A stretch of DNA of 64,000 nucleotides from Mustelus asterias. Lineage: Eukaryota. Both the position numbers and the translations under genes were made by a program. Positions 1-64,000 of this stretch are shown here, piece after piece. The stretch is from positions 50,964,001 to 51,028,000 of the forward strand of contig NC_135808.1 of NCBI RefSeq assembly GCF_964213995.1, in the 5' to 3' direction. The notes under the pieces are model-generated. The model saw nothing but the letters and a program-made list of their open reading frames with translations, searched no databases and was not told where the DNA came from. Numbering within the stretch: position 1 is the first letter of the stretch; every line of letters starts with the position of its first letter.

Positions 1-1890
1 CTCTATCTATCCCCTTCATCATTTTATAAACCTCTATTAAGTCTCCCCTCAGCCTCTTCCGCTCCAGAGAGAACAGCCCTAGTTCCCTCAACCTTTCCTC
101 ATAAGACCTACCCTCCAAACCAGGCAGCATCCTGGTAAATCTCCTCTGCACTCTTTCCAGCGCTTCCACATCCTTCTTGTAGTGAGGTGACCAGAACTGC
201 ACACAATATTCCAAATGTGGTCTCACCAAGGTCCTGTACAGTTGCAGCATAACCCCACGGCTCTTAAACTCCAACCCCCTGTTAATAAAAGCTAACACAC
301 TATATGCCTTCTTCACAGCTCTATCCACTTGAGTGGCAACCTTCAGAGATCTGTGGATATGGACCCCAAGATCTCTCTGTTCCTCCACAGTCTTCAGAAC
401 CCTACCTTTGACCCTGTAATCCACATTTAAATTAGTCCTACCAAAATGAATCACCTCACATTTCTCAGGGTTAAACTCCATTTGCCATTTTTCAGCCCAG
501 CTTTGCATCCTATCTATGTCTCTTTGCAGACTACAACAGCCCTCCACCTCATCCACTACTCCACCAATCTTGATGTCATCAGCAAATTTACTGATCCACC
601 CTTCAGCCCCCTCCTCTAAGTCATTAATAAAAATCACAAAGAGCAGAGGACCAAGCACTGATCCCTGTGGCACTCCGCTAGCAACCTGCCTCCAGTCTGA
701 AAATGTTCCATCCACCACCACCCTCTGTCTTCGATCAGATAGCCAGTTACCTATCCAATCGGCCAACTTTCCCTCTATCCCACACCTCCTTACTTTCATC
801 ATAAGCCGACCATGGGGGACCTTATCAAACGCCTTACTAAAATCCATGTAAATGACATCAACTGCCCTACCTTCATCAACACACTTAGTTACCTCCTCAA
901 AAAATTCTATCAAATTTGTGAGGCACGGCTTGTCCTTCACGAATCCGTGTTGACTATCCCGGATTAATCCGCATCTTTCTAAATGGTCGTAAATCCCATC
1001 CCTAAGGACTTTTTCCATCAATTTACCAACCACCGAAGTAAGACTAACCGGTCTATAATTACCAGGGTCATTTCTATTCCCTTTCTTAAACAGAGGAACA
1101 ACATTCGCCACTCTCCAGTCCTCTGGCACCATCCCCGTGGACAGTGAGGACCCAAAGATCAAAGCCAAAGGCTCTGCAATCTCATCCCTTGCCTCCCAAA
1201 GAATCCTAGGATATATTTCATCAGGCCCAGGGGACTTATCGACCTTCAGTTTATTCAAAACTGCCAGTACATCCTCCCTCCGAACATCTATTTCCTCCAG
1301 CCTATTAGCCTGTAACACCTTCTCTTCCTCAAAAACATGGCCCCTTTCCTTGGTGAACACTGAAGAAAAGTATTCATTCATCACCTCGCCTATCTCTACT
1401 GACTCCATACACAAGTTCCCACTACTGTCCTTGACCGGCCCTAACCTCACCCTGGTCATTCTTTTATTCCTCACATAAGAGTAAAAAGCCTTGGGGTTTT
1501 CCTTGATCCGACCCGCCAAGGACTTCTCATGTCCCCTCCTCGCTCTCCTAAGCCCCTTTTTCAGCTCATTCCTTGCTAACTTGTAACCCTCAATCGAGCC
1601 ATCATTGTTTCCTCATCCCTACATAAGCTTCCCTCTTCCTTTTCACAAGACATTCCACCTCTTTTGTGAACCATGGTTCCCTCACTCGGCCATTTCCTCC
1701 CTGCCTGACAGGGACATACCTATCAAGGACACCCAGTATTTGTTCCTTGAAAAAGTTCCACTTTTCATTAGTGCTTTTCCCTGACAATTTCTGTTCTCAT
1801 CTTATGCCCCCTAATTCTTGCCTAATCGCATCATAATTACCTCTCCCCCAATTGTAAACCTTGCCCTGCCGTACGGCCCTATCCCTCTCC
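1..1890 (-). mobile_element. CR1-type LINE ORF2 (reverse transcriptase) fragment
   Basis: The minus strand encodes CR1 motifs ([46 protein letters not shown]); disrupted by deletions. Confidence 0.9.
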
Positions 1891-3565
1891 ATTGGGGACT
1901 CCATAGTTAAAGGGACGGATAGGAGATTCTGTGGGAACGAGAGAGACTCGCGGTTGGTGTGTTGCCTCCCAGGAGCCCGAGTCCATGATGTCTCGGATCG
2001 TGTTTTCGAAATCCTTAAGGGGGAGGGGGACCAGCCCCAAGTTGTGGTTCACATAGGCACTCAAGACATAGGCAGGAAAAGGGATGAGGATGTAAGGCAG
2101 AAATTCAGGGAGTTAGGGTGGAAGCTTAGGGCTCGAACAAACAGTTGTTATCTCTGGTTTGTTACCCATGCCACGTGATAGTGAGGAGAGGAATAGGGAG
2201 AGAGAGCAGTTGAACACGTGGTTACAGGGATGGTGCAGGAGGGAGGGATTCAGATACCTGGACAATTGGGGCACTTTCTGAGGGAGGTGGAAACTCTACA
2301 AACAGGATGGTCTGCACCTGAACCAGAGTGGTACCAATATCTTGGGGGGGGGAAATTTGCTAATGCTCTTCGGGAGGGTTTAAACTAATTCAGCAGCGGG
2401 GTGGGTACCTGAATTGTAGCTCCAGTGTACAGGAGGTTGAGAGTAGTGAGGTCATGGATGAGGTTTCAGGGTTGCAGGAGTGTACTGGCAGGCAGGAAGG
2501 TGGTTTGAAGTGTGTATACTTCAACGCCAGGAACATCCGGAATAAGGTGGGTGAACTTGCAGCATGGGTTGGTACCTGGGATTTCGATGTTGTGGCCATT
2601 TCAGAGACATGGATAGAGCAGGGACAGGAATGGTTGTTGCAGGTTCCAGGGTTTAGATGTTTCAGTAAGTGCAGGGAAGGTGGTAAAAGAGGGGGAGGTG
2701 TGGCATTGTTAGTCAAGGACAGTATTACGGTGGCAGAAAGGACATTTGATGAGGACTCGTCTACTGAGGTAGGTTGGGCTGAGGTTAGAAACAGGAAAGG
2801 AGAGGTCACCCTGTTGGGAGTTTTTTATAGACCTCCGAAAAGTTCCAGAGATGTAGAGGATAGGATTGCAAAGATGATTCTGGATAGGAGTGAAAGTAAC
2901 AGTGTAGTTGTACTGGGGGACTTTAACTTTACAAATATTGACTGGAAACGCTATAGTTCGAGTACTTTAGAGGGGTCAGTTTTGTCCAGTGGGTGCAGGA
3001 AGGCTTCCTGACACAGTATGTAGATAGACCAACAAGAGGCGAGGCCACATTGGATTTGGTACTGGGTAATGAACCAGGCCAGGTGTTAGATTTGGAGGTA
3101 AATGAGCACTTTGGGTAACCAGGGTAATTATAGACCGGTGAGCCTTACTTCTGTTGTGGGCAAAGTTTTGGAAAGGATTATAAAAGATAAGATTTATAAT
3201 CACCTCGAAAGGAACAATTTGATTAAGGATAGACAGCACGGTTAGGTGAACAAAGAGGTGGATGAGGGTAAAGCGGTTGATGTGGTGTATATGGATTTCA
3301 GTAAAGCATTTGATAAGGTTCCCCATGGTAAGCTTTTGCAGAAGATACGGAGGCATGGGATTGAGGGTGATTTAGCGGTTTGGATCAGGAATTGGCTAGC
3401 TGTAAGAAGACAGAGGGTGGTGGTTGATGGGAAATGTTCATCCTGGAGTTCAGTTACTAGTGGTGTACCGCAAGGATCTGTTTTGGGGCCACTGCTGTTT
3501 GTCATTTTTATTAATGACCTGGATGAGGGCGTAGAAGGATGGATTAGTAAATTTGCGATGACACT
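1891..3565 (+). mobile_element. CR1-type LINE 5' portion: ORF1 SGNH/GDSL esterase, APE endonuclease and RT fragment, internally deleted
   Basis: IGDSIVKG...VVHIGT esterase motifs (ORF 1861-2178); YFNARNIRNK...ISETW...GDFNF endonuclease (2454-3011); [13 protein letters not shown] (3246-3560). Ends at an LTR insertion. Confidence 0.9.
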
Positions 3566-3789
3566 TGATGCACTATCAATCGAGCCGAGACTAGTTGTGA
3601 GCAAGACAAATAGGCTTTTATTGGCAAGAACTTGGAGCCATCCCTGTTGATGATCTGGTCTGAACTGAGAGCAAGGGGGGAGGAGCCACCGCCTTTATAC
3701 CCAGACCAGGGGGAGGAGACTTGGGCGGAACCGACAGGGATGTGCCACATATACAGGTAACAGATAACAGGTAACAGTGGTTTACCACA
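3566..3789 (-). repeat. 3' LTR of gypsy element A
   Basis: The minus strand reads TGTGGTAAACC...GTGCATCA with TATAAA and AATAAA, preceded by the purine tract AAATAGGGGGTGAA. Confidence 0.9.
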
Positions 3790-5133
3790 TTCACCCCCTA
3801 TTTAAAAAAAGAGTCCGTCGGGGGTGAGGCGGAGTGAACAATATTTACAATATTTACAGATTGAGTCTATCCGGAGGCCTGCTCTTCCGCTGCGATCTCC
3901 GTGGTACCGGTTCCGACGTGGTTTCAGGTCACGGTGTCATTGCGGGCGCCGGAACGTAGCTGTCATCCATGTTTTCATCCGCCCCTCAGGTGCGTGGTGC
4001 CGACTCCTGGGGCTCAGGCGAGCTGTACACGGGGGCAAGAGGAGTGCATAGTGATTCTGACATGGTAGGGACAAAGTCGGGGGTTGGGGTGAGGGGTTGG
4101 GGGCTACAGGGGTCCCTGAGTCACGTGTGGGCGCTAGGTCACGGATAGATACTGTGTCCTCCCGCCCGTCGGGGTACTGCACATAGGCGTACTGGGGGTT
4201 GGGGTGGAGGAGTTGTACCCTCTCGACCAGGGGGTCAGACTTACGGGTCCTGGCATGCTTCCGAAGCAGGACAGGGCCCGGGTATGCCAGCCACGATGGC
4301 AGTGAAGTCCCTGAGGAAGACTTCCTGGGGAACACGAACATCCGTTCGTGGGGGGTGGCATTGGTTGTTGTGCACAGGAGGGGCCTAATGGAGTGTAGTG
4401 CCTCCGGTAGGACCTCTTGCCAGCGGGTGACTGGAAAGCCTTTAGACCGTAGCGCTAGTAAAATGGCCTTCCAGACAGTGGCATTCTCTCTCTCCACCTG
4501 TCCGTTACTCCGGGGGTTGTAACTGGTGGTCCTACTTGAGGCTATGCCTTTGGAGAGCAGGTACTGTCGCAGTTCATCACCCATGAAGGAGGATCCCTGG
4601 TCGCTATGGATATAGCTGGGGTTACCAAACAGAGCGAAGAGGCCATGCAGGGCCCTAATAACTGTGGCCGAGGACATATCTGGGCAGGGAATCGCAAAGG
4701 GGAAACATGAGTACGCGTCAATGACATTGAGGAAGTATATGTTGCGATCAGATGAGGGGAGGGGGCCTTTGAAGTCGATGCTGAGGCGTTCAAAGGGGCG
4801 GGTGGCTTTTATGAGGTGTGCCTTGTCTGTCCGGTAGAAGTGCAGCTTGCATTCCGCGCAGACCTGGCAATTCCGAGTTATAGACCTGACATCCTCAACT
4901 GAGTAGGGCAGGTTTCTAATAAAGTGGAAAAACCTGGTGACCCCCGGGTGGCAGAGGTCATTGTGGAGAGCCCGTAACCAGTCCACCTGTGCACTGGTGC
5001 ATGTTCCACGGGACAGGGCGTCAGGTGGCTCATTGAGCTTCCCGGGCCGATACAAGATAGCGTAATTGTAGGTGGAGAGTTCGATCCTCCACCGTAATAT
5101 CTTATCGTTCTTGATCTTGCCCCGCTGTGTGTT

Positions 5134-6300
5134 ACAAAGAACAAAGAACAGTACAGCACAGGAAACAGGCCCTTCGGCCCTCCAAGCCTGTGCCCGCTCC
5201 TTGGTCCAACTAGACCAATCGTTTGTATCCCTCCATTCCCAGGCTGCTCATGTGACTATCCAGGTAAGTCTTAAACGATGTCAGCGTGCCTGCCTCCACC
5301 ACCCTACTTGGCAGCGCATTCCAGGCCCCCACCACCCTCTGCGTAAAAAACGTCCCTCTGATGTCTGAGTTATACTTCGCCCCTCTCAGCTTGAGCCCGT
5401 GACCCCTCGTGATCGTCACCTCCGACCTGGGAAAAAGCTTCCCACTGTTCACCCTATCTATACCCTTCATAATCTTGTATACCTCTATTAGATCTCCCCT
5501 CATTCTCCGTCTTTCCAAGGAGAACAACCCCAGTCTACCCAATCTCTCCTCATAGCTAAGACCCTCCATACCAGGCAACATCCTGGTAAACCTTCTCTGC
5601 ACTCTCTCCAATGCCTCCACGTCCTTCTGGTAGTGCGGCGACCAGAACTGGACGCAGTACTCCAAATGTGGCCTAACCAGCGTTCTATTCAGCTGCATCA
5701 TCAGACTCCAGCTTTTATACTCTATACCCCGTCCTATAAAGGCAAGCATACCATATGCCTTCTTCACCACCTTCTCCACCTGTGTTGCCACCTTCAAGGA
5801 TTTGTGGACTTGCACACCTCGGTCCCTCTGTGTTTCTATACTCCTGATGACTCTGCCATTTATTGTATAACTCCTCCCTACATTATTTCTTCCAAAATGC
5901 ATCACTTCGCATTTATCCGGATTAAACTCCATCTGCCACCTCTCTGCCCAATTTTCCAGCCTATCTATATCCTGCTGTATTGCCCGACAATGCTCTTCGC
6001 TATCCGCAATTCCAGCCATCTTCGTGTCATCCGCAAACTTGCTGATTACACCTTCTTCCAAATCATTTATATATATCACAAATAGCAGAGGTCCCAGTAC
6101 AGAGCCCTGCGGAACACCACTGGTCACAGACCTCCAGCCGGAAAAAGACCCTTCGACCACTACCCTCTGTCTCCTATGGCCAAGCCAGTTCTCCACCCAT
6201 CTAGCCACTTCTCCTTGTATCCCATAAGCCTTAACCTTCTTAACCAACCTGCCATGTGGGACTTTGTCAAATGCCTTACTGAAATCCATATAGACGACAT
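5134..6300 (-). mobile_element. 5'-truncated CR1 LINE inserted in the pol gene of gypsy A
   Basis: RT C-terminal ORF (5210-6300), (GTTCTTT)n tail at about 5134-5149, short TGTT target duplication; the flanks rejoin to gypsy FMFNNTQRGK. Confidence 0.92.
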
Positions 6301-6916
6301 CATGTTGTTGAACATAAAGGCAACGGATCATTGGTCCGTGAGCAGGGTGAACCGTTTACCACCTAAATAGTGGCGCCAGTGCCGTACAGCTTCCATTATG
6401 GCTTGGGCCTCTTTCTCGACAGAGGAGTGTCGAGTTTCGGGGCCTTGGAGGGTTCGTGAAAAGAAGGCCACGGGTCTGCCCGCCTGGTTAAGGGTGGCGG
6501 CTAAGGCAAAGTCAGACGCATCGCTCTCCACCTGGAACGGGATGGATTCGTCTATAGCGTGCATCGTGGCCTTCGCGATGTCTGCTTTGATGCGGTCGAA
6601 GGCCAGCCGGGCCTCCGCCGTCAGGGGAAAAGGGTGGATTTTATGAGCGGACGGGCTTTATCTGCATAGTTGGGGACCCATTGTGCATAGTACGAGAAGA
6701 AACCCAAGCATCTTCTCAGTGCTTTGAGGCTAGTGGGGAGGGGAAGTTCCAGGAGGGGACGCATACGGTCGGGATCGGGGCCGATGACCCCATTCTCCAC
6801 TACGTACCCGAGGATGGCGAGGCGGTGTGCACTGAACACGCACTTCTCCTTATTGTAGGTCAGGTTAAGGAGCCTAGCCGTGTGCAGGAATCTGTGGAGG
6901 TTGGCATCGTGGTCCT

Positions 6917-7194
6917 TGTGGTGAACCATAGATGGTTACCACTATGGGTACTTGTACATAAGTTACTCTTGTTACTGTTGGGGTTAGGGTTTGGGTGTTC
7001 CACCTGTTATTATTGTTTATGTGGTACACTCCGTTCGGCTCCGCCTTCTTACAGGAGTATAAAGGTCACTGCTACTTCCTAGTCGCCCTTAGTTAGGGAT
7101 AATATTGTTAAGTAGTGTGCTCCTATCTTGTTGTGAATAAAAGCCTTTATTCCCGGGTACGTCCTAGCCTCCCGTGTGAATCAATCGCGCATCA
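6917..7194 (+). repeat. 5' LTR of gypsy B1
   Basis: TG...CA termini, TATAAA near 7058, AATAAA at 7136; direct repeat of 11269-11575. Confidence 0.95.
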
Positions 7195-7240
7195 ATTTTA
7201 TTCACAACAAAATACTGAAAATTTTGTTCAGAACAAAAAA

Positions 7241-10200
7241 ATGGAGCAGATGCTAAAGCCCGATCGGCTAAACTTGGATCCGCGTGCCGCTGGGGCGTCG
7301 AACACTTTCGACCATTGGTTGAAGTGCTTCGAGGATTACGTTGAGGCCTCGACAGCAGTCCAGTCCGACGCCGACAGATTGCGGGTCCTCCACGCCAGGG
7401 TGAGCGACACTGTGTATGCAACAATTCACGATTCCCAAAATTACAAAGATGCTATCGAATTACTCAAGAAGCTGTATAATAAACAGCCAAACGAAATTCA
7501 TGCTCGTCACCTATTAGCCACTCGACGGCGGCAGCCCAGCGAAACTACGGGACAGTACCTGCACGAACTTCAACAGCTAGCCAGAGCCTGCAACTGCAAG
7601 GCGGTGTCGGCTACTCAATACACCAACGACCTTATTCGGGACGCGTTCGTGGCGGGAATCGGCTCATCCTATATTCGCCTGCGGCTGCGAGAGCAGGGGA
7701 ACCTGGACCTGGCTAAGATGGTAGAATTGGCCGATGCAATGGAAACGGCCTCCAGAAGTCTCGAAACCTACCCCACTGACCACGTGGTAACAGCGTGGCA
7801 AGCACAGCCGCCGCCTCAGCTGTACTCGGCGGCTCCTCGGAACTGCGCGATGATGCTCCCAACTTCAGACCTGACGGCTGCGGCAGCTCCTGGAGGCCCA
7901 CGGTGCTATTTCTGCGGATTGGCGAAGCATCCTCACCAGAGATGTCCGGCCAGGACGGTGTTTTGCTCCGCCTGTGGAAAGAAAGGGCACTATGCAAAAG
8001 TGTGCCGAGCAAAGACCCCTTCCAAGCCCAGCAGTGCTGCGTGCGACTCTCCAGGATCCGTCTCCTCGTCTCCGGCCTCGTCGATGTCTTCAGCCACGTG
8101 CGATCCACGGGCGCCGCCATTTCCTATGACGACGATGCAAGCCACGTGGAACCTGTGGGTGCCGCCGTTTTCAACATCATCGACCACGTGCGATTCATGG
8201 GCGCAGCCATTTTGGTCGACACCGGCTGCAGAAGACCAGCAGGGGTCCTTGTTGTCGGCTATCTCAGCTGCCTGCAGTTACGCTCGGGATCCAACAGTGG
8301 CGTCAATCATCCTGGACCAGGCCAAGCCTCACAGACTCGACAAGTCCATGATGGACATAGAGGTAAACGGGCGCCTGGCGAATTGCCTGTTTGACAGCGG
8401 GAGCACGAAGAGCTTCATCCATCCGGATAAAGTAAAATGGTGCACTCTCCGTGTGCAAACTGTCAGGCAGACAATCTCCATGGCGTCGAGGTCCCCATCT
8501 GCCCTCGTTCTTGGGAGCTGTGTGGTAACCTTAACGGTGCGGGGCACAGTCTACGAGAACTTCAGGCTCCTCGTGTTACCGCACCTTTGCGCTCCGGTAC
8601 TCCTGGGGCTAGACTTTATGGTCCACCTGAAGAGTGTGACCCTGCAGTACGATGGGCCACTCCCTCCACTTTCAGTGGGAGAACAGCAGCCTCCAAATTG
8701 CCCAACGCGCTCCACATGCAGTCTCTCTACACTCAAAATTACCCCGCCTTCCCTATTCGAAAATCTCGTGCCAGGCTGCAAGTCCATCGCGACTAAGAGC
8801 AGGCGTTACAGCGCTGAGGATCGGATCTTTATTAGATCTGAGGTTCAGCGGCTCCTCAGGGAAGGGGTCATTCAACTTAGCACTAGCCCATGGAGAGCAC
8901 AAGTCGTGGTGGTTAAGACTGGAGACAAGCCCCGGATGGTCATAGACTATAGTCAGACCATTAATAGGTACACGCAGCTGGACGCGTACCCTCTCCCGCG
9001 CATATCTGACATGGTCAATCAGATTGCGCAGTACCGGGTGTTCTCCACCATCGACTTGAAGTCAACCTACCGCCAGCTCCCCATTCGCCCAGAGGACCGC
9101 AAATACACGGCCTTTGAGGCGGATGGCCGTCTCTACCACTTTTTAAGAGTCCCTTTCGGCGTCACTAATGGGGTCTCGGTCTTCCAGCGTGAGATGGACT
9201 GAATGGTGGACCAAACGGGCTATGGGCTACCTTCCCGTACCTGGACAACGTCACTATCTGTGGCCATGACCAGCAGGACCACGACGCAAACCTCCAGAAG
9301 TTTTTACGCACTGCGTCTCGCCTGAACCTGACCTATAACAAGGGGAAGTGCGTATTTAGCAAGCACCGCCTAGCAATCCTCGGAAACGTGGTGGAAAACG
9401 GGGTCATCGGCCCCGATCCAGACCGTATGCGTCCCCTCCTTGAACTTCCCCTACCCACTAGCATCAAAGCACTGAGAAGATGTTCAGGCTTCTTCTCATA
9501 CTACGCACAGTGGGTCCCCAATTACGCGGACAAAGCCCGTCCGCTCATAAAATCTACCTCTTTTCCCCTGGCAGCAGAGGCTCGCTTAGCCTTTGAAAGG
9601 ATAAAAGCCGACATCGCGAAAGCCACGATGCACGCTGTTGATGAATCCATCCCCTTCCAGGTGGAGAGTGATGCATCTGATTTCGCCCTGGCCGCCACAC
9701 TTAACCATGCGGGCAGGCCCGTCGCCTTTTTCTCTCGCACCCTCCAAGGCCCTGAAATTCGGCACTCCTCTGTGGAGAAAGAGGCTCAGGCCATTGTGGA
9801 GGCCGTACGGCATTGGTGCCATTATTTGGCTGGCAAACGGTTTACCCTGCTCACGGACCAGCGGTCCGTGGCCTTCACGTTCAACAACACGCTAAAGGGA
9901 AAAATTAAGAATGATAAAATCTTGAGCTGGAGAATCGAACTCTCCACCTACAACTATGATATCATGTACCGTCCGGGGAAACTCAATGAGCCCTCAGATG
10001 CCCTGTCGCGTGGAACATGTGCCAGTGTGCAGGAGGACCGGTTACAGGCCCTCCACAATGATCTCTGCCATCCGGGGATCACTCGGTTTTTCCATTTTGT
10101 AAAGGCTCGGAATCTGCCCTACTCCATAGAGGATGTCAGGTCGATAACTCGAAGCTGCCAGGTTTGTGCAGAGTGCAAGCCGCACTTCTACCGGCCTGAC

Positions 10201-11205
10201 AGGGCACACCTCATTAAGGCCACTCGCCCTTTTGAACGACTGAGTGTCGACTTCAAGGGCCCCCTTCCTTCGACAGATCGGAATGTGTATTTCCTCAACG
10301 TGGTTGACGAATACTCCCGATTCCCCTTTGCCATCCCCTGTTCTGACATGTCCTCTGCCACGGTCATCAAAGCCCTGCGGAGTCTTTTTACCCTGTTCGG
10401 CTACCCCAGTTATATCCACAGTGATAGGGGTTCGTCGCTTATGAGTGACGACTTGAGGCAATACCTGCTCTCTAAGGGAACTGCCTCAAGTAGGACTACG
10501 AGTTACAACCCCAGGGGTAACGGACAGGTCGAGAGAGAAAACGCTACAGTCTGGAAGGCTGTTTTACTGGCGCTGAGGTCTTGGGGTCTTCCAGTCACCC
10601 GTTGGCAAGAGGTACTTTCTGATGCGCTCCATTCAATCCGGTCCCTCCTGTGTACGGCATCCAACGCTACCCCACATGAGCGGATGTTTACCTTCCCTAG
10701 GAAGTCTTCCTCTGGGACCTCACTGCCGTCTTGGTTGACGTACTCAGGACCTGTCCTCCTGCGGCGACATGTTAGGACCCGCAAGTCCGACCCTTTGGTT
10801 GAACAGGTCCATCTCCTCCACGCCAACCCTCAATATGCCTATGTGGCATATCCTGACGGGCGAGAGGACACGGTCTCGATCAGAGATCTAGCGCCTGCAG
10901 GGGACCTGGAAACTCCCGTAACTCCCGCACCCCTGGTTAGGATTCCTTTGCCCATTCTCTCCCCTCCTGACTCGGCACGGGCAGCATCGGGACCTCAACT
11001 TAATCCTCTTACTCCCGTGTACAGCTTGCCTGAGTCCAGGAGATTGTCGCCACCTCGAGGTCGACAAGCGTGTGAGGAACTGGAGGAGTCAGTGGACACC
11101 ACCTCGGAGAGAGGGTCGTCACCACGGTCACCAGAACCGGCAGTGGAGCCAGTGCTGCGGAGGTCGCAGAGACGGTGCGGCCCTCCGATACGGCTGAAAT
11201 TGTGA
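7241..11205 (+). pseudogene. gag-pol polyprotein of gypsy B1 (single frame, broken by a stop at 9200-9202 and a frameshift near 9215)
   Basis: ORFs 7115-9202 and 9388-11205: two CCHC knuckles, LFDSGST protease, RT with YLDN, RNase H (SDASD...EKEA...TDQ), integrase (H-H-C-C, D-D-E). Confidence 0.92.
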
Positions 11206-11268
11206 ACATGTGGACAGTTCGTATTGTCTCCTTACCCCACCGGCCTTTGTTTTTAAAGGAGGGGTGAA

Positions 11269-11575
11269 TGTGGTGAACCATAGATGGTTACCACTATGGG
11301 TACTGAACCATAGATGGTTACCACTATGGGTACTTGTACATATGTTACTCTTGTTACTGTTGGGGTTAGGGTTGGGGTGTTCCACCTGTTATTATTGTTG
11401 ATGTGGTACACTCCGTTCGGCTCCGCCTTCTTACAGGAGTATAAAGGTCACTGCTACTTCCTAGTAGCCCTTAGTCTGGGATAATATTGTTAAGTAGTGT
11501 GCTCCAATCTTGTTGTGAATAAAAGCCTTTATTCCCGGTATGTCCTAGCCTCCCGTGTGAATCAATCGCGCATCA
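11269..11575 (+). repeat. 3' LTR of gypsy B1 (carries a 30-bp tandem duplication)
   Basis: Direct repeat of 6917-7194 following the PPT. Confidence 0.95.
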
Positions 11576-13571
11576 GCCCTGCTGATCATGGCCGCAGATG
11601 GTGACATTATCCAGGTACGGGAAGGTAGCCCGCAGCCCGTTCTGGTCCACCATTCGGTCCATTTCGCGCTGGAAGACCGAGACTCCGTTGGTGACGCCAA
11701 AGGGGACCCTGAGGAAGTGGTAGAGGCGGCCATCCGCCTCGAACGCCGTATATTGGCGGTCCTCCGGGCGGATAGGGAGCTGGTGGTACGCCGACTTCAA
11801 GTCAATGGTGGAGAACACCCGATATTGTGCAATCTGATTGACCATATCAGACATGCGGGGAAGGGGGTACGCGTCCAGCTGCGTATATCGATTAATGGTC
11901 TGACTGTAGTCAATGACCATTCTGTGTTTCGCCCCGGACTTAACGACTACCACTTGTGCTCTCCAGGGGCTGGTACTAGCTTCGATGATCCCTTCCCTGA
12001 GGAGCCGCTGGACTTCGGACCTGATAAAGGCCCTGTCTCCAGCACTATACCGCCTGCTCTTGGTGGCGATGGGCTTGCAGTCAGGAGTGAGATTCGCAAA
12101 CAGGGAGGGAGGGGCAATCTTAAGGGTCGAGAGACTGCAGGTGGTGCGCGGTGGGCAATTTAGACGCTGCTGATTGCAGACGGAGAGCGGGGGAAAAGGC
12201 CCATTATACTGCATAGTGACACTCTTCAGATGGGTCATGAAGTCGAGCCCCAGGAGTACAGAAGTGCAGAGGTGTGGTAGCACGAGGAGCCTGAAGTTAT
12301 CGTATACTGTGCCCCGCACCTTCAGGGTCACCCAGCAGCAGCCGAGGACCTTTATAGAGCGGGATTGTGACGCCATGGAGATCGTCTGCTGGACGGGCCG
12401 CACGGAAAAGGCGTATCAGCGCACCGTATCCGGGTGAATGGAGCTCTCCGTACTCCCACTGTCAAACAAACAATGCTCCCTGTGCCCGTTTACCTCAATG
12501 CCCATCATGGACTCGGCGAGACGATGAGCCTTCGTCTGGTCCAGGGTCACTGATGCCACTGTTGAATCCTGCAGAAAGCTGTAGGGAGTTGTAGCTGTAG
12601 GGGATGGCGGCCCCTGCTGGTCACTCATGGTAATTGTCGGCCAAAAGGACGACCCCCGCGAGTCGCCGACGGCCGATGACGTCATCCAAGATGGCGGCCC
12701 CCACGGGTTGCACGCAGCCAGGGGTGTCCAAGATGGCGGCCCCCGCGGGTCACACGTGGCGCTCGTGGATTTGGGAGCAGACTTACGGCAGGCCTTTCCG
12801 TAGTGCCTCTTCTTCCCACACGCGGAGCAGAATGACTCCCTCGCCGGGCAGTGTTGTCGGGGGTTCTTACCCAGGCCGCAGAAGTAACATTTCGGGCCTC
12901 CAGCGGTTGCAGCCGCGGTCAGGTCACTGGAGAGGCGTGGGGCGGCGTAGGGCTGTGGTCCTCCCAGTAGCGACGGCCGCGGTGTCCAGGATGCGCCCAT
13001 GTGGTCAGGTGAGTAGGATTCCAAAAATGTGGTACCCACAATTAACCACCCTATCGGCTGAGGTCTAACCAGTGCTTCGTGACAGAAGTTGGTCGTTACA
13101 AGGCAAGGGCCTTCAGTGACTACACAAACTAAATTTGTTCTGAACTCTATCTCCAGCTCGAATATCCTCCCACTGCTCTGACACTGATTTACCTTCAAGT
13201 CGCTGTTTCCTCTCCATTTTGGCAAATCCCAGTTTAGTGAAATTGGCCTTTTCCCAATTTAAAACTTTTACTTTTGATCGATCTTTCCCCTTTTCCGTAA
13301 CTACTCTAAATCTAACTATATTATGATCACTGTTACTCAAGTATCTCCCACTGATACACCTTCCAGGTGGGCAGATTCATTCTGTAAAACTGCCCAAAAC
13401 TGCCCCTTCTCTTGTTGGGATTGGTCCGTACTGGTTAAAATAGTTCCCGGGAATGGAATTTCAGAATTCTGCAACATCGAAACATTGACACTGATTTGAT
13501 CCCAGTTTATATTCAGGAAGTTGAAAACCCTGAAAATGGCAGTGATTAAAATTCCTTCTCTTCTCTTTCAG

Positions 13572-13900
13572 CCCGTGAGAATTCACAACCCACGCTGACC
13601 CTGCTGCCCCCCTCCCCGGAGGAGGTCAAGACCAAGGGCACTGCCACCCTGGTGTGCCTTGCCAATCACTTCTATCCCGATGAGGTGGAGGTGAAGTGGA
13701 AGAAGGACGGTGCAGCCATTTCCAACGGGATTCAGACCAGCAACTACCTGCGAGCTACAGACAACACCTACAGCGTCAGCAGCCTGCTGACCCTCTCTGG
13801 CTCCGACTGGGAGTCCAACGCCCGCTTCTCCTGTGCCCTCACCCACGTGAGCCTCTCCTCTCCCCTCAGCAAGAGCGTCAGGAGATCAGAATGTGCCTAG
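13572..13900 (+). CDS. IGKC: Immunoglobulin light-chain (kappa-type) constant exon, copy 1
   Basis: Polypyrimidine tract and AG acceptor at 13570-13571, phase 1; RENSQPTLTLLPPSPEEVKTKGTATLVCLANHFYPDEVEVKW...YSVSSLLTL...FSCALTH...RRSECA-stop. C1-set Cys/Trp/Cys and the penultimate inter-chain Cys are present. Confidence 0.95.
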
Positions 13901-14328
13901 AGTGTTAGAGACAGTCCACAGAGGAGACACAACTTGGAATAGAACAGGGGTGAGCTGGGAGGGCAAAGGTCACTGTCAGCACTGAATTACAACTCTCTTC
14001 TCGGGACTGGGTCTGAGACACTTCTGAGGGTCAGGGGTTAAAGCACATTATTGGTATAGTGTAGAGGGAGCTTTACTTTGTATTTAACCCTGTGCTGTTC
14101 CTGTCCTGGGAGTGTTTGATGGGGACAGTGCAGACTCGTGATAACAAGTATAACCTCTGGAAGATGCTGAAGAGTGTCAGCTGTACAATAATAATGTGAC
14201 CCTGTGAAGTGTCTGCTTCAGTAAACCAGACCTCCTTCCTGCTCACCCTGCAGTTACAATTGAAGCTTTAGTCACTGTTTAAAGGGACAGGATTCTCATG
14301 TTATTGAGAAAATCTCCACAAGTGTTTT

Positions 14329-14417
14329 AATAAACCTCCATTCTCCCTGTGAATTTCTCCAGCTTCCTCTGGCTGGGCTGTTTTTTCTGTCAATGTCAAT
14401 GTGTAAAAGGTAATAAA
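14329..14417 (+). terminator. Two candidate polyadenylation signals for C copy 1
   Basis: AATAAA at 14329-14334 and 14412-14417; both are retained in the paralogous arm. Confidence 0.65.
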
Positions 14418-15429
14418 CATTAAGAATATTCAGTTTCTGTCTGGTGAGTGCTTTGGAAATGTCCCACCTCCCCATCAGCTGATTGGCTGCATTTCACCAA
14501 GTGATTGTCCTGATTGGCTGCTTGGCCTGTCAATCAATGACACATCAGCAGAAGATTGGATTCAAAGCCAATGATCATTCATTTGAAAATGATCAGTTTG
14601 ATCTGGAATCTCTTGAGTGACAAGATTGAAAACAGAAAAGAAACTGAAAGTTGCTGGGATTAAACCATCACAATCACAATTCTCCACCCCGTATTCACCA
14701 CCTCCCCCTTGACCTTAACCATCTCACGTGGTCTCACTGCTCCCATAGTTTCAATCAGAGATAAGACCATCTCTGATCACTTCCTTGTATCACTCCCCAG
14801 CCACATCCTCCTTCCATACCCCAACCCTATCCCCCTTCTGTATCCATCCCTGCAATAATATATTCCCCAATTCACTTACAATCACACTTTCCAAATCCCA
14901 ACTATCTTAAACTTGATTTTACCTGAAGCCAGTTTATTCTCAGACCAGCTCAGCAGAGAGACAACCCCTTTGTTTCTCCACACCCAACTCTTCCAGCTGT
15001 GTCCATTGATCATTGAGCCAATGATCATCACTTGTCTTTATCAATCTAATTGCCAAAGGATGCAATTGCGAGCACATTGACAGAGGCTGGCATGGTGAAA
15101 GTGTCCGTTTGGAAATAGGGAGGGATGGAAGCACAGTGATAATGTCACAGGACTGTTAGCCCTGAGGCTTATTCTTAGGGATACAGAGTCAAATCCCATG
15201 ATGGCATTGGGAGGAATTGGAGTTCTTTTCCCACCAGGATATCGGTATTGGACAAGGCAATCTGCTGTAGTGCTCAAACTGCTGTGAAAGTGTAACATTT
15301 TCACCCCACTTTCTTTAAAGAGAACAGTTTCAAATTAATAAAACCATCATAGAATCTGTATAGATATATAGACACAATGACAAAGAAAAACATTTACTTT
15401 CTAACATCCCAATACCATTAGCAATTTCC

Positions 15430-15850
15430 TGGAACAGGCATGTTTATTTGTGAAGCAGTTTGATAATTAGTGACTTGTGTTAAGTCTTTGTATCTTGGAG
15501 ATCTCCCTTCTCTTGAACATTGTGTTTATGTTAGTGAAGTCTATTCTTAGCCTTTTTCAGCTGCATTATCTTGGAGAGGACATTATCCCACAGAGATCAA
15601 TCATCAACACAGCACACAATGGAGAAACCTTTCTCACTTTGCCTCTTGTGGAATATGTCTGTCAGTATATTGGAGAAATAAACCCACATATCTATTCCTT
15701 CAACCAACGCCAGGTTTTCAGCAATAAACTGTTTCTCACAAAACATTTTAATCTTCTTGGATTCTCAAACCAAAGTGCAACATTTAGTATTCTTTCCCAC
15801 CAAGAATCTGATGAACCCTGCGCTGCTCAAAAACCGACCCAGAAGATTGG
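15430..15850 (-). mobile_element. Decayed Ty1/copia-type pol, RNase H region
   Basis: Minus-strand translation across frameshifts gives VWESKKIK, LALVEGID and RLRIDFTNINTMFKRREISKI...LSNCFT, typical of copia RNase H. Confidence 0.65.
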
Positions 15851-16500
15851 CATTTGATTTGATTTGATTTGATTTATTATTGTCACATGTATTAACATAT
15901 AGTGAAAAGTGTTGTTTCTTGCGCGCTATACAGACCAATCAAACCGTTCATAGAGAAGGAAATGAGAGAGTGCAGAATGTAATGTTACAGTCATAGCTAG
16001 GGTGCAGAGAAAGATCTACTTAATGCAAGGTAAGTCCATTCAAAAGTCTGACAGCAGCAGGGAAGAAACTATTCTTGAGTCAGTTGCTACGTGACCTCAG
16101 CCTTTTGTATCTTTTTCCCAAAGGAAGGTGGAGGAGAGAATGTCCGGGTGCGTGGGGTCCTTAATTATGCTGGCTGTTTTGCTGAGGCAGCGGGAATTTG
16201 GCCACACAGTCATAGGTGCATACGGAGTGTAATAGGCGGCTGAGAACACAGCTTTGTGGGGCACCGGTGTTGAGGATGATTGTGGAGGTGGTGTTGTTGC
16301 CTATCCTTACTGATTGTGGTCTGTGAGTTGGGAAGTTCAGGATCCAGTCGCAGAGGAAGGTGCCGAGGCCCAGACCACAGAGTTTGGAGATGAGTTTCGT
16401 GGGAACAATAGTGTTGAAGGCTGAGCTGTAGTCAATAAATAGGAGTCTGACATAGGTGTCCTTGTTATCTAGGTGTTCCAGGGTTGAGTGCAGGGCCAGT
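15851..16500 (-). mobile_element. Rex1/Babar-like LINE fragment
   Basis: [25 protein letters not shown]...CDWILNF...[14 protein letters not shown] segment; (CAAAT)n tail at about 15851-15876. Confidence 0.8.
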
Positions 16501-16579
16501 GTGACATGAGTCAGTGTGACATGACAGTGTGACAGAGTGGCATGTGAAGCATCACATAGTACATTACATAGTAACATTG

Positions 16580-17900
16580 AAAATAGGAGGAGGAGGAGGC
16601 CATTCGGCCCTTCGAGCCTGCTTATGATGAAGGCTGATCATCCAACTCAACAGCTTTCCTCGTATATCCTCTGCCTCAAGTGCTTTATCTAACTGAACAA
16701 AGAACAAAGAAAAGTACAGCACAGGAACAGGCCCTTCGGCCCAACAAGCCTGCGCCGATCACGTTGTCCTACCTAGACCAACCGTCTGTATCCCATTATA
16801 CCCCGCTTGTTCATGTGTCTATCTAGGAAAGTCTTAAATGTCGCTAACGTAATCGCCTCAACCACCTCACTTGGCAGCGCATTCCAGGCCCCCACCACCC
16901 TCTGTGTAAAAAACTTCCCCTGCACATCTCTACTGAACCTTCCCCCCCTGACCTTGAACTTGTGCCCCTTGTAATTGTCATTTCTGCCCTGGGAAAAAGC
17001 TTCCAACTGTCACCTTATCTATGCCCCTCATTATTTGATAAACAGTGTCGTCTTTCCCGGGAGAACAATCCCAGTTTATTCAATCTCTCTTCACAGCTAA
17101 TGCCCCCCCAAATCAAGTAACATCCTGGTAAACGTTTTCTGTACTCCCTTCAAAGCCACCACATCCTTCTGGTATTGTGGCGACCAGAATTGGACACAGT
17201 ATTCCAAATATGGCCGAATTAACATTTTATATAACGAACATAATTTGCCAACTTTTATCCTCGATGCCCCAGCCGATGAAGGCAAGCACGTCATATGCTT
17301 TCTTCATCAGCTTTTCCACCTGTGCTGCCACTTTTAAGGATCTGTGGACCTGTCCTCCCAGATCTCTCTGTGTGTCTCTGCTCCTGATGGTTCTGCCATT
17401 TATTTTATAGCTCCCACCTGAAATGCATCTACCAAAATGCATCACCTTGCATTTGTCTGGATTAAATTCTACCTGTCAATTCTCCACCCAATTTTCCAGC
17501 CTATCTGTATCCTGCTGTATTCTCTGACAACCTTCATCACTATTCGCAACTCCAGCAATCTTAGTATCATCCGCAAACTTGTTAATCAGACCAACTACAT
17601 GTTCTTCCAAGTCATTTGTATACATTACAAACAATAGTGGTCCCAGCACTAATCCCTGTTCAAGACCACCAGTAAGAGTTTTAACAACACCAGGTTAACA
17701 CCAGTTACAGACTGCTTCTGGAAAGCATACAATGTTTTGGCCTCAACTGCTTTCTGTGGTAGCAAATTCCACAGGCTGACCACGCTCTGGGTGAAGAATT
17801 TTCTCCTCATCTCTGTGCTAAACTCTTCATCCTTGATCCTCAGACTGTGAGCTCTGGTTCTGGACATCCCCACCATCGGGTATATCCTTCCTGCATCTTA
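16580..17900 (-). mobile_element. Cluster of CR1 LINE 3' fragments
   Basis: EYCVQFWSP and FFTQRVV motifs, GGCCCTTCGGCCC 3' stem-loop and (GTTCTTT)n tail near 16695. Confidence 0.85.
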
Positions 17901-17989
17901 CCAATCTCATCTCATCTGGTTCACCCAGGGCTGGGAACTTGAGTGTGCATTTCTCCAAGTTTAGTTCCTTCAATGTTTTGTTTGCTCTC

Positions 17990-19300
17990 AGAGCTTCCCC
18001 TCTCTCCTACCATGCTTCATCATGTACTCTGCTCCAACACCTCACAACTGGCATCAGGTCTGGTCTGAGTACACAACCAGGTCAACTGTCCAATCAAACT
18101 TCTCCAAGGATCCGTTTCTTCCTTGGACACTGGATCCTCTTTTTGTGAGGATCTGACCCGATTTATTGGATGGGATTAACATTTCCCAAATGATTGTCGG
18201 TTCAATGTCACACCTGACTTCTTTTGCTTCATGTTTTAACCGATGTGTTTAAAAGCTCCTGAAGCCTGGCTTCCAACCTGGAATTCCTTCTTGATTTCAT
18301 TGATCATCCATTGATCAAATTCAACAAAACCTCCCCACAGAAAATCACCCACATTCATGATAAAGATTCCTGCTGCTCTCTCCTTGTGACACCAATAGAA
18401 CATCGCAGAGTCTGCTTTCATCTGGAAACAACCCATTTTCAACAGGGCCGACCTCAGAGAGAAATCCCCTGTTCATAATGCATCAAATCAATCCATAAAC
18501 ACCTGTTTAATTTCACAATTTTCCTTCGAGATCACAGGCTTCTTTAGATGCTTCAAAATATTTCCCTTTGAAATTTCCCACCCTACAAAAATGCCGCATT
18601 TATATCTTAGAATCCCTACAGTGCAGAAAGAGGCCATTCAGCCCATTGAGTCTACACTGACTCTCGAAAGAGCATCTTGCCCAGGCCCGCCACCAACACT
18701 ATCCCCATAATCCCACACATTTACACTGGCTAATCCACCAAACCTGCACATCTTGCAACGCTAAGGGGCAATTTAACACGGCCAATGCATCTATCCTGCA
18801 CATCTTTGGACTGTGGGAGGAAACCGGAGCACCCAGAGGAAACCCACACAGACACGGGAGAACGGGCAAATTCCACCCAGACAGTGACCCAAGGCCAGAA
18901 TGGAATCTGGGTCCCTGGCGCTATGAGGCAGCAGTGCTAACCACTGTGCCAAAGTGCAATATCAATCTGCACTTCCAGAAGTAAGTCACTAAAGTGACTA
19001 AAAATATCTTCAATCTTTCGTTCCCTGCAGTGGGGGATTCCACCCTGAGAATTTGATCCCCAAATCTCTCCTCAAATTCCTGAGTTCCCAGTCTAGTTTT
19101 AGCAATGGAAGTGTTGTTAGGGAGAGATGTTTCTGTACATATCCACTGTGAGTCCAGTCTGGCTGTTCCCTATCTTGTATTTCAGTGTGAACTCCAAACT
19201 CTCTCCAACTCCTTATGTTTTGCGTCCTTTAACAACGTATCTTCCAATTGATTAGCAACTATTAAAACCTTTCTATCATGAAGGCTTCTACTTCGAGTGA
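17990..19300 (-). mobile_element. Decayed Ty1/copia-type reverse transcriptase region (split by a SINE)
   Basis: KTRLGTQEFEE...VESPTAG...LKIFLV (about 18980-19105) and ADSAMFYW...GIFIMNVGDFLWGG (18236-18442); same strand and correct order relative to the RNase H remnant. Confidence 0.65.
18610..18951 (-). mobile_element. tRNA-derived SINE, HE1/V-SINE-like
   Basis: Minus strand GGCACAGTGGTTAGCACTGCTGCCTCA...GGGTGCTCCGGTTTCCTCCCACAGTCCAAAGATGTGCAG with a CR1-like tail. Confidence 0.85.
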
Positions 19301-19549
19301 CATTCCTACCTTGTTCCACAGTTCCTTTTCTTATCATGCTCTGACCTCAACTCTCCTCCTGTCTCTATCTGGACTGCTGTAAAATCATCTCTCCCACAGG
19401 TGACCAGATTCCTGATTCCACATCCATGATCTTTTCCTGGGATCACAACCTCTTTCCGATTCACTGTCAGAACTTACTGTGTGCTTCCTGGCCTTTCCCA
19501 TCCTGACCTCATTATTCACTGCCCTGATTTCCTGACCTTCCCTTTTTTA

Positions 19550-20705
19550 TCCATTTTATGGGATGTGGGGTCACTGGCTTGGCCAACATTTATTACCCAT
19601 CCCTGTTTGCTGATGAGCTGCCTTCTTGAACCGCTGCAGTCCATGAGGTGTAGGTACATCCACAGAGCTGTTAGGGAGGGAGTTCGAGGATTTTGACCCA
19701 GTGACAGTGAAGAAAGGGCGATATATTTCCAAGTCAGGATGGTGAATGAGTTGGTGGGGAATCTCCAGGTGATGGTGTCCCAGGTGTCTGCTGTCCTTGT
19801 CCTTCTAGGTGGTAGTGCTTGTGTGTTTGGAAGGTGCTGTCGAAGGAGACTTGGTGAGTTCCTGCACTGTATCTTGTAGATGGTATACATGGCTGACATT
19901 GTCCATCGGTGGGTAAGGGATTGAATGTTTGTGGAAGAGATGACCATCAAGCGGGCTGCTTTGTCCTGAATGGTGTCTGGCTTCTTGAATGTTGTTGGAG
20001 CTGCACCCATCCAGGCAAGTGGGGAGTATTCCATCACATTCCTGACTTGTGCCTTGTAGATGGCGGACAGGCCTTCGGGGTCAGGAAGTGAGTCACTTGC
20101 CGCAGGATTCCTAACCTCTGACCTGTTCTTGTAGCCACAGTTTTTCTCTGGCTCACCCAGTTCAGTGTCTGGTCAATGGTAATCCCCAGGGTTTTGATAG
20201 TGGGGATTCAGTGATGGTAATGCCCATTGAATGTCAGGGGCAATGGTTCGAGTGTCTCTTATTGGTGATGGTCATTGCCTGGCATTTGTGTCGCATGAAT
20301 ATGACTTGCCATTTGCCAGCTCAAATCTGGACATTGTTCAGGTCTTGCTGCATTCAGATAGGAACTGCTTCAGTATCTGAGGAATCCTGAATAGTGCTGA
20401 ACATTGTGCAGTCATCAGTGAACATCCCCACTTCTGACCTTATGATGGAGGGAAGGTCATTGATGAAGCAGCTGAAGATGGTTGGGCCGAGGACACTATC
20501 CTGAGGAACTCCTGCAGTGATGTCCTGGAGCTGAGATAACTGACCTCCAACCACCACAACATCTATGTTTGTGCTGAGTGTGACTCCAATCAGCGGAGGG
20601 TTCCCCTGATTCCCATTGACTAAAGTTTTGCTACAGCTCCTTGATGCCACACTCGGTGAAATGATGCCTTGATGTCAAGGGCAGTCACGCTCACCTCCCC
20701 TCTGG
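19550..20705 (-). mobile_element. L2/Crack-like LINE (CR1 group), 3' portion
   Basis: ALDIKA, AGVPQDSVLGPTIFSCFINDLP and MEYSPLAWMGAAPTT motifs; same family as 51520-53600. Confidence 0.8.
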
Positions 20706-22232
20706 GTCTGGGAAAAGGTATCCGTGAAAAGGGATTCTTTTTAGATTCTTTTAGATTGAATCTTGTTGTGACAACAGAGGGGCTTTGAGGTCAGCCCTCA
20801 ATCTTCACTTTCCCCTGGAGTCCCCCTGAATGTTTCACCATCTGGTGATGGTGAGAGAGCAGCCGTTCCCATCAGGGATTGTTCCTGAGGGACAGGATCA
20901 GGAGACACAGGAGGGAGGGATTGTTCCTGAGTGTTAGCAGGCTTTTTGCGAGGTGACCACAAAACTTCATGAAGCTGATGTCACAGTTAAAGATGTATCT
21001 TTATTTTAACCGGCGATCATTGGAAGATATCACCGAAGGTTCCCAGCTCCTCAGTGATTGAGCAGCCGGACCCCTCTGATGATAATATGACAATTACAGC
21101 TTGAAACAGAACAATTATTAACTTTCTTATCAGATCTATCCGCCCTTCACTAGCTTAGCATCAATCATCTTCAGTATACACCAATCAACAATAATACCTG
21201 CCATATACCGCAGCCAATTGCAGAATATCACCTGAATAATGGTATTTCATTAGTCCGTTTATTCCGGATGTCCTACCTTTCTTGACCAGATTAATTGGCA
21301 ACCTCAGATGCTAATCCTAAAGTTCAAAAGTGAACATTCTCACAGACAAAAAGGTTGCTGCGAGGTTAGATGAACACATGATGCCGCGTCCAGACATACA
21401 TCCTGCTGGACTAGATAGCGAATGATTCATTACAGCTGCTCTAAGTGTTCCTCCATGGAAACTTGTTGATGAAACTTATTCAACCCAAAGTCTAAACTTT
21501 CCCTCAGTTCTAATGACTTTTACCATCATCCTTTGCGGAGATCTGCTCTTTGACTGAAGCAAACAGGGTTCCTTTTAAAATACATTTATAAAATACATTT
21601 CAAAATATCAACATCTATGTCTTTGATACCTCAATCACTTGTCGAATTACCTTCTGTATCTCATGTATATGTAAACTGTGGGGTTTTCCAACAAGGTGGC
21701 AATTAGACTCAGGAAACCAATGTCACAGGACAAAGGTAAAACTTTATTAAAAACCAGTGATCAATGGGAGAAGTTATCTCGATGGTCACAGATACAGAAT
21801 ACCCAGAATGCTCAGACCAGTTCTGACACTATCAGTAAAAACAGAACTGTTATACATTTTCTTAATCTGATTCTCTGCCTTACATTTGTTTAAAATTAAT
21901 TCCATTTAATGTCCATATGTCAACATAAATCATTGTCAAATACCTCAGCCAACTGCTTAGTACTTTCCAACATGATGGTTTCTCATTCGTCTATTACAAA
22001 CCGGGTGTTACTCCCTTCTTGGCTAAAGATATTTCCCTGTTGCCTGGATACGGTAGATGCTACTGTAAGGCTCAAAGTGGAGATTCCTACCAGCTCACTG
22101 CCAAGCTGAATAGACATGTGTTGCTGCATCCAGGGTCATGTCTATTCTATGCCTGGGCTGTGAATTGACCGATTCATTATGTTGCACAATGTGTTCCCTC
22201 ATCGGGATCTCCCAGATATGAGTTTGCAAACT

Positions 22233-23350
22233 CATAAGAACATAAGAACATAAGAAATAGGAGCAGGAGTAGGCCATCTGGCCCTTCGAGCCTGCCCCGC
22301 CATTCAACAAGATCATGGCTGATCTGAAGCGAATCAGTTCCACTTACCCGCCTGCTCCCCATATCTCCTAATTCCCTCATCGATCAGAAAACTATCTACC
22401 CGTGATTTAAACATATTCAACGAGGAAGCCTCCACCACTTCAATGGGCAGAGAATTCCAGAGATTCACTACCCTCTGAGAGAAGAAGTTCCCCCTCAACT
22501 CTGTTCTGAACCGGCCCCCCCTTATTTTGAGGCTGTGCCCTCTAGTTCTGGTTTCCCTTCTAAGTGGAAAGAATCTCTCCACCTCTACCCTATCCAGCCC
22601 CTTCATTATCTTATATGTCTCTATAAGATCACCCCTCATCCTTCTAAACTCCAACGAGTACAGACCCAATCTGTTTAATCTCTCCTCATAAGCTACACCC
22701 CTCATCTCCGGTATCAACCTGGTGAACCTTCTCTGCACTCCCTCCAAGGCCAATATATCCTTTCGCAAATAAGGGGACCAAAACTGCACACAGTAGTCCA
22801 GTTGCGGCCTCACCAGTGCCTTGTACAGTTGCAGCAAGACCTCCCTGCTTTTATATTCTATCCCCCTCGCAATGAAGGCCAACATTCCATTCGCCTTCTT
22901 GATCACCTGCTGCACCTGCAGACTGAGTTTTTGCGATTCGTGCACAAGGACCCCCAGGTCCCTCTGCACAGTCGCACGATGTAATTTTTCTCCATTTAAA
23001 TAATATTCCAATTTACTATTATTTCTTCCAAAGTGGATAACCTCACATTTGCTAACGTTATATTCCATCTGCCAGATCCTCGCCCACTCGCTCAGCCTAT
23101 CCAAATCTCTCTGCAGACTTTCCGCGTCCTCCACGCAATTCGCTTTCCCACTCACCTTCGTGTCATCAGCAAACTTGAATACCCGAGATTCAGTCCCCTC
23201 CTCCAGGTCATCTATGTAAATGGTAAACAATTGAGGCCCCAGCACCGATCCCTGCGGCACGCCACTGGTCACCAACTGCCAACCAGAAAAGCACCCATTT
23301 TTCCCAACTTTCTGCTTCCTGTTAGATAGCCAATCCCCAATCCACGCCAA
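22233..23350 (-). mobile_element. Young 5'-truncated CR1 LINE
   Basis: Uninterrupted RT C-terminal ORF (22334-23350) and (TTCTTATG)n tail. Confidence 0.93.
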
Positions 23351-23747
23351 CATGGGTTCCCAGGCCTTTGGCTCAAAACATTTTACTTTTCCCATCACGC
23401 CTTTCGGTACCGTGCATTGGCCAAAGTGTACAATCACAGTAAAATACTTGAAATACATTTAGAATATCAACTTCTATATCCTAAAATCATAGTTGTTTTA
23501 ATTCTCTTACTGCGCTCACATGTGGGTAAGTTATCATTTAACTCCTTACTGTTCGCTCTGCCAGTGCTTGTACTCTCTCTAAAAATGAAGAGAAATGTAA
23601 AATAATCCCTTTCATCTCCCCATGGGGCTTGGTCTCAGATTTTACTTCATATGGTTCTTGTGAAGCACGTTAATACAAGTTGTTGTTGTATTATATTGAC
23701 AGTTTTGTGTGTGATGCCTCCCATGTTTGATGAACTGGGAATTTTGC

Positions 23748-23790
23748 ATGTGTGTGTGTTCGTGTGTGTGTGTGTGTGTGTGTTTGTGTG
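23748..23790. repeat. (TG)n microsatellite
   Basis: Directly visible. Confidence 0.9.
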
Positions 23791-25427
23791 ATGTCTCCTG
23801 TGGGTGCTGAGGCAAATGCTTTAGGGCATAAGGGGGGGTAAGAGGGCACGGGGGTGGGTGAGGGTTTGGATGCGTTGGGGCTTTGGGTGAGTTTGAGATT
23901 GGGGGATATTGTGAAGGGCTGGTCAGGTCATGGGGTGGTTGGTGTTTTTTGGTGCTGCCAATCGAGTCAGGGCGGTATTCAGGAAGGTGAGGGGGTCAGA
24001 CAGGTGCCCTTTGGAGGCAGGGGACATGTTTCAGTTTTATACTGACCCCGGTGTTGGAACTGCTCTGAATCGTTCTAACTTTTCCTGGGTAACTATTCTG
24101 GGCAGGGAGTCAGAAACATCTGAATTCTCCAGATTTCAGTCTGAGATTCAGAGGGTTCCAGACTCAGGGGAATTCCCCACATAGATCCGGGATACGACCA
24201 TCCGGAGATTGGAAGTTCTGGATCAGGAGGTCAGACCAACCAAAGATTGGAAAAAGAGGTGGACAATAAGGAGAGATGGAAAAGATCAAAGTGAGTTGGA
24301 GAGATGGAGAGCTTTAGGGAGGGAATTCCAGAGCTTGGAACCCAGGCAAATGAAGGCACGGCCACCATGGTGGAGACATTATGATCAGGAATGTACAAGA
24401 GGCCAGAGATCCTCACACTTGTTGCTGGAGGTGAGGGGGGAGGGGACAGGTGGGAGGGGTTTAAGAAGTTGGTCTGCAGTTGGGTAAAGAAGCCGGAGCT
24501 TATCTTCTCATTCCAGGATGATCCTGGAATAGTCAGCAGTTTTAGCAGATGAGAGTAGGAGCCGGAAGTGTTTGAAGTGCTCCAGCCAGATCAGCCAGTG
24601 GATGGATAAACCAGTTGTCCACCAGATCCTTTCAAGTCTGTGTCCCTGGGATGAAGTGAGTGGAGATGAGGCCGGAGCAGGGGGAACGGCCGGGGGGAGA
24701 GGGAATCATGGTTTTATTGGGGATTAGGATATCAAAGGTGGGGGTGAGGGGGAGCCAATCAGTCGCTGCAGAAATGTTGTGGTGATCGGAGGGCCAGAGA
24801 CGAGATAGTTGGGATTTGGAAAGTGCGGTTGTAAGTGAATGGACACAGCTGGAAGAGTTGGGTGAGGGGAAACAAAGGGGTTGCCTCCCCACAGAGCTGG
24901 TCTGAGAATCAACTGGCTTCTGGTAAAATGAAATTTAAGATAGATGGGATTTGGAAAGTGCGGTTGTAAGTGGATTGGGGAATAGGTTTTTGCAGGGATG
25001 GATACAGAAGGGGATAGGGTTGGGGGTGTGGAAGGGGGATGTGGCTGGGGAGTGATACAAGGAAGTGATCAGAGATGGTCTTATCTCTGATTGAAACTAT
25101 GGGAGCAGTGAGACCACGTGAGATGGTTAAGGTCAAGGGGGAGGTGGTGAATATGGGGTGGAGAATTGTGATTGTGATGGTTTAATCCCAGCAACTTTCA
25201 GTTTCTTTTCTGTTTTCAATCTTGTCACTCAAAAGATTCCAGATCAAACTGATCATTTTCAAATGAATGATCATTGGCTTTGAATCCAATCTTCTGCTGA
25301 TGTGTCATTGATTGACAGGCCAAGCAGCCAATCAGGACAATCTCTTGGTGAAATGCAGCCAATCAGCTGATGGGGAGGTGGGACATTTCCAAAGCACTCA
25401 CCAGACAGAAACGGAATATTCTTAATG

Positions 25428-25516
25428 TTTATTACCTTTTACACATTGACATTGACAGAAAAAACAGCCCAGCCAGAGGAAGCTGGAGAAATTCACAGGG
25501 AGAATGGAGGTTTATT
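25428..25516 (-). terminator. Two candidate polyadenylation signals for C copy 2
   Basis: TTTATT at 25511-25516 and 25428-25433. Confidence 0.65.
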
Positions 25517-25999
25517 AAAACACTTGTGGAGATTTTCTCAATAACATGAGAATCCTGTCCCTTTAAACAGTGACTAAAGCTTCAATTGTAACTGCAGGGT
25601 GAGCAGGAAGGAGGTCTGGTTTACTGAAGCAGACACTTCACAGGGTCACATTATTATTGTACAGCTGACACTCTTCAGCATCTTCCAGAGGTTATACTTG
25701 TTATCACGATTCTGCACTGTCCCCATCAAACACTCCCAGAACAGGAACAGAGTAAAACTCCCTCTACACAGTCCCTATCAAACAGTCCCAGGACAGGAAC
25801 AGCATGGGGTTAATACAGAGTAAAGCTCCCTCTACACTATACCAATAACGTGCTTTAACCCCTGACCCTCAGAAGTGTCTCAGACCCAGTCCCGAGGAGG
25901 AAGGGAGTTGTAATTCAGTGCTGACAATGACCTTTGCCCTCCCAGCTCACCCCTGTTCTATTTCAAGTTGTGCCTCCTCTGTGGACTGTCTCTAACACT

Positions 26000-26328
26000 C
26001 TAGGCACATTCTGATCTCCTGACGCTCTTGCTGAGGGGAGAGGAGAGGCTCACGTGGGTGAGGGCACAGGAGAAGCGGGCGTTGGACTCCCAGTCGGAGC
26101 CAGAGAGGGTCAGCAGGCTGCTGACGCTGTAGGTGTTGTCTGAAGCTCGCAGGTAATTGCTGGTCTGAACCCCGTTGGAAATGGCTGCACCATCCTTCTT
26201 CCACTTCACCTCCACCTCATCAGGATAGAAGTGATTGGCAAGGCACACCAGGGTGGCAGTGCCCTTGGTCTTGACCTCCTCCGGGGAGGGGGGCAGCAGG
26301 GTCAGCGTGGGTTGTGAATTCTCACGGG
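26000..26328 (-). CDS. IGKC: Immunoglobulin light-chain (kappa-type) constant exon, copy 2; C exon of the complete cluster
   Basis: AG acceptor at 26330-26329, phase 1 matching the J donor; 329 nt; protein identical to copy 1 except I/V and T/S. Confidence 0.95.
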
Positions 26329-26813
26329 CTGAAAGAGAAGAGGAGGAATTTTAATCACTGCCATTTTCAGGCTTTCAACTTCCCGAATATTGACTGGGAT
26401 CAAATCAGTGTCAATGTTTCGATGTTGCAGAATTCTGAAAATCCATTCTGGGGGAAATTTTTTAACCAGCACGGAACAATCCCAACAAGAGAAGGGGCAG
26501 TTTTGGGCAGTTTTATAGAATGAATCTCGGCATATGGAAGGTGTATCAGTGGGAGAGCATTTGGGTAATAGTGATCATAATACAGTTAGATTTAGAGTAG
26601 TTACGGAAAAGGGGAAAGATCGATCAAGAGTAAACGTTTTAAATTGGGAAAAGGCCAATTTCACTAAACTGGGATTTGCCAAAATGGAGAGGAAACAGCA
26701 ACTTGAAGGTAAATCAGTGTCAGAGCAGTGGGAGGATATTCGAGCTGGAGTTAGAGTTCAGAACAAATATGTTCACACAAAGCAACAGCGTGGGACATTG
26801 CAAGGAGGATAAC

Positions 26814-27110
26814 TGTGGTGAACCATTGTTGGTTACCACCAGGTAGTGCTGAGCCATGGTCTGGCCAGTACTATGAGTCTGTAGATATGTTACTGTTGGG
26901 GTTAGGGTTGGGCTGTTCTACCTTTTAATATAGTCCTATGATACACCCCAGTTGGCTCCGCCTCCTGGGAGAGGTATAAAGGTCACTGCTCTGCCTGGTG
27001 ACCCTTTAGTCTGGGATTGTATATTGTATATAGTAGCTCCGTTATTGTTGGCAATAAAAGCCTTTATTTCCCGGGTACATCCTGTCTCCCGTGTGATTTA
27101 TCACGCATCA
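26814..27110 (+). mobile_element. Solo LTR of the B-like gypsy family, inserted in an old CR1 remnant
   Basis: TGTGGTGAACC...GCATCA with a perfect 5-bp target duplication ATAAC; TATAAA and AATAAA present. Confidence 0.93.
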
Positions 27111-28365
27111 ATAACTAAGGAATGAATAGGGCAGGTTAGAGAGCAAAAAGATAACTTGTGTGTGGAGGGAGAAGACATAGAGATGGTTCTGAATGAATAA
27201 TTTACATCAGATATCACAAATGAGAGGGACAAAGCTGACATTGTAGTTCAGGAGGGGAGGGATTGTGAAATAATTAATGGGATAATGATAGTGTGGGAGG
27301 AGATATTAATGTGCTTATCATCTTTGAAAGTGGAAAAATTCCCAGGCCCGGGTGAAATGTATCCCAGGATGCGAAGGGAAGCAAGGGAAGAAAAAGCAGA
27401 GACTCTGACCATTATTTCCCAATCCTCTCTGGCTACAGGTGTGGTGTGGGAGGACTGGAGGACGGATAACGCTGTACCATTGTTTAAAATTAAAAGCTGA
27501 TGAAATCCAAGGGAAAGTGACAAGTTGGATTTCAAAGTAGTTCAGTGTCTGGGGTAAAGGTTTGATTTGAAGCTGGTTAAATCATTTTGCAATGTTACTG
27601 AAACATCTGTAAAGAAGGTTACTACAAATTCAGCACTGAAATGGTGAATAGTGAGAGTATTTAAAGACACAGTGTCCCTTTAAGAGACTGTTAACCAGTC
27701 AGGAAGCTGGAACTATTGCTCAGTCTGTCTGGGAGAAACAGGTTGAGCATCAACAAACCTCAGATCACACACAGATCAGGAGAACTTTATCCCAGAACAT
27801 TGCAGCAGACTTGGATCAACACAGTTCACACAGCATTCTGATTGGCTGTCACTGTGGAAGCTTCTAGATTTCATTTCACACCTTACCGCACAGCACTGGG
27901 CTGAGAGATGGAGCATATAAGTAATGAAGAGAGGTTGCGTAGGATTGGCTTATTTTTGTTGGAGCAGAGATGACTGAGGGGCGACCTGTTCAAAGTCTAC
28001 AAGGCTATGAGAGACATGGACAGCGTGCTTAAGGAGCAACTATTCCCATTAGTTGAAGGGTCAGTCAGAAGGGGACATAGGTTCAAGGTGAGGGGCAGGA
28101 GGTTTAGGGGGGATGTGAGGAAAAACCTTTTTACCCAGAGGGTGGTGACGGTCTGGAAGGCACTGCCTGGGAGGGTGGTAGAGCAGGTTGGCTTCCATCC
28201 TTTAGAAGTATCTAGATGAGCACTTGGCACATCATAACATTTAGGGCTATGGGCCAAGTGCTGACAGATGGGATTAGGTATGAATTCAGATATTTCTAAT
28301 GTGTCGGTGGTGACTCACTGGGCCGAATGGCCTCTTGTGCACTGTATTATTCTATGATTCTATGA
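27111..28365 (+). mobile_element. Decayed CR1 fragments (about 27111-27500 and 27900-28365)
   Basis: KFPGPGEMYPR...EDWRTDNAVPLFK and FTQRVVTVWKALP motifs. Confidence 0.75.
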
Positions 28366-28509
28366 GGTCAAGGGTGAGGCTAGAATGGCCTCAGTATCTG
28401 GGGTCAGACAGGGTCACTGTTCCGAATGACCCCACGACCCCTGGAGGGTGCGAGTGTGTGGCCAATAGGTGAGAGTCAGGATCAGGAATCTCCAACCTCA
28501 AAGACAGAA

Positions 28510-28785
28510 TTACGTTTCAATAGCACCTGTCATCACCTCAGAATGTCCCAAAGTGTTTTACAGCTCATTGTGCACAGCAAGATCCCAGGGAGCAGAGTGA
28601 GAATGAACAGATAAGCAGATTTGTAGTGATGTTGATTGAGGGATAAATATTGACCAGTACACCGGGGAAAACTCCCGTGCTCTTCTTCCAATGGTACCAT
28701 GGGATCTTTCACACCCCCTGAGAGGACAGATATCAGTTTGTCTCATCTGAAAGACGGCATCTCTGACAGTGCAGCACTCGCTCAA
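28510..28785 (-). mobile_element. tRNA-derived SINE (Deu/SacSINE1-like), left half; continues at 38251-38365
   Basis: The halves rejoin across the LTR element (GTGCAGCACTCGCTCAA | TACTGCACTGG), with a tRNA-like head on the minus strand at about 38300-38350. Confidence 0.65.
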
Positions 28786-29636
28786 TGTGGTGAACCACTG
28801 TAATGCTGTCTGTTTATGGGATATGCCTGGGCATGCCCCTGCTGCCTCAATCCGGGGCTCCGCCCTCCTCGGGGTATAAAGGTGGCTGCTCTCCACCCCT
28901 TTTGCCTCAGTTCGGGTTAGCATCGGTTTGGGAGTGCTTCAGTTCTTTGTTAATAAAAGCCTGTTGTTTAGCAACCTCTAGTCTTTGCGTGAATCAATGG
29001 TGCATCAATTTTATTAACAACAGTTTTGAAATGGAGCAACTCCTGAAACCTGGCAAATTGGATCTGGATCCGCAGGCAGTCGGCGCCTCTGACTCTTTTG
29101 ATCACTGGCTGCGCTGTTTTGAGACCTTCATCGTCTCCTCCTCCTCCGTCGTCGTAACCGACATCGACAAACTACACGTGCTCCACGCCCGCGTCAGCGC
29201 TCACGTCTTCGCGCTGATCCGAGACGCAGAGACTTACCAGGAGGCAATCGATCTCCTCAAGAGCCAGTACAACCGGCAGCTGAACGAGGTCTACACCAGA
29301 CACCTGCTGGCCACTCGCAGACAGCAGCCCGGGGAATCGACTGAGCAATTCCTGCGCGAACTGCGTGCACTCGGCAGAGCCTGCAACTGCAAGGCCGTTT
29401 CAGCCGCCCAAAACGCCGACGACCTGATCAGAGATGCCTTTGTCGCGGGCATCAGGTCGACCGATATCCGGCAGCGTCTGCTGGAGCAAGGTGGGCCGGA
29501 CCTGAAGAAAACTGTGGAACTTGCCGGCTCGCTGGAGGTAGCGTTCCGGAACCTCGAGGCCTACACCCCCGGCCACGAGGGCGCACCGTGGACACCGCGA
29601 CCGCAGCCATCGCTGTACCCGGGAGGGCCGCAAACC

Positions 29637-29913
29637 TGATGCGCGATTGATTCACACGGGAGGCTAGAACGTACCCGGGAATAAAGGCTTTTATTCACGA
29701 CAAATAGGAGCACACTACTTAACAATATTATCCCAGACTAAAGACTGCTAGGAAGTAGCAGTGACCTTTATACTCCTGTAAGAAGGCGGAGCCGAACGGA
29801 GTGTACCACATAAACAATAATAACAGGTGGAACACCCCAACCCTAACCCCAACAGTAACAAGAGTAACATATGCACAAGTACCCATAGTGGTAACCATCT
29901 ATGGTTCACCACA
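29637..29913 (-). mobile_element. Solo LTR of family B inserted in gag of element C
   Basis: Reverse complement of 6917-7194; perfect target duplication AAACC. Confidence 0.95.
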
Positions 29914-32319
29914 AAACCTACACCACGCCCCATCCCGAAGCCGAACTGACCACTGCGGCAGTCCCCGGAGGCGTGAGGTGCTACTTCTGCGGCCTGGAGA
30001 AGCACCCACGACGACGCTGCCCGGCGAAAGACGCGATCTGCTCTGGCTGCGGTAAGAAGGGTCATTACCTGAAAGTTTGCAGGGCAAAATCAGCCTCCAG
30101 GCCCAGCAGCGCCGCGTGCGATCCGCGGGAGGGATTGCCTTCGACGCCATCGACCGGGTGTGATCCGCCATTTTGGACACGAGCGGCCACGTGCGACCCA
30201 TGGAGGCCGCCATCTTGGACGCCATCAGCCACGCGTGACCCACGGGAGCCGCCATCTTGGGTGACGTCAGCCGAGTCACGGGGGCCGCCATTTTGGGAAC
30301 CGTCCACCGCATCGCCTAATCCGACAGTGGCCTTGGTCGTGTTGGACCAGTCCAGGCCTCACCAGCTCGCCTGGTCGATGATGGACATCAAGGTAAACGG
30401 CCACACTACTAACTGCTTATTTGACAGTGGGAGTACGGAGAGTTTCATCCACCCTAACCCGGTGAGGCGCTACGCACTGCCAGTACGGCCAATGCAGCAA
30501 TCAATCTCTATGGCTTCGAAGTTCCGGTCAGTGAATGTCCTCAGCTACTGTGTAGCAACTCTGACTGTACGGGGCACGGTGTACGACAAGTGCAAGCTCC
30601 TCGTGCTGCCACAGCTCTGCGCTGCCGTATTACTGGGGCTAGATTTCATGTGCCACCTTGGGAGCGTCACCATGGTGTATAATGGGCCTTTTCCCCCAAT
30701 CTCCGTCCAAAATCCACAGCTAACAGACCAGCCACCGCGCACCACCTGTGGTCTCTCGACCCTCAAAGTCGCCCCTCCCTCGCTCTTTGAGCACCTCACC
30801 CCCGACTGCAAGCCCATTGCCACCAAAAGCAGACGGTACAGCGCTGGTGATAGAGTGTTCATCAAGTCCGAGGTGCGACGCCTCCTGGGGGAGGGGATCA
30901 TTGAGGCCAGTACCAGCCCTTGGAGAGCCCAAGTGGTGGTTATCAAGACTGGGGAGAAACATCGCATGGTCATTGACTACAGTCAGACCATCAACCGATA
31001 CACGCAGCTGGACGCGTATCCCTTCCCCACATATCTGACATGGTCAATCAGATTGCACAATATCGGGTGTTCTCCACCATTGATTTAAAGTCTGCATACC
31101 ACCAGCTCCCTATCCGCCCGGAAGACCGCCAATACACTGCCTTCGAGGCGGATGGCCGTCTCTACCACTTCCTTTGGGTCCCTTACGGCGTCACCAACGG
31201 GGTCTCGGTTTTCCAGCATGAGATGGACCGAATGGTGGACCAGAATGGGCTGGGGGCCACCTTCCCGTACCTGGATAACGTCACCATCTGCTGCCACGAT
31301 CAGCAGGACCACGACGCCAACCTCCAAAAATTCCTCCACACTGCGGCACTCCTCAACCTGACCTACAATAAGGAGAAGTGTGTATTCCGCACGCGCCACC
31401 TCGCCATCCTTGGTTGTGTTGTGGAGAACGGGGTCATCAGCCCCGACCCCGACCGCATGCGTCCCCTCCTGGAACTTCCCCTCCCCACCACCCTCAAAGT
31501 GCTGAGGAGATGCCTAGGCTTCTTCTCGTACTACGCCCAGTGGGTCCCCAATTATCCGGACAAAGCCCGTCCGCTCATTAAATCCACATCTTTTCCCCTA
31601 GCAGCGGAGGCCCGGCTGGATATCAAAGCGGATATCGCGAAGGCCACGATGCACGCCGTAGACTAATCCACCCCATTCCAGGTGGATAACGATGCGTCTG
31701 ATTTTGCCCGAGCCGCCACTCTTAACCAGGCGGGCAGACCCGTGGCCTTCTTCTCGCGCACCCTCCAGGGCCCTGAAATTCGACACTCCTCTGTCGATAA
31801 AGAGGCACAAGCCATCGTGGAGGCGGTGCGGCACTGGCGCCACTACTTAGCTGGCAAACGGTTCACCCTGCTCACGGAGCAACGGTCCGTTGCCTTTATG
31901 TTCAGCAACACGCAGCGGGGCAAAATCAAGAACGATAATATTTTGAGGTGGAGGATCAAGCTCTCCACTTAGAATTACGACATTTTATACCGGCCTGGGA
32001 AACTCAATGAACCCCCAGATGCCCTGTCCCGGGGGACCTGTGCCAGCGTGAACCTAGACCGGTTACAGACCCTCCACGATGACCTCTGCCACCCGGGGGT
32101 TACCAGGTTCTTCCATTTCATCAAGGCCCGGAACCTGCCCTATTCCATTGAGGAAGTCAGGTCTGTAACCAGGCACTGCCAAGTCTGCGCGGAGTGCAAG
32201 CCGCACTTCTACCGACCAGACAGAGCGCACCTCATCAAAGCCATCCGCCCTTTCGAATGCCTGAGCGTTGACTTCAAAGGTCCCCTCCCCTCCTCTGACC
32301 GCAACGTATACTTCCTCAT

Positions 32320-35300
32320 ATTGGAGGAACAGAGAGATCTTGGGGTCCATTTCCACAGATCTCTAAAGGTTGCCACTCAAGTGGATAGAGCTGTGAAGAA
32401 GGCCTATAGTGTGTTAGCGTTTATTAACAGGGGGTTTGAGTTTAAGAGCCGTGGGGTTATGCTGCAACTGTACAGGACCTTGGTGAGACCACATTTGGAA
32501 TATTGTGTGCAGTTCTGGTCACCTCACTATAAGAAGGATGTGGAAGCGCTGGAAAGAGTGCAGAGGAGATTTACCAGGATGCTGCCTGGTTTGAAGGGTA
32601 GGTCTTATGAGGAAAGGTTGCGGGAGCTAGGGCTGTTCTCTCTGGAGCGGAAGAGGCTGAGGGGAGACTTAATAGAGGTTTATAAAATGATGAAGGGGAT
32701 AGATAGAGTGAACGTTCAAAGACTATTTCCTCGGGTGGATGGAGCTATTACAAGGGGGCATAACTATAGGGTCCGAGGTGGCGACAATCTCCTGGACTCA
32801 GGCAAGCTGTACACGGGAGTAAGAGGATTAAGTGGTGGTCCCGATACTGCCCGCGCCGTGTCAGGAGGGGAGATAAAGGGCAAGGGGTCCCTAACCAGGG
32901 GTGCGGGAGCGACGGGGGTTTCCAGGTCCCCTGCAGGCGCCAGATCTCGAATAGAGACCGTGTCCTCTCACCCGTCAGGATATGCTACATAGGCATATTG
33001 AGGGTTGGCGTGAAGGAGATGGACCTGTTCAACCAAAGGGTCGGACTTGCAGGTCCTAACATGCCGCCGCAGGAGGACAGGTCCTGAGTACGTCAACCAA
33101 GACGGCAGTGAGGTCCCAGAGGAAGACTTCCTAGGGAAGGTAAACATCCGCTCATGTGGGGTAGCGTTGGTTGCCGTACACAGGAGGGACCAGATTGAAT
33201 GGAGCGCATCAGGAAGTACCTCTTGCCAACGGGAGACTGGAAGATCCTTAGACCTCAACGCCAGTAAGACAGCCTTCCAGACTGTAGTGTTTTCTCTTTC
33301 GACCTGCCCGTTACCCCTGGGGTTGTAACTCGTAGTCCTACTTGAGGCAATCCCTTTAGAGAGCAGGTATTGCCTCAAGTCGTCACTCATAAACAACGAA
33401 CCCCTATCACAGTGGATATAACTGGGGTAACCAAACAGGGTGAAAAGATCCCACAGAGCTTTGATAACCGTGGCAGCGGTCATGTCTGAACAGGGAATGG
33501 CAAAAGGCAATCGGGAGTACTCGTCAACCACGTTGAGGAAGTACACATTCCGGTCTGTCGAAGGAAGGGGGCCCTTGAAATCAACACTCAGTCTTTCAAA
33601 AGGGCAAGTGGCTTTAATGAGGTGTGCCCTGTCAGGTCGGTAGAAGTGCGGCTTGCATTCAGCACATACCTGGCAGCTTCGAGTTATCGACCTGACATCC
33701 TCTACGGAGTAGGGTAGATTCCGGGCCTTTACAAAATGGAAGAGCCGAGTGATCCCCGGATGGCAGAGATCATTGTGGAGGGCCTGTAGCCGGTCCTCCT
33801 GCACACTGGCACATGTTCCACGTGACAGGGCATCTGAGGGCTCATTGAGCTTCCCCAGACGGTACATGATATCATAGTTGTAGGTGGAGAGTTCGATTCT
33901 CCACCTCAAGATTTTATCATTTTTGATCTTACCCCTTAACGTGTTGTTGAACATGAACGCCACGGACCGCTGGTCCGTGAGCAGGGTAAATCGTTTTCCA
34001 GCCAAATCATGGCGCCAATGCCGTACGGCCTCCACAATGGCCTGAGCCTCTTTTTCCACAGCAGAGTGCCGAATTTCAGGGCCTTGGAGGGTGCGAGAGA
34101 AAAAGGCGACGGGCCTGCCCGCCTGGTTAAGTGTGGCGGCCAGGGCGAAATCAGATACATCACTCTCCACCTGGAAGGGGATGGACTCATCGACAGCGTG
34201 CATCGTGGCTTTCGCGATGTCGGCTTTTATCCCTTCAAAGGCTAAGCGAGCCTCTGCTGCCAGGGGAAAAGAGGTAGACTTTATGAGCGGACGGGCTTTG
34301 TCCGCATAATTGGGAACTCACTGTGCGTAATACGAAAAGAAGCCTAAGCATCTTCTCAGTGCTTTGATGCTAGTGGGTAGGGGAAGTTCAAGGAGGGGAC
34401 GCATACGGTCTGGATCAGGGCCAAGGACCCCGTTTTCCACCACGTATCCGAGAATTGCTAGGCGGCGCTTGCTGAATACACACTTCTCCCTGTTATAGGT
34501 CAGGTTCAGGCGAGACGCAGTGCGTAAAAACTTTAGGAGGTTGGCATCGTGGTCCTGCTGGTCATGGCCGCAGATAGTGACGTTGTCCAGGTACGGGAAG
34601 GTAGCCCGTAGCCCATTTTGGTCCACCATTCGGTCCATTGCACGCTGGAAGACCGAGAACCCATTCGTGATGCCAAAGGGAACCCTTAAGAAGTGGTAGA
34701 GACGACCATCCGCCTCAAAGGCCGTATATTTTCGGTCCTCTGGGTGAATGGGGAGCTGGTGATAGGCTGACTACAAGTCAATGGTGGAGAACACCCGGTA
34801 CTGCGCAATCTGGTTGACCATGTCAGATATGCGCGGGAGAGGGTACGCGTCCAGCTGCGTGTATCTATTAATGGTCTGACTATAGTCTATGACCATCCGG
34901 GGCTTGTCTCCAATCTTAACCACCACGACTTGTGCTCTCCATGGGCTAGTGCTAGGTTGAATGATCCCTTCCCTGAGGAGCCGCTGAACCTCAGATCGAA
35001 TAAAGATCCGATCCTCAGCGCTGTAACGCCTGCTCTTAGTTGCGATGGGCTTGCAGCCTGAAACGAGATTCTCAAATAAAGATGGCGGGGTGATTCTGAG
35101 TGTCGAGAGACTGCACGTGGAGCGCGCTGGGCAATTTGGAGGCTGCTGTTCTCCCACTGAAAGTGGAGGGAGTGGCCCATCGTACTGCAGGGTCACACTC
35201 TTCAGGTGGACCATAAAGTCTAGTCCCAGGAGTATCGGAGCGCAAAGGTGCGGTAACACGAGGAGCCTGAAGTTCTCATAAACTGTGCCCCGCACCGTTA

Positions 35301-37090
35301 GGTTTACCACGCAACTCCCAAGAACGGTAACAGATCGGGACCTCGACGCCATAGAAATTGTCTGTCTGACAGTCTGTACTCGGAGACCGCACAGTTTCAC
35401 GGTGTCAGGATGAATGAAACTCTCCGTGCTCCCGCTGTCAAACAGACAATGTATCAGGCGTCCGTTTACCTCTTTGTCTATCATGGACTTGTCGAGTCTG
35501 TGAGGCTTGGCCTGGTCCAGGATGATTGACGCCACTGTTGAATCTTGAGTGCAACTGCAGGCAGCTGAGATGGTCGATGATGATGACCCCTGCTGGTCGT
35601 CTGCGGTCAGTGTCGACCAAAATGGCTACGCCCATGGATCGCACGTGGTCGATGGCGTTGAAAGTGGCGGCACTCGCAGGTCGCACGTGTCTTGCGTCGT
35701 CGTCCTCAGGAATGGCGGCGCTCGTGAATCGCACATGGTGGAAGACCTCGACGAAGCCGGAGACAAGGAGACAGATCCTGGAGATTCACGCGCCGCACTG
35801 CTTGGCTTCGAAGGTGGTTTAGCTCAGCACACTTTCGCATAGTGCCCTTTCTTCCCACACGCGGAGCAAAATACCGTTCTGGCCGGACATCGCTGACGAG
35901 GGTGCTTTGCCAATCCACAAAAATAGCACCGCGGGCCACCTGGAGCTGCCGCCGCCGTCAGGTCCAAGGTTGAAAGCACGATCGCGCAGTTCCGAGGAGC
36001 CGCTGGGTAGAGTTGAGTCGGTGGCTGTACTTGCCACGATGTTCCCATGTGGTCGGTGGGGTAAGTTTCAAGACTTCTGGAGGCCGTTTCCATCGCATCA
36101 GCCAATTCCACCGTCTTAGCTAGGTCTAAGTTACCTTGCTCTAGCAGCCGCAGGTGAATATAGGATGAGCCGATTCCCGCCACGAGCGCATCTCGGATCA
36201 GATCGTTAGTGTATTGAGTAGCCGACACTGACTTGCAATTGCAGGCTCTGGCTAGCTGCTGAAGTTTGCGCAGGTACTGTCCCGTCGTTCCGCCAGGCTG
36301 CCGCCGTCGAGTGGCTAGTAGGTGCCGAGCATGAATCTCATTTGGCGGTTTGTTGTACAGTTTCTTAAGTAGTTCGATGGCCCCTTTGTAGTCTTGGGCA
36401 TCACGGATTGCTGCATACACAGTGTCGCTTACCCTTGCGTGGAGGACCCGCAATCTATCGGCGTTGTTTTGGACTGCTGTTGAGGCGTCGATATAATCCT
36501 GGAAACACTTCAACCAATGGTCGAAAGTGTCCGACGCTCCAGCGGCACGCGGATCTAAGGTAAGCCGATCGGGTCTTAACATTTGCTCCATGGTTTTTTT
36601 TTCCACCAAAATTATTACTAATAAAATTGATGCGCGATTAATTCACTCGGGAGGCTGTATCGTACCCGGGAAATAAAGGCTTTTATTAGCAACAAGAATG
36701 GAGCAAACTGCTTAGCAATACAATCCCAGACTAAAGGGTCACTAGGCAGTGCAGTGACCTTTATACTCCTATAGGTAGGCGGAGCCAACCGGAGTGTACC
36801 ACAGAACAATACTAACAGGTGGAACACCCCAACCCTAACCCCAACAGTAACAAGAGTAACATATGTACAAGTACCCATAGTGCTAACCATCTATGGTTCA
36901 GTACCCATAGTGGTAACCATCTATGGTTCACCATAACACTTTAGGAACATTAAGCGGTTATTGGATAGGCACATGGAGCACACCAGGATGATAGGGAGTG
37001 GGATAGATTGATCTTGGTTTCAGATAAAGCTCGGCACAACATTGTGGGCCGAAGGGCCTGTTCTGTGCTGTACTGTTCTATGTTCTATGT
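32320..37090 (+). mobile_element. 5'-truncated CR1 LINE (32320 to about 32775 and 36936-37090) inserted in the integrase of C and itself interrupted by gypsy B2
   Basis: EQRDLGVH...EYCVQFWSPH...RGHNYRV, then the 3' end with a (TTCTATG)n tail; the flanks rejoin to integrase YFLNIVD. Confidence 0.88.
32775..36935 (-). mobile_element. Ty3/gypsy element B2 (5' LTR 36628-36935; 3' end deleted)
   Basis: gag (ATG 36591), PR/RT (34771-35535, 34318-34638) and RH/INT (32968-34203), all closely similar to B1; no 3' LTR. Confidence 0.93.
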
Positions 37091-40000
37091 TCAACATCGT
37101 TGATGGGTATTCGCGGTTCCCCTTTGCTATTCCCTGCCCGGATATGACCTCGGCCACGGTCGTCAGGGCCCTGCACAGCCTCTTCACCCTGTTTGGTTTC
37201 CCCAGCTATATTCATAGCGACTGGGGTTCCTCTTTTATGAGTGACGAGCTGCGCCAGTACCTACTCTCCAAAGGCATAGTCTTGAGCAGGACCACCAGCT
37301 ACAACCCCAGGGGGGATGGACAGGTGGAGAGGGAGAATGCGACAGTCTGGAAGGCCATTTTATTAGCTCTCCGGTCTAAGGGTCTTCCAGTCTCCCGCTG
37401 GCAAGAGGTCCTCCCTGATGCACTACACTCAATTAGGTCACGACTGTGCACCCCTCATGAACGAATGTTTGTTTTCCCCAGGAAGTCCTCCTCGGGGACC
37501 TCACTACCGTCGTGGCTGACGTCCCCAGGCCCTGTCCTGCTCCGGAAGCACGTGCGGACCCATAAGTCGGACCCCCTGATCGAAACGGTCCGGCTCCTCC
37601 ACGCCAACCCCCAATACGCCTATGTGGCGTATCATGACGGGCGGGTGGACACGGTCTCCATTCGCGATCTGGCCCCCGCAGGTACTACGTCCCACGGCCC
37701 CTCACCCCCAGCTCCCAACGTCGTCCATGATGCACAAGAGTCGCAGCACGCTCATTTAGCCCCCGTGTACGGCACGCCTGAGCCCCAGGAGCTGCCTCCA
37801 CACACCCGGCAGTCTGAAGGCGCGACGGACGGCTTCACCGGTTATGGACTGGCGTCTGACCCATCACCGCGGCCTCCTGAACCGGCGCCACGGCTGACAT
37901 TGCGGCGGTCGCAGCGGCAGATCAAGCCCCCGGAGAGACTGAACTTGTAACTTGAATCAATAACTTGTGACTGTCGTTCCACCACCTCGCCCCCGCCAAA
38001 CTCTTTTTTAAACAGGGGGTGAATGTGGTGAACCACTGTAATGCTGTCTGTATATGGGATATGCCTGGGCACGCCCCTGCTGCCTCAATCCGGGGCTCCG
38101 CCCTCCTCGGGGTATAAAGGTGGCTGCTCTCCGCCCCTTTTGCGTCAGTTCAGGTTAGCCATCGGTTTGGGAGTGCTTCTGTTCTTGTTAATAAAAGCCT
38201 GTTGTTTCGCAACATCTAGTCTTTGCGTGAATCAATGGTGCATCACTCGATACTGCACTGGATCTCAGCCTGGATGATGTGCTCAAGCGTCAGGAATGGG
38301 ATTTGAAGCCACAACATTGTGACTCAGAGGCGAGAGTGTTAGCCACTAAGGTACGTCTGACACCTCACACTCCAATAGGCTGCCATCTTCACCCTCCTGC
38401 CTCACACTTGGAGGAATGAGGCAACTTGGGGAGGGTGGAGCTGTTCCCCAGCCAGAGAGAGTGTCTTCAGGAGAGAGATGGAGAGCAGATTGTGGGAGGC
38501 CTGTAGTCTAGAGGGGGGACATTTAACCAGTCGCTGACAGGTGCTGAGCCCTTTCCCCATGAGGATTTTGGAAGTGGATGCGGAAAGTGGGAGGTGAACT
38601 AGAGAAATGTCTTTGTCGCTGCTGAAACTCTTGCTATCTGCTCAGTCACATCTAATAAACACACAGACAAATCAGGCAAACATCAGTCTGTTTCTGTGGA
38701 TTCTCTGCTGCTTTCAGTTCAATGAAGAGTGCAGGAGGACATGGCAGGAGCAACAGCAGACATACTGAAAAATGAGGTGTTAACCTGGTGAAGCTACAAC
38801 ACAGGACTGTGTGTCAAACAGCAGAAGCAGCAAGTGATAGACAGAGCTAAACCATCCCACAAACAATGGATCAGATCTAAGCTCTGCAGTCCTGCCACAT
38901 CCGGGGACCAATGCTTGATCCGTGGGGGTGTTAGATGGGCAGCAATGAGGGGTCGTGGGGCTGGCCAGTGATCAGGAGGCCAGCAGTGCGGGCCACTGTG
39001 CTTGTGCCAATCTCTGCACATGCACAGTGGCTCACTCAGCACTACGCTGCTGGCCTCTCCAGCAAGAATAGGCCCCAGTCCCAGATTTTTATCTTGAATC
39101 TCACTAGGGCTCTCTGTGATGCACAGAGTGTGGGAGATTCACTTTGAACATTTTTTTTACAGTTTTTACACGATTTTGACACTTAGAATGTTTTTGGGAG
39201 AATCCTACCTCCAAGGTTTTGGCCTCAAATGATTGTGGTGATAGTGAATTCCACAGGCTCACCACTCTCTGGGTGAAGGAAATTCTGCTCATCTCAGCCC
39301 TAAAAGTTTTACACCGTATCCTCAGGCTGTGACCTCTGGAACCGGACACTCCCACCACCAGGAACATAATTCCTGTATCTCCCCTGTCTAGTCCTGTTCA
39401 TAGCTTTCTATGAGATCTCCTCTCACTCTTCTGAACTGCAGTGAATATAATCTTAACCAACACAATCTCTCCTCCTACATCAGTCCCATTATCCCAGGAA
39501 TCAGTCCGGTAAACCTTTGCTGCGCTCCCACTGTCGCAAAGACATCCTTCCTCAGATAAGGATACCCAAACGGCAAGCAATTTTCCCAGTGTGGCCTCAC
39601 CAAAGGACATAGAGAGGACAAATACAAAGAAACTTTTCCCCAAGTAGAAGGGTCAATAACCAGGAAGAATAGATTTAATTTCAGATTTTGAGGGACTTGA
39701 TGCAAATCTTTTCACCCAGAGGTTCTGGGAATCCGAAACTCACTGCCTGAAATGGTGGAAGCAGTGGGAACCCCCACAACATTTAAAAAGCATTTAGATG
39801 AGCACTTGAAGCCCCAAAGCGCACAAGGCTACAGACCACGTGCTGGGAAATGGGATTAGAATAGATAGGTGCTTAATGGCCGGCAGAGACAGGATGGGCT
39901 GAAGGGCCTCTTTCTGTGCTGTAAATTTCTATGAGACGATGACTGAGCCAAGATGGCCGAGAATGTAAAGTGACCAGCTTCTGGAAAATTCCGATGTGGG

Positions 40001-40759
40001 TTATATTTGACAGACTAGACCCGAGAGAAGATGGAATGTCACACCTGAAAGGTATCAGGGACTTCTTCAAACAGGAAACAGAAATGCAGATAGAAAAAAT
40101 GTCAAAGACTGAACTTTAATCTCCTGTTGTTATGGAGACAATGGAGACTGATTGTCACATCTCAGCAGACATCCAAAACCCATCTCCTGTTGAGTTATAT
40201 ATCTCAGAATGTGGAAATGGCCTGAGTTCAAAGTAAACTGACTCTGGGGTGAAAGACATGTTTGTTTGTTACCTTTCAGGAAACAACAGGGAAATGGGTT
40301 AAAAATCCAACTGCACACCTGAGCTGTGTGTACTGGTGCGGGTGTGACAGAATGTGAGTTGAGACAGAAACAAGGAGAGACAGCCCAGTCACCCCAGCAA
40401 AAGACAAACAGACAAAGGATCTCTCTGTGTCTCTGGGGGAAAGCTCAGCAGATGTCACCATCTAAAGGAAAGTGGACAGCGATCCAGCAACCCTGCAGAA
40501 CCCAGAGTCTCCAAACTAACTGCTAAAATACCAAAGTCAGCTCTCCCGGAATCACCCAACTTAATGGCTGCAACATCCATCCTCCACACTCACTGACAAG
40601 ACAAAGACAGATTTAACTTTTATCTGGACATTTAATTTTACATTTCTGGTCATTGTGCAAGTGTATTTCAGGAGTTTATTATTTTTTGAGTAATTAGTAA
40701 CTAACACGTTATTCAACAAAGGCAGGTCAAAATAGTTTCTTCTGAAAAATTAAAAGTGG

Positions 40760-41100
40760 GGCCATACATTGTCACAGTGGTTAGCAATGCTGCCTCAGTG
40801 TCAGGGACCTAGGTTCAATTCCGGCCTTGGGTTACTGTCTATTTGGAGTTTGCACGTTCTCCCCGTGTCTGCGTGGATTTCCTCCGGGTGCTCCAGTTTC
40901 CTCCCACAGTCCAAAGATCTGCAGGTCAGATGGATTGGCCATGCTAAATTGCCCCTAGTGTGTTCTTTAGGTGGATTAGCAATGGTAAATGCGCAGGGTT
41001 ACAGGGATAGGGTGGGGAGCCTGGGGAAGAAGCTCTTTCAGAGAGTTGGTACAGATTCGATGGACTGAACAGCCTTCTTCTGCACTGTAGAGATTCAATG
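40760..41100 (+). mobile_element. HE1/V-SINE-like SINE
   Basis: CACAGTGGTTAGCAATGCTGCCTCA...GGTTCAATTCC...CTCCCACAGTCCAAAGA. Confidence 0.85.
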
Positions 41101-41942
41101 GCTAATAAAGGACTACGTGGACTGTGTAAGGTTTCCACGGGTGAAGGGATCCATTTTAAATGAACCTTGTTCTGACCAATCAAGGGCGGGGTTGAATAAA
41201 GTCAGGGATCCAGCTGATTACTCCTCACCCAGGAGCAAAACAAAATTGGGATCCCATTCAGGAAGTTAACAAATGAGGGATCTTGTCTGAGGACTGGTCA
41301 CAACGTGTACACAGCAAGATCCCACACACAGCAATGAGAACAATCAGCATTTTCAGTGATGTTGGATCCGGGATAAATATCGGACTGAACTCGTCCCAGA
41401 GAGAAAGTAACTGAGAGTCTCCCCAAAAGCCTGGAACACTGAAGCCACTGGATTGTGGGCCCTGCTGTAGCTGTTTGTCATCAGAACTTTAGCAAGAGAT
41501 AAGCAGGGAGTGGAGAGAGCAGAGTGAAAGCTGGGGGAGGTGGCACCTCGGTGTCTCACTGTGCTGGTGCTGTGATCAGTTATATCAGAGATTGTGACAG
41601 GGAGTCCGACTTCACATCAAACTCTGCCTGTGTGTGTCACACTGAGACTGACAGGAGTCTAGAGAGTGATTTCACTCCATGCTGCAGGAATGTGAGCACA
41701 GTCTGCAAACGTCCAGATCTCCTCCACACGGTGGGTAAAAGCTGCTTACTTATATCTTGCTGCTTAAAGGGGGGAATGGAAGGAAAGAAATACAGCTGGG
41801 CTCCCTGTTCCACACAATGTTCTTCAATCAACCATTTCATTGACTGCAGCTTCCTCACCAACACCTTCAACTATTCAGCATTTGTGTTTGAGAAAGTTTC
41901 AGCATTGAAAGGGTTAATAACGGAGGATTGGGCTTTACTTAC

Positions 41943-41977
41943 TCAGTCTGAGTTTGGTTCCTTTACCGAACGTAAGG
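41943..41977 (-). CDS. IGKJ: Immunoglobulin light-chain J segment (LTFGKGTKLRL)
   Basis: FGxG motif, flanked by a 23-RSS and a phase-1 GTAAGT splice donor at 41942. Confidence 0.95.
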
Positions 41978-42016
41978 CACACTGACAACTTCCAGTGCAG
42001 GAGCTGTACAAAAACC
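41978..42016 (+). promoter_or_regulatory. 23-bp-spacer recombination signal sequence of J
   Basis: Heptamer CACACTG (41978-41984), 23 bp, consensus nonamer ACAAAAACC (42008-42016). Confidence 0.95.
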
Positions 42017-42019
42017 TCT

Positions 42020-42150
42020 GCTCTCTGCCTCACTCACTCACTCACTCATCTCTTCTCTCTCACTCTTTCTCTCTCACTCTTTCTCTCTCACTCTTTCTCT
42101 CTCTCTGTTTCTCTCTCTCTGTTTCTCTCTCTCTGTTTCTCTCAATGTCT
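42020..42150. repeat. CT-rich microsatellite
   Basis: Directly visible. Confidence 0.85.
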
Positions 42151-42332
42151 CAGTGTTTTGTTGGGAGAGTTGAGAATTCTAATTTGAGATGATAAATCTT
42201 TCAGCTGCTCTTCATATGTGGACATGGAGAGTAAGAGGGAAACTCGAGGCCTTCAGCGAGCGGTGGACACCACAGGGACTGGAGTGTGTAGTGGACAGTG
42301 CAAATAATTTGTCCAGTTTCCTTTCTTGTCTT

Positions 42333-43487
42333 TATTATATATTATATAAAACTGTGGGATGTGTCAGTACAGGAGGTGGGACTGTGTGTCCATTATTATA
42401 TATTATATAAAACTGTGGGATGTGTCAGTACAGGAGGTGGGACTGTGTGTCCATTATTATATATTATATAAAACTGTGGGATGTGTCAGTACAGGAGGTG
42501 GGACTGTGTGTCCATTATTATATATTATATAAAACTGTGGGATGTGTCAGTACAGGAGGTGGGACTGTGTGTCCATTATTATATATTATATAAAACTGTG
42601 GGATGTGTCAGTACAGGAGGTGGGACTGTGTGTCCATTATTATATATTATATAAAACTGTGGGATGTGTCAGTACAGGAGGTGGGACTGTGTGTCCATTA
42701 TTATTTATTATATAAAACTGTGGGATGTGTCAGTACAGGAGGTGGTGCTGTGTGTCCATTATTATATATTATATAAAACTGTGGGATGTGTCAGTACAGG
42801 AGGTGGGACTGTGTGTCCATTATTATATATTATATAAAACTTTGGGATGTGTCAGTACAGGAGGTGGTGCTGTGTGTCCATTATTATATATTATATAAAA
42901 CTGTGGGATGTGTCAGTACAGGAGGTGGTGCTGTGTGTCCATTATTATATATTATATAAAACTGTGGGATGTGTCAGTCCAGGAGGTGGGACTGTGTGTC
43001 CATTATTATATATTATATAAAACTGTGGGATGTGTCAGCACAGGAGGTGATGCTGTGTGTCCATTATTATATATTATATAAAACTGTGGGATGTGTCAGT
43101 ACAGGAGGTGGGACTGTGTGTCCATTATTATATATTATATAAAACTGTGGGATGTGTCAGTACAGGAGGTGGGACTGTGTGTCCATTATTATATATTATA
43201 TAAAACTGTGGGATGTGTCAGTACAGGAGGTGGGACTGTGTGTCCATTATTATATATTATATAAAACTGTGGGATGTGTCAGTACAGGAGGTGGGACTGT
43301 GTGTCCATTATTATATATTATATAAAACTGTGGGATGTGTCAGTACAGGAGGTGGGACTGTGTGTCCATTATTATATATTATATAAAACTGTGGGATGTG
43401 TCAGTACAGGAGGTGGGACTGTGTGTCCATTATTATATATTATATAAAACTGTGGGATGTGTCAGTACAGGAGGTGGTGCTGTGTGT
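42333..43487. repeat. 61-bp minisatellite, about 19 near-identical copies, in the V-J interval
   Basis: Unit GTGTCAGTACAGGAGGTGGGACTGTGTGTCCATTATTATATATTATATAAAACTGTGGGAT; starts at 42361 and 43459 are 18 x 61 bp apart. Confidence 0.97.
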
Positions 43488-43492
43488 GGGGG

Positions 43493-43520
43493 GGTTTTTG
43501 TAAGGCTCTGTATCACTGTG
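43493..43520 (-). promoter_or_regulatory. 12-bp-spacer recombination signal sequence of V
   Basis: Minus strand CACAGTG, 12 bp, ACAAAAACC; both elements are perfect consensus. Confidence 0.97.
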
Positions 43521-43818
43521 CAGGGCCAGCTGGAACATTGCAGACAGTAATAATCAGCGACATCCTCATTCTGTACATTGCTGATTGTCAGGATGGATCT
43601 TGTCCCAGATCCACTGCCGGTGAATCGGTCGGATATTCCTGTGAATCGAGTTGCTACAGTATAGATCAGCAGAGCCGGTTTATGTCCTTCTCGCTGTTGG
43701 TACCAATTCACGTAACTGCCAATGCTTTGACTGGCCGTACAGGTGATGGTGGCGGTCTGGCCCAGGCTCACTGACAGCAGCGGGGGAGACTGGGTCATGA
43801 TGACGTCTCCATTGATAC
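43521..43818 (-). CDS. IGKV: Immunoglobulin light-chain (kappa-type) V exon, germline unrearranged
   Basis: AG acceptor at 43820-43819; (G)[26 protein letters not shown]...WYQQ...LLIY...RFTGSGSGT...[15 protein letters not shown]; open frame; 12-RSS follows directly. Confidence 0.95.
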
Positions 43819-43945
43819 CTGAGGGGTAATAGAGAAACAGAGTGAAGTAAGAACTGTCACAGAAAGACGCTGTACAATGAGATATTGTTGGAGACACTGA
43901 CTGTTCCTCTCCTTTCAGCATTTTCCTTTCAATCACAAGCCAGAG

Positions 43946-44340
43946 AAACATAGAAGAAAGGAGCAGGAGGAGGCCATTTTGCCCTTCGAGCCTGCACCGC
44001 CATGCATCGCGATCATGGCTGATTGTCCAACTCAATCGCTTAATCCTACTTTTTCCCCATAATCTTTGATCCCATTCACCCCAAGTGCTAGATTTAGCTG
44101 ACTCTTGAATATATTCAACATTTTGGCATCAACTACTTCCTGTGGAAATGAATCCCAAGGCTCGCCACTCTTTGGGTGAAGAAATATCTCCTCACCTCCG
44201 TCCTAAATGGTCTAGCCTGAATCCTCAGACTGTGACCCCTGGTTCTGGACTCTCCCACCATCGGGAACATCCTCCCTGCATCTACCCTGTCTAGTCCTGT
44301 TAGAAATTTGTAAGTCTCTATGAGATGCCCCCTCATTCAT
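43946..44340 (-). mobile_element. CR1 3' fragment in the leader-V intron
   Basis: MRGHLIETYKFLTGLDRVDAGRMFP...FFTQRV and a CR1 tail. Confidence 0.85.
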
Positions 44341-44411
44341 CTGAAGTCAGGAGAATTGGATTGAAATGGAGAGCAGGAAAATGTTCAAGGTGGAAGGAGA
44401 GAGATTTGTAC

Positions 44412-44460
44412 CTGCGATGCAGAATGCCAGAGGCCAGAGCAGCTGGATGGCTGAAATCAT
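44412..44460 (-). CDS. IGKV: Ig light-chain leader exon (MISAIQLLWPLAFCIA-G)
   Basis: ACCATG start context, hydrophobic signal peptide, 49 nt, phase-1 GT donor at 44411 splicing in frame to the V exon. Confidence 0.9.
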
Positions 44461-44519
44461 GGTGTGTGGTCGTGTCCCTGTGCCTGGTTACTGATAAACT
44501 CTCCCTTCACTGGGCTCTG

Positions 44520-44600
44520 CTTTATAAAGCTGCAGCCTGTCAGAGTCTCACTGCCTGTTCCTCAGTTTGTAAATGGTCTGACCCAGAGAAACCACGTCAG
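44520..44600 (-). promoter_or_regulatory. Putative V promoter (TATA-like box, degenerate octamer, TGACGTGG)
   Basis: TTTATAAAG about 60 nt upstream of the ATG; ATTTACAA at 44567-44574; TGACGTGG at 44592-44599. Confidence 0.5.
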
Positions 44601-44919
44601 CACCTTTCACTTCCTCTTCTTCTCTCTCCCTCCCTCAGTCTCTGTCCCTCAGTCTCTGTCTTTCTCTCTCTCAATATCTTCCCTCACTCTCTGTCTCTCT
44701 CACTCTATCGATATCTCTCCCTCACCCGCTGACCCTTTCACTCTTTCAATATCTGTCCTCAGTCTCTGTTTCTCTCCTCCACACTCTCGCTGTCTCCCTT
44801 TCTTGTTCTTCCCGTCTCACACTCCTTGTTTGCTCTGTCATTCATTCCTTCTTTCTCTCTTCTCACAGTTTCTCCCTCAATTTATTGCATTCTCTTTGTT
44901 CCTCTGTATTCTCAGCTCA

Positions 44920-45850
44920 CTCTGCCCCAGAAGAGACACCACCCTCCTGGTATCCACTCTGTCAGTCCCCTCACAATCTGATATGTTTCAATAAGATCAC
45001 CTCTCATTCTTCTAAACTCCAATGGGTTCAGGCCCAGCCTGTCCAACTTTTCTTCATAAGATAACCCCTCACCCCAGGAATGTGTCGAGTGAATCTTCTC
45101 TGAACTGCTTCGAACACAATGATATCCTTTTCCAAATAAGGAGACCAAAACTGTACACAGTATTCCAGATGTGGTCTCACCGAGACTCTGTACAGCTGCA
45201 GTAAAACTTCCCTATTTTTATATTCCATTCTCCTTGTAATAAACACCAACATTCCATTTGTCTTCCTAATCACTTGCTGTAGCTGCAGACTAACTTGTTG
45301 TGATTCATGTCCCGGGACAGCCAGATCCCTCTGTAGCACCGAGTTGTGCAATCTCTCTCCATTTCAATAGTTTACTGCTGTTCTATTCTTCCTGCCAAAG
45401 TGGACACCTTCACATTTACCCAGGATATACTCCAGATGTTTAGCCACTCACTTCCCCTGTCCCTATCCCTTTGCAGACTCTCTACCTCCTCTTGAAACTT
45501 ACTTTCCCACCTATCTTAGTGTCATTGGGACATCAGCTCCATTCACTCCCTTCATCCAAGTCATTGATATGGATTGTGAATAGTTGTGGTCCCAGCTGAT
45601 TGTTCCAGAACTCCACTAATTACAGCTTCCCAACCCCAAAACAATCATTTATCCCCTCCCTCTTGTTTCTGTTAATTAACCAATCCTCTATCAATGCTAA
45701 TATGTTACCCACACACCATCAGCTCGTAAACTGTGTGGTAACATTTGATGTGGCAATTCATTTAATACCTTTTGAAATTCCATGTAGTCACATCTATAAT
45801 TTCCCCTTTATCCACATTGTAACTTCCGCAAAGATGGACAATCACACATT
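44920..45850 (-). mobile_element. Decayed CR1 LINE RT fragment
   Basis: RPHLEYCVQFWSPYL and RRMRGDLIETY motifs. Confidence 0.8.
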
Positions 45851-45891
45851 TATAACATAAAGAAACTGCTCCACATCGACCATGTCCATGT

Positions 45892-46258
45892 CCCACTGGA
45901 CCCTCAAATAATGACCAGTAAATATGGATCTTCTTCCCACTGATGCCTCCAATAGGGAGCAGTAAACATGGGCCTCCTTCCCACTGGACCCTCCAATAGG
46001 GACCAGTAAACATGGGCCTCCTTCCCACTGGACCCTCCAATAGGGACCAGTAAACATGGGCCTCCTTCCCACTGGACCCTCCAATAGGGACCAGTAGACA
46101 TGGGCCTCCTTCCCACTGGACCCTCTAATAGGGACCAGTAAACATAGGCTTCCTTCCCACTGGAGCCTCCAATAGGGAGCAGTAAACATGGGCCTCCTTC
46201 CCACTGGAGCCTCCAATAGGGACCAGTAAACAGACCTCCTTCCCACTGGAGCCTCCAG
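45892..46258. repeat. 44-bp minisatellite, about 8 copies
   Basis: Unit CCCACTGGACCCTCCAATAGGGACCAGTAAACATGGGCCTCCTT. Confidence 0.93.
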
Positions 46259-46548
46259 TAGCTGAGCTTCAAACTCCACATCCTCCCCATCACGTAAGCC
46301 TCTTATTTCCATCTCTACAACATTGTCCGTCTCTACACTACACCAGCCCCATGAGCGCAGAGACTCTTATCCCTGCTTCTCACTCCTCCTAACTCTATTA
46401 TTCCGATATCCTCTCCTGGCTCCCTTCATCCACACTCCATAAACCCCAACTTATCCCAAATGCAGTGCGTCCGAACCCTGTCTCACACCAAGTGTCGTTC
46501 CAACATCACCCCTGACCTCACTGACCTATCACCCCTGACCTCACTGAC

Positions 46549-49500
46549 TACCCAGGATGGTAGTCTGCCTACCTGGTGCTGGGGTCACGGATGTCTCCGA
46601 GTGGATAGGAGGCATATTAAAAGGGGAAGATAAAGAAACGGATGTCATTATACACATTGGTGGAAATGACGTAGATAGGAAGAGTAGGGGGATCCTAAGA
46701 GAGCAATTCAGGGAGTTGGGAAATAGGTTAAAAAGTAGGGTCACTAGGGTGGCCATCTCTGGGCTGCTCCCAATGCCTCGTGCCAGTGAGGCTAAGAATA
46801 GGGAGTTGGTACAAATGAATGCCTGGCTAAAGGACTGGTCCAGGAGGGAGGGCTTCATTTTCATAGATCAATGGGAAGTTTTCAGGAGAGGATGGCACCT
46901 GTACAAGAGGGAGGGGTCACAACTAAGTTGGAAGGGCACAAATATCCTGGCTGGGAGCTTTGCTAGTGCAGTTCGGGGGGGTTTAAACTAGTATGGCAGG
47001 GGGGTGGGGATCAAACTATTAGGTCTATAAGAGTGGAGGCTGGGGACGAGCTTGGGGCTGGGACAAGGCTGGCAAAGAAGAAAAGCACTCTGGGGGAGGA
47101 TGACCTCACTGAGCCTGGAGGTCTGGAGTGCTTATACTTCAATGCAAGGAGCGTAGCAGGTAAGACAGACGAACTTGGGGCCTTAATGCGCACGAGGAAT
47201 TTGGATGTGGTTGCGGTGACAGAGATTTGGTTGAAAGAGGGACAGGACTGGCAGCTGAATATTCCAGGGTACAAGTGTTTTAGGCGAGACAGAGGAGGGG
47301 CCAAAAGAGGTGGGGGAGTAGCGGTATTAGTTGGAGAGCATATTACAGCGGTGCAGAGGGAGGACAATTCAGAGGGGTCGTGTAACGAGTCACTCTGGGT
47401 GGAGCTTAGAAACAGGAAAGGCGCAGTCACTATGTTGGGGGTGTACTACAGGCCCCCCCAACAGCCCAAGGGAAGTGGAAGAATGGATATGTCAGGAGAT
47501 ACTGGATAGGTGCAGGAAAAATAGGGTTGTTGTAGTGGGAGACTTCAATTTCCCTGGTATAGACTGGAAATCGCTGAGGGCAGGGACTCTGGATGGGGAG
47601 GAATTTGTAAAATGTGTACAGGAGGGTTCGTTGGAACAATATGTAGACAGCCCGACTAGAGAGGGGGCTATACTGGACCTGGTACTGGGGAATGAGCCCG
47701 GTCAGGTCTTCAAAGTTTTGGTAGGGGAACATGTGGCAAATAGTGACCACAATTCTGTTAGCTTTAGGATAGTGATGGAAAAGGATGAGTGGTGTCCCAA
47801 GGGTAAGGTGTTGGATTGGGGGAAGGCTAACTTTATTGGGATCAGGCAGAAATTGGCAGCTCTTGATTGGGAGAGGCTGTTTGAGGGTAAATCCACATCT
47901 GGTATGTGGCAGTCTTTTAAGGAACGGTTGTTAGGGCTACAGGACAAGCATGTGCCTGTAAAAAAGAAGGACAGGAAGGGTAGGATTAGAGAACCGTGGA
48001 TAACCAGGGAAATTGAGGGACTGGTCAAAAAGAAAAGAGAGGCGTATGTTAGGTCCAAGCAGCTAAAAACGGAGGGAGCTCTGGAGGAGTACAAAGAAAG
48101 TAGGAAAGTACTCAAACGGGGAATTAGAAGAGCAAAAAGGGGTCACGAAATGTTCTTGGCAGACAGGATTAAGGAGAATCCCAAGGCATTTTATTCATAC
48201 GTTAGGAACAAAAGGGTTGTTCGGGAAAAAATCGGACCTCTCAGGGACAAAAGTGGGGACCTATGCTTGGAGCCCAAAGAAGTAGGGGAGATCCTAAATG
48301 AATACTTTGCATCGGTATTCACAAAGGAGAGGGATGTGTTGACTGGGAGTGTCTCTGAGGGGAGTGTTGAACCGTTGGAGAAAATCTCCATTACAAAGGA
48401 GGAAGTGTTAGGTTTGTTAGAGAATATAAAGACTGACAAATCCCCAGGGCCTGATGGAATCTATCCAAGGCTGCTCAGGGAGACGAGAGGTGAAATCGTT
48501 GGGCCTCTGACGCAAATCTTTGTCTCGTCACTGGACGCAGGTGAGGTCCCAGAGGATTGGAGGATAGCCAATGTGGTCCCGTTATTTAAGAAGGGTAGGA
48601 AGGATAACCCGGGTAATTATAGGCCGGTGAGCTTGACGTCCGTGGTGGGGAAGTTGTTGGAGAAGATTCTTAGAGATAGGATGTATGCGCATTTAGAAAG
48701 GAATAAACTCATTAACGATAGTCAGCATGGTTTTGTGAGAGGGAGGTCATGCCTCACTAACCTGGTGGTGTTTTTTGAAGAAGTGACCAAAATGGTTGAC
48801 GAAGGAAGGGCCGTGGATGTTGTCTATATGGACTTTAGTAAAGCGTTTGACAAAGTCCCTCATGGTAGGCTAGTGAAAAAGGTTGGATCTCATGGGATAA
48901 AGGGGGAGGTGGCTAGATGGGTGGAGAACTGGCTTGGTCATAGAAGACAGAGGGTGGTAGTGGAAGGGTCTTTTTCCGGCTGGAGGCCTGTGACTAGTGG
49001 TGTATCGCAGGGCTCTGTATTGGGACCTCTGCTGTTTGTGATTTATATAAATGATCTGGAAGAAGGAGTAACTGGGGTGATCAGTAAGTTTGCGGACGAC
49101 ACAAAACTGGCAGGACTTGCAGATAGTGAGGAACATTGTCAGAGGCTACAGAAGGATATAGATAGGCTGGAAATTTGGGCAAGGAAATGGCAGATGGAGT
49201 TCAATCCTGATAAATGCGAAGTGATGCATTTTGGTGGGAATAATGTAGGGAGGAGCTACACGATAAATGGAAGAACCATAAAGGGTGTAGAGACGCAGAG
49301 GGACCTGGGTGTGCAAGTCCACAGATCTTTGAAGGTGACGTCACAGGTGGAGAAGGTGGTGAAGAAGGCATATGGCATGCTTGCCTTTATAGGACGGGGC
49401 ATAGAGTATAAAAGTTGGGGTCTGATGTTGCAGATGTATAGAATGTTGGTTTGGCCGCATTTGGAATACTGCGTCCAGTTCTGTTCGCCACACTACCAGA

Positions 49501-50460
49501 AGGACGTGGAGGCTTTGGAGAGAGTACAGAGGAGGTTTACCAGGATGTTGCCTGGTATGGAGGGGCTTGGTTATGAGGAGAGATTGGGGAAACTGGGGTT
49601 GTTCTCCTTGGAAAGACGGAGGATGAGGGGAGACTTAATAGAGGTGTATAAAATTATGAAAGGCATAGATAGGGTGAACGGTGGGAAGCTTTTCCCCGGG
49701 TCGGTGGTGACGTTCACGAGGGGTCATAGGTTCAAGGTGAAGGGGGGGAGGTTTAACACAGATATCAGAAGGACATATTTTACACAGAGGGTCGTGGGGA
49801 CCTGGAATGTGTTGCCGGGCAAGGTGGTGGAGGCGGACACACTGGGAACGTTTAAGACTTATCTAGACAGCTATATGAACGGAGTGGGAATGGAGGGATA
49901 CAAAAGGGTGGTCTAGTTTGGACCAGGGAGCGGCGCGGGCTAATTGTTCTTTGTTTCTCGTTTCAAGGCTTCATTCTATGATCATCTTGCTGGTGCCAGT
50001 ACAGAGCGAGACTGCGGATAGTTGGGAACCTGTCTCGGGGGCAGGGAATTCAGATGGTGTTCGTAAAGCAGAAGTGGAAATGAATAGGGTTGGGAAGCAT
50101 TTTCTGATCAGGGCCAGTGTGATCTCCTGGACTCGTTTCGATCGCCTCAGGGGGTCGGAGAGGAATTTCCCAGATTTTTTTTTCCCATATTGGCCCTGGG
50201 GTTTTCACTCTGGGTTTTCGCCTCTCCCTGGAGATCACATGGTCTGGAATGGGGGGGTGGGGGTGAGTTAATAGGTTGTGATGAACAAAGCATCGTAGCT
50301 GTGAGGGACAGCTCGGTGGATAGGATATTAGGATGTAGATAGGCTGGAAAATTGGGCGGGGATCCTGGATTCAGGATTCAATCCTGGACCGGGGAGCGGT
50401 GCGGGCTTGGAGGGCCGAAGGGCCTGTTCCTGTGCTGTATTGTTCTTTGTTCTTTTGTTC
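46549..50460 (+). mobile_element. Near full-length CR1 LINE (ORF1 esterase C-terminus; ORF2 APE-RT with one frameshift near 47460)
   Basis: ORFs 46557-46991, 47033-47509 and 47331-49916 (861 aa); GTTCTTT tail; inserted in a CTGACCTCACTGACCTATCACCC simple repeat. Confidence 0.95.
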
Positions 50461-50556
50461 ACTGACCTATCACCCCTGACCTCACTGTCCTATCACCGCT
50501 GACCTCACTCACATGTTACCCTCACCTCACTGACCTGCTATCCCTGACCTCAGTGA

Positions 50557-50985
50557 CATAGAAACTGGAAGCAGAAGTAGGCCATTCGGCCCTTCAAGCC
50601 TTCTCCACCACTCAGTTTAATCACGGCTGATCATCGAATTCAATATCTTGATCCCCCCTTCCTCCCATAATCCCTTGGTCCCTTTAGCCTCAGGAGCGAT
50701 ATCTAATTTCTTCTTGAATTCAGACAATGTTTTGGCCTCAACTACATTTTGTGGGAGTGAATTCCACACATTGACCACCCTCTGGGTGAAGAAATTTCTC
50801 CTCACCTCAGTTCTAAAAGGTTTACCCCTTATCCTCAAACTATGACCCCTAATTCTGGACTCCATTGGGAACATTCTTTCTGACTCTACCCTGTCTAGCC
50901 CTGTCAGAATGTTATAAGTTGCTATGAGATCCCTTCTCACTCTTCTAAACTCCAGTGAATATAATCCTAACCGACTTAATCTCTC
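50557..50985 (-). mobile_element. CR1 3' fragment
   Basis: RRDLIATYNILTGLDRV...FFTQRVVNVWNSLP. Confidence 0.85.
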
Positions 50986-51519
50986 CTGTCACCCCTGACC
51001 TCACTGCCCTCCAATTCCCTCCATGGCCTCACTCCCCCCTGCCTCAGGACGTCCTGCTGCAGACTCACATTCCCTCCCTCTCCTTCCATCCTCTGACTCT
51101 GCTCTCCTGATGTGGAGATGCCGGCATCTGCTCTCCTGCCCATTGCTGCATCCTTTATCCCACCATTAACAGCAGAGCTTTTAGACGCCCAGGCCCTGCT
51201 CTCTGAACACCCACCTTTAATCCCTCAACCTCTCCAGGTCTCTCTCTTCCATCAAACTCCATCTTTTCACCCAAGTCTCCAATCTCTCTTCCTAAACTCC
51301 TCCCAGCCCCTTCCGCATTCCTCTTACTGCCCCTCTATGAAACATCTTGGGCTGTGTTGTACAATAAGGTGCTATATAAATTCAGATTCTGTGTGGATTT
51401 TGGTTGGGGAACGAATTGGACACAGTGGTGAAGGCTTCTGTAGTCAAATATCCTGCTGACAGGATCCAGACTTCAACACACAGAATGGGGCATTGAGTAA
51501 AATGTGATTTTTGAAAAAT

Positions 51520-53600
51520 GTATTCATGTGATGTGGGCATCGCTGACTAGGCCAGCATTTATTGCCCATGTCTAATTGCCCTTGAGATAGTGATGGTGAG
51601 CTACCTTCTTGAACCATTCCAAACCACGTGGTGTAGGTCCACCCACAGCACTGTTTGGGAGGGAGTTCCAGGATTTTGACCCAGCGACAGTGAAGGAACG
51701 GTGATATATTTCCAAGTTCGGATGGTGAGTGACTTGGAGGGGAACCTCCAGGTGGTGGTGTTCCCAGGGATCTGCTGCTTTTGTCTTTGCAGATGAACTG
51801 GTCAATGGTTTAGAAGGTGCTGCCTCAGGAAACTTGGTGAGTTACTTGCCATATGTCAACCCAGATATTGTCCAGATCTTGCTGCATTTGGACATAGACT
51901 GCTTCAGTATCTGAGGAGTTGTGAATGGTGCTGAACATTGTGCAGTCATCAGCAAACATCCCTATTTTTGACTTTATGATGGAGGGAAGGTCATTGATGA
52001 AGCAGCTGAAGATGGTTGGGTGTAGGACACTACCCTGAGGAACTCCTGCAGTGATGTGTTGGGGCAATTTCACATTGAAACCCTATAACCACAACCATCT
52101 TCCTTTGTGCTGGGTGTGACTCCAACCAGCGGAGAGCTTTCTCCCCGATTCCCATTGATTCCAGTGCTGCTAGGGCTCCTTGATGCCACACTCGGTCAAA
52201 TGCTGCCTTGATGTCAAGGGCAGTCACTCTCACCTCACCTCTGGAGTTCAGCTCTTTTGCCCATGTTTGAACCATGGCTGTAATGAGGTCAGGAGCTGAG
52301 TGACCCTGGCGGAACATAAAGTGAGCATCAGAATTGGCCAGAATAGATTTTGTACATGAGATACCTGGGCAATTTGTGACATTTCCGGGTAGATGCCAGT
52401 GTTATGGCTGTACTGGAACAGCTTGGCAAGTCCTGGAGAACAAATCTTCAGTGCAATTGCTGGAATATTGTCAGGGTCCATAGCCTTTGCAGCATCCAGA
52501 GACTTCAGCTGTTTCTTGATATCATGTGGAGTGAATCGAATTGGGTAAAGACTGACATCGGTGATGCTGGGGACCTCTGGAGGAGGCCGAGATGGATCAT
52601 TCCCTTGGCACTTCTGGCTGAAGATTGTTGCAAATGCTTCAGCCTTGTCTTTTGCACTGATGTTCTGGGTTCCTCCGTCATTGAGGATGGGGATATTTGT
52701 GGAGCCTCCTCCCGCAGTGAGTTGTTTAATTTTCCCCCACCATTCACGGCTGGATGTGGCAGGACTGCAGAGCTTTGATCTGATCCATTGGTTGTGGGAT
52801 GGTTTAGCTCTGTCTATCACTTGCTGCTTCTGCTGTTTGACACAGTCCTGTGTTGAAGCTTCACCAGGTTAACACCTCATTTTTCAGTATGTCTGCTGTT
52901 GCTCCTGCCATGCCCTCCTGCACTCTTCATTGAACCAGGGTTGATCCCCAGGCTGGGTGGTAATGGTAGAGTGGGGGATATGCCGGGCCATGAGGTTACA
53001 GATTGTGGTTGAGTACAATTCTGCTGCTGCTGATGGCCCACAGTGCCTCATGGATGCCCAGTTTTGAGTTGCTAGATCTGTTTGAAATCGATCCCATTTA
53101 GCACGGTGGCAGTGCCACACAACACGATGGAGGGTATCCTCAATGTGAAGATGGGATTTTATCTCCACAAGGACTGTGCGGTGGTCACTCCTACCGATAC
53201 TGTCATGGACAGATGCATCTGCGGCAGGCAGGTTGGTGAGGATGAGGTCGAGTATGTTTCTCCCTCTTGTTGGTTCCCTCCCCACCTGCCGCAGTCCCAG
53301 TCTAGCAGCTATGTCCTTTAGGACCCGGCCAGCTCGGTGTGTGGTGGTGCTACCGAGTAACTCTTGGTGATGGACATTGAAGTCCCCACCCAGAGTACAT
53401 TCTGTGTCCTTGCCACCCTCAGTGCTTCCTCCAAGTGGTTTTCAACATGGAGGAGAACTGATTCATCAGCTGAGAGGATGGTATGTGGTAACCAGAGGAG
53501 GTTTCCTTGTCCGTGTTTGACATGTTACCGAGAGACTACATGGAGTCTGGAATGTTGTTGAGGATTCCCAGGATAACTCCCTCCTGACTGTATCCCACTG
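51520..53600 (-). mobile_element. L2/Crack-like LINE with APE and RT remnants
   Basis: EPTRGRNILDLILTN...[29 protein letters not shown]...FADD. Confidence 0.85.
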
Positions 53601-54019
53601 TGCCTTCTGTGCTGGGAGATTGGAGGTAGTGGACACGGTTCACCATTTTCTCCCGTCTCAGTAACAAACATCCAGCTGCTCTGAGCTCCTTCTTTCACTT
53701 CCTCTGTTGGTTACGTTTCAATCTTCCGATCTGACAGTCTTTGCAGTTATTTTTGACGCTGGGGATTTGTGCTGTGGTCTGAATCTCTAACAATAACTGT
53801 CCAATCAGTGAAAAGAACAGCAGCTCAGAGCAGTCAGGACTGAGGAGCCAGGCTCACTGGGAAACACATTGGGAAGATCAAAGCCATTGGTCTTCAGCTC
53901 CCGATACAAACTCCATCCCTCCCCCTGAGCACTGTCTGCTGCTCAACCAGTCTCTCTACAACATTGGCCTCAGCTTTGACCCCGATCTGATTCCCTTCCA
54001 CCCCAAATCCTCCACATCA

Positions 54020-54750
54020 TAAAGGGAAAGACTCTTAGTACTGTAGAGGATCAGAAGGACCTTGGGGTCCGGGTCCATAGGACTCTGAAATCGGCCCCGC
54101 AGGTGGAGGAGGTGGTTAAGAAGGCGTATGGTGTGCTGGCCTTCATCAATCGAGGGATTGAGTTTAGGAGTCTGGGGATAATGATGCAGCTATATAAGAC
54201 CCTCGTCAGACCCCACTTGGAGTACTGTGCTCAGTTCTGGTCGCCTCATTACAGGAAGGATGTGGAAAAGTTTGAAAGGTTGCAGAGGAGATTTACAAGG
54301 ATGTTGCCTAGATTGAGTGACATGCCTTATGAGGATAGGCTGAGGGAGCTCGGTCTTTTCTCCTTGGAGAGACGTAGGATGAGAGGAGACCTAATAGAGC
54401 TATATAAGATGTTGAGAGGCACAGATCGGGTGAACTCTCAGAGGCTTTTTCCCAGGGTGGAAATGGCTGCTACGAGAGGACACAGGTTTAAGGTGCTGGG
54501 TGGTAGGTACAGGGGAAATGTTCGGGGGAAGTTTTTCACACAGAGGGTGGTGGGCGAGTGGAATCGGCTGCCATCAGTGGTGGTGGAGGCAAACTCAATA
54601 GGGTCTTTTAAGAGACTCCTGGATGAGTACATGGGACTTAATAGGATGGAGGGTTATCGGTAGGCCTAAAAGGTAGGGATATGTTCGGCACAACTTGTGG
54701 GGCCGAAGGGCCTGTTTTGTGCTGTAGCTTTTCTATGTTTCTATGTTTCT
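54020..54750 (+). mobile_element. 5'-truncated CR1 LINE
   Basis: ORF 54103-54663 and (TTTCTATG)n tail; same subfamily as 60170-60728. Confidence 0.9.
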
Positions 54751-55974
54751 ATCACAAAGATTACTCTGCTCCCTCTTTCTTCGGTTGAAAGTGGATGTTT
54801 TCACACTTTCCACATTGAACTCCATCTTCCATTGTCTTCAGACCCCATCACAAACTCTGTTCCCTCAACACTGATTCCATCCCTTCCCCATTGGAGTGTC
54901 TGACACTGAACCACACACTCCACAGCCATGGTGTCCTATTTGACCCTGAGATGAGCTTCCCACCACATCATCCACTCCATCACTAAGACCACCTAGTTCC
55001 ACCTCAGTAACATCTCCCGAGTCCCCCCTGCCTCACATCATCTGCTGCTGAAAATCTCATCCGTGTCTTTGTTACCTCTGAACGTTACTATTCCAATGCT
55101 GTCCTGGCCGACCTCACACCCACCACCCTCCGTTATCATCAGCTCACCCAGAACTCTGCTGCCCAGATCTGAACTCACACCAAATCCCGTTCACCCGTCA
55201 CCCCCTGTGTTCACTGACCTACACTGACCCCCGGTCCAGCCATGCCCCGATTTTAACATTCTCATCCTGCCTCTCAAATCCCTCCCTATCCTGCACCCTC
55301 CCTATCTCTGTAACCTCCTCTAAGCTGCCTAACTTAGTGTGCTCAGTAATCTTGGATATGTGTCTCTCTATTCCTTCATCCAAGTCATTGACAAATATAG
55401 TGAAAAGCTGAGGCTTCAGCACAGATCCCTGGGGACATCACTATTCACAGCTTGCTGATTGGAATACACACACATTATCCCTACTCTCTGTCTCCTATCT
55501 CCGAACCAATTCCTTATCTATGGCAAAATCTTTCCTCAAATTCCATACACTTCCATTTTTATTCACAGCCTCTCGTGTGGAACCTTCTCGAATGTCTTCT
55601 GGAAATGCATAGAAATAACATCCAGAGACATTCCCTGATCAAGCACATTAATGAGCTCATTAACAAATGTAAGCAGCTTAGTTAAACATGTCTGATTCTT
55701 TTGAAAACCATGTTGACTCTCTCTGATCAGTTCATGTTTCTCACTCATTCTGTCTCTAATAAAACATTCCAGTCACTTCCCCATAACGCATATTAAACTG
55801 AGCTGTTCGTTGCGAATTACTCTAGTAAAACAGCTAGTACAGACATGAGGGGCTGTATGGCCTCCTCCTGTGTTATAGATTATCTGCCTCCTTGACTGAA
55901 ACATCTGGATAGGAATAGGAGGTGGGCTGGAGGTTAAACAATGAGTTGAAGGTAGAAAGAGTGCCATTAGTGGG

Positions 55975-56490
55975 TCACACTACCAGAAGGGCATGATTGC
56001 ACTGGAGAGGCTGCAGAGGAGAATCACCAGGATGTTGACTGGGATGGAACGTTTCAGCAATGAGGAGAGACTGGATAGGCTGGATTTGTTTTCCCTGGAG
56101 CAGAGGAGGCTGAGAGGGGATCTGATAGAGGTTTACAAAATTACAAAAAAAGGTACGGACAGGGTAGATCATAAGAGACTTTTCCCCATGGCACAGGTGT
56201 CTAAGCGCAGAGGGCATAGGTTTAAGGTGAGGAGGAAGTGGTTTAGAGGAGATCTGAGAAAGAATTTTTCACCCAGAGGGTGGTGGAAATATGGAACGCG
56301 CTGCCTGAGAGGGTGGTGGAGGCAGGAACTCTCGCTACATTTAAGAAGCATCTGGACAAGCACTTCAATCACCAAGGCAGAGTAACTATGGACCAAGTGC
56401 TGGTAAATGGGATTAGTATAGATTGGTATTGGATGGTCAGCATAGACATGGTGGGCCGAAGGGCCTGTTTCTGTGCTGTGTGACTGTATG
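55975..56490 (+). mobile_element. CR1 3' fragment
   Basis: ALERLQRRITRML...RRLRGDLIEVYKI. Confidence 0.85.
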
Positions 56491-56494
56491 ACGC

Positions 56495-58664
56495 TATATG
56501 GAGTTGGAGCAGTTCTATCCCATAGACTGGCAGATGGGACGGAGAGGCTAAATTCATTTGCTTTGAGGACTTTGTCAGACGTTGAGAAAATGTACTCACA
56601 AATCGACAAAGAAAGCCGAGCAGTTATCTACACAGTGAGGAATTTCACCAATACGTCTATGGGCGGCATTTCACCATCGTGTCAGACCGTAAGCCATTGT
56701 TGGGGCTTTTCCGGGAGGATAAGCCAGTGCCACCTATTGCCTCTGCCAGGGGGCAGAGATGGGCATTGCTACTGGCAATAAACAGCTAAACCTTCCAGCA
56801 TAGGCCAGGAACACAGCTCTCAAATGCAGATGCATTGAGCCGCCTGCCGCTACCCCAGACCATACCGTCACCGCCTGTTCCACAGGAGATAGTATTGGCT
56901 CTGCATTATTTGGTCACCCTGCCTGTCTCAGCAGCCCACACTCAGACGTGGACAGATAGGGAGCCGGTGTTAGCAAAGGGCAAGAAAATGGTACTGACCG
57001 GGTGGCACTTGGACAAGGCAGAGCAAATGAAGCTGTATTTACATTGCAGGGACCAGATATCCTGCGAAGATGGGGTGCTATTGTGAGGGGTCTGTGTCAG
57101 CGTACCACCCACTGGGCAATGGCCATTGCTCCAAGAGTCACATGATGCCCATCGTGGCCAGAGCAGAATGAAAGTGTTGGCCAGAAGTTATGTCTGGTGG
57201 CCTGGCATTGACAGAGACATTGAACAAACGGTTGGGCAGTGAGAGAGTGTCCGACTCAGCAAGCGTTACCTCCACCTGTAAACATGCTCCCTTGGGATTG
57301 TCCGGGCTGTCCGTGGTCACGGCTTCATGTAGATTTGGCTGGACATTTTTTGGGGGCAGATGTTCCTGATGTTAGTCGATGCCCATTCCAAGTGGCTGGA
57401 CGATCAGCTCATGAGACCCATCACAGCTCCATTTACCATCGATAAACTGAGGCAGATCTTTGTGATCCATGGTCTTCCTGAAGCGTTGCTATCAGACAGC
57501 GGAGCAGCATTCACGCTGATGAATTTCAGACTTTGGTCAAGTTTAATGACATTTGTCCTGTCAGGTCAGCCCCCGACCATCCTGCCTCGAATGGGTTGGT
57601 GGAGCGAGCCATGCTGACGTTCAAGGCTCCATGTGAAGAAGGCTCATAGGCCGTTACCATTGCGATTGGGCAGTTATTTGCTGTCCTATAACACTACACC
57701 TCACGCCATCACTGGGGTCATGCCGAGGTCACACCTGCAGAGTTGTTAATGGGTCGGTGCCTGTGTACCTGTTTAGATTAAGTGTCTCCAAATTTGTCGG
57801 GGAGGGTGGAGGCTCGGCAAGCCTCTCAGAAACCGTATCGTGACTCTCAGAAAGGGGACGGATTGTTTAATGATGGCGACCTCATGTTGAGAGGGAATTT
57901 GGGTGGCGGACCCGCCTGGGTACCAGGGAGAGTTGTGGAGAAGACGGGACCAGTCTCATATTTGGGGGAGACACAGGGCCGTTGAGTTAAGGAGCATGTT
58001 GGCCACCTACGCAAGAGAGTAGAGCCAGTTCCAGGAGCTGAGCAAGTGGGCCCTGTATCCAGTTTGTGTGTACCAGCCTCTGAACAAGACAGCTCCATGT
58101 CCATGGTGAGGCCAAGGCAGCCTCTGGCTTGGGTGGGTGAGTCAGAGGAAGGGGCCGTCCAGGGCCGAGCTCCAGAGGTGGTTAGTACATCCACCCCATC
58201 AGTGGATCCCGTGTCGATGGCTGCTGAAGAGCCCCGACAGAGTTGCAGCGTTCCGCAAGGTTCCGGAAATCTCTGGACCAGCTGACATTATGAACTGTTT
58301 TTCCCTGGTGTCCCTTCTGTAATATTGATGTTTCTCTGCCTATATGTTAACTGTTTTACTTTGTGTTTTATCATAGGGAGTCCAAGATGTTGCGGGGGAA
58401 GGAGTGTGTGAGCCTGGCCCCTTTAAGGGGCAATCCTTCACGGGCCACATGACCAAGCCGGAGCCAATGGAGTGCGAGGGTGTGATCCTGGGCCAATCGG
58501 GAGTGAGGGTGATCATTCCTGGGGCTGGAGGCTTCAGTTGGAGTCAGGATGTTGTTGGGAGTAGACCTGTATCGTTGTGCTGTTAAACCCTTCATTGTAA
58601 ATAGTCCTCATCAATAAAGCCTTTAGTTAGTTATTTCCAAATCGAGTCTCCTCCAGTTATTACA
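56495..58664 (+). mobile_element. Decayed Ty3/gypsy element of an unrelated lineage (RNase H, integrase, probable 3' LTR 58388-58664)
   Basis: YGVGAVLSH...YSQIDKE, WWPGIDRDIE, PWSRLHVDLAG, VDAHSKW...SDSG, GPVSY; TGTT...TACA LTR with AATAAA. Confidence 0.8.
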
Positions 58665-58989
58665 ATGAGCATCTGCACCACTTTGGACAGCAACAGCTCT
58701 CTGATAACAGCAAATACACAGACTAACTATTAAACTGTAACAGTTTCACCAGCTGCTGTCACCCTCCCTACTTCCCTCCATTTATTCTGCATTCTCACCA
58801 TCTCCCCTCGATTTCTTGCTGAATCCTCCAGTTTCCTAGTCTTTCCTGTGGCCAGGTTCACCTGCCCCCTTCCCCTTGGGATTGTTCGATTGCTTTGTTC
58901 CATCAACTTTCTGGTTGTGGTCAGGGTTCTCTCCACTGCTCCCCGAGACATTCGGTCTGGGGCAGCGTCGATGTTTAACATTGTAGGAA

Positions 58990-60728
58990 GGGACTAAAGA
59001 AGGAAATTAGGAGAGCCAGAAGGGGTCACGAGAAGGCCTCGGCAGGTAGGATTAAGGAGAACCCTAAGGCGTTCTATAAATATGTGAAAAGTAAAAGGAT
59101 GAGACGTGAAGGAATAGGGCCTATAAAAGGTGAAGGTGGGAATATCTGTACGGAACCAGTAGAAATGGCAGAGGTGCTTAATGAGTATTTTGCCTCGGTT
59201 TTCACAGAGGAGAAGGACCTGGGTGGATGTACTGTGGGCTTGCGGTGGACTGAAAGGATTGAGTATGTGGACTTTAACAAAGAGGTTGTGCTGGAATCTT
59301 TGAATGGCATCAAGATAGATAGGTCGCTGGGTCCGGATGGGATGTACCCCAGGTTACTGTGGGAGGCGAGGGAAGAGATTGCAGAGCCTCTGGCGATGAT
59401 CTTTGCGTCGTCGATGGAGACGGGAGAGGTGCCGGAGGATTGGAGGATTGCGGGTGTGGTTCCTATTTTCAAGAAGGGGAATGGGGATAGCTCAGGAAAT
59501 TACCGACCGGTGAGTCTAACCTCAGTGGTTGGTAAGCTGATGGAGAGGATCCTGAGGGACAAGATTTATGAGCATTTAGAGAGGTTTAGTATGCTCAAGA
59601 ATACTCAGCATGGCTTTGTCAAAGGCAGATTGTGCCTTATGAGCCTGGTGGAGTTCTTCGAAAATGTGACTAAACACATTGACGAAGGGAAAGCGGTAGA
59701 TGTGGTTTACATGGATTTTAGCAAGGCGCTCGATAAGGTCCCCCATGCAAGGCTTCCAGAAAAAGTGAGAGGGCATGGGATCCAAGGGGCTGCTGCCCTG
59801 TGGATCCAGAACTGGCTTGCCCAAAGGAGGCAGAGAGTGTGTATAGATGGGTCTTTTTCTAAATGGAGGTCGGTCACCAGTGGTGTGCCCCAGGGATCTG
59901 TTCTGGGACCCTTGCTGTTTGTCATTTTCATAAATGACCTGGATGAGGAAGTGGAGGGATGGGTTGGTAAGTTTGTCGACGACACGAAGGTTAGTGGGGT
60001 TGTGGATAGTCTGGAGGGATGTCAGAAGTTACAGAGGGACATAGATAGGATGCAAGACTGGACGGAGAAGTGGCAGATGGACTTCAACCCAGATAAATGC
60101 GTCGTGGTCCATTTTGGCAGGTCAAATGGGATGAAGGAGTACAATATAAAGGGAATATAAAGGGAAAGACGCTAAGACCCTCGTCAGACCCCACTTGGAG
60201 TACTGTGCTCAGTTCTGGTTAGCTCATTACAGGAAGGATGTGCAAAAGATTGAAAGGGTGCAGAGGCGATTCACAAGGATATTGCCTGGATTGAGTGGCA
60301 TGCCTTATGAGGATAGGCTGAGGGAGCTCGGTCTTTTCTCCTTGGAGAGACGTAGGATGAGAGGAGACCTAATAGAGGTATATAAGATGTTGAGAGGCAT
60401 AGATCGGGTGGACTCTCAGAGGCTTTTTCCCAGGGTGGAAATGGCTGCTACGAGAGGACACAGGTTTAAGGTGCTGGGGTGTAGATACAAGGGAAATGTT
60501 AGGGGGAAGTTTTTCACACAGAGGGTCGTAGGCGAGTGGAATCGGCTGCCGTCAGTGGTGGTGGAGGCAAACTCAGTCGGGTCTTTTAAGAGACTCCTGG
60601 ATGAGTACATGGGACTTAATAGGATGGAGGGTTATAGGTAGGCCTAAAAGGTAGGGATTGTTTAGGCACAACTTGTGGGGCCGAAGGGCCTGTTTTGTGC
60701 TGTAGTTTTCTATGTTTCTATGTTTCTA
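58990..60728 (+). mobile_element. CR1 LINE ORF2, 5'-truncated, with an internal deletion
   Basis: ORFs 59084-60160 and 60195-60641; (TTTCTATG)n tail. Confidence 0.92.
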
Positions 60729-61003
60729 ATTCCAGCTTCGGGGACTGTCTGTGTGGAGTTTGCACATTCTCCCGGTGTCTGTGTGGGTTTCCTCCGAGTG
60801 CTCCGGTTTCCTCCAACACTCCAAAGATGTGCAGGTTAGGTTGATTGGCCAAGCTAAATTGACCATGAGTGTCCCAAGATGTGTAGGTTAGAGGGATTAG
60901 CAGGGTGAATAAATGGGGTTATGGGGATAGGGGCTGGGGAGGATTGTTGTCGGTGCAGATTAGCTGGGTCGATTGGCCTCCTTCTGCACTGTCGGGGTTC
61001 TAT
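60729..61003 (+). mobile_element. HE1/V-SINE-like SINE, head missing
   Basis: GTGGAGTTTGCACATTCTCCC...TCCAAAGATGTGCAGGTTAGG body. Confidence 0.8.
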
Positions 61004-61799
61004 GAGGTAGAAAGCAATCTCCTGTGAGAATGCAGCAGTGTGTAGGGGAGGTTTGGACTGTCTTGAAAGCCCCTTCAAGAGGTTTAAGGGAAACACAATG
61101 GCAGAATTGTTACTGATGGGTTTCAGGGTATTCCAGGGGTAGATGATGTAATGCTGTGATTCAGAACCACATTCTCATATTGTCACTAACGGTTCTATTC
61201 CAGCCCTGAACGAGATATCTCTGGGATCCTTCCCTGCTGCAACGACACTCTCATTTTCACTGACAGGAATTTGAATTTCTATCCCTTTGCCCCTGATATG
61301 TTCCGTCATTATCTTCCTGTGATAAACTGATCAGAAATGTGATTGTGTTTCTCCCAGCTCCTGTCACGGGCTGTGTAACTACTAATTCCTGTCAGTTTTC
61401 CTGTACATTGATAATATGGAATTTCTCCACAGTCTGATGTGTGTGTGGAGGCACCGTACTAAATCTTATATCTTCAATATCTGTCCTAACATTATCTATC
61501 AATTCCTGAGACAACATGTCCCATCCCCTCCCTTCAGACTGTGAGTCAGTCATATTAATGAGTTGGAACCCCTCTGGTCTACTGTCCCCCTGAAGTTGTA
61601 TGTCTGACACTGAATTCACTTCCTGCTCTGTCACTCACACTCCTCCTGACTCTTTTCTTACCCAGGGGGCACAAGTGTGGTCACTTTTCTGTAGCCCCAT
61701 CAGCCAATAAGGTCAGGACGAGGCTGGTCAAATTGTCGCTCACCTCCAGGCTCCCGATTGGAACATCCTGGTCCTTGCCATCATTGGGGCGGAGGGGGG

Positions 61800-64000
61800 T
61801 GTGGTGGACTTCAGTTGTGCCTTTGTCCTGCCTGGACCACCGTTGTGTGTTTGTTATGCCTAGACACATCCCCTGCCGGCTCGGCTCCTCCCCTTGTCAC
61901 CTAGTATAAAGGTGGCTGTCTCCTCCCCCTTGTTCAGTTCGGGTCGGTTACCTGTTGGGATGTGCTCCTGATTCTGTTATGAATAAAAACCTACAGTTGT
62001 ATTGGCACACAAGTAGTCTTTTGCCTAATTGATAGCGCTTCAATTTTATTCATTACATTTGACCGACATGGAGCAGCTTTTAAAGCCCGACAAGTTAACA
62101 TTGGACCCTCAAGAGGTCGGAGTTTCTGATAAATTTGACCATTGGCTGGACTGCTTTGAAGCATTCATCGACGCTGCTGCGGCCATCGACACCGACGGCG
62201 CTAAGCTCCACGTGCTCCGCGCCCGGGTAAGCGATGCAGTCTACGGTATCTTCCGGGACGCTACTACATACGTGGACGCGATAGAACTCTTAAAAGGGCA
62301 GTTTCGAAAGAGCCCTAACGTGGTCTACGCCAGACATCTCCTGGCTACTCGCAGGCAGCAGCCAGGAGAATCGTGCGCCCAATTTCTGCGCGCCCTGCGG
62401 GTCCTAGCTCGAGCTTGCGACTGTAAGGCTGTTACAGCAGCTCAGAACACGGAGGACCTGATGCGGGACGCCTACGTCGCGGGTACTTACATTCGGCAGC
62501 GCCTGCTTGTACAGGATGGCCTGGATCTCCAGAAAACGGCCACGATGGCTGAATCTCTAGAAGCGGCCTCCCGCAATCTTGGGGCCTACCCTGCACCCCG
62601 TTGCATCGATGGTTCCACCGCGGCGGCTGTTCCAGCAGGGCCCAAATGCTACTTCTGCGGCCTAGCCAAGCACCCTCGGCGTCACTGCCCGGCGAAGGAG
62701 GCGGTCTGCTCCGGATGCGGTAAGCTAGGCCACTTCGTTAAAGTCTGCCTGGTGAAGCCGATCGCGAAACCTCGTGGCGCCGCGTGTGTTCCGCGGGCGC
62801 AGCCATCTTTGATGCAGTCAGTGGCTGCGTGCGAATTGCCATCTTTGATGCAGTCAGCGGATGCGCGCGAATCGCCATCTTTGATGCAGTCAGCAGATGC
62901 GCGGGAATCGCCATCTTTGATACAGTCAGCGGCGCGATAGTTGCCATCTTGGGTGCCGTCATCAAGGCGCGCCGAGCGGGAAACTTCATCCGTGACGTCA
63001 TCAGACGCGGACGAAGATGAATACTTACTGGGTTTGACGGTGGCATCGATTTGCCTGGACCAATCTCAGCCTCACCAACTCTCCAAGTCAATAATGGAGA
63101 TCAAGGTAAATGACCATGCAGAAAACTGCCTGTTCGACTGCGGGAGCACAGAGAGTTTTATACACCCTCGCACAGTGCGTCAATATGCCCTTCCCGTGCG
63201 GCCCTGGAGCCAGACCATCTCCATGGCTTCGGATTCCCACTCAGTGGAGGTCCTCGGGTGCTGTTTGGTGACTCTGACGGTACAGGGCACAGTCTACGAG
63301 CGTTTTCGGCTCCTCGTGCTGCCGCGGCTCTGCGCAGCTGTACTGCTGGGGTTAGATTTCCTCACCCATCATAGAAGCGTCATCCTGCAGTATGATGGCC
63401 GTTATCCCCCGCTCTCCGTCTGCAAGGCGCCGTCACTGCAGCGCCCCTCGCGCACCACCTGCAGTCTCTCGACCCTCAAGATTACCCCCCCCCCCCCTTT
63501 ATTCGATAATTTCACCCCGGATTGCAGGCCTATAGCCACCAAAAGTAGGCGCTATAGTGCGGAAGACCGGGCCTTCATTCGGTCCGAAGTACAACATTTG
63601 CTCAAGGAAGGGATTATCCAGGCCAGCACCAGCCCCTGGAGGGCGCAGGTGGTCATAGTTAAATCGGGGGAGAAACACCGCATGGTGATTGACTACAGCC
63701 AGACCATAAACAGGTATACGCAACTAGATGCGTACCCTCTTCCCCGTATCGCGGACATAGTCAACTGCATCGCGCACTATAGGGTTTTCTCTACGATTGA
63801 TTTAAAATCGGCTTACCACCAGCTCCCTATCCGCTCGGAGGATCGCCCATATACTGCCTTTGAGGCGGACGGTCGCCTCTACCAGTTCCTCCGAGTCCCT
63901 TTTGGTGTTACCAATGGGGTCCCAGTTTTCCAGCGGGCCATGGATCAAATGGTGGACCAGCACGGGCTACGGGCCACTTTCCCGTATCTGGATAATGTCA
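61800..64000 (+). mobile_element. Ty3/gypsy element D (5' LTR 61800-62042, gag from 62068, PR, RT); runs off the window end
   Basis: TGTGGTGG...GCTTCA LTR with TATAAA and AATAAA; MEQLLKPDKLTLDPQ gag, two CCHC knuckles, LFDCGST protease, RT to YLDN; frameshifted. Confidence 0.92.

Follow-up and report, generated by a model that had tools for sequence, protein, structure and literature searches.

Compact Ty3/gypsy retrotransposons in the cartilaginous fish Mustelus asterias that probably prime reverse transcription with their own RNA

A 64,000-nt stretch of the Mustelus asterias genome (contig NC_135808.1, positions 50,964,001 to 51,028,000; hereafter the window) raises the question of what primes the reverse transcription of a group of LTR retrotransposons in which the tRNA site, at the point where copying would start, is replaced by a complement, 12-18 nt long, of a segment of the element's own LTR. 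This replacement argues that the elements likely prime with their own RNA, and we place the probability of self-priming in some form at about 0.87, judging from sequence comparison and structure prediction. To a fuller account, in which compact Ty3/gypsy elements would be cut between AAA and GCC to give a long, capped primer ending in an internal LTR arm, with masking of the 5' poly(A) signal as a secondary effect, we would give even odds. Within the 64 kb lie four families that present a junction between 5' LTR and primer-binding position, together with two more LTR families, all belonging to one clade. The features are the following.

6917..7194, plus strand: B1 5' LTR (TG...CA); flanking 5-mers GTCCT/GCCCT, 4/5 identical
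7058..7063, plus strand: B1 TATAAA box
7089..7094, plus strand: B1 initiator-like YYAGTY with its A at 7091, the predicted transcription start, 52 nt upstream of the arm end
7128..7142, plus strand: B1 LTR arm, with AATAAA at 7136-7141; predicted 3' segment of the self-primer
7143..7145, plus strand: GCC adjoining the 3' end of the B1 arm; predicted cut between AAA and GCC
7196..7210, plus strand: B1 primer-binding position, 15/15 complementary to the B1 arm, 1 nt past the terminal CA
7241..11205, plus strand: B1 gag-pol (Gag, PR, RT, RNase H, IN), in two frames in this copy, their junction near 9193-9202
11255..11268, plus strand: B1 polypurine tract
11269..11575, plus strand: B1 3' LTR
28786..29007, plus strand: C 5' LTR; TATAAA at 28875, initiator A at 28909
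28947..28958, plus strand: C arm
29009..29020, plus strand: C primer-binding position, 12/12 pairs; gag ATG at 29031
38024..38245, plus strand: C 3' LTR
36628..36935, minus strand: B2 5' LTR; TATAAA at 36765, initiator A at 36732
36681..36695, minus strand: B2 arm
36612..36626, minus strand: B2 primer-binding position, 13 Watson-Crick and 2 G-U pairs here, 15/15 in most copies of the family
61800..62042, plus strand: D 5' LTR; TATAAA at 61905, initiator A at 61936
61975..61988, plus strand: D arm
62044..62057, plus strand: D primer-binding position, 13/14 against the D 5' LTR; gag ATG at 62068
3566..3789, minus strand: family A 3' LTR, whose arm was used to predict the family A site
26814..27110, plus strand: solo LTR of family S, with a 5-bp target duplication ATAAC; its arm was used to predict the family S site
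29637..29913, minus strand: solo B1-type LTR, inserted in element C

Element C (28786-38245) contains, nested inside it, the solo B1 LTR, the B2 element and a LINE fragment. The window also holds tandem arrays at 42210-43607 and 45847-46276, with units of 61 nt and 44 nt.

The first-pass annotation of this DNA had described four 5' LTRs lacking a downstream TGG, short leaders, and a post-LTR segment complementary to an arm within the same LTR, and each of these descriptions is borne out by the sequence. The sites begin one A past the LTR-terminal CA in all four window elements, the leader to the gag ATG measures 23-46 nt, and the site pairs with its own arm through 15 Watson-Crick pairs in B1, 12 in C, 13 plus two G-U in B2, and 13 of 14 in D. 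The 3' LTR of D, which lies just outside the window, pairs 14/14 with the D site, and imperfect pairing in the window copies mostly reflects defects of individual copies. When the LTR of one copy from each of 8 families was subjected to 300 dinucleotide shuffles, the shuffled LTRs gave longest runs with means of 4.1-4.7 and maxima of 7-9, against observed runs of 9-15; no shuffle was as long as the observed run in 7 families, and 1 of 300 was for the B2 copy. The arms of the two families that appear in the window without a junction had further been used to forecast what should follow their 5' LTRs elsewhere. Among the 30 loci collected for each LTR, ATTTTATTGGCAA begins the site at all 4 gag-flanked LTRs of family A, and ATTTTATTGCCAA does so at 9 of the 11 gag-flanked LTRs of the solo-LTR family, the other two having one G-U variant and one mismatch, respectively.

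Additional copies were gathered from the genome by Gag or LTR similarity rather than by the motif itself, yielding 153 junctions, of which 151 were placed (L282 among them duplicates L013). TGG occurs within the first 6 nt past the LTR in 0 of the 151, and an unbroken Watson-Crick run of at least 11 bp is present in 116, at an offset of 1 in 113 of these. GCC stands immediately 3' of the arm in 109 of the 116 paired copies, and in copies from this genome the arm ends 47-55 nt before the end of the LTR. Pairing is specific to each family: when the LTR of one family is set against the site of another, only about 7 bp remain, representing the common AATAAAA/TTTTATT core, the exception being B1 and D2, which have the same arm. 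Further copies of D/D2 (54 fetched) show at least 11 bp in 37 of 47 that were readable, with TGG in 0 of 47, and among B2 copies (30 collected, 28 readable) 20 have at least 11 straight Watson-Crick pairs, most of these 15/15, a figure that rises to 25 of 28 when G-U pairs are counted.

That the site varies in sequence between families while its pairing is kept, as originally proposed, is supported by compensatory changes both within and between families. Within families, position 8 of E is T-A in 16 copies and G-C in 8 (p=1e-6), position 10 of D/D2 is A-T in 60 and G-C in 12 (p=8e-12), position 11 of D/D2 is T-A in 57 and A-T in 8 (p=8e-6), and position 10 of B2 is G-C in 13 and A-T in 10 (p=3e-4), with compensatory variants also at position 11 of B1 (p=0.002) and of C (p=0.003); these p-values count copies rather than independent events. 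Among doubly changed cells, 18 of 19 remain Watson-Crick. The alifold analysis that had been suggested as a check gave the same picture, in that RNAalifold, supplied with 16 natural copies, recovered no helix other than the site-arm one, in which 5 of 14 pairs have changed on both sides. Where mismatches occur they appear to be mostly late: 17 mismatched copies have both LTRs, and 10 of these, D of the window among them, pair completely with the 3' copy, which implies that most mismatches arose after insertion, and the other 7 differ on the primer-binding site (PBS) side. Family D2, with LTRs 99-100% identical, unbroken frames of 1349 codons and a duplex of 15/15, is both young and intact, and the notion that the site is a decayed tRNA PBS was therefore rejected, the youngest copies being those with a perfect duplex. 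Taken with the PBS-like register and the lack of TGG, the compensatory changes within and between families leave tRNA-independent self-priming well supported on comparative grounds.

A few copies bear on how site and LTR are inherited. In L373 and L383 the two LTRs agree in subvariant and the site, in linkage with the gag type, is of the other subvariant; this would suggest, from these 2 copies only, that re-templating of the PBS from the primer is not obligatory in each cycle. Separately, D (61800-62057), L384 and L386 have matching target duplications, yet their 5' and 3' LTRs are distinct subvariants, set apart by several linked positions; in D/L384 and in L386 the primer site agrees with the 3' LTR, pointing to gene conversion or intermolecular strand transfer.

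The pairing extends well beyond this genome. Distant relatives were represented by 92 loci, taken from contigs of metagenomes and from stray ones in bacterial bins; L231-L242 are animal-type retrotransposon contigs within bacterial MAG assemblies and apparently represent contamination. Runs of 10-18 bp were found in 21 of the 25 distant loci with a readable gag start. As to the remaining 4, the duplex is intact in L192, which has lost its terminal CA, 10 of 11 pairs are present in L202, whose LTR end fell beyond the search range, and the 5' LTRs of L223 and L228 are disrupted; four more distant junctions (L162, L182, L193, L234) were read by eye. When 26 types are tabulated with the register as anchor, the spacer measures 1 nt in every one, and the triplet 3' of the arm is GCC in 16, ACC in 5, GCT in 3 and something else in 2. 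Across 20 families pairing is near complete to position 11-12 and fades beyond: positions 1-11 are Watson-Crick in 217 of 220 cells, compared with a mean of 141 and a maximum of 168 in 20,000 permutations, positions 12-15 in 56 of 80 (permutation mean 29.5), and positions 16-20 in 24 of 100, with no excess over the mean of 26. This cross-family permutation is partly circular, the distant arms having been found by a best-run search, and it ignores kinship. Since pairing at positions 12-15 still exceeds permutation, bases past position 11 are probably part of the RNA.

How such a duplex might be used can be set out by analogy with Tf1, whose primer is made by RNase H cleavage of a fold-back duplex (PMC7175516; bioRxiv 10.1101/2022.12.06.519325; these and the other papers below are cited from the portions available). 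The RNA would fold back so that the 12-18 nt past the 5' LTR pair with the LTR arm; the element's own RNase H would then cut between AAA and GCC, freeing a 3'-OH on the arm, from which reverse transcriptase would extend, copying U5 and what remains of R. This short cDNA would finally jump to the 3' R, for which 15-25 nt beyond AAUAAA would provide the overlap. In every family the 3' end of the arm supplies what a primer 3' end requires, as the paired site starts next to the LTR end. Single-sequence folds often place a helix directly 3' of the arm in most copies, and the consensus fold retains the central duplex only; a conserved 5' hairpin in the stretch from initiator to arm, considered on the basis of single folds, was discarded as absent from the consensus. 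Rfam gave no match at 6900-7400. A conserved CC follows the Tf1-type cut, a point for which our literature search gave no confirmation.

The probable length of the primer depends on where transcription starts. In 8 of 8 families of this genome TATAAA lies 82-87 nt upstream of the arm end and the A of a YYAGTY initiator (consensus, PMC3601003) about 49-54 nt upstream. This spacing predicts a capped primer of 50-55 nt in these families, that is, transcription would start 50-55 nt before the cut and the primer would be a capped fragment carrying the internal arm, longer than the 11-mer of Tf1. Distant relatives show no TATA box at a fixed distance, and L156, L194 and L237 carry an initiator-like TTAGTT whose A is exactly 11 nt away from the end of the arm. 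Many of these relatives, as far as motif spacing can tell, look more like elements with an 11-nt primer of the Tf1 type, and a Tf1-sized primer may be the ancestral state.

These last features are also what could be expected if all of the elements, including those of this genome, followed the mode of Tf1 exactly, with the reverse-transcribed RNA starting at or just before the arm, its first 10-15 nt acting as primer, and the TATA box driving another transcript or none. The near-perfect core of 11-12 bp fits such a mode, as do the preference for G at position 10 (17 of 20 families) and for A or T at position 11 (19 of 20), the placement of the TTAGTT A in the three relatives just mentioned without a conserved TATA, and the use of alternative start sites by Tf2 (PMC5341516). 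It is harder to reconcile with the fixed TATA-arm and initiator-arm spacing of all 8 families, with covariation that continues through positions 12-15 and runs that reach 15-18 bp, and with the fact that a further TATA-like motif, some 30 nt ahead of the arm end, occurs in family S only; we regard it as an unlikely alternative, though one to be taken seriously. A different source for the same sequence would be another copy of R: the one at the 3' end of the same molecule, one in a second RNA packaged with it, or one in a short LTR transcript whose trimmed end is AAUAAAA. The arm is indeed present in both LTRs, and in L121 and L135, which have matching target duplications, the site matches the subvariant of the 3' LTR and not that of the 5'. 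Conversion or recombination of the 5' LTR would explain that discordance, however, and the 5' arm lies just 23-76 nt from the site with a predicted pair probability near 1, so that priming from another R strikes us as improbable. Searching by pattern for LTR copies with a poly(A) tail gave 0 matches, an uninformative outcome.

A further possibility is that the duplex exists for some purpose other than priming. In this genome the arm contains AATAAA in 139 of 144 readable copies, and it includes the only canonical hexamer of the LTR in 8 families (one copy checked in each), so that the 5' AAUAAA would be hidden in the duplex as well. Folding predicts the hexamer to be buried at the 5' end only, the predicted cost of opening it being 7.1-9.5 kcal/mol there versus 0.7-2.5 at the 3' end (5 elements). 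A duplex serving solely to conceal the poly(A) signal of the 5' end, or to control packaging or translation, while priming relies on another RNA or site, would accommodate these observations and the need of retroviruses to silence their 5' poly(A) site (PMC3694450). It would accommodate less readily the distant relatives, in which AATAAA or ATTAAA occurs in only 7 of 18 arms; the other 11 keep the duplex without it, two of them carry a hexamer farther downstream, and the hexamer-free arms occupy five separate places on the tree. Nor does masking require the fixed 1-nt register past CA or the conserved RCC, and no alternative primer site was seen. Accordingly, the tie to the poly(A) signal drawn in the first-pass annotation holds for this genome, in all 8 families of which the arm contains the LTR's only AATAAA/ATTAAA, and fails for most of the distant relatives; the conserved feature is the priming register, with masking at most secondary, and we consider a role in masking or control alone to be quite improbable. 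As a second use of the duplex in the families of this genome, and not universally, masking is plausible from the folding predictions. B-type LTRs also have a local hairpin, AATAAA-AGCC-TTTATT (window 7135-7152; B2/S LTRs), a potential competitor of the long duplex that would exist at both ends. Least credible of all is a host primer, either a tRNA fragment or another small RNA. Half-tRNA primers are indeed used in some copia lineages (PMC6317226), and our screen covered a partial set of 36 distinct host tRNA genes under 10 labels; in that set the longest tRNA 3'-end match to the site was 1 nt, in keeping with the original claim that no tRNA site exists, and the longest match anywhere was 6-9 nt, not anchored at the site start. 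A stronger argument than this screen is that the site follows the LTR of each family, varying in step with it and not with any fixed RNA, to which may be added the absence of an Rfam match in the region noted above. In the same genome a large tandem array of tRNA genes, mostly called Thr, with a period of about 1.8 kb, extends over about 97.26-98.64 Mb of G000:C16.

As to what the elements are, the B1 product comprises Gag (two Cys/His clusters), protease, RT (YLDN), RNase H and integrase, arranged as in Ty3/gypsy (Pfam), and the elements have gag-PR-RT-RH-IN between TG...CA LTRs, a polypurine tract and 5-bp target duplications, as befits Ty3/gypsy; the nearest RT of solved structure is that of Ty3. 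They are short, single-ORF elements of about 4.0-4.6 kb with leaders of 16-46 nt, a full-length copy in this genome measuring about 4.4-4.6 kb. Cigr-1 is also a short single-ORF element, of about 4.2 kb. No Pfam chromodomain match was obtained in the integrase of the window or in 8 further proteins (L274 scanned minus its last 29 codons). Among named homologs the best come from rays and catsharks and the next from cnidarians, molluscs, Trichinella, a crinoid and a psyllid, with moths farther out; protein cluster look-ups gave an organism for 1 of 20 clusters, with moth proteins only, and no relatives were found among the viral contigs searched. In a tree of RT-RNase H every self-pairing locus that was placed falls in one clade (SH-aLRT 99, 70 of 105 rows; outgroups unnamed), and a PF03732 search of the genome for sushi-type outgroups returned one weak match. 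The lineage is abundant in the 3.68-Gb host genome, which yielded about 15,000 gag candidates at first look.

The RT active site of B1 reads YLDN instead of YxDD (window 9193-9260), as it does in the youngest unbroken copies (L274, L286, L288, L290), and YxDN occurs in 73 of 198 homologous proteins. YLDN was dismissed as a marker of the clade, within which YxDD and YxDN are intermixed. The RTs of Ty1 and HIV are impaired when the last aspartate is lost, and natural YxDN enzymes merit study.

The closest functional likeness is to Tf1/Tf2 of Schizosaccharomyces pombe, Tj1 and Tosmo/Tcry (the Tf1/sushi group of chromoviruses), and to the Tcn1 clade of plants and fungi, which have no tRNA site and in which the PBS pairs with the element's own LTR, through a segment of about 11 nt in the Tf1/sushi group (PMC7175516; PMC4600332). 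The present elements share such complementarity, of that length or more, and differ from the group in having no chromodomain. Their duplex is of 12-18 bp as against about 11 nt in Tf1; the predicted position of their arm is an internal one, some 40 nt downstream of the start, and in this genome the arm overlaps AAUAAA; and they are compact, with a single ORF, a short leader and an RT that is often YxDN. In the Tf1 "pretzel", helices flanking the primer/PBS duplex form inside the loop (bioRxiv 10.1101/2022.12.06.519325); the helix right after the arm in single folds may be comparable, whereas our consensus fold holds only the central duplex. Self-priming has also been predicted, from an LTR-complementary PBS, outside Tf1/sushi for the TAR/Houba/Osr-1 elements (PMC6317226), but those are Ty1/copia elements of plants, in contrast to the PR-RT-RH-IN order and animal hosts found here. 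Dictyostelid Skipper (PMC5006619) and a bivalve TRIM (PMC6934838) are without tRNA sites, and the available portions of those reports identify no LTR-pairing primer. In lineage the elements resemble Cigr-1, MolGy1-16 and Mag A/B/C, animal clades outside the chromoviruses that are delimited by RT/RNase H (Thomas-Bulle 2018, PMC6238403; annelid survey, PMC8556966); the lineage includes members from molluscs and probably belongs to one of these Cigr-1/MolGy/Mag-type clades; the available text of the two surveys, of mollusc and annelid Gypsy elements, does not mention primer sites.

Self-priming in Ty3/gypsy has been described as a mark of the Tf1/sushi chromoviruses, being predicted as well for Tcn1 and one plant copia lineage (PMC6317226; bioRxiv 10.1101/2022.12.06.519325). 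We found no description of it for the present lineage in the literature searched; Repbase, GyDB, Butler 2001, Goodwin and Poulter, and Simmen and Bird 2000 were beyond the reach of that search and may record it. Most likely, on the comparisons made here, the kind of priming is a known one and its use by a non-chromoviral animal Gypsy clade a new variant. A bolder proposal, about which we are doubtful, is that a widespread animal Ty3/gypsy clade gained tRNA-free self-priming independently of Tf1/sushi, its cartilaginous-fish families having come to use a capped primer of about 50 nt, cut immediately past the poly(A) signal, and one duplex for both silencing of the 5' poly(A) site and priming. 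If self-priming in this lineage is real, independence of tRNA arose more than once or predates the current view; such elements would presumably escape silencing by tRNA fragments, and their primer sites would be missed by annotation tools that rely on the PBS. With a short duplex, known covariation and a cut predicted to the nucleotide, the proposal lends itself to an in vitro test with a leader RNA about 130 nt long.

The comparison with retroviruses is instructive in another respect. Their poly(A) signal, too, is present twice, which poses the same problem, and they suppress the 5' copy by a splice donor and an R-region hairpin in HIV-1, by U1 binding in foamy virus, or by having a weak site in MoMLV (PMC3694450); masking through primer-site pairing is not among the mechanisms in the available portion of that review. 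Here, unlike in retroviruses, the strand that would do the masking lies outside the LTR, which would confine its effect to the 5' end, and it would serve as the primer site as well. If the primer is indeed internal and overlaps AAUAAA, these elements would represent a new coupling of 5' poly(A) suppression to the priming of reverse transcription.

Follow-up and report, generated by a model that had tools for sequence, protein, structure and literature searches.

The 64,000-nucleotide stretch of Mustelus asterias DNA analysed here (the window) contains five copies of related LTR retrotransposons, B1, A, C, B2 and D (Table 1). The elements are about 4.3-4.7 kb long. Their LTRs measure 220-280 bp, the target duplications are 5 bp long, and all five elements are disrupted by stops or frameshifts. 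Copy B1 is inserted within the reverse transcriptase (RT) of copy A, for which no 5' LTR was located, and the 3' LTR of copy B2 was not found in place. An earlier note, made from the sequence alone, had read the RT catalytic motif as FPYLDNV in all five copies, and each of the five positions and asparagine codons is verified here. The same note had described the insertions as intact and flanked by target duplications. The duplication of D is indeed perfect, but those of B1 and C match at 4 of 5 bases, and the five reading frames are broken.

Table 1. Coordinates of the five elements and their parts, in window positions unless another locus is named.
Feature	Position	Strand	Remarks
B1 RT motif C (YLDN)	9238-9249	+	codon AAC; frame broken just 5' of the motif
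A RT motif C (YLDN)	11606-11617	-	codon AAT
C RT motif C (YLDN)	31268-31279	+	codon AAC
B2 RT motif C (YLDN)	34582-34593	-	codon AAC
D RT motif C (YLDN)	63985-63996	+	codon AAT
B1 5' LTR (TG...CA)	6917-7194	+	96.7% identity with B1 3' LTR
B1 TATA-like box	7058-7063	+	inside 5' LTR
B1 LTR arm complementary to primer site	7128-7142	+	includes AATAAA signal
B1 primer-binding position	7196-7210	+	15/15 bases complementary to 7128-7142; without tRNA-type TGG start
B1 gag-pol	7241-11205	+	two CCHC knuckles, protease, RT, RNase H, integrase; now two frames
B1 3' LTR	11269-11575	+	preceded by polypurine tract; target duplication GTCCT/GCCCT
A, pieces	~12898-11579, 6920-6304, 5145-4129	-	3' LTR ends at 3566
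C 5' LTR	28786-29007	+	arm 28947-28958 pairs with primer site 29009-29020
C 3' LTR	38024-38245	+	95.5% identity with C 5' LTR; target duplication CTCAA/CTCGA
B2, nested in C	~36900 to 32774	-	5' LTR ends at 36628, then self-complementary primer site
D 5' LTR (61800-62042) and self-complementary primer site	61800-62053	+	
D 3' LTR, outside the window	L138:3089-3330		95.5% identity with D 5' LTR; target duplication GGGGG/GGGGG
RT frames with clade-specific residues	7112-9202, 11573-12415, 62941-63999		

Other repeats lie within and around these copies. About 35 bases are duplicated in tandem where the 3' LTR of B1 begins (11269-11340), a feature absent from its 5' LTR. Within the gag of C (29637-29913, minus strand) there is a solo LTR of the B family, flanked by a perfect GGTTT duplication, and an LTR-like stretch of the same clade is found at 26814-27112 (plus strand). 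The gag region of copy A is split by the first member of a 1.9-kb inverted pair (13133-15007 and 24838-26768), which is 93% alike as a whole and in places as much as 98%. There are many LINE fragments whose motif reads FADD or FVDD (at 586, 6037, 17577, 23173, 49089, 51956 and 59972), and one LINE frame of 861 codons (47331-49916) has endonuclease and RT Pfam matches. Tandem arrays of 61-bp and 44-bp units occupy 42210-43607 and 45847-46276.

The order of pol domains in the B1 frames by Pfam (protease, RT, RNase H, integrase) is that of Ty3/Gypsy elements (Metaviridae), and the TG...CA LTRs, polypurine tract and 5-bp duplications of B1, C, D and their relatives agree with the 4-6 bp expected of this group. 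By sequence, the best match among solved structures is Ty3 RT. Protein atlas names for the clade are generic Gypsy only, and the RT tree described below contained no named Gypsy references. Three named candidates were considered and rejected. Saci-2/lennie, as far as its available description goes, has a 4-bp duplication rather than 5 bp and a tRNA primer site rather than one that pairs with the LTR, a comparison made by description and with no tRNA set. The Kuafuorterviruses (Troyka) show IADD, VADD or LADD according to their published description, against YLDN here. A BEL/Pao element with YVDN is disfavored by the two CCHC knuckles in place of a triple Cys-His box, by the lack of room for env, and by the Gypsy-type Pfam set.

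The asparagine of YLDN aligns with the second aspartate of the YLDD motif of Ty3 RT, Ty3 D214 (4OL8, E 3.6e-26). The first two RT aspartates are kept and the third position is asparagine, so that the site departs from the canonical three-aspartate arrangement (D ... YxDD). A loose codon pattern, Y-x-D-N-x-T-(V/I)-x-G, and its D form gave 10,908 YxDN and 21 YxDD matches across the M. asterias genome and 0 in reversed controls, which excludes chance. A stricter pattern returned 1,840 copies with N, 7 with D and 13 with S, as well as 5 with glycine at the essential aspartate; D is thus no commoner than other single A-to-G changes. The 13 D copies that we inspected are spread over several families, are at most 94% alike in pairs, and have stops within a 300-codon frame in 10 cases; two small D groups in their tree, which sampled just 24 N rows, may reflect this thin sampling. 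The YxDD copies of this genome are scattered point mutants, and asparagine is a fixed trait of the lineage in the M. asterias families. The earlier note had offered the use of both AAC and AAT across families as proof against decay of a single copy. On its own this is weak evidence, since decay at CpG (AAC-G) is expected to turn AAC into AAT, and it is the genome counts and the relatives that carry the argument.

We also sampled 20 stretches of the genome (14 for long frames, 5 as pattern matches, plus the continuation of the window). YLDN was present in 19, the remaining one giving no motif, and an LTR pair with the primer site was recovered in 10, at 86.8-98.2% LTR identity. None of the 20 holds a copy with identical LTRs, the best being that at 98.2%, and the family may therefore be past its peak in M. 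asterias. Young autonomous copies with YLDD, which the earlier note had named as evidence that would speak against its reading, did not emerge: the genome has no young YLDD master family, and the young intact relatives carry asparagine.

Among the best 120 of 659 protein matches, 105 read DN, 13 DD and 2 are degenerate; the named hosts among them include rays, catsharks, corals and an anemone, with the closest named proteins, at about 75-82% identity, in rays and catsharks. When the best 150 representatives were added, RT stretches of at least 40% identity comprised 146 DN, 69 DD and 6 others (n=221). Below 40% identity there were 94 DD, one ED and no DN (n=95, many of them derived from long multi-RT records), and YxDN is thus not scattered among tRNA-primed clades, an outcome that the earlier note had considered damaging to its view. 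A tree of the RT core without the D/N column (IQ-TREE, quick LG+G4, 183 rows, after dropping proteins below 200 residues and loci below 140 and removing same-label near-duplicates) placed 165 rows in one clade with SH-aLRT 99 (100 DN, 62 DD, 3 degenerate), apart from 18 outgroup rows that are all DD. Among the RT stretches compared, asparagine at the third position occurs only inside this clade. The early branches of the clade are DD, and DD rows also lie deep within DN groups, including one cluster of three. The D/N label changes 19-21 times, with 9-10 changes forced by strongly supported branches; this count is approximate because one change is a point mutant from the M. asterias genome, some single D rows may be decayed copies, as L011 is, and support is weak for 67 of 179 inner branches. 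A scan of viral contigs found no relatives of the clade. Clade elements do occur in contigs filed under bacterial metagenome-assembled genomes (L097-L100 and L103), most likely as host contamination.

Several features point to an enzyme that functions while bearing asparagine. Between families, dN/dS computed on the 99 codons that lead to the motif lies mostly at 0.02-0.05, with one pair at 0.10; the RT was thus under strong purifying selection while it bore asparagine. Values for pairs that involve copy C (0.14-0.27) are raised by 14 codons read out of frame at the start, and saturation affects pairs whose dS exceeds about 1.5. Within families the values are 0.36 and 0.07. Three metagenome loci, L023, L027 and L028, all from one record series, each have a single intact frame of 1,217-1,243 codons with the DN motif, LTRs 99.0-99.6% identical, and perfect 5-bp target duplications. 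The first two RT aspartates, like the first aspartate of RNase H, do not vary across 97 aligned proteins, whereas at the third RT position 65 of them have N and 32 have D. In an AlphaFold model (pLDDT 89) of a natural RT-RNase H stretch, the motif lies where it usually does, on the turn that joins two strands, and the closest folds are CaMV RT first and Ty3 RT second. The model thus indicates a normal RT fold and does not speak to activity, side-chain geometry or metal geometry. The proposal of a naturally functional YxDN enzyme therefore gains support from purifying selection, the genome counts and the young intact relatives with asparagine, and judging from these sequences the DN enzyme very probably works unaided.

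The primer-binding position is unusual in being complementary to the element's own LTR. In B1, the 15-base complement starts one base past the 5' LTR, with the LTR arm 53 nt upstream, and copies C, D and B2 each have their own matched version of arm and primer site. The arm lies about 65 nt downstream of the TATA-like box. By analogy with Tf1 and Tj1, the site would prime reverse transcription on the element's own RNA. Among DN loci, 20 of the 22 in which the gag start can be read have a stem of 9-18 bases at this position, and in 18 of them it exceeds the best of 20 shuffles; two DN loci, L073 and L079, gave no stem. DD families have it as well: the stem measures 14 bases in L029, 15 in L042, 15 in L074/L075 (a decayed copy reading DLDD), 15 in L100, and 10 in L057, where it falls below the shuffle maximum though at the same position. 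The LTR junction is readable in these five DD families, and the self-complementary site is there in all five. Of 20 clade DD loci scanned whole, 14 lack a stem but are uninformative, 13 having no detectable gag start and one having 102 bases before gag. Folding energies of the stem regions are mixed (z -0.1 to -3.8), and L042 folds otherwise. In the window families the arm covers AATAAA (7128-7210, 28947-29020 and 61977-62053), which could let the stem hide the 5' poly(A) signal as well; among relatives the arm sequence varies with pairing kept, and is not always AATAAA.

Mapping the primer site onto the RT tree, as the earlier note had proposed, confines YxDN to the clade with the self-complementary site and shows that site in the five readable DD families too. 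Three of the DD families with the stem, L057, L100 and L074, are early branches. The stem is thus older than the asparagine and stays the same when the residue switches.

Taken together, it is probable that the five copies belong to a widespread animal Ty3/Gypsy clade in which the third acidic position is either asparagine or aspartate and the enzyme is still active. The two invariant aspartates would hold the metals, and the third position would tolerate either residue, its carboxylate assisting catalysis and pyrophosphate handling rather than metal holding, as the biochemistry of Ty1 and Ty3 suggests. Since relatives switch between D and N with the same primer site, the enzyme likely works either way. 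The self-complementary primer site would then be a property of the whole clade that predates the asparagine and is common to its YxDD members.

The Ty1 and Ty3 mutants at this position cannot transpose, and Ty1 D211N is 223-fold slower, so some compensation would be needed. The clade background may absorb the cost of asparagine, with a threonine two residues past the site as the best candidate and other clade-specific changes near the active site as further ones. This threonine is present in 94 of 99 DN rows (5 lack it) and in 35 of 62 DD rows, but independent pairs give this association no significance (p 0.5-0.6), and among the RT columns none tracks D/N, the six top columns being non-significant over 5-9 well-supported independent pairs; for RNase H the comparison covered how far three catalytic residues are conserved. 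The clade does differ from other Gypsy RTs as a whole: WRAQ, DYSQTIN and NGV replace residues common elsewhere, and at 21 RT columns the clade residue is shared by 80% or more of 162 clade rows but is rare among 18 outgroup rows. A more specific version is that the site was rebuilt so as to make the third carboxylate dispensable, through the threonine at +2, WRAQ and DYSQTIN in the fingers and NGV in motif B, a step that nothing before the switch to self-priming would have allowed. We regard this version as tentative and rather doubtful. If it were true, natural D/N sister pairs would reveal suppressors by which an RT with two carboxylates can carry reverse transcription to completion in vivo, a thing beyond the Ty1 and Ty3 mutants.

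The earlier note had linked the asparagine to priming, the idea being that a start on the element's own RNA stem needs or favors this residue. In this comparison DN does occur only inside the clade with the self-complementary site, nearly all readable DN loci show the stem, and the outgroup locus L105, which has LTRs, combines a tRNA-type TGG site with YLDD. Yet a single clade provides a single comparison. Within it the residue has changed some 19-21 times while the primer site stayed constant, DD families, early-branching ones included, share the stem, and nematode BEL/Pao elements reached YVDN separately. With a primer site older than the asparagine and present in YxDD members, the asparagine is likely not an adaptation to self-priming, and tight co-adaptation of the two is unlikely.

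Asparagine could instead act as a brake: in some hosts a slower RT would be favored or tolerated for keeping transposition down, and aspartate would return when speed pays. The slow Ty1 D211N and the less processive Ty3 D214N would fit, as would the persistence of only D or N in 162 of 165 clade rows, which indicates that the site is constrained rather than free. However, the asparagine families have reached about 11,000 copies in M. asterias, and no D subfamily has overtaken them though single D mutants arise; we consider a brake improbable. Another way to reconcile the gene with a canonical enzyme is that aspartate is restored by A-to-I editing of the first codon base or by protein deamidation. 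Although AAY to GAY is one A-to-G change, packaged edited RNA would give GAY copies, and GAY makes up just 0.2-0.4%, no commoner than other A-to-G changes; Asn-Val and Asn-Ile, moreover, deamidate slowly, and restoration by either route is very unlikely. It is likewise highly improbable that the YxDN elements are non-autonomous and copied by the YxDD RT of another element, for although the window contains LINE RTs with intact DD motifs, the RT is under strong purifying selection with invariant RT and RNase H aspartates, young relatives have full intact frames, and the genome has no DD family of the clade.

The YxDN RT of this large animal Gypsy clade is real, fixed in the M. asterias families and likely functional. 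The clade offers many natural Asp/Asn sister enzymes and a family of about 11,000 copies that amplified with asparagine, which makes the role of the third aspartate testable on unaltered proteins. Annotation that reads loss of YxDD as a dead element will get this clade wrong. With YxDN known in BEL/Pao and the third carboxylate known as the least essential, the finding surprises only to a limited degree. No report of YxDN in Gypsy was found in the literature searched, which lay mostly outside subscription journals, Repbase and GyDB.

Among named animal elements, Cigr-1 is similar in size to the window elements, with short LTRs and a single frame. The Cigr-1 clade of Ty3/Gypsy, named from Ciona intestinalis, is reported in molluscs and annelids (PMC6238403, PMC8556966), and the available portions of these papers make no mention of YxDN or of the primer site for it; no YLDN or WRAQ sequences turned up in their searchable supplements or in those of PMC13524379. 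The nearest counterparts of the primer site are the self-primed Ty3/Gypsy elements of fission yeasts, Tf1/Tf2 and Tj1 (PMC4600332), in which, according to the accessible text, the primer site likewise complements a stretch of the 5' LTR of the same element. In those yeast elements a 5' segment of the mRNA serves as primer. Here the arm lies about 65 nt past a TATA-like box, often over AATAAA, and self-priming is putative. Unlike Tf1/sushi chromoviruses, the B1 pol frame gave no Pfam match to a chromodomain after the integrase.

Asparagine in place of the last aspartate of motif C also occurs naturally in a working enzyme elsewhere, in the GDN of non-segmented negative-strand RNA virus polymerases; these are RNA-dependent RNA polymerases rather than RTs, and GDN is fixed in that group. 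The same aligned residue has been altered in Ty3 D214N and Ty1 D211N, which keep polymerase activity, as the clade enzyme would, but are laboratory-made, do not transpose, and come from elements that prime on tRNA. In Ty3, as far as the available account goes, D151N and D213N abolish polymerase activity and D214N keeps it with lower processivity and no transposition, and its authors assign metal binding to the first two aspartates. Ty1 D211N is 223-fold slower, prefers Mn and has altered pyrophosphate binding, and its transposition was restored to 5-10% by RNase H suppressors. The statement in the earlier note that the change cripples HIV-1 RT and leaves Ty1 polymerizing but not transposing agrees with the accessible text of PMC2148107 and PMC554778.

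The earlier note overlooked a published precedent for YxDN in the YVDN of nematode BEL/Pao elements. For Cer7-Cer12 of C. elegans, Bowen and McDonald are said to be the source of this motif. Natural YxDN is thus already in print, in the available portions of PMC554778 (2005), which states that the activity of Cer7-Cer12 remains to be tested, and of PMC9094657, in which Atlas virus of Ancylostoma ceylanicum has YVDN, 100% identical LTRs and an intact frame. As in the clade described here, YxDD ends in a natural asparagine in these LTR elements, and they look as if they had moved recently. They belong to another superfamily and carry env, which is lacking here, and YVDN is described as a feature of their group, whereas D and N alternate among close relatives in the Gypsy clade.
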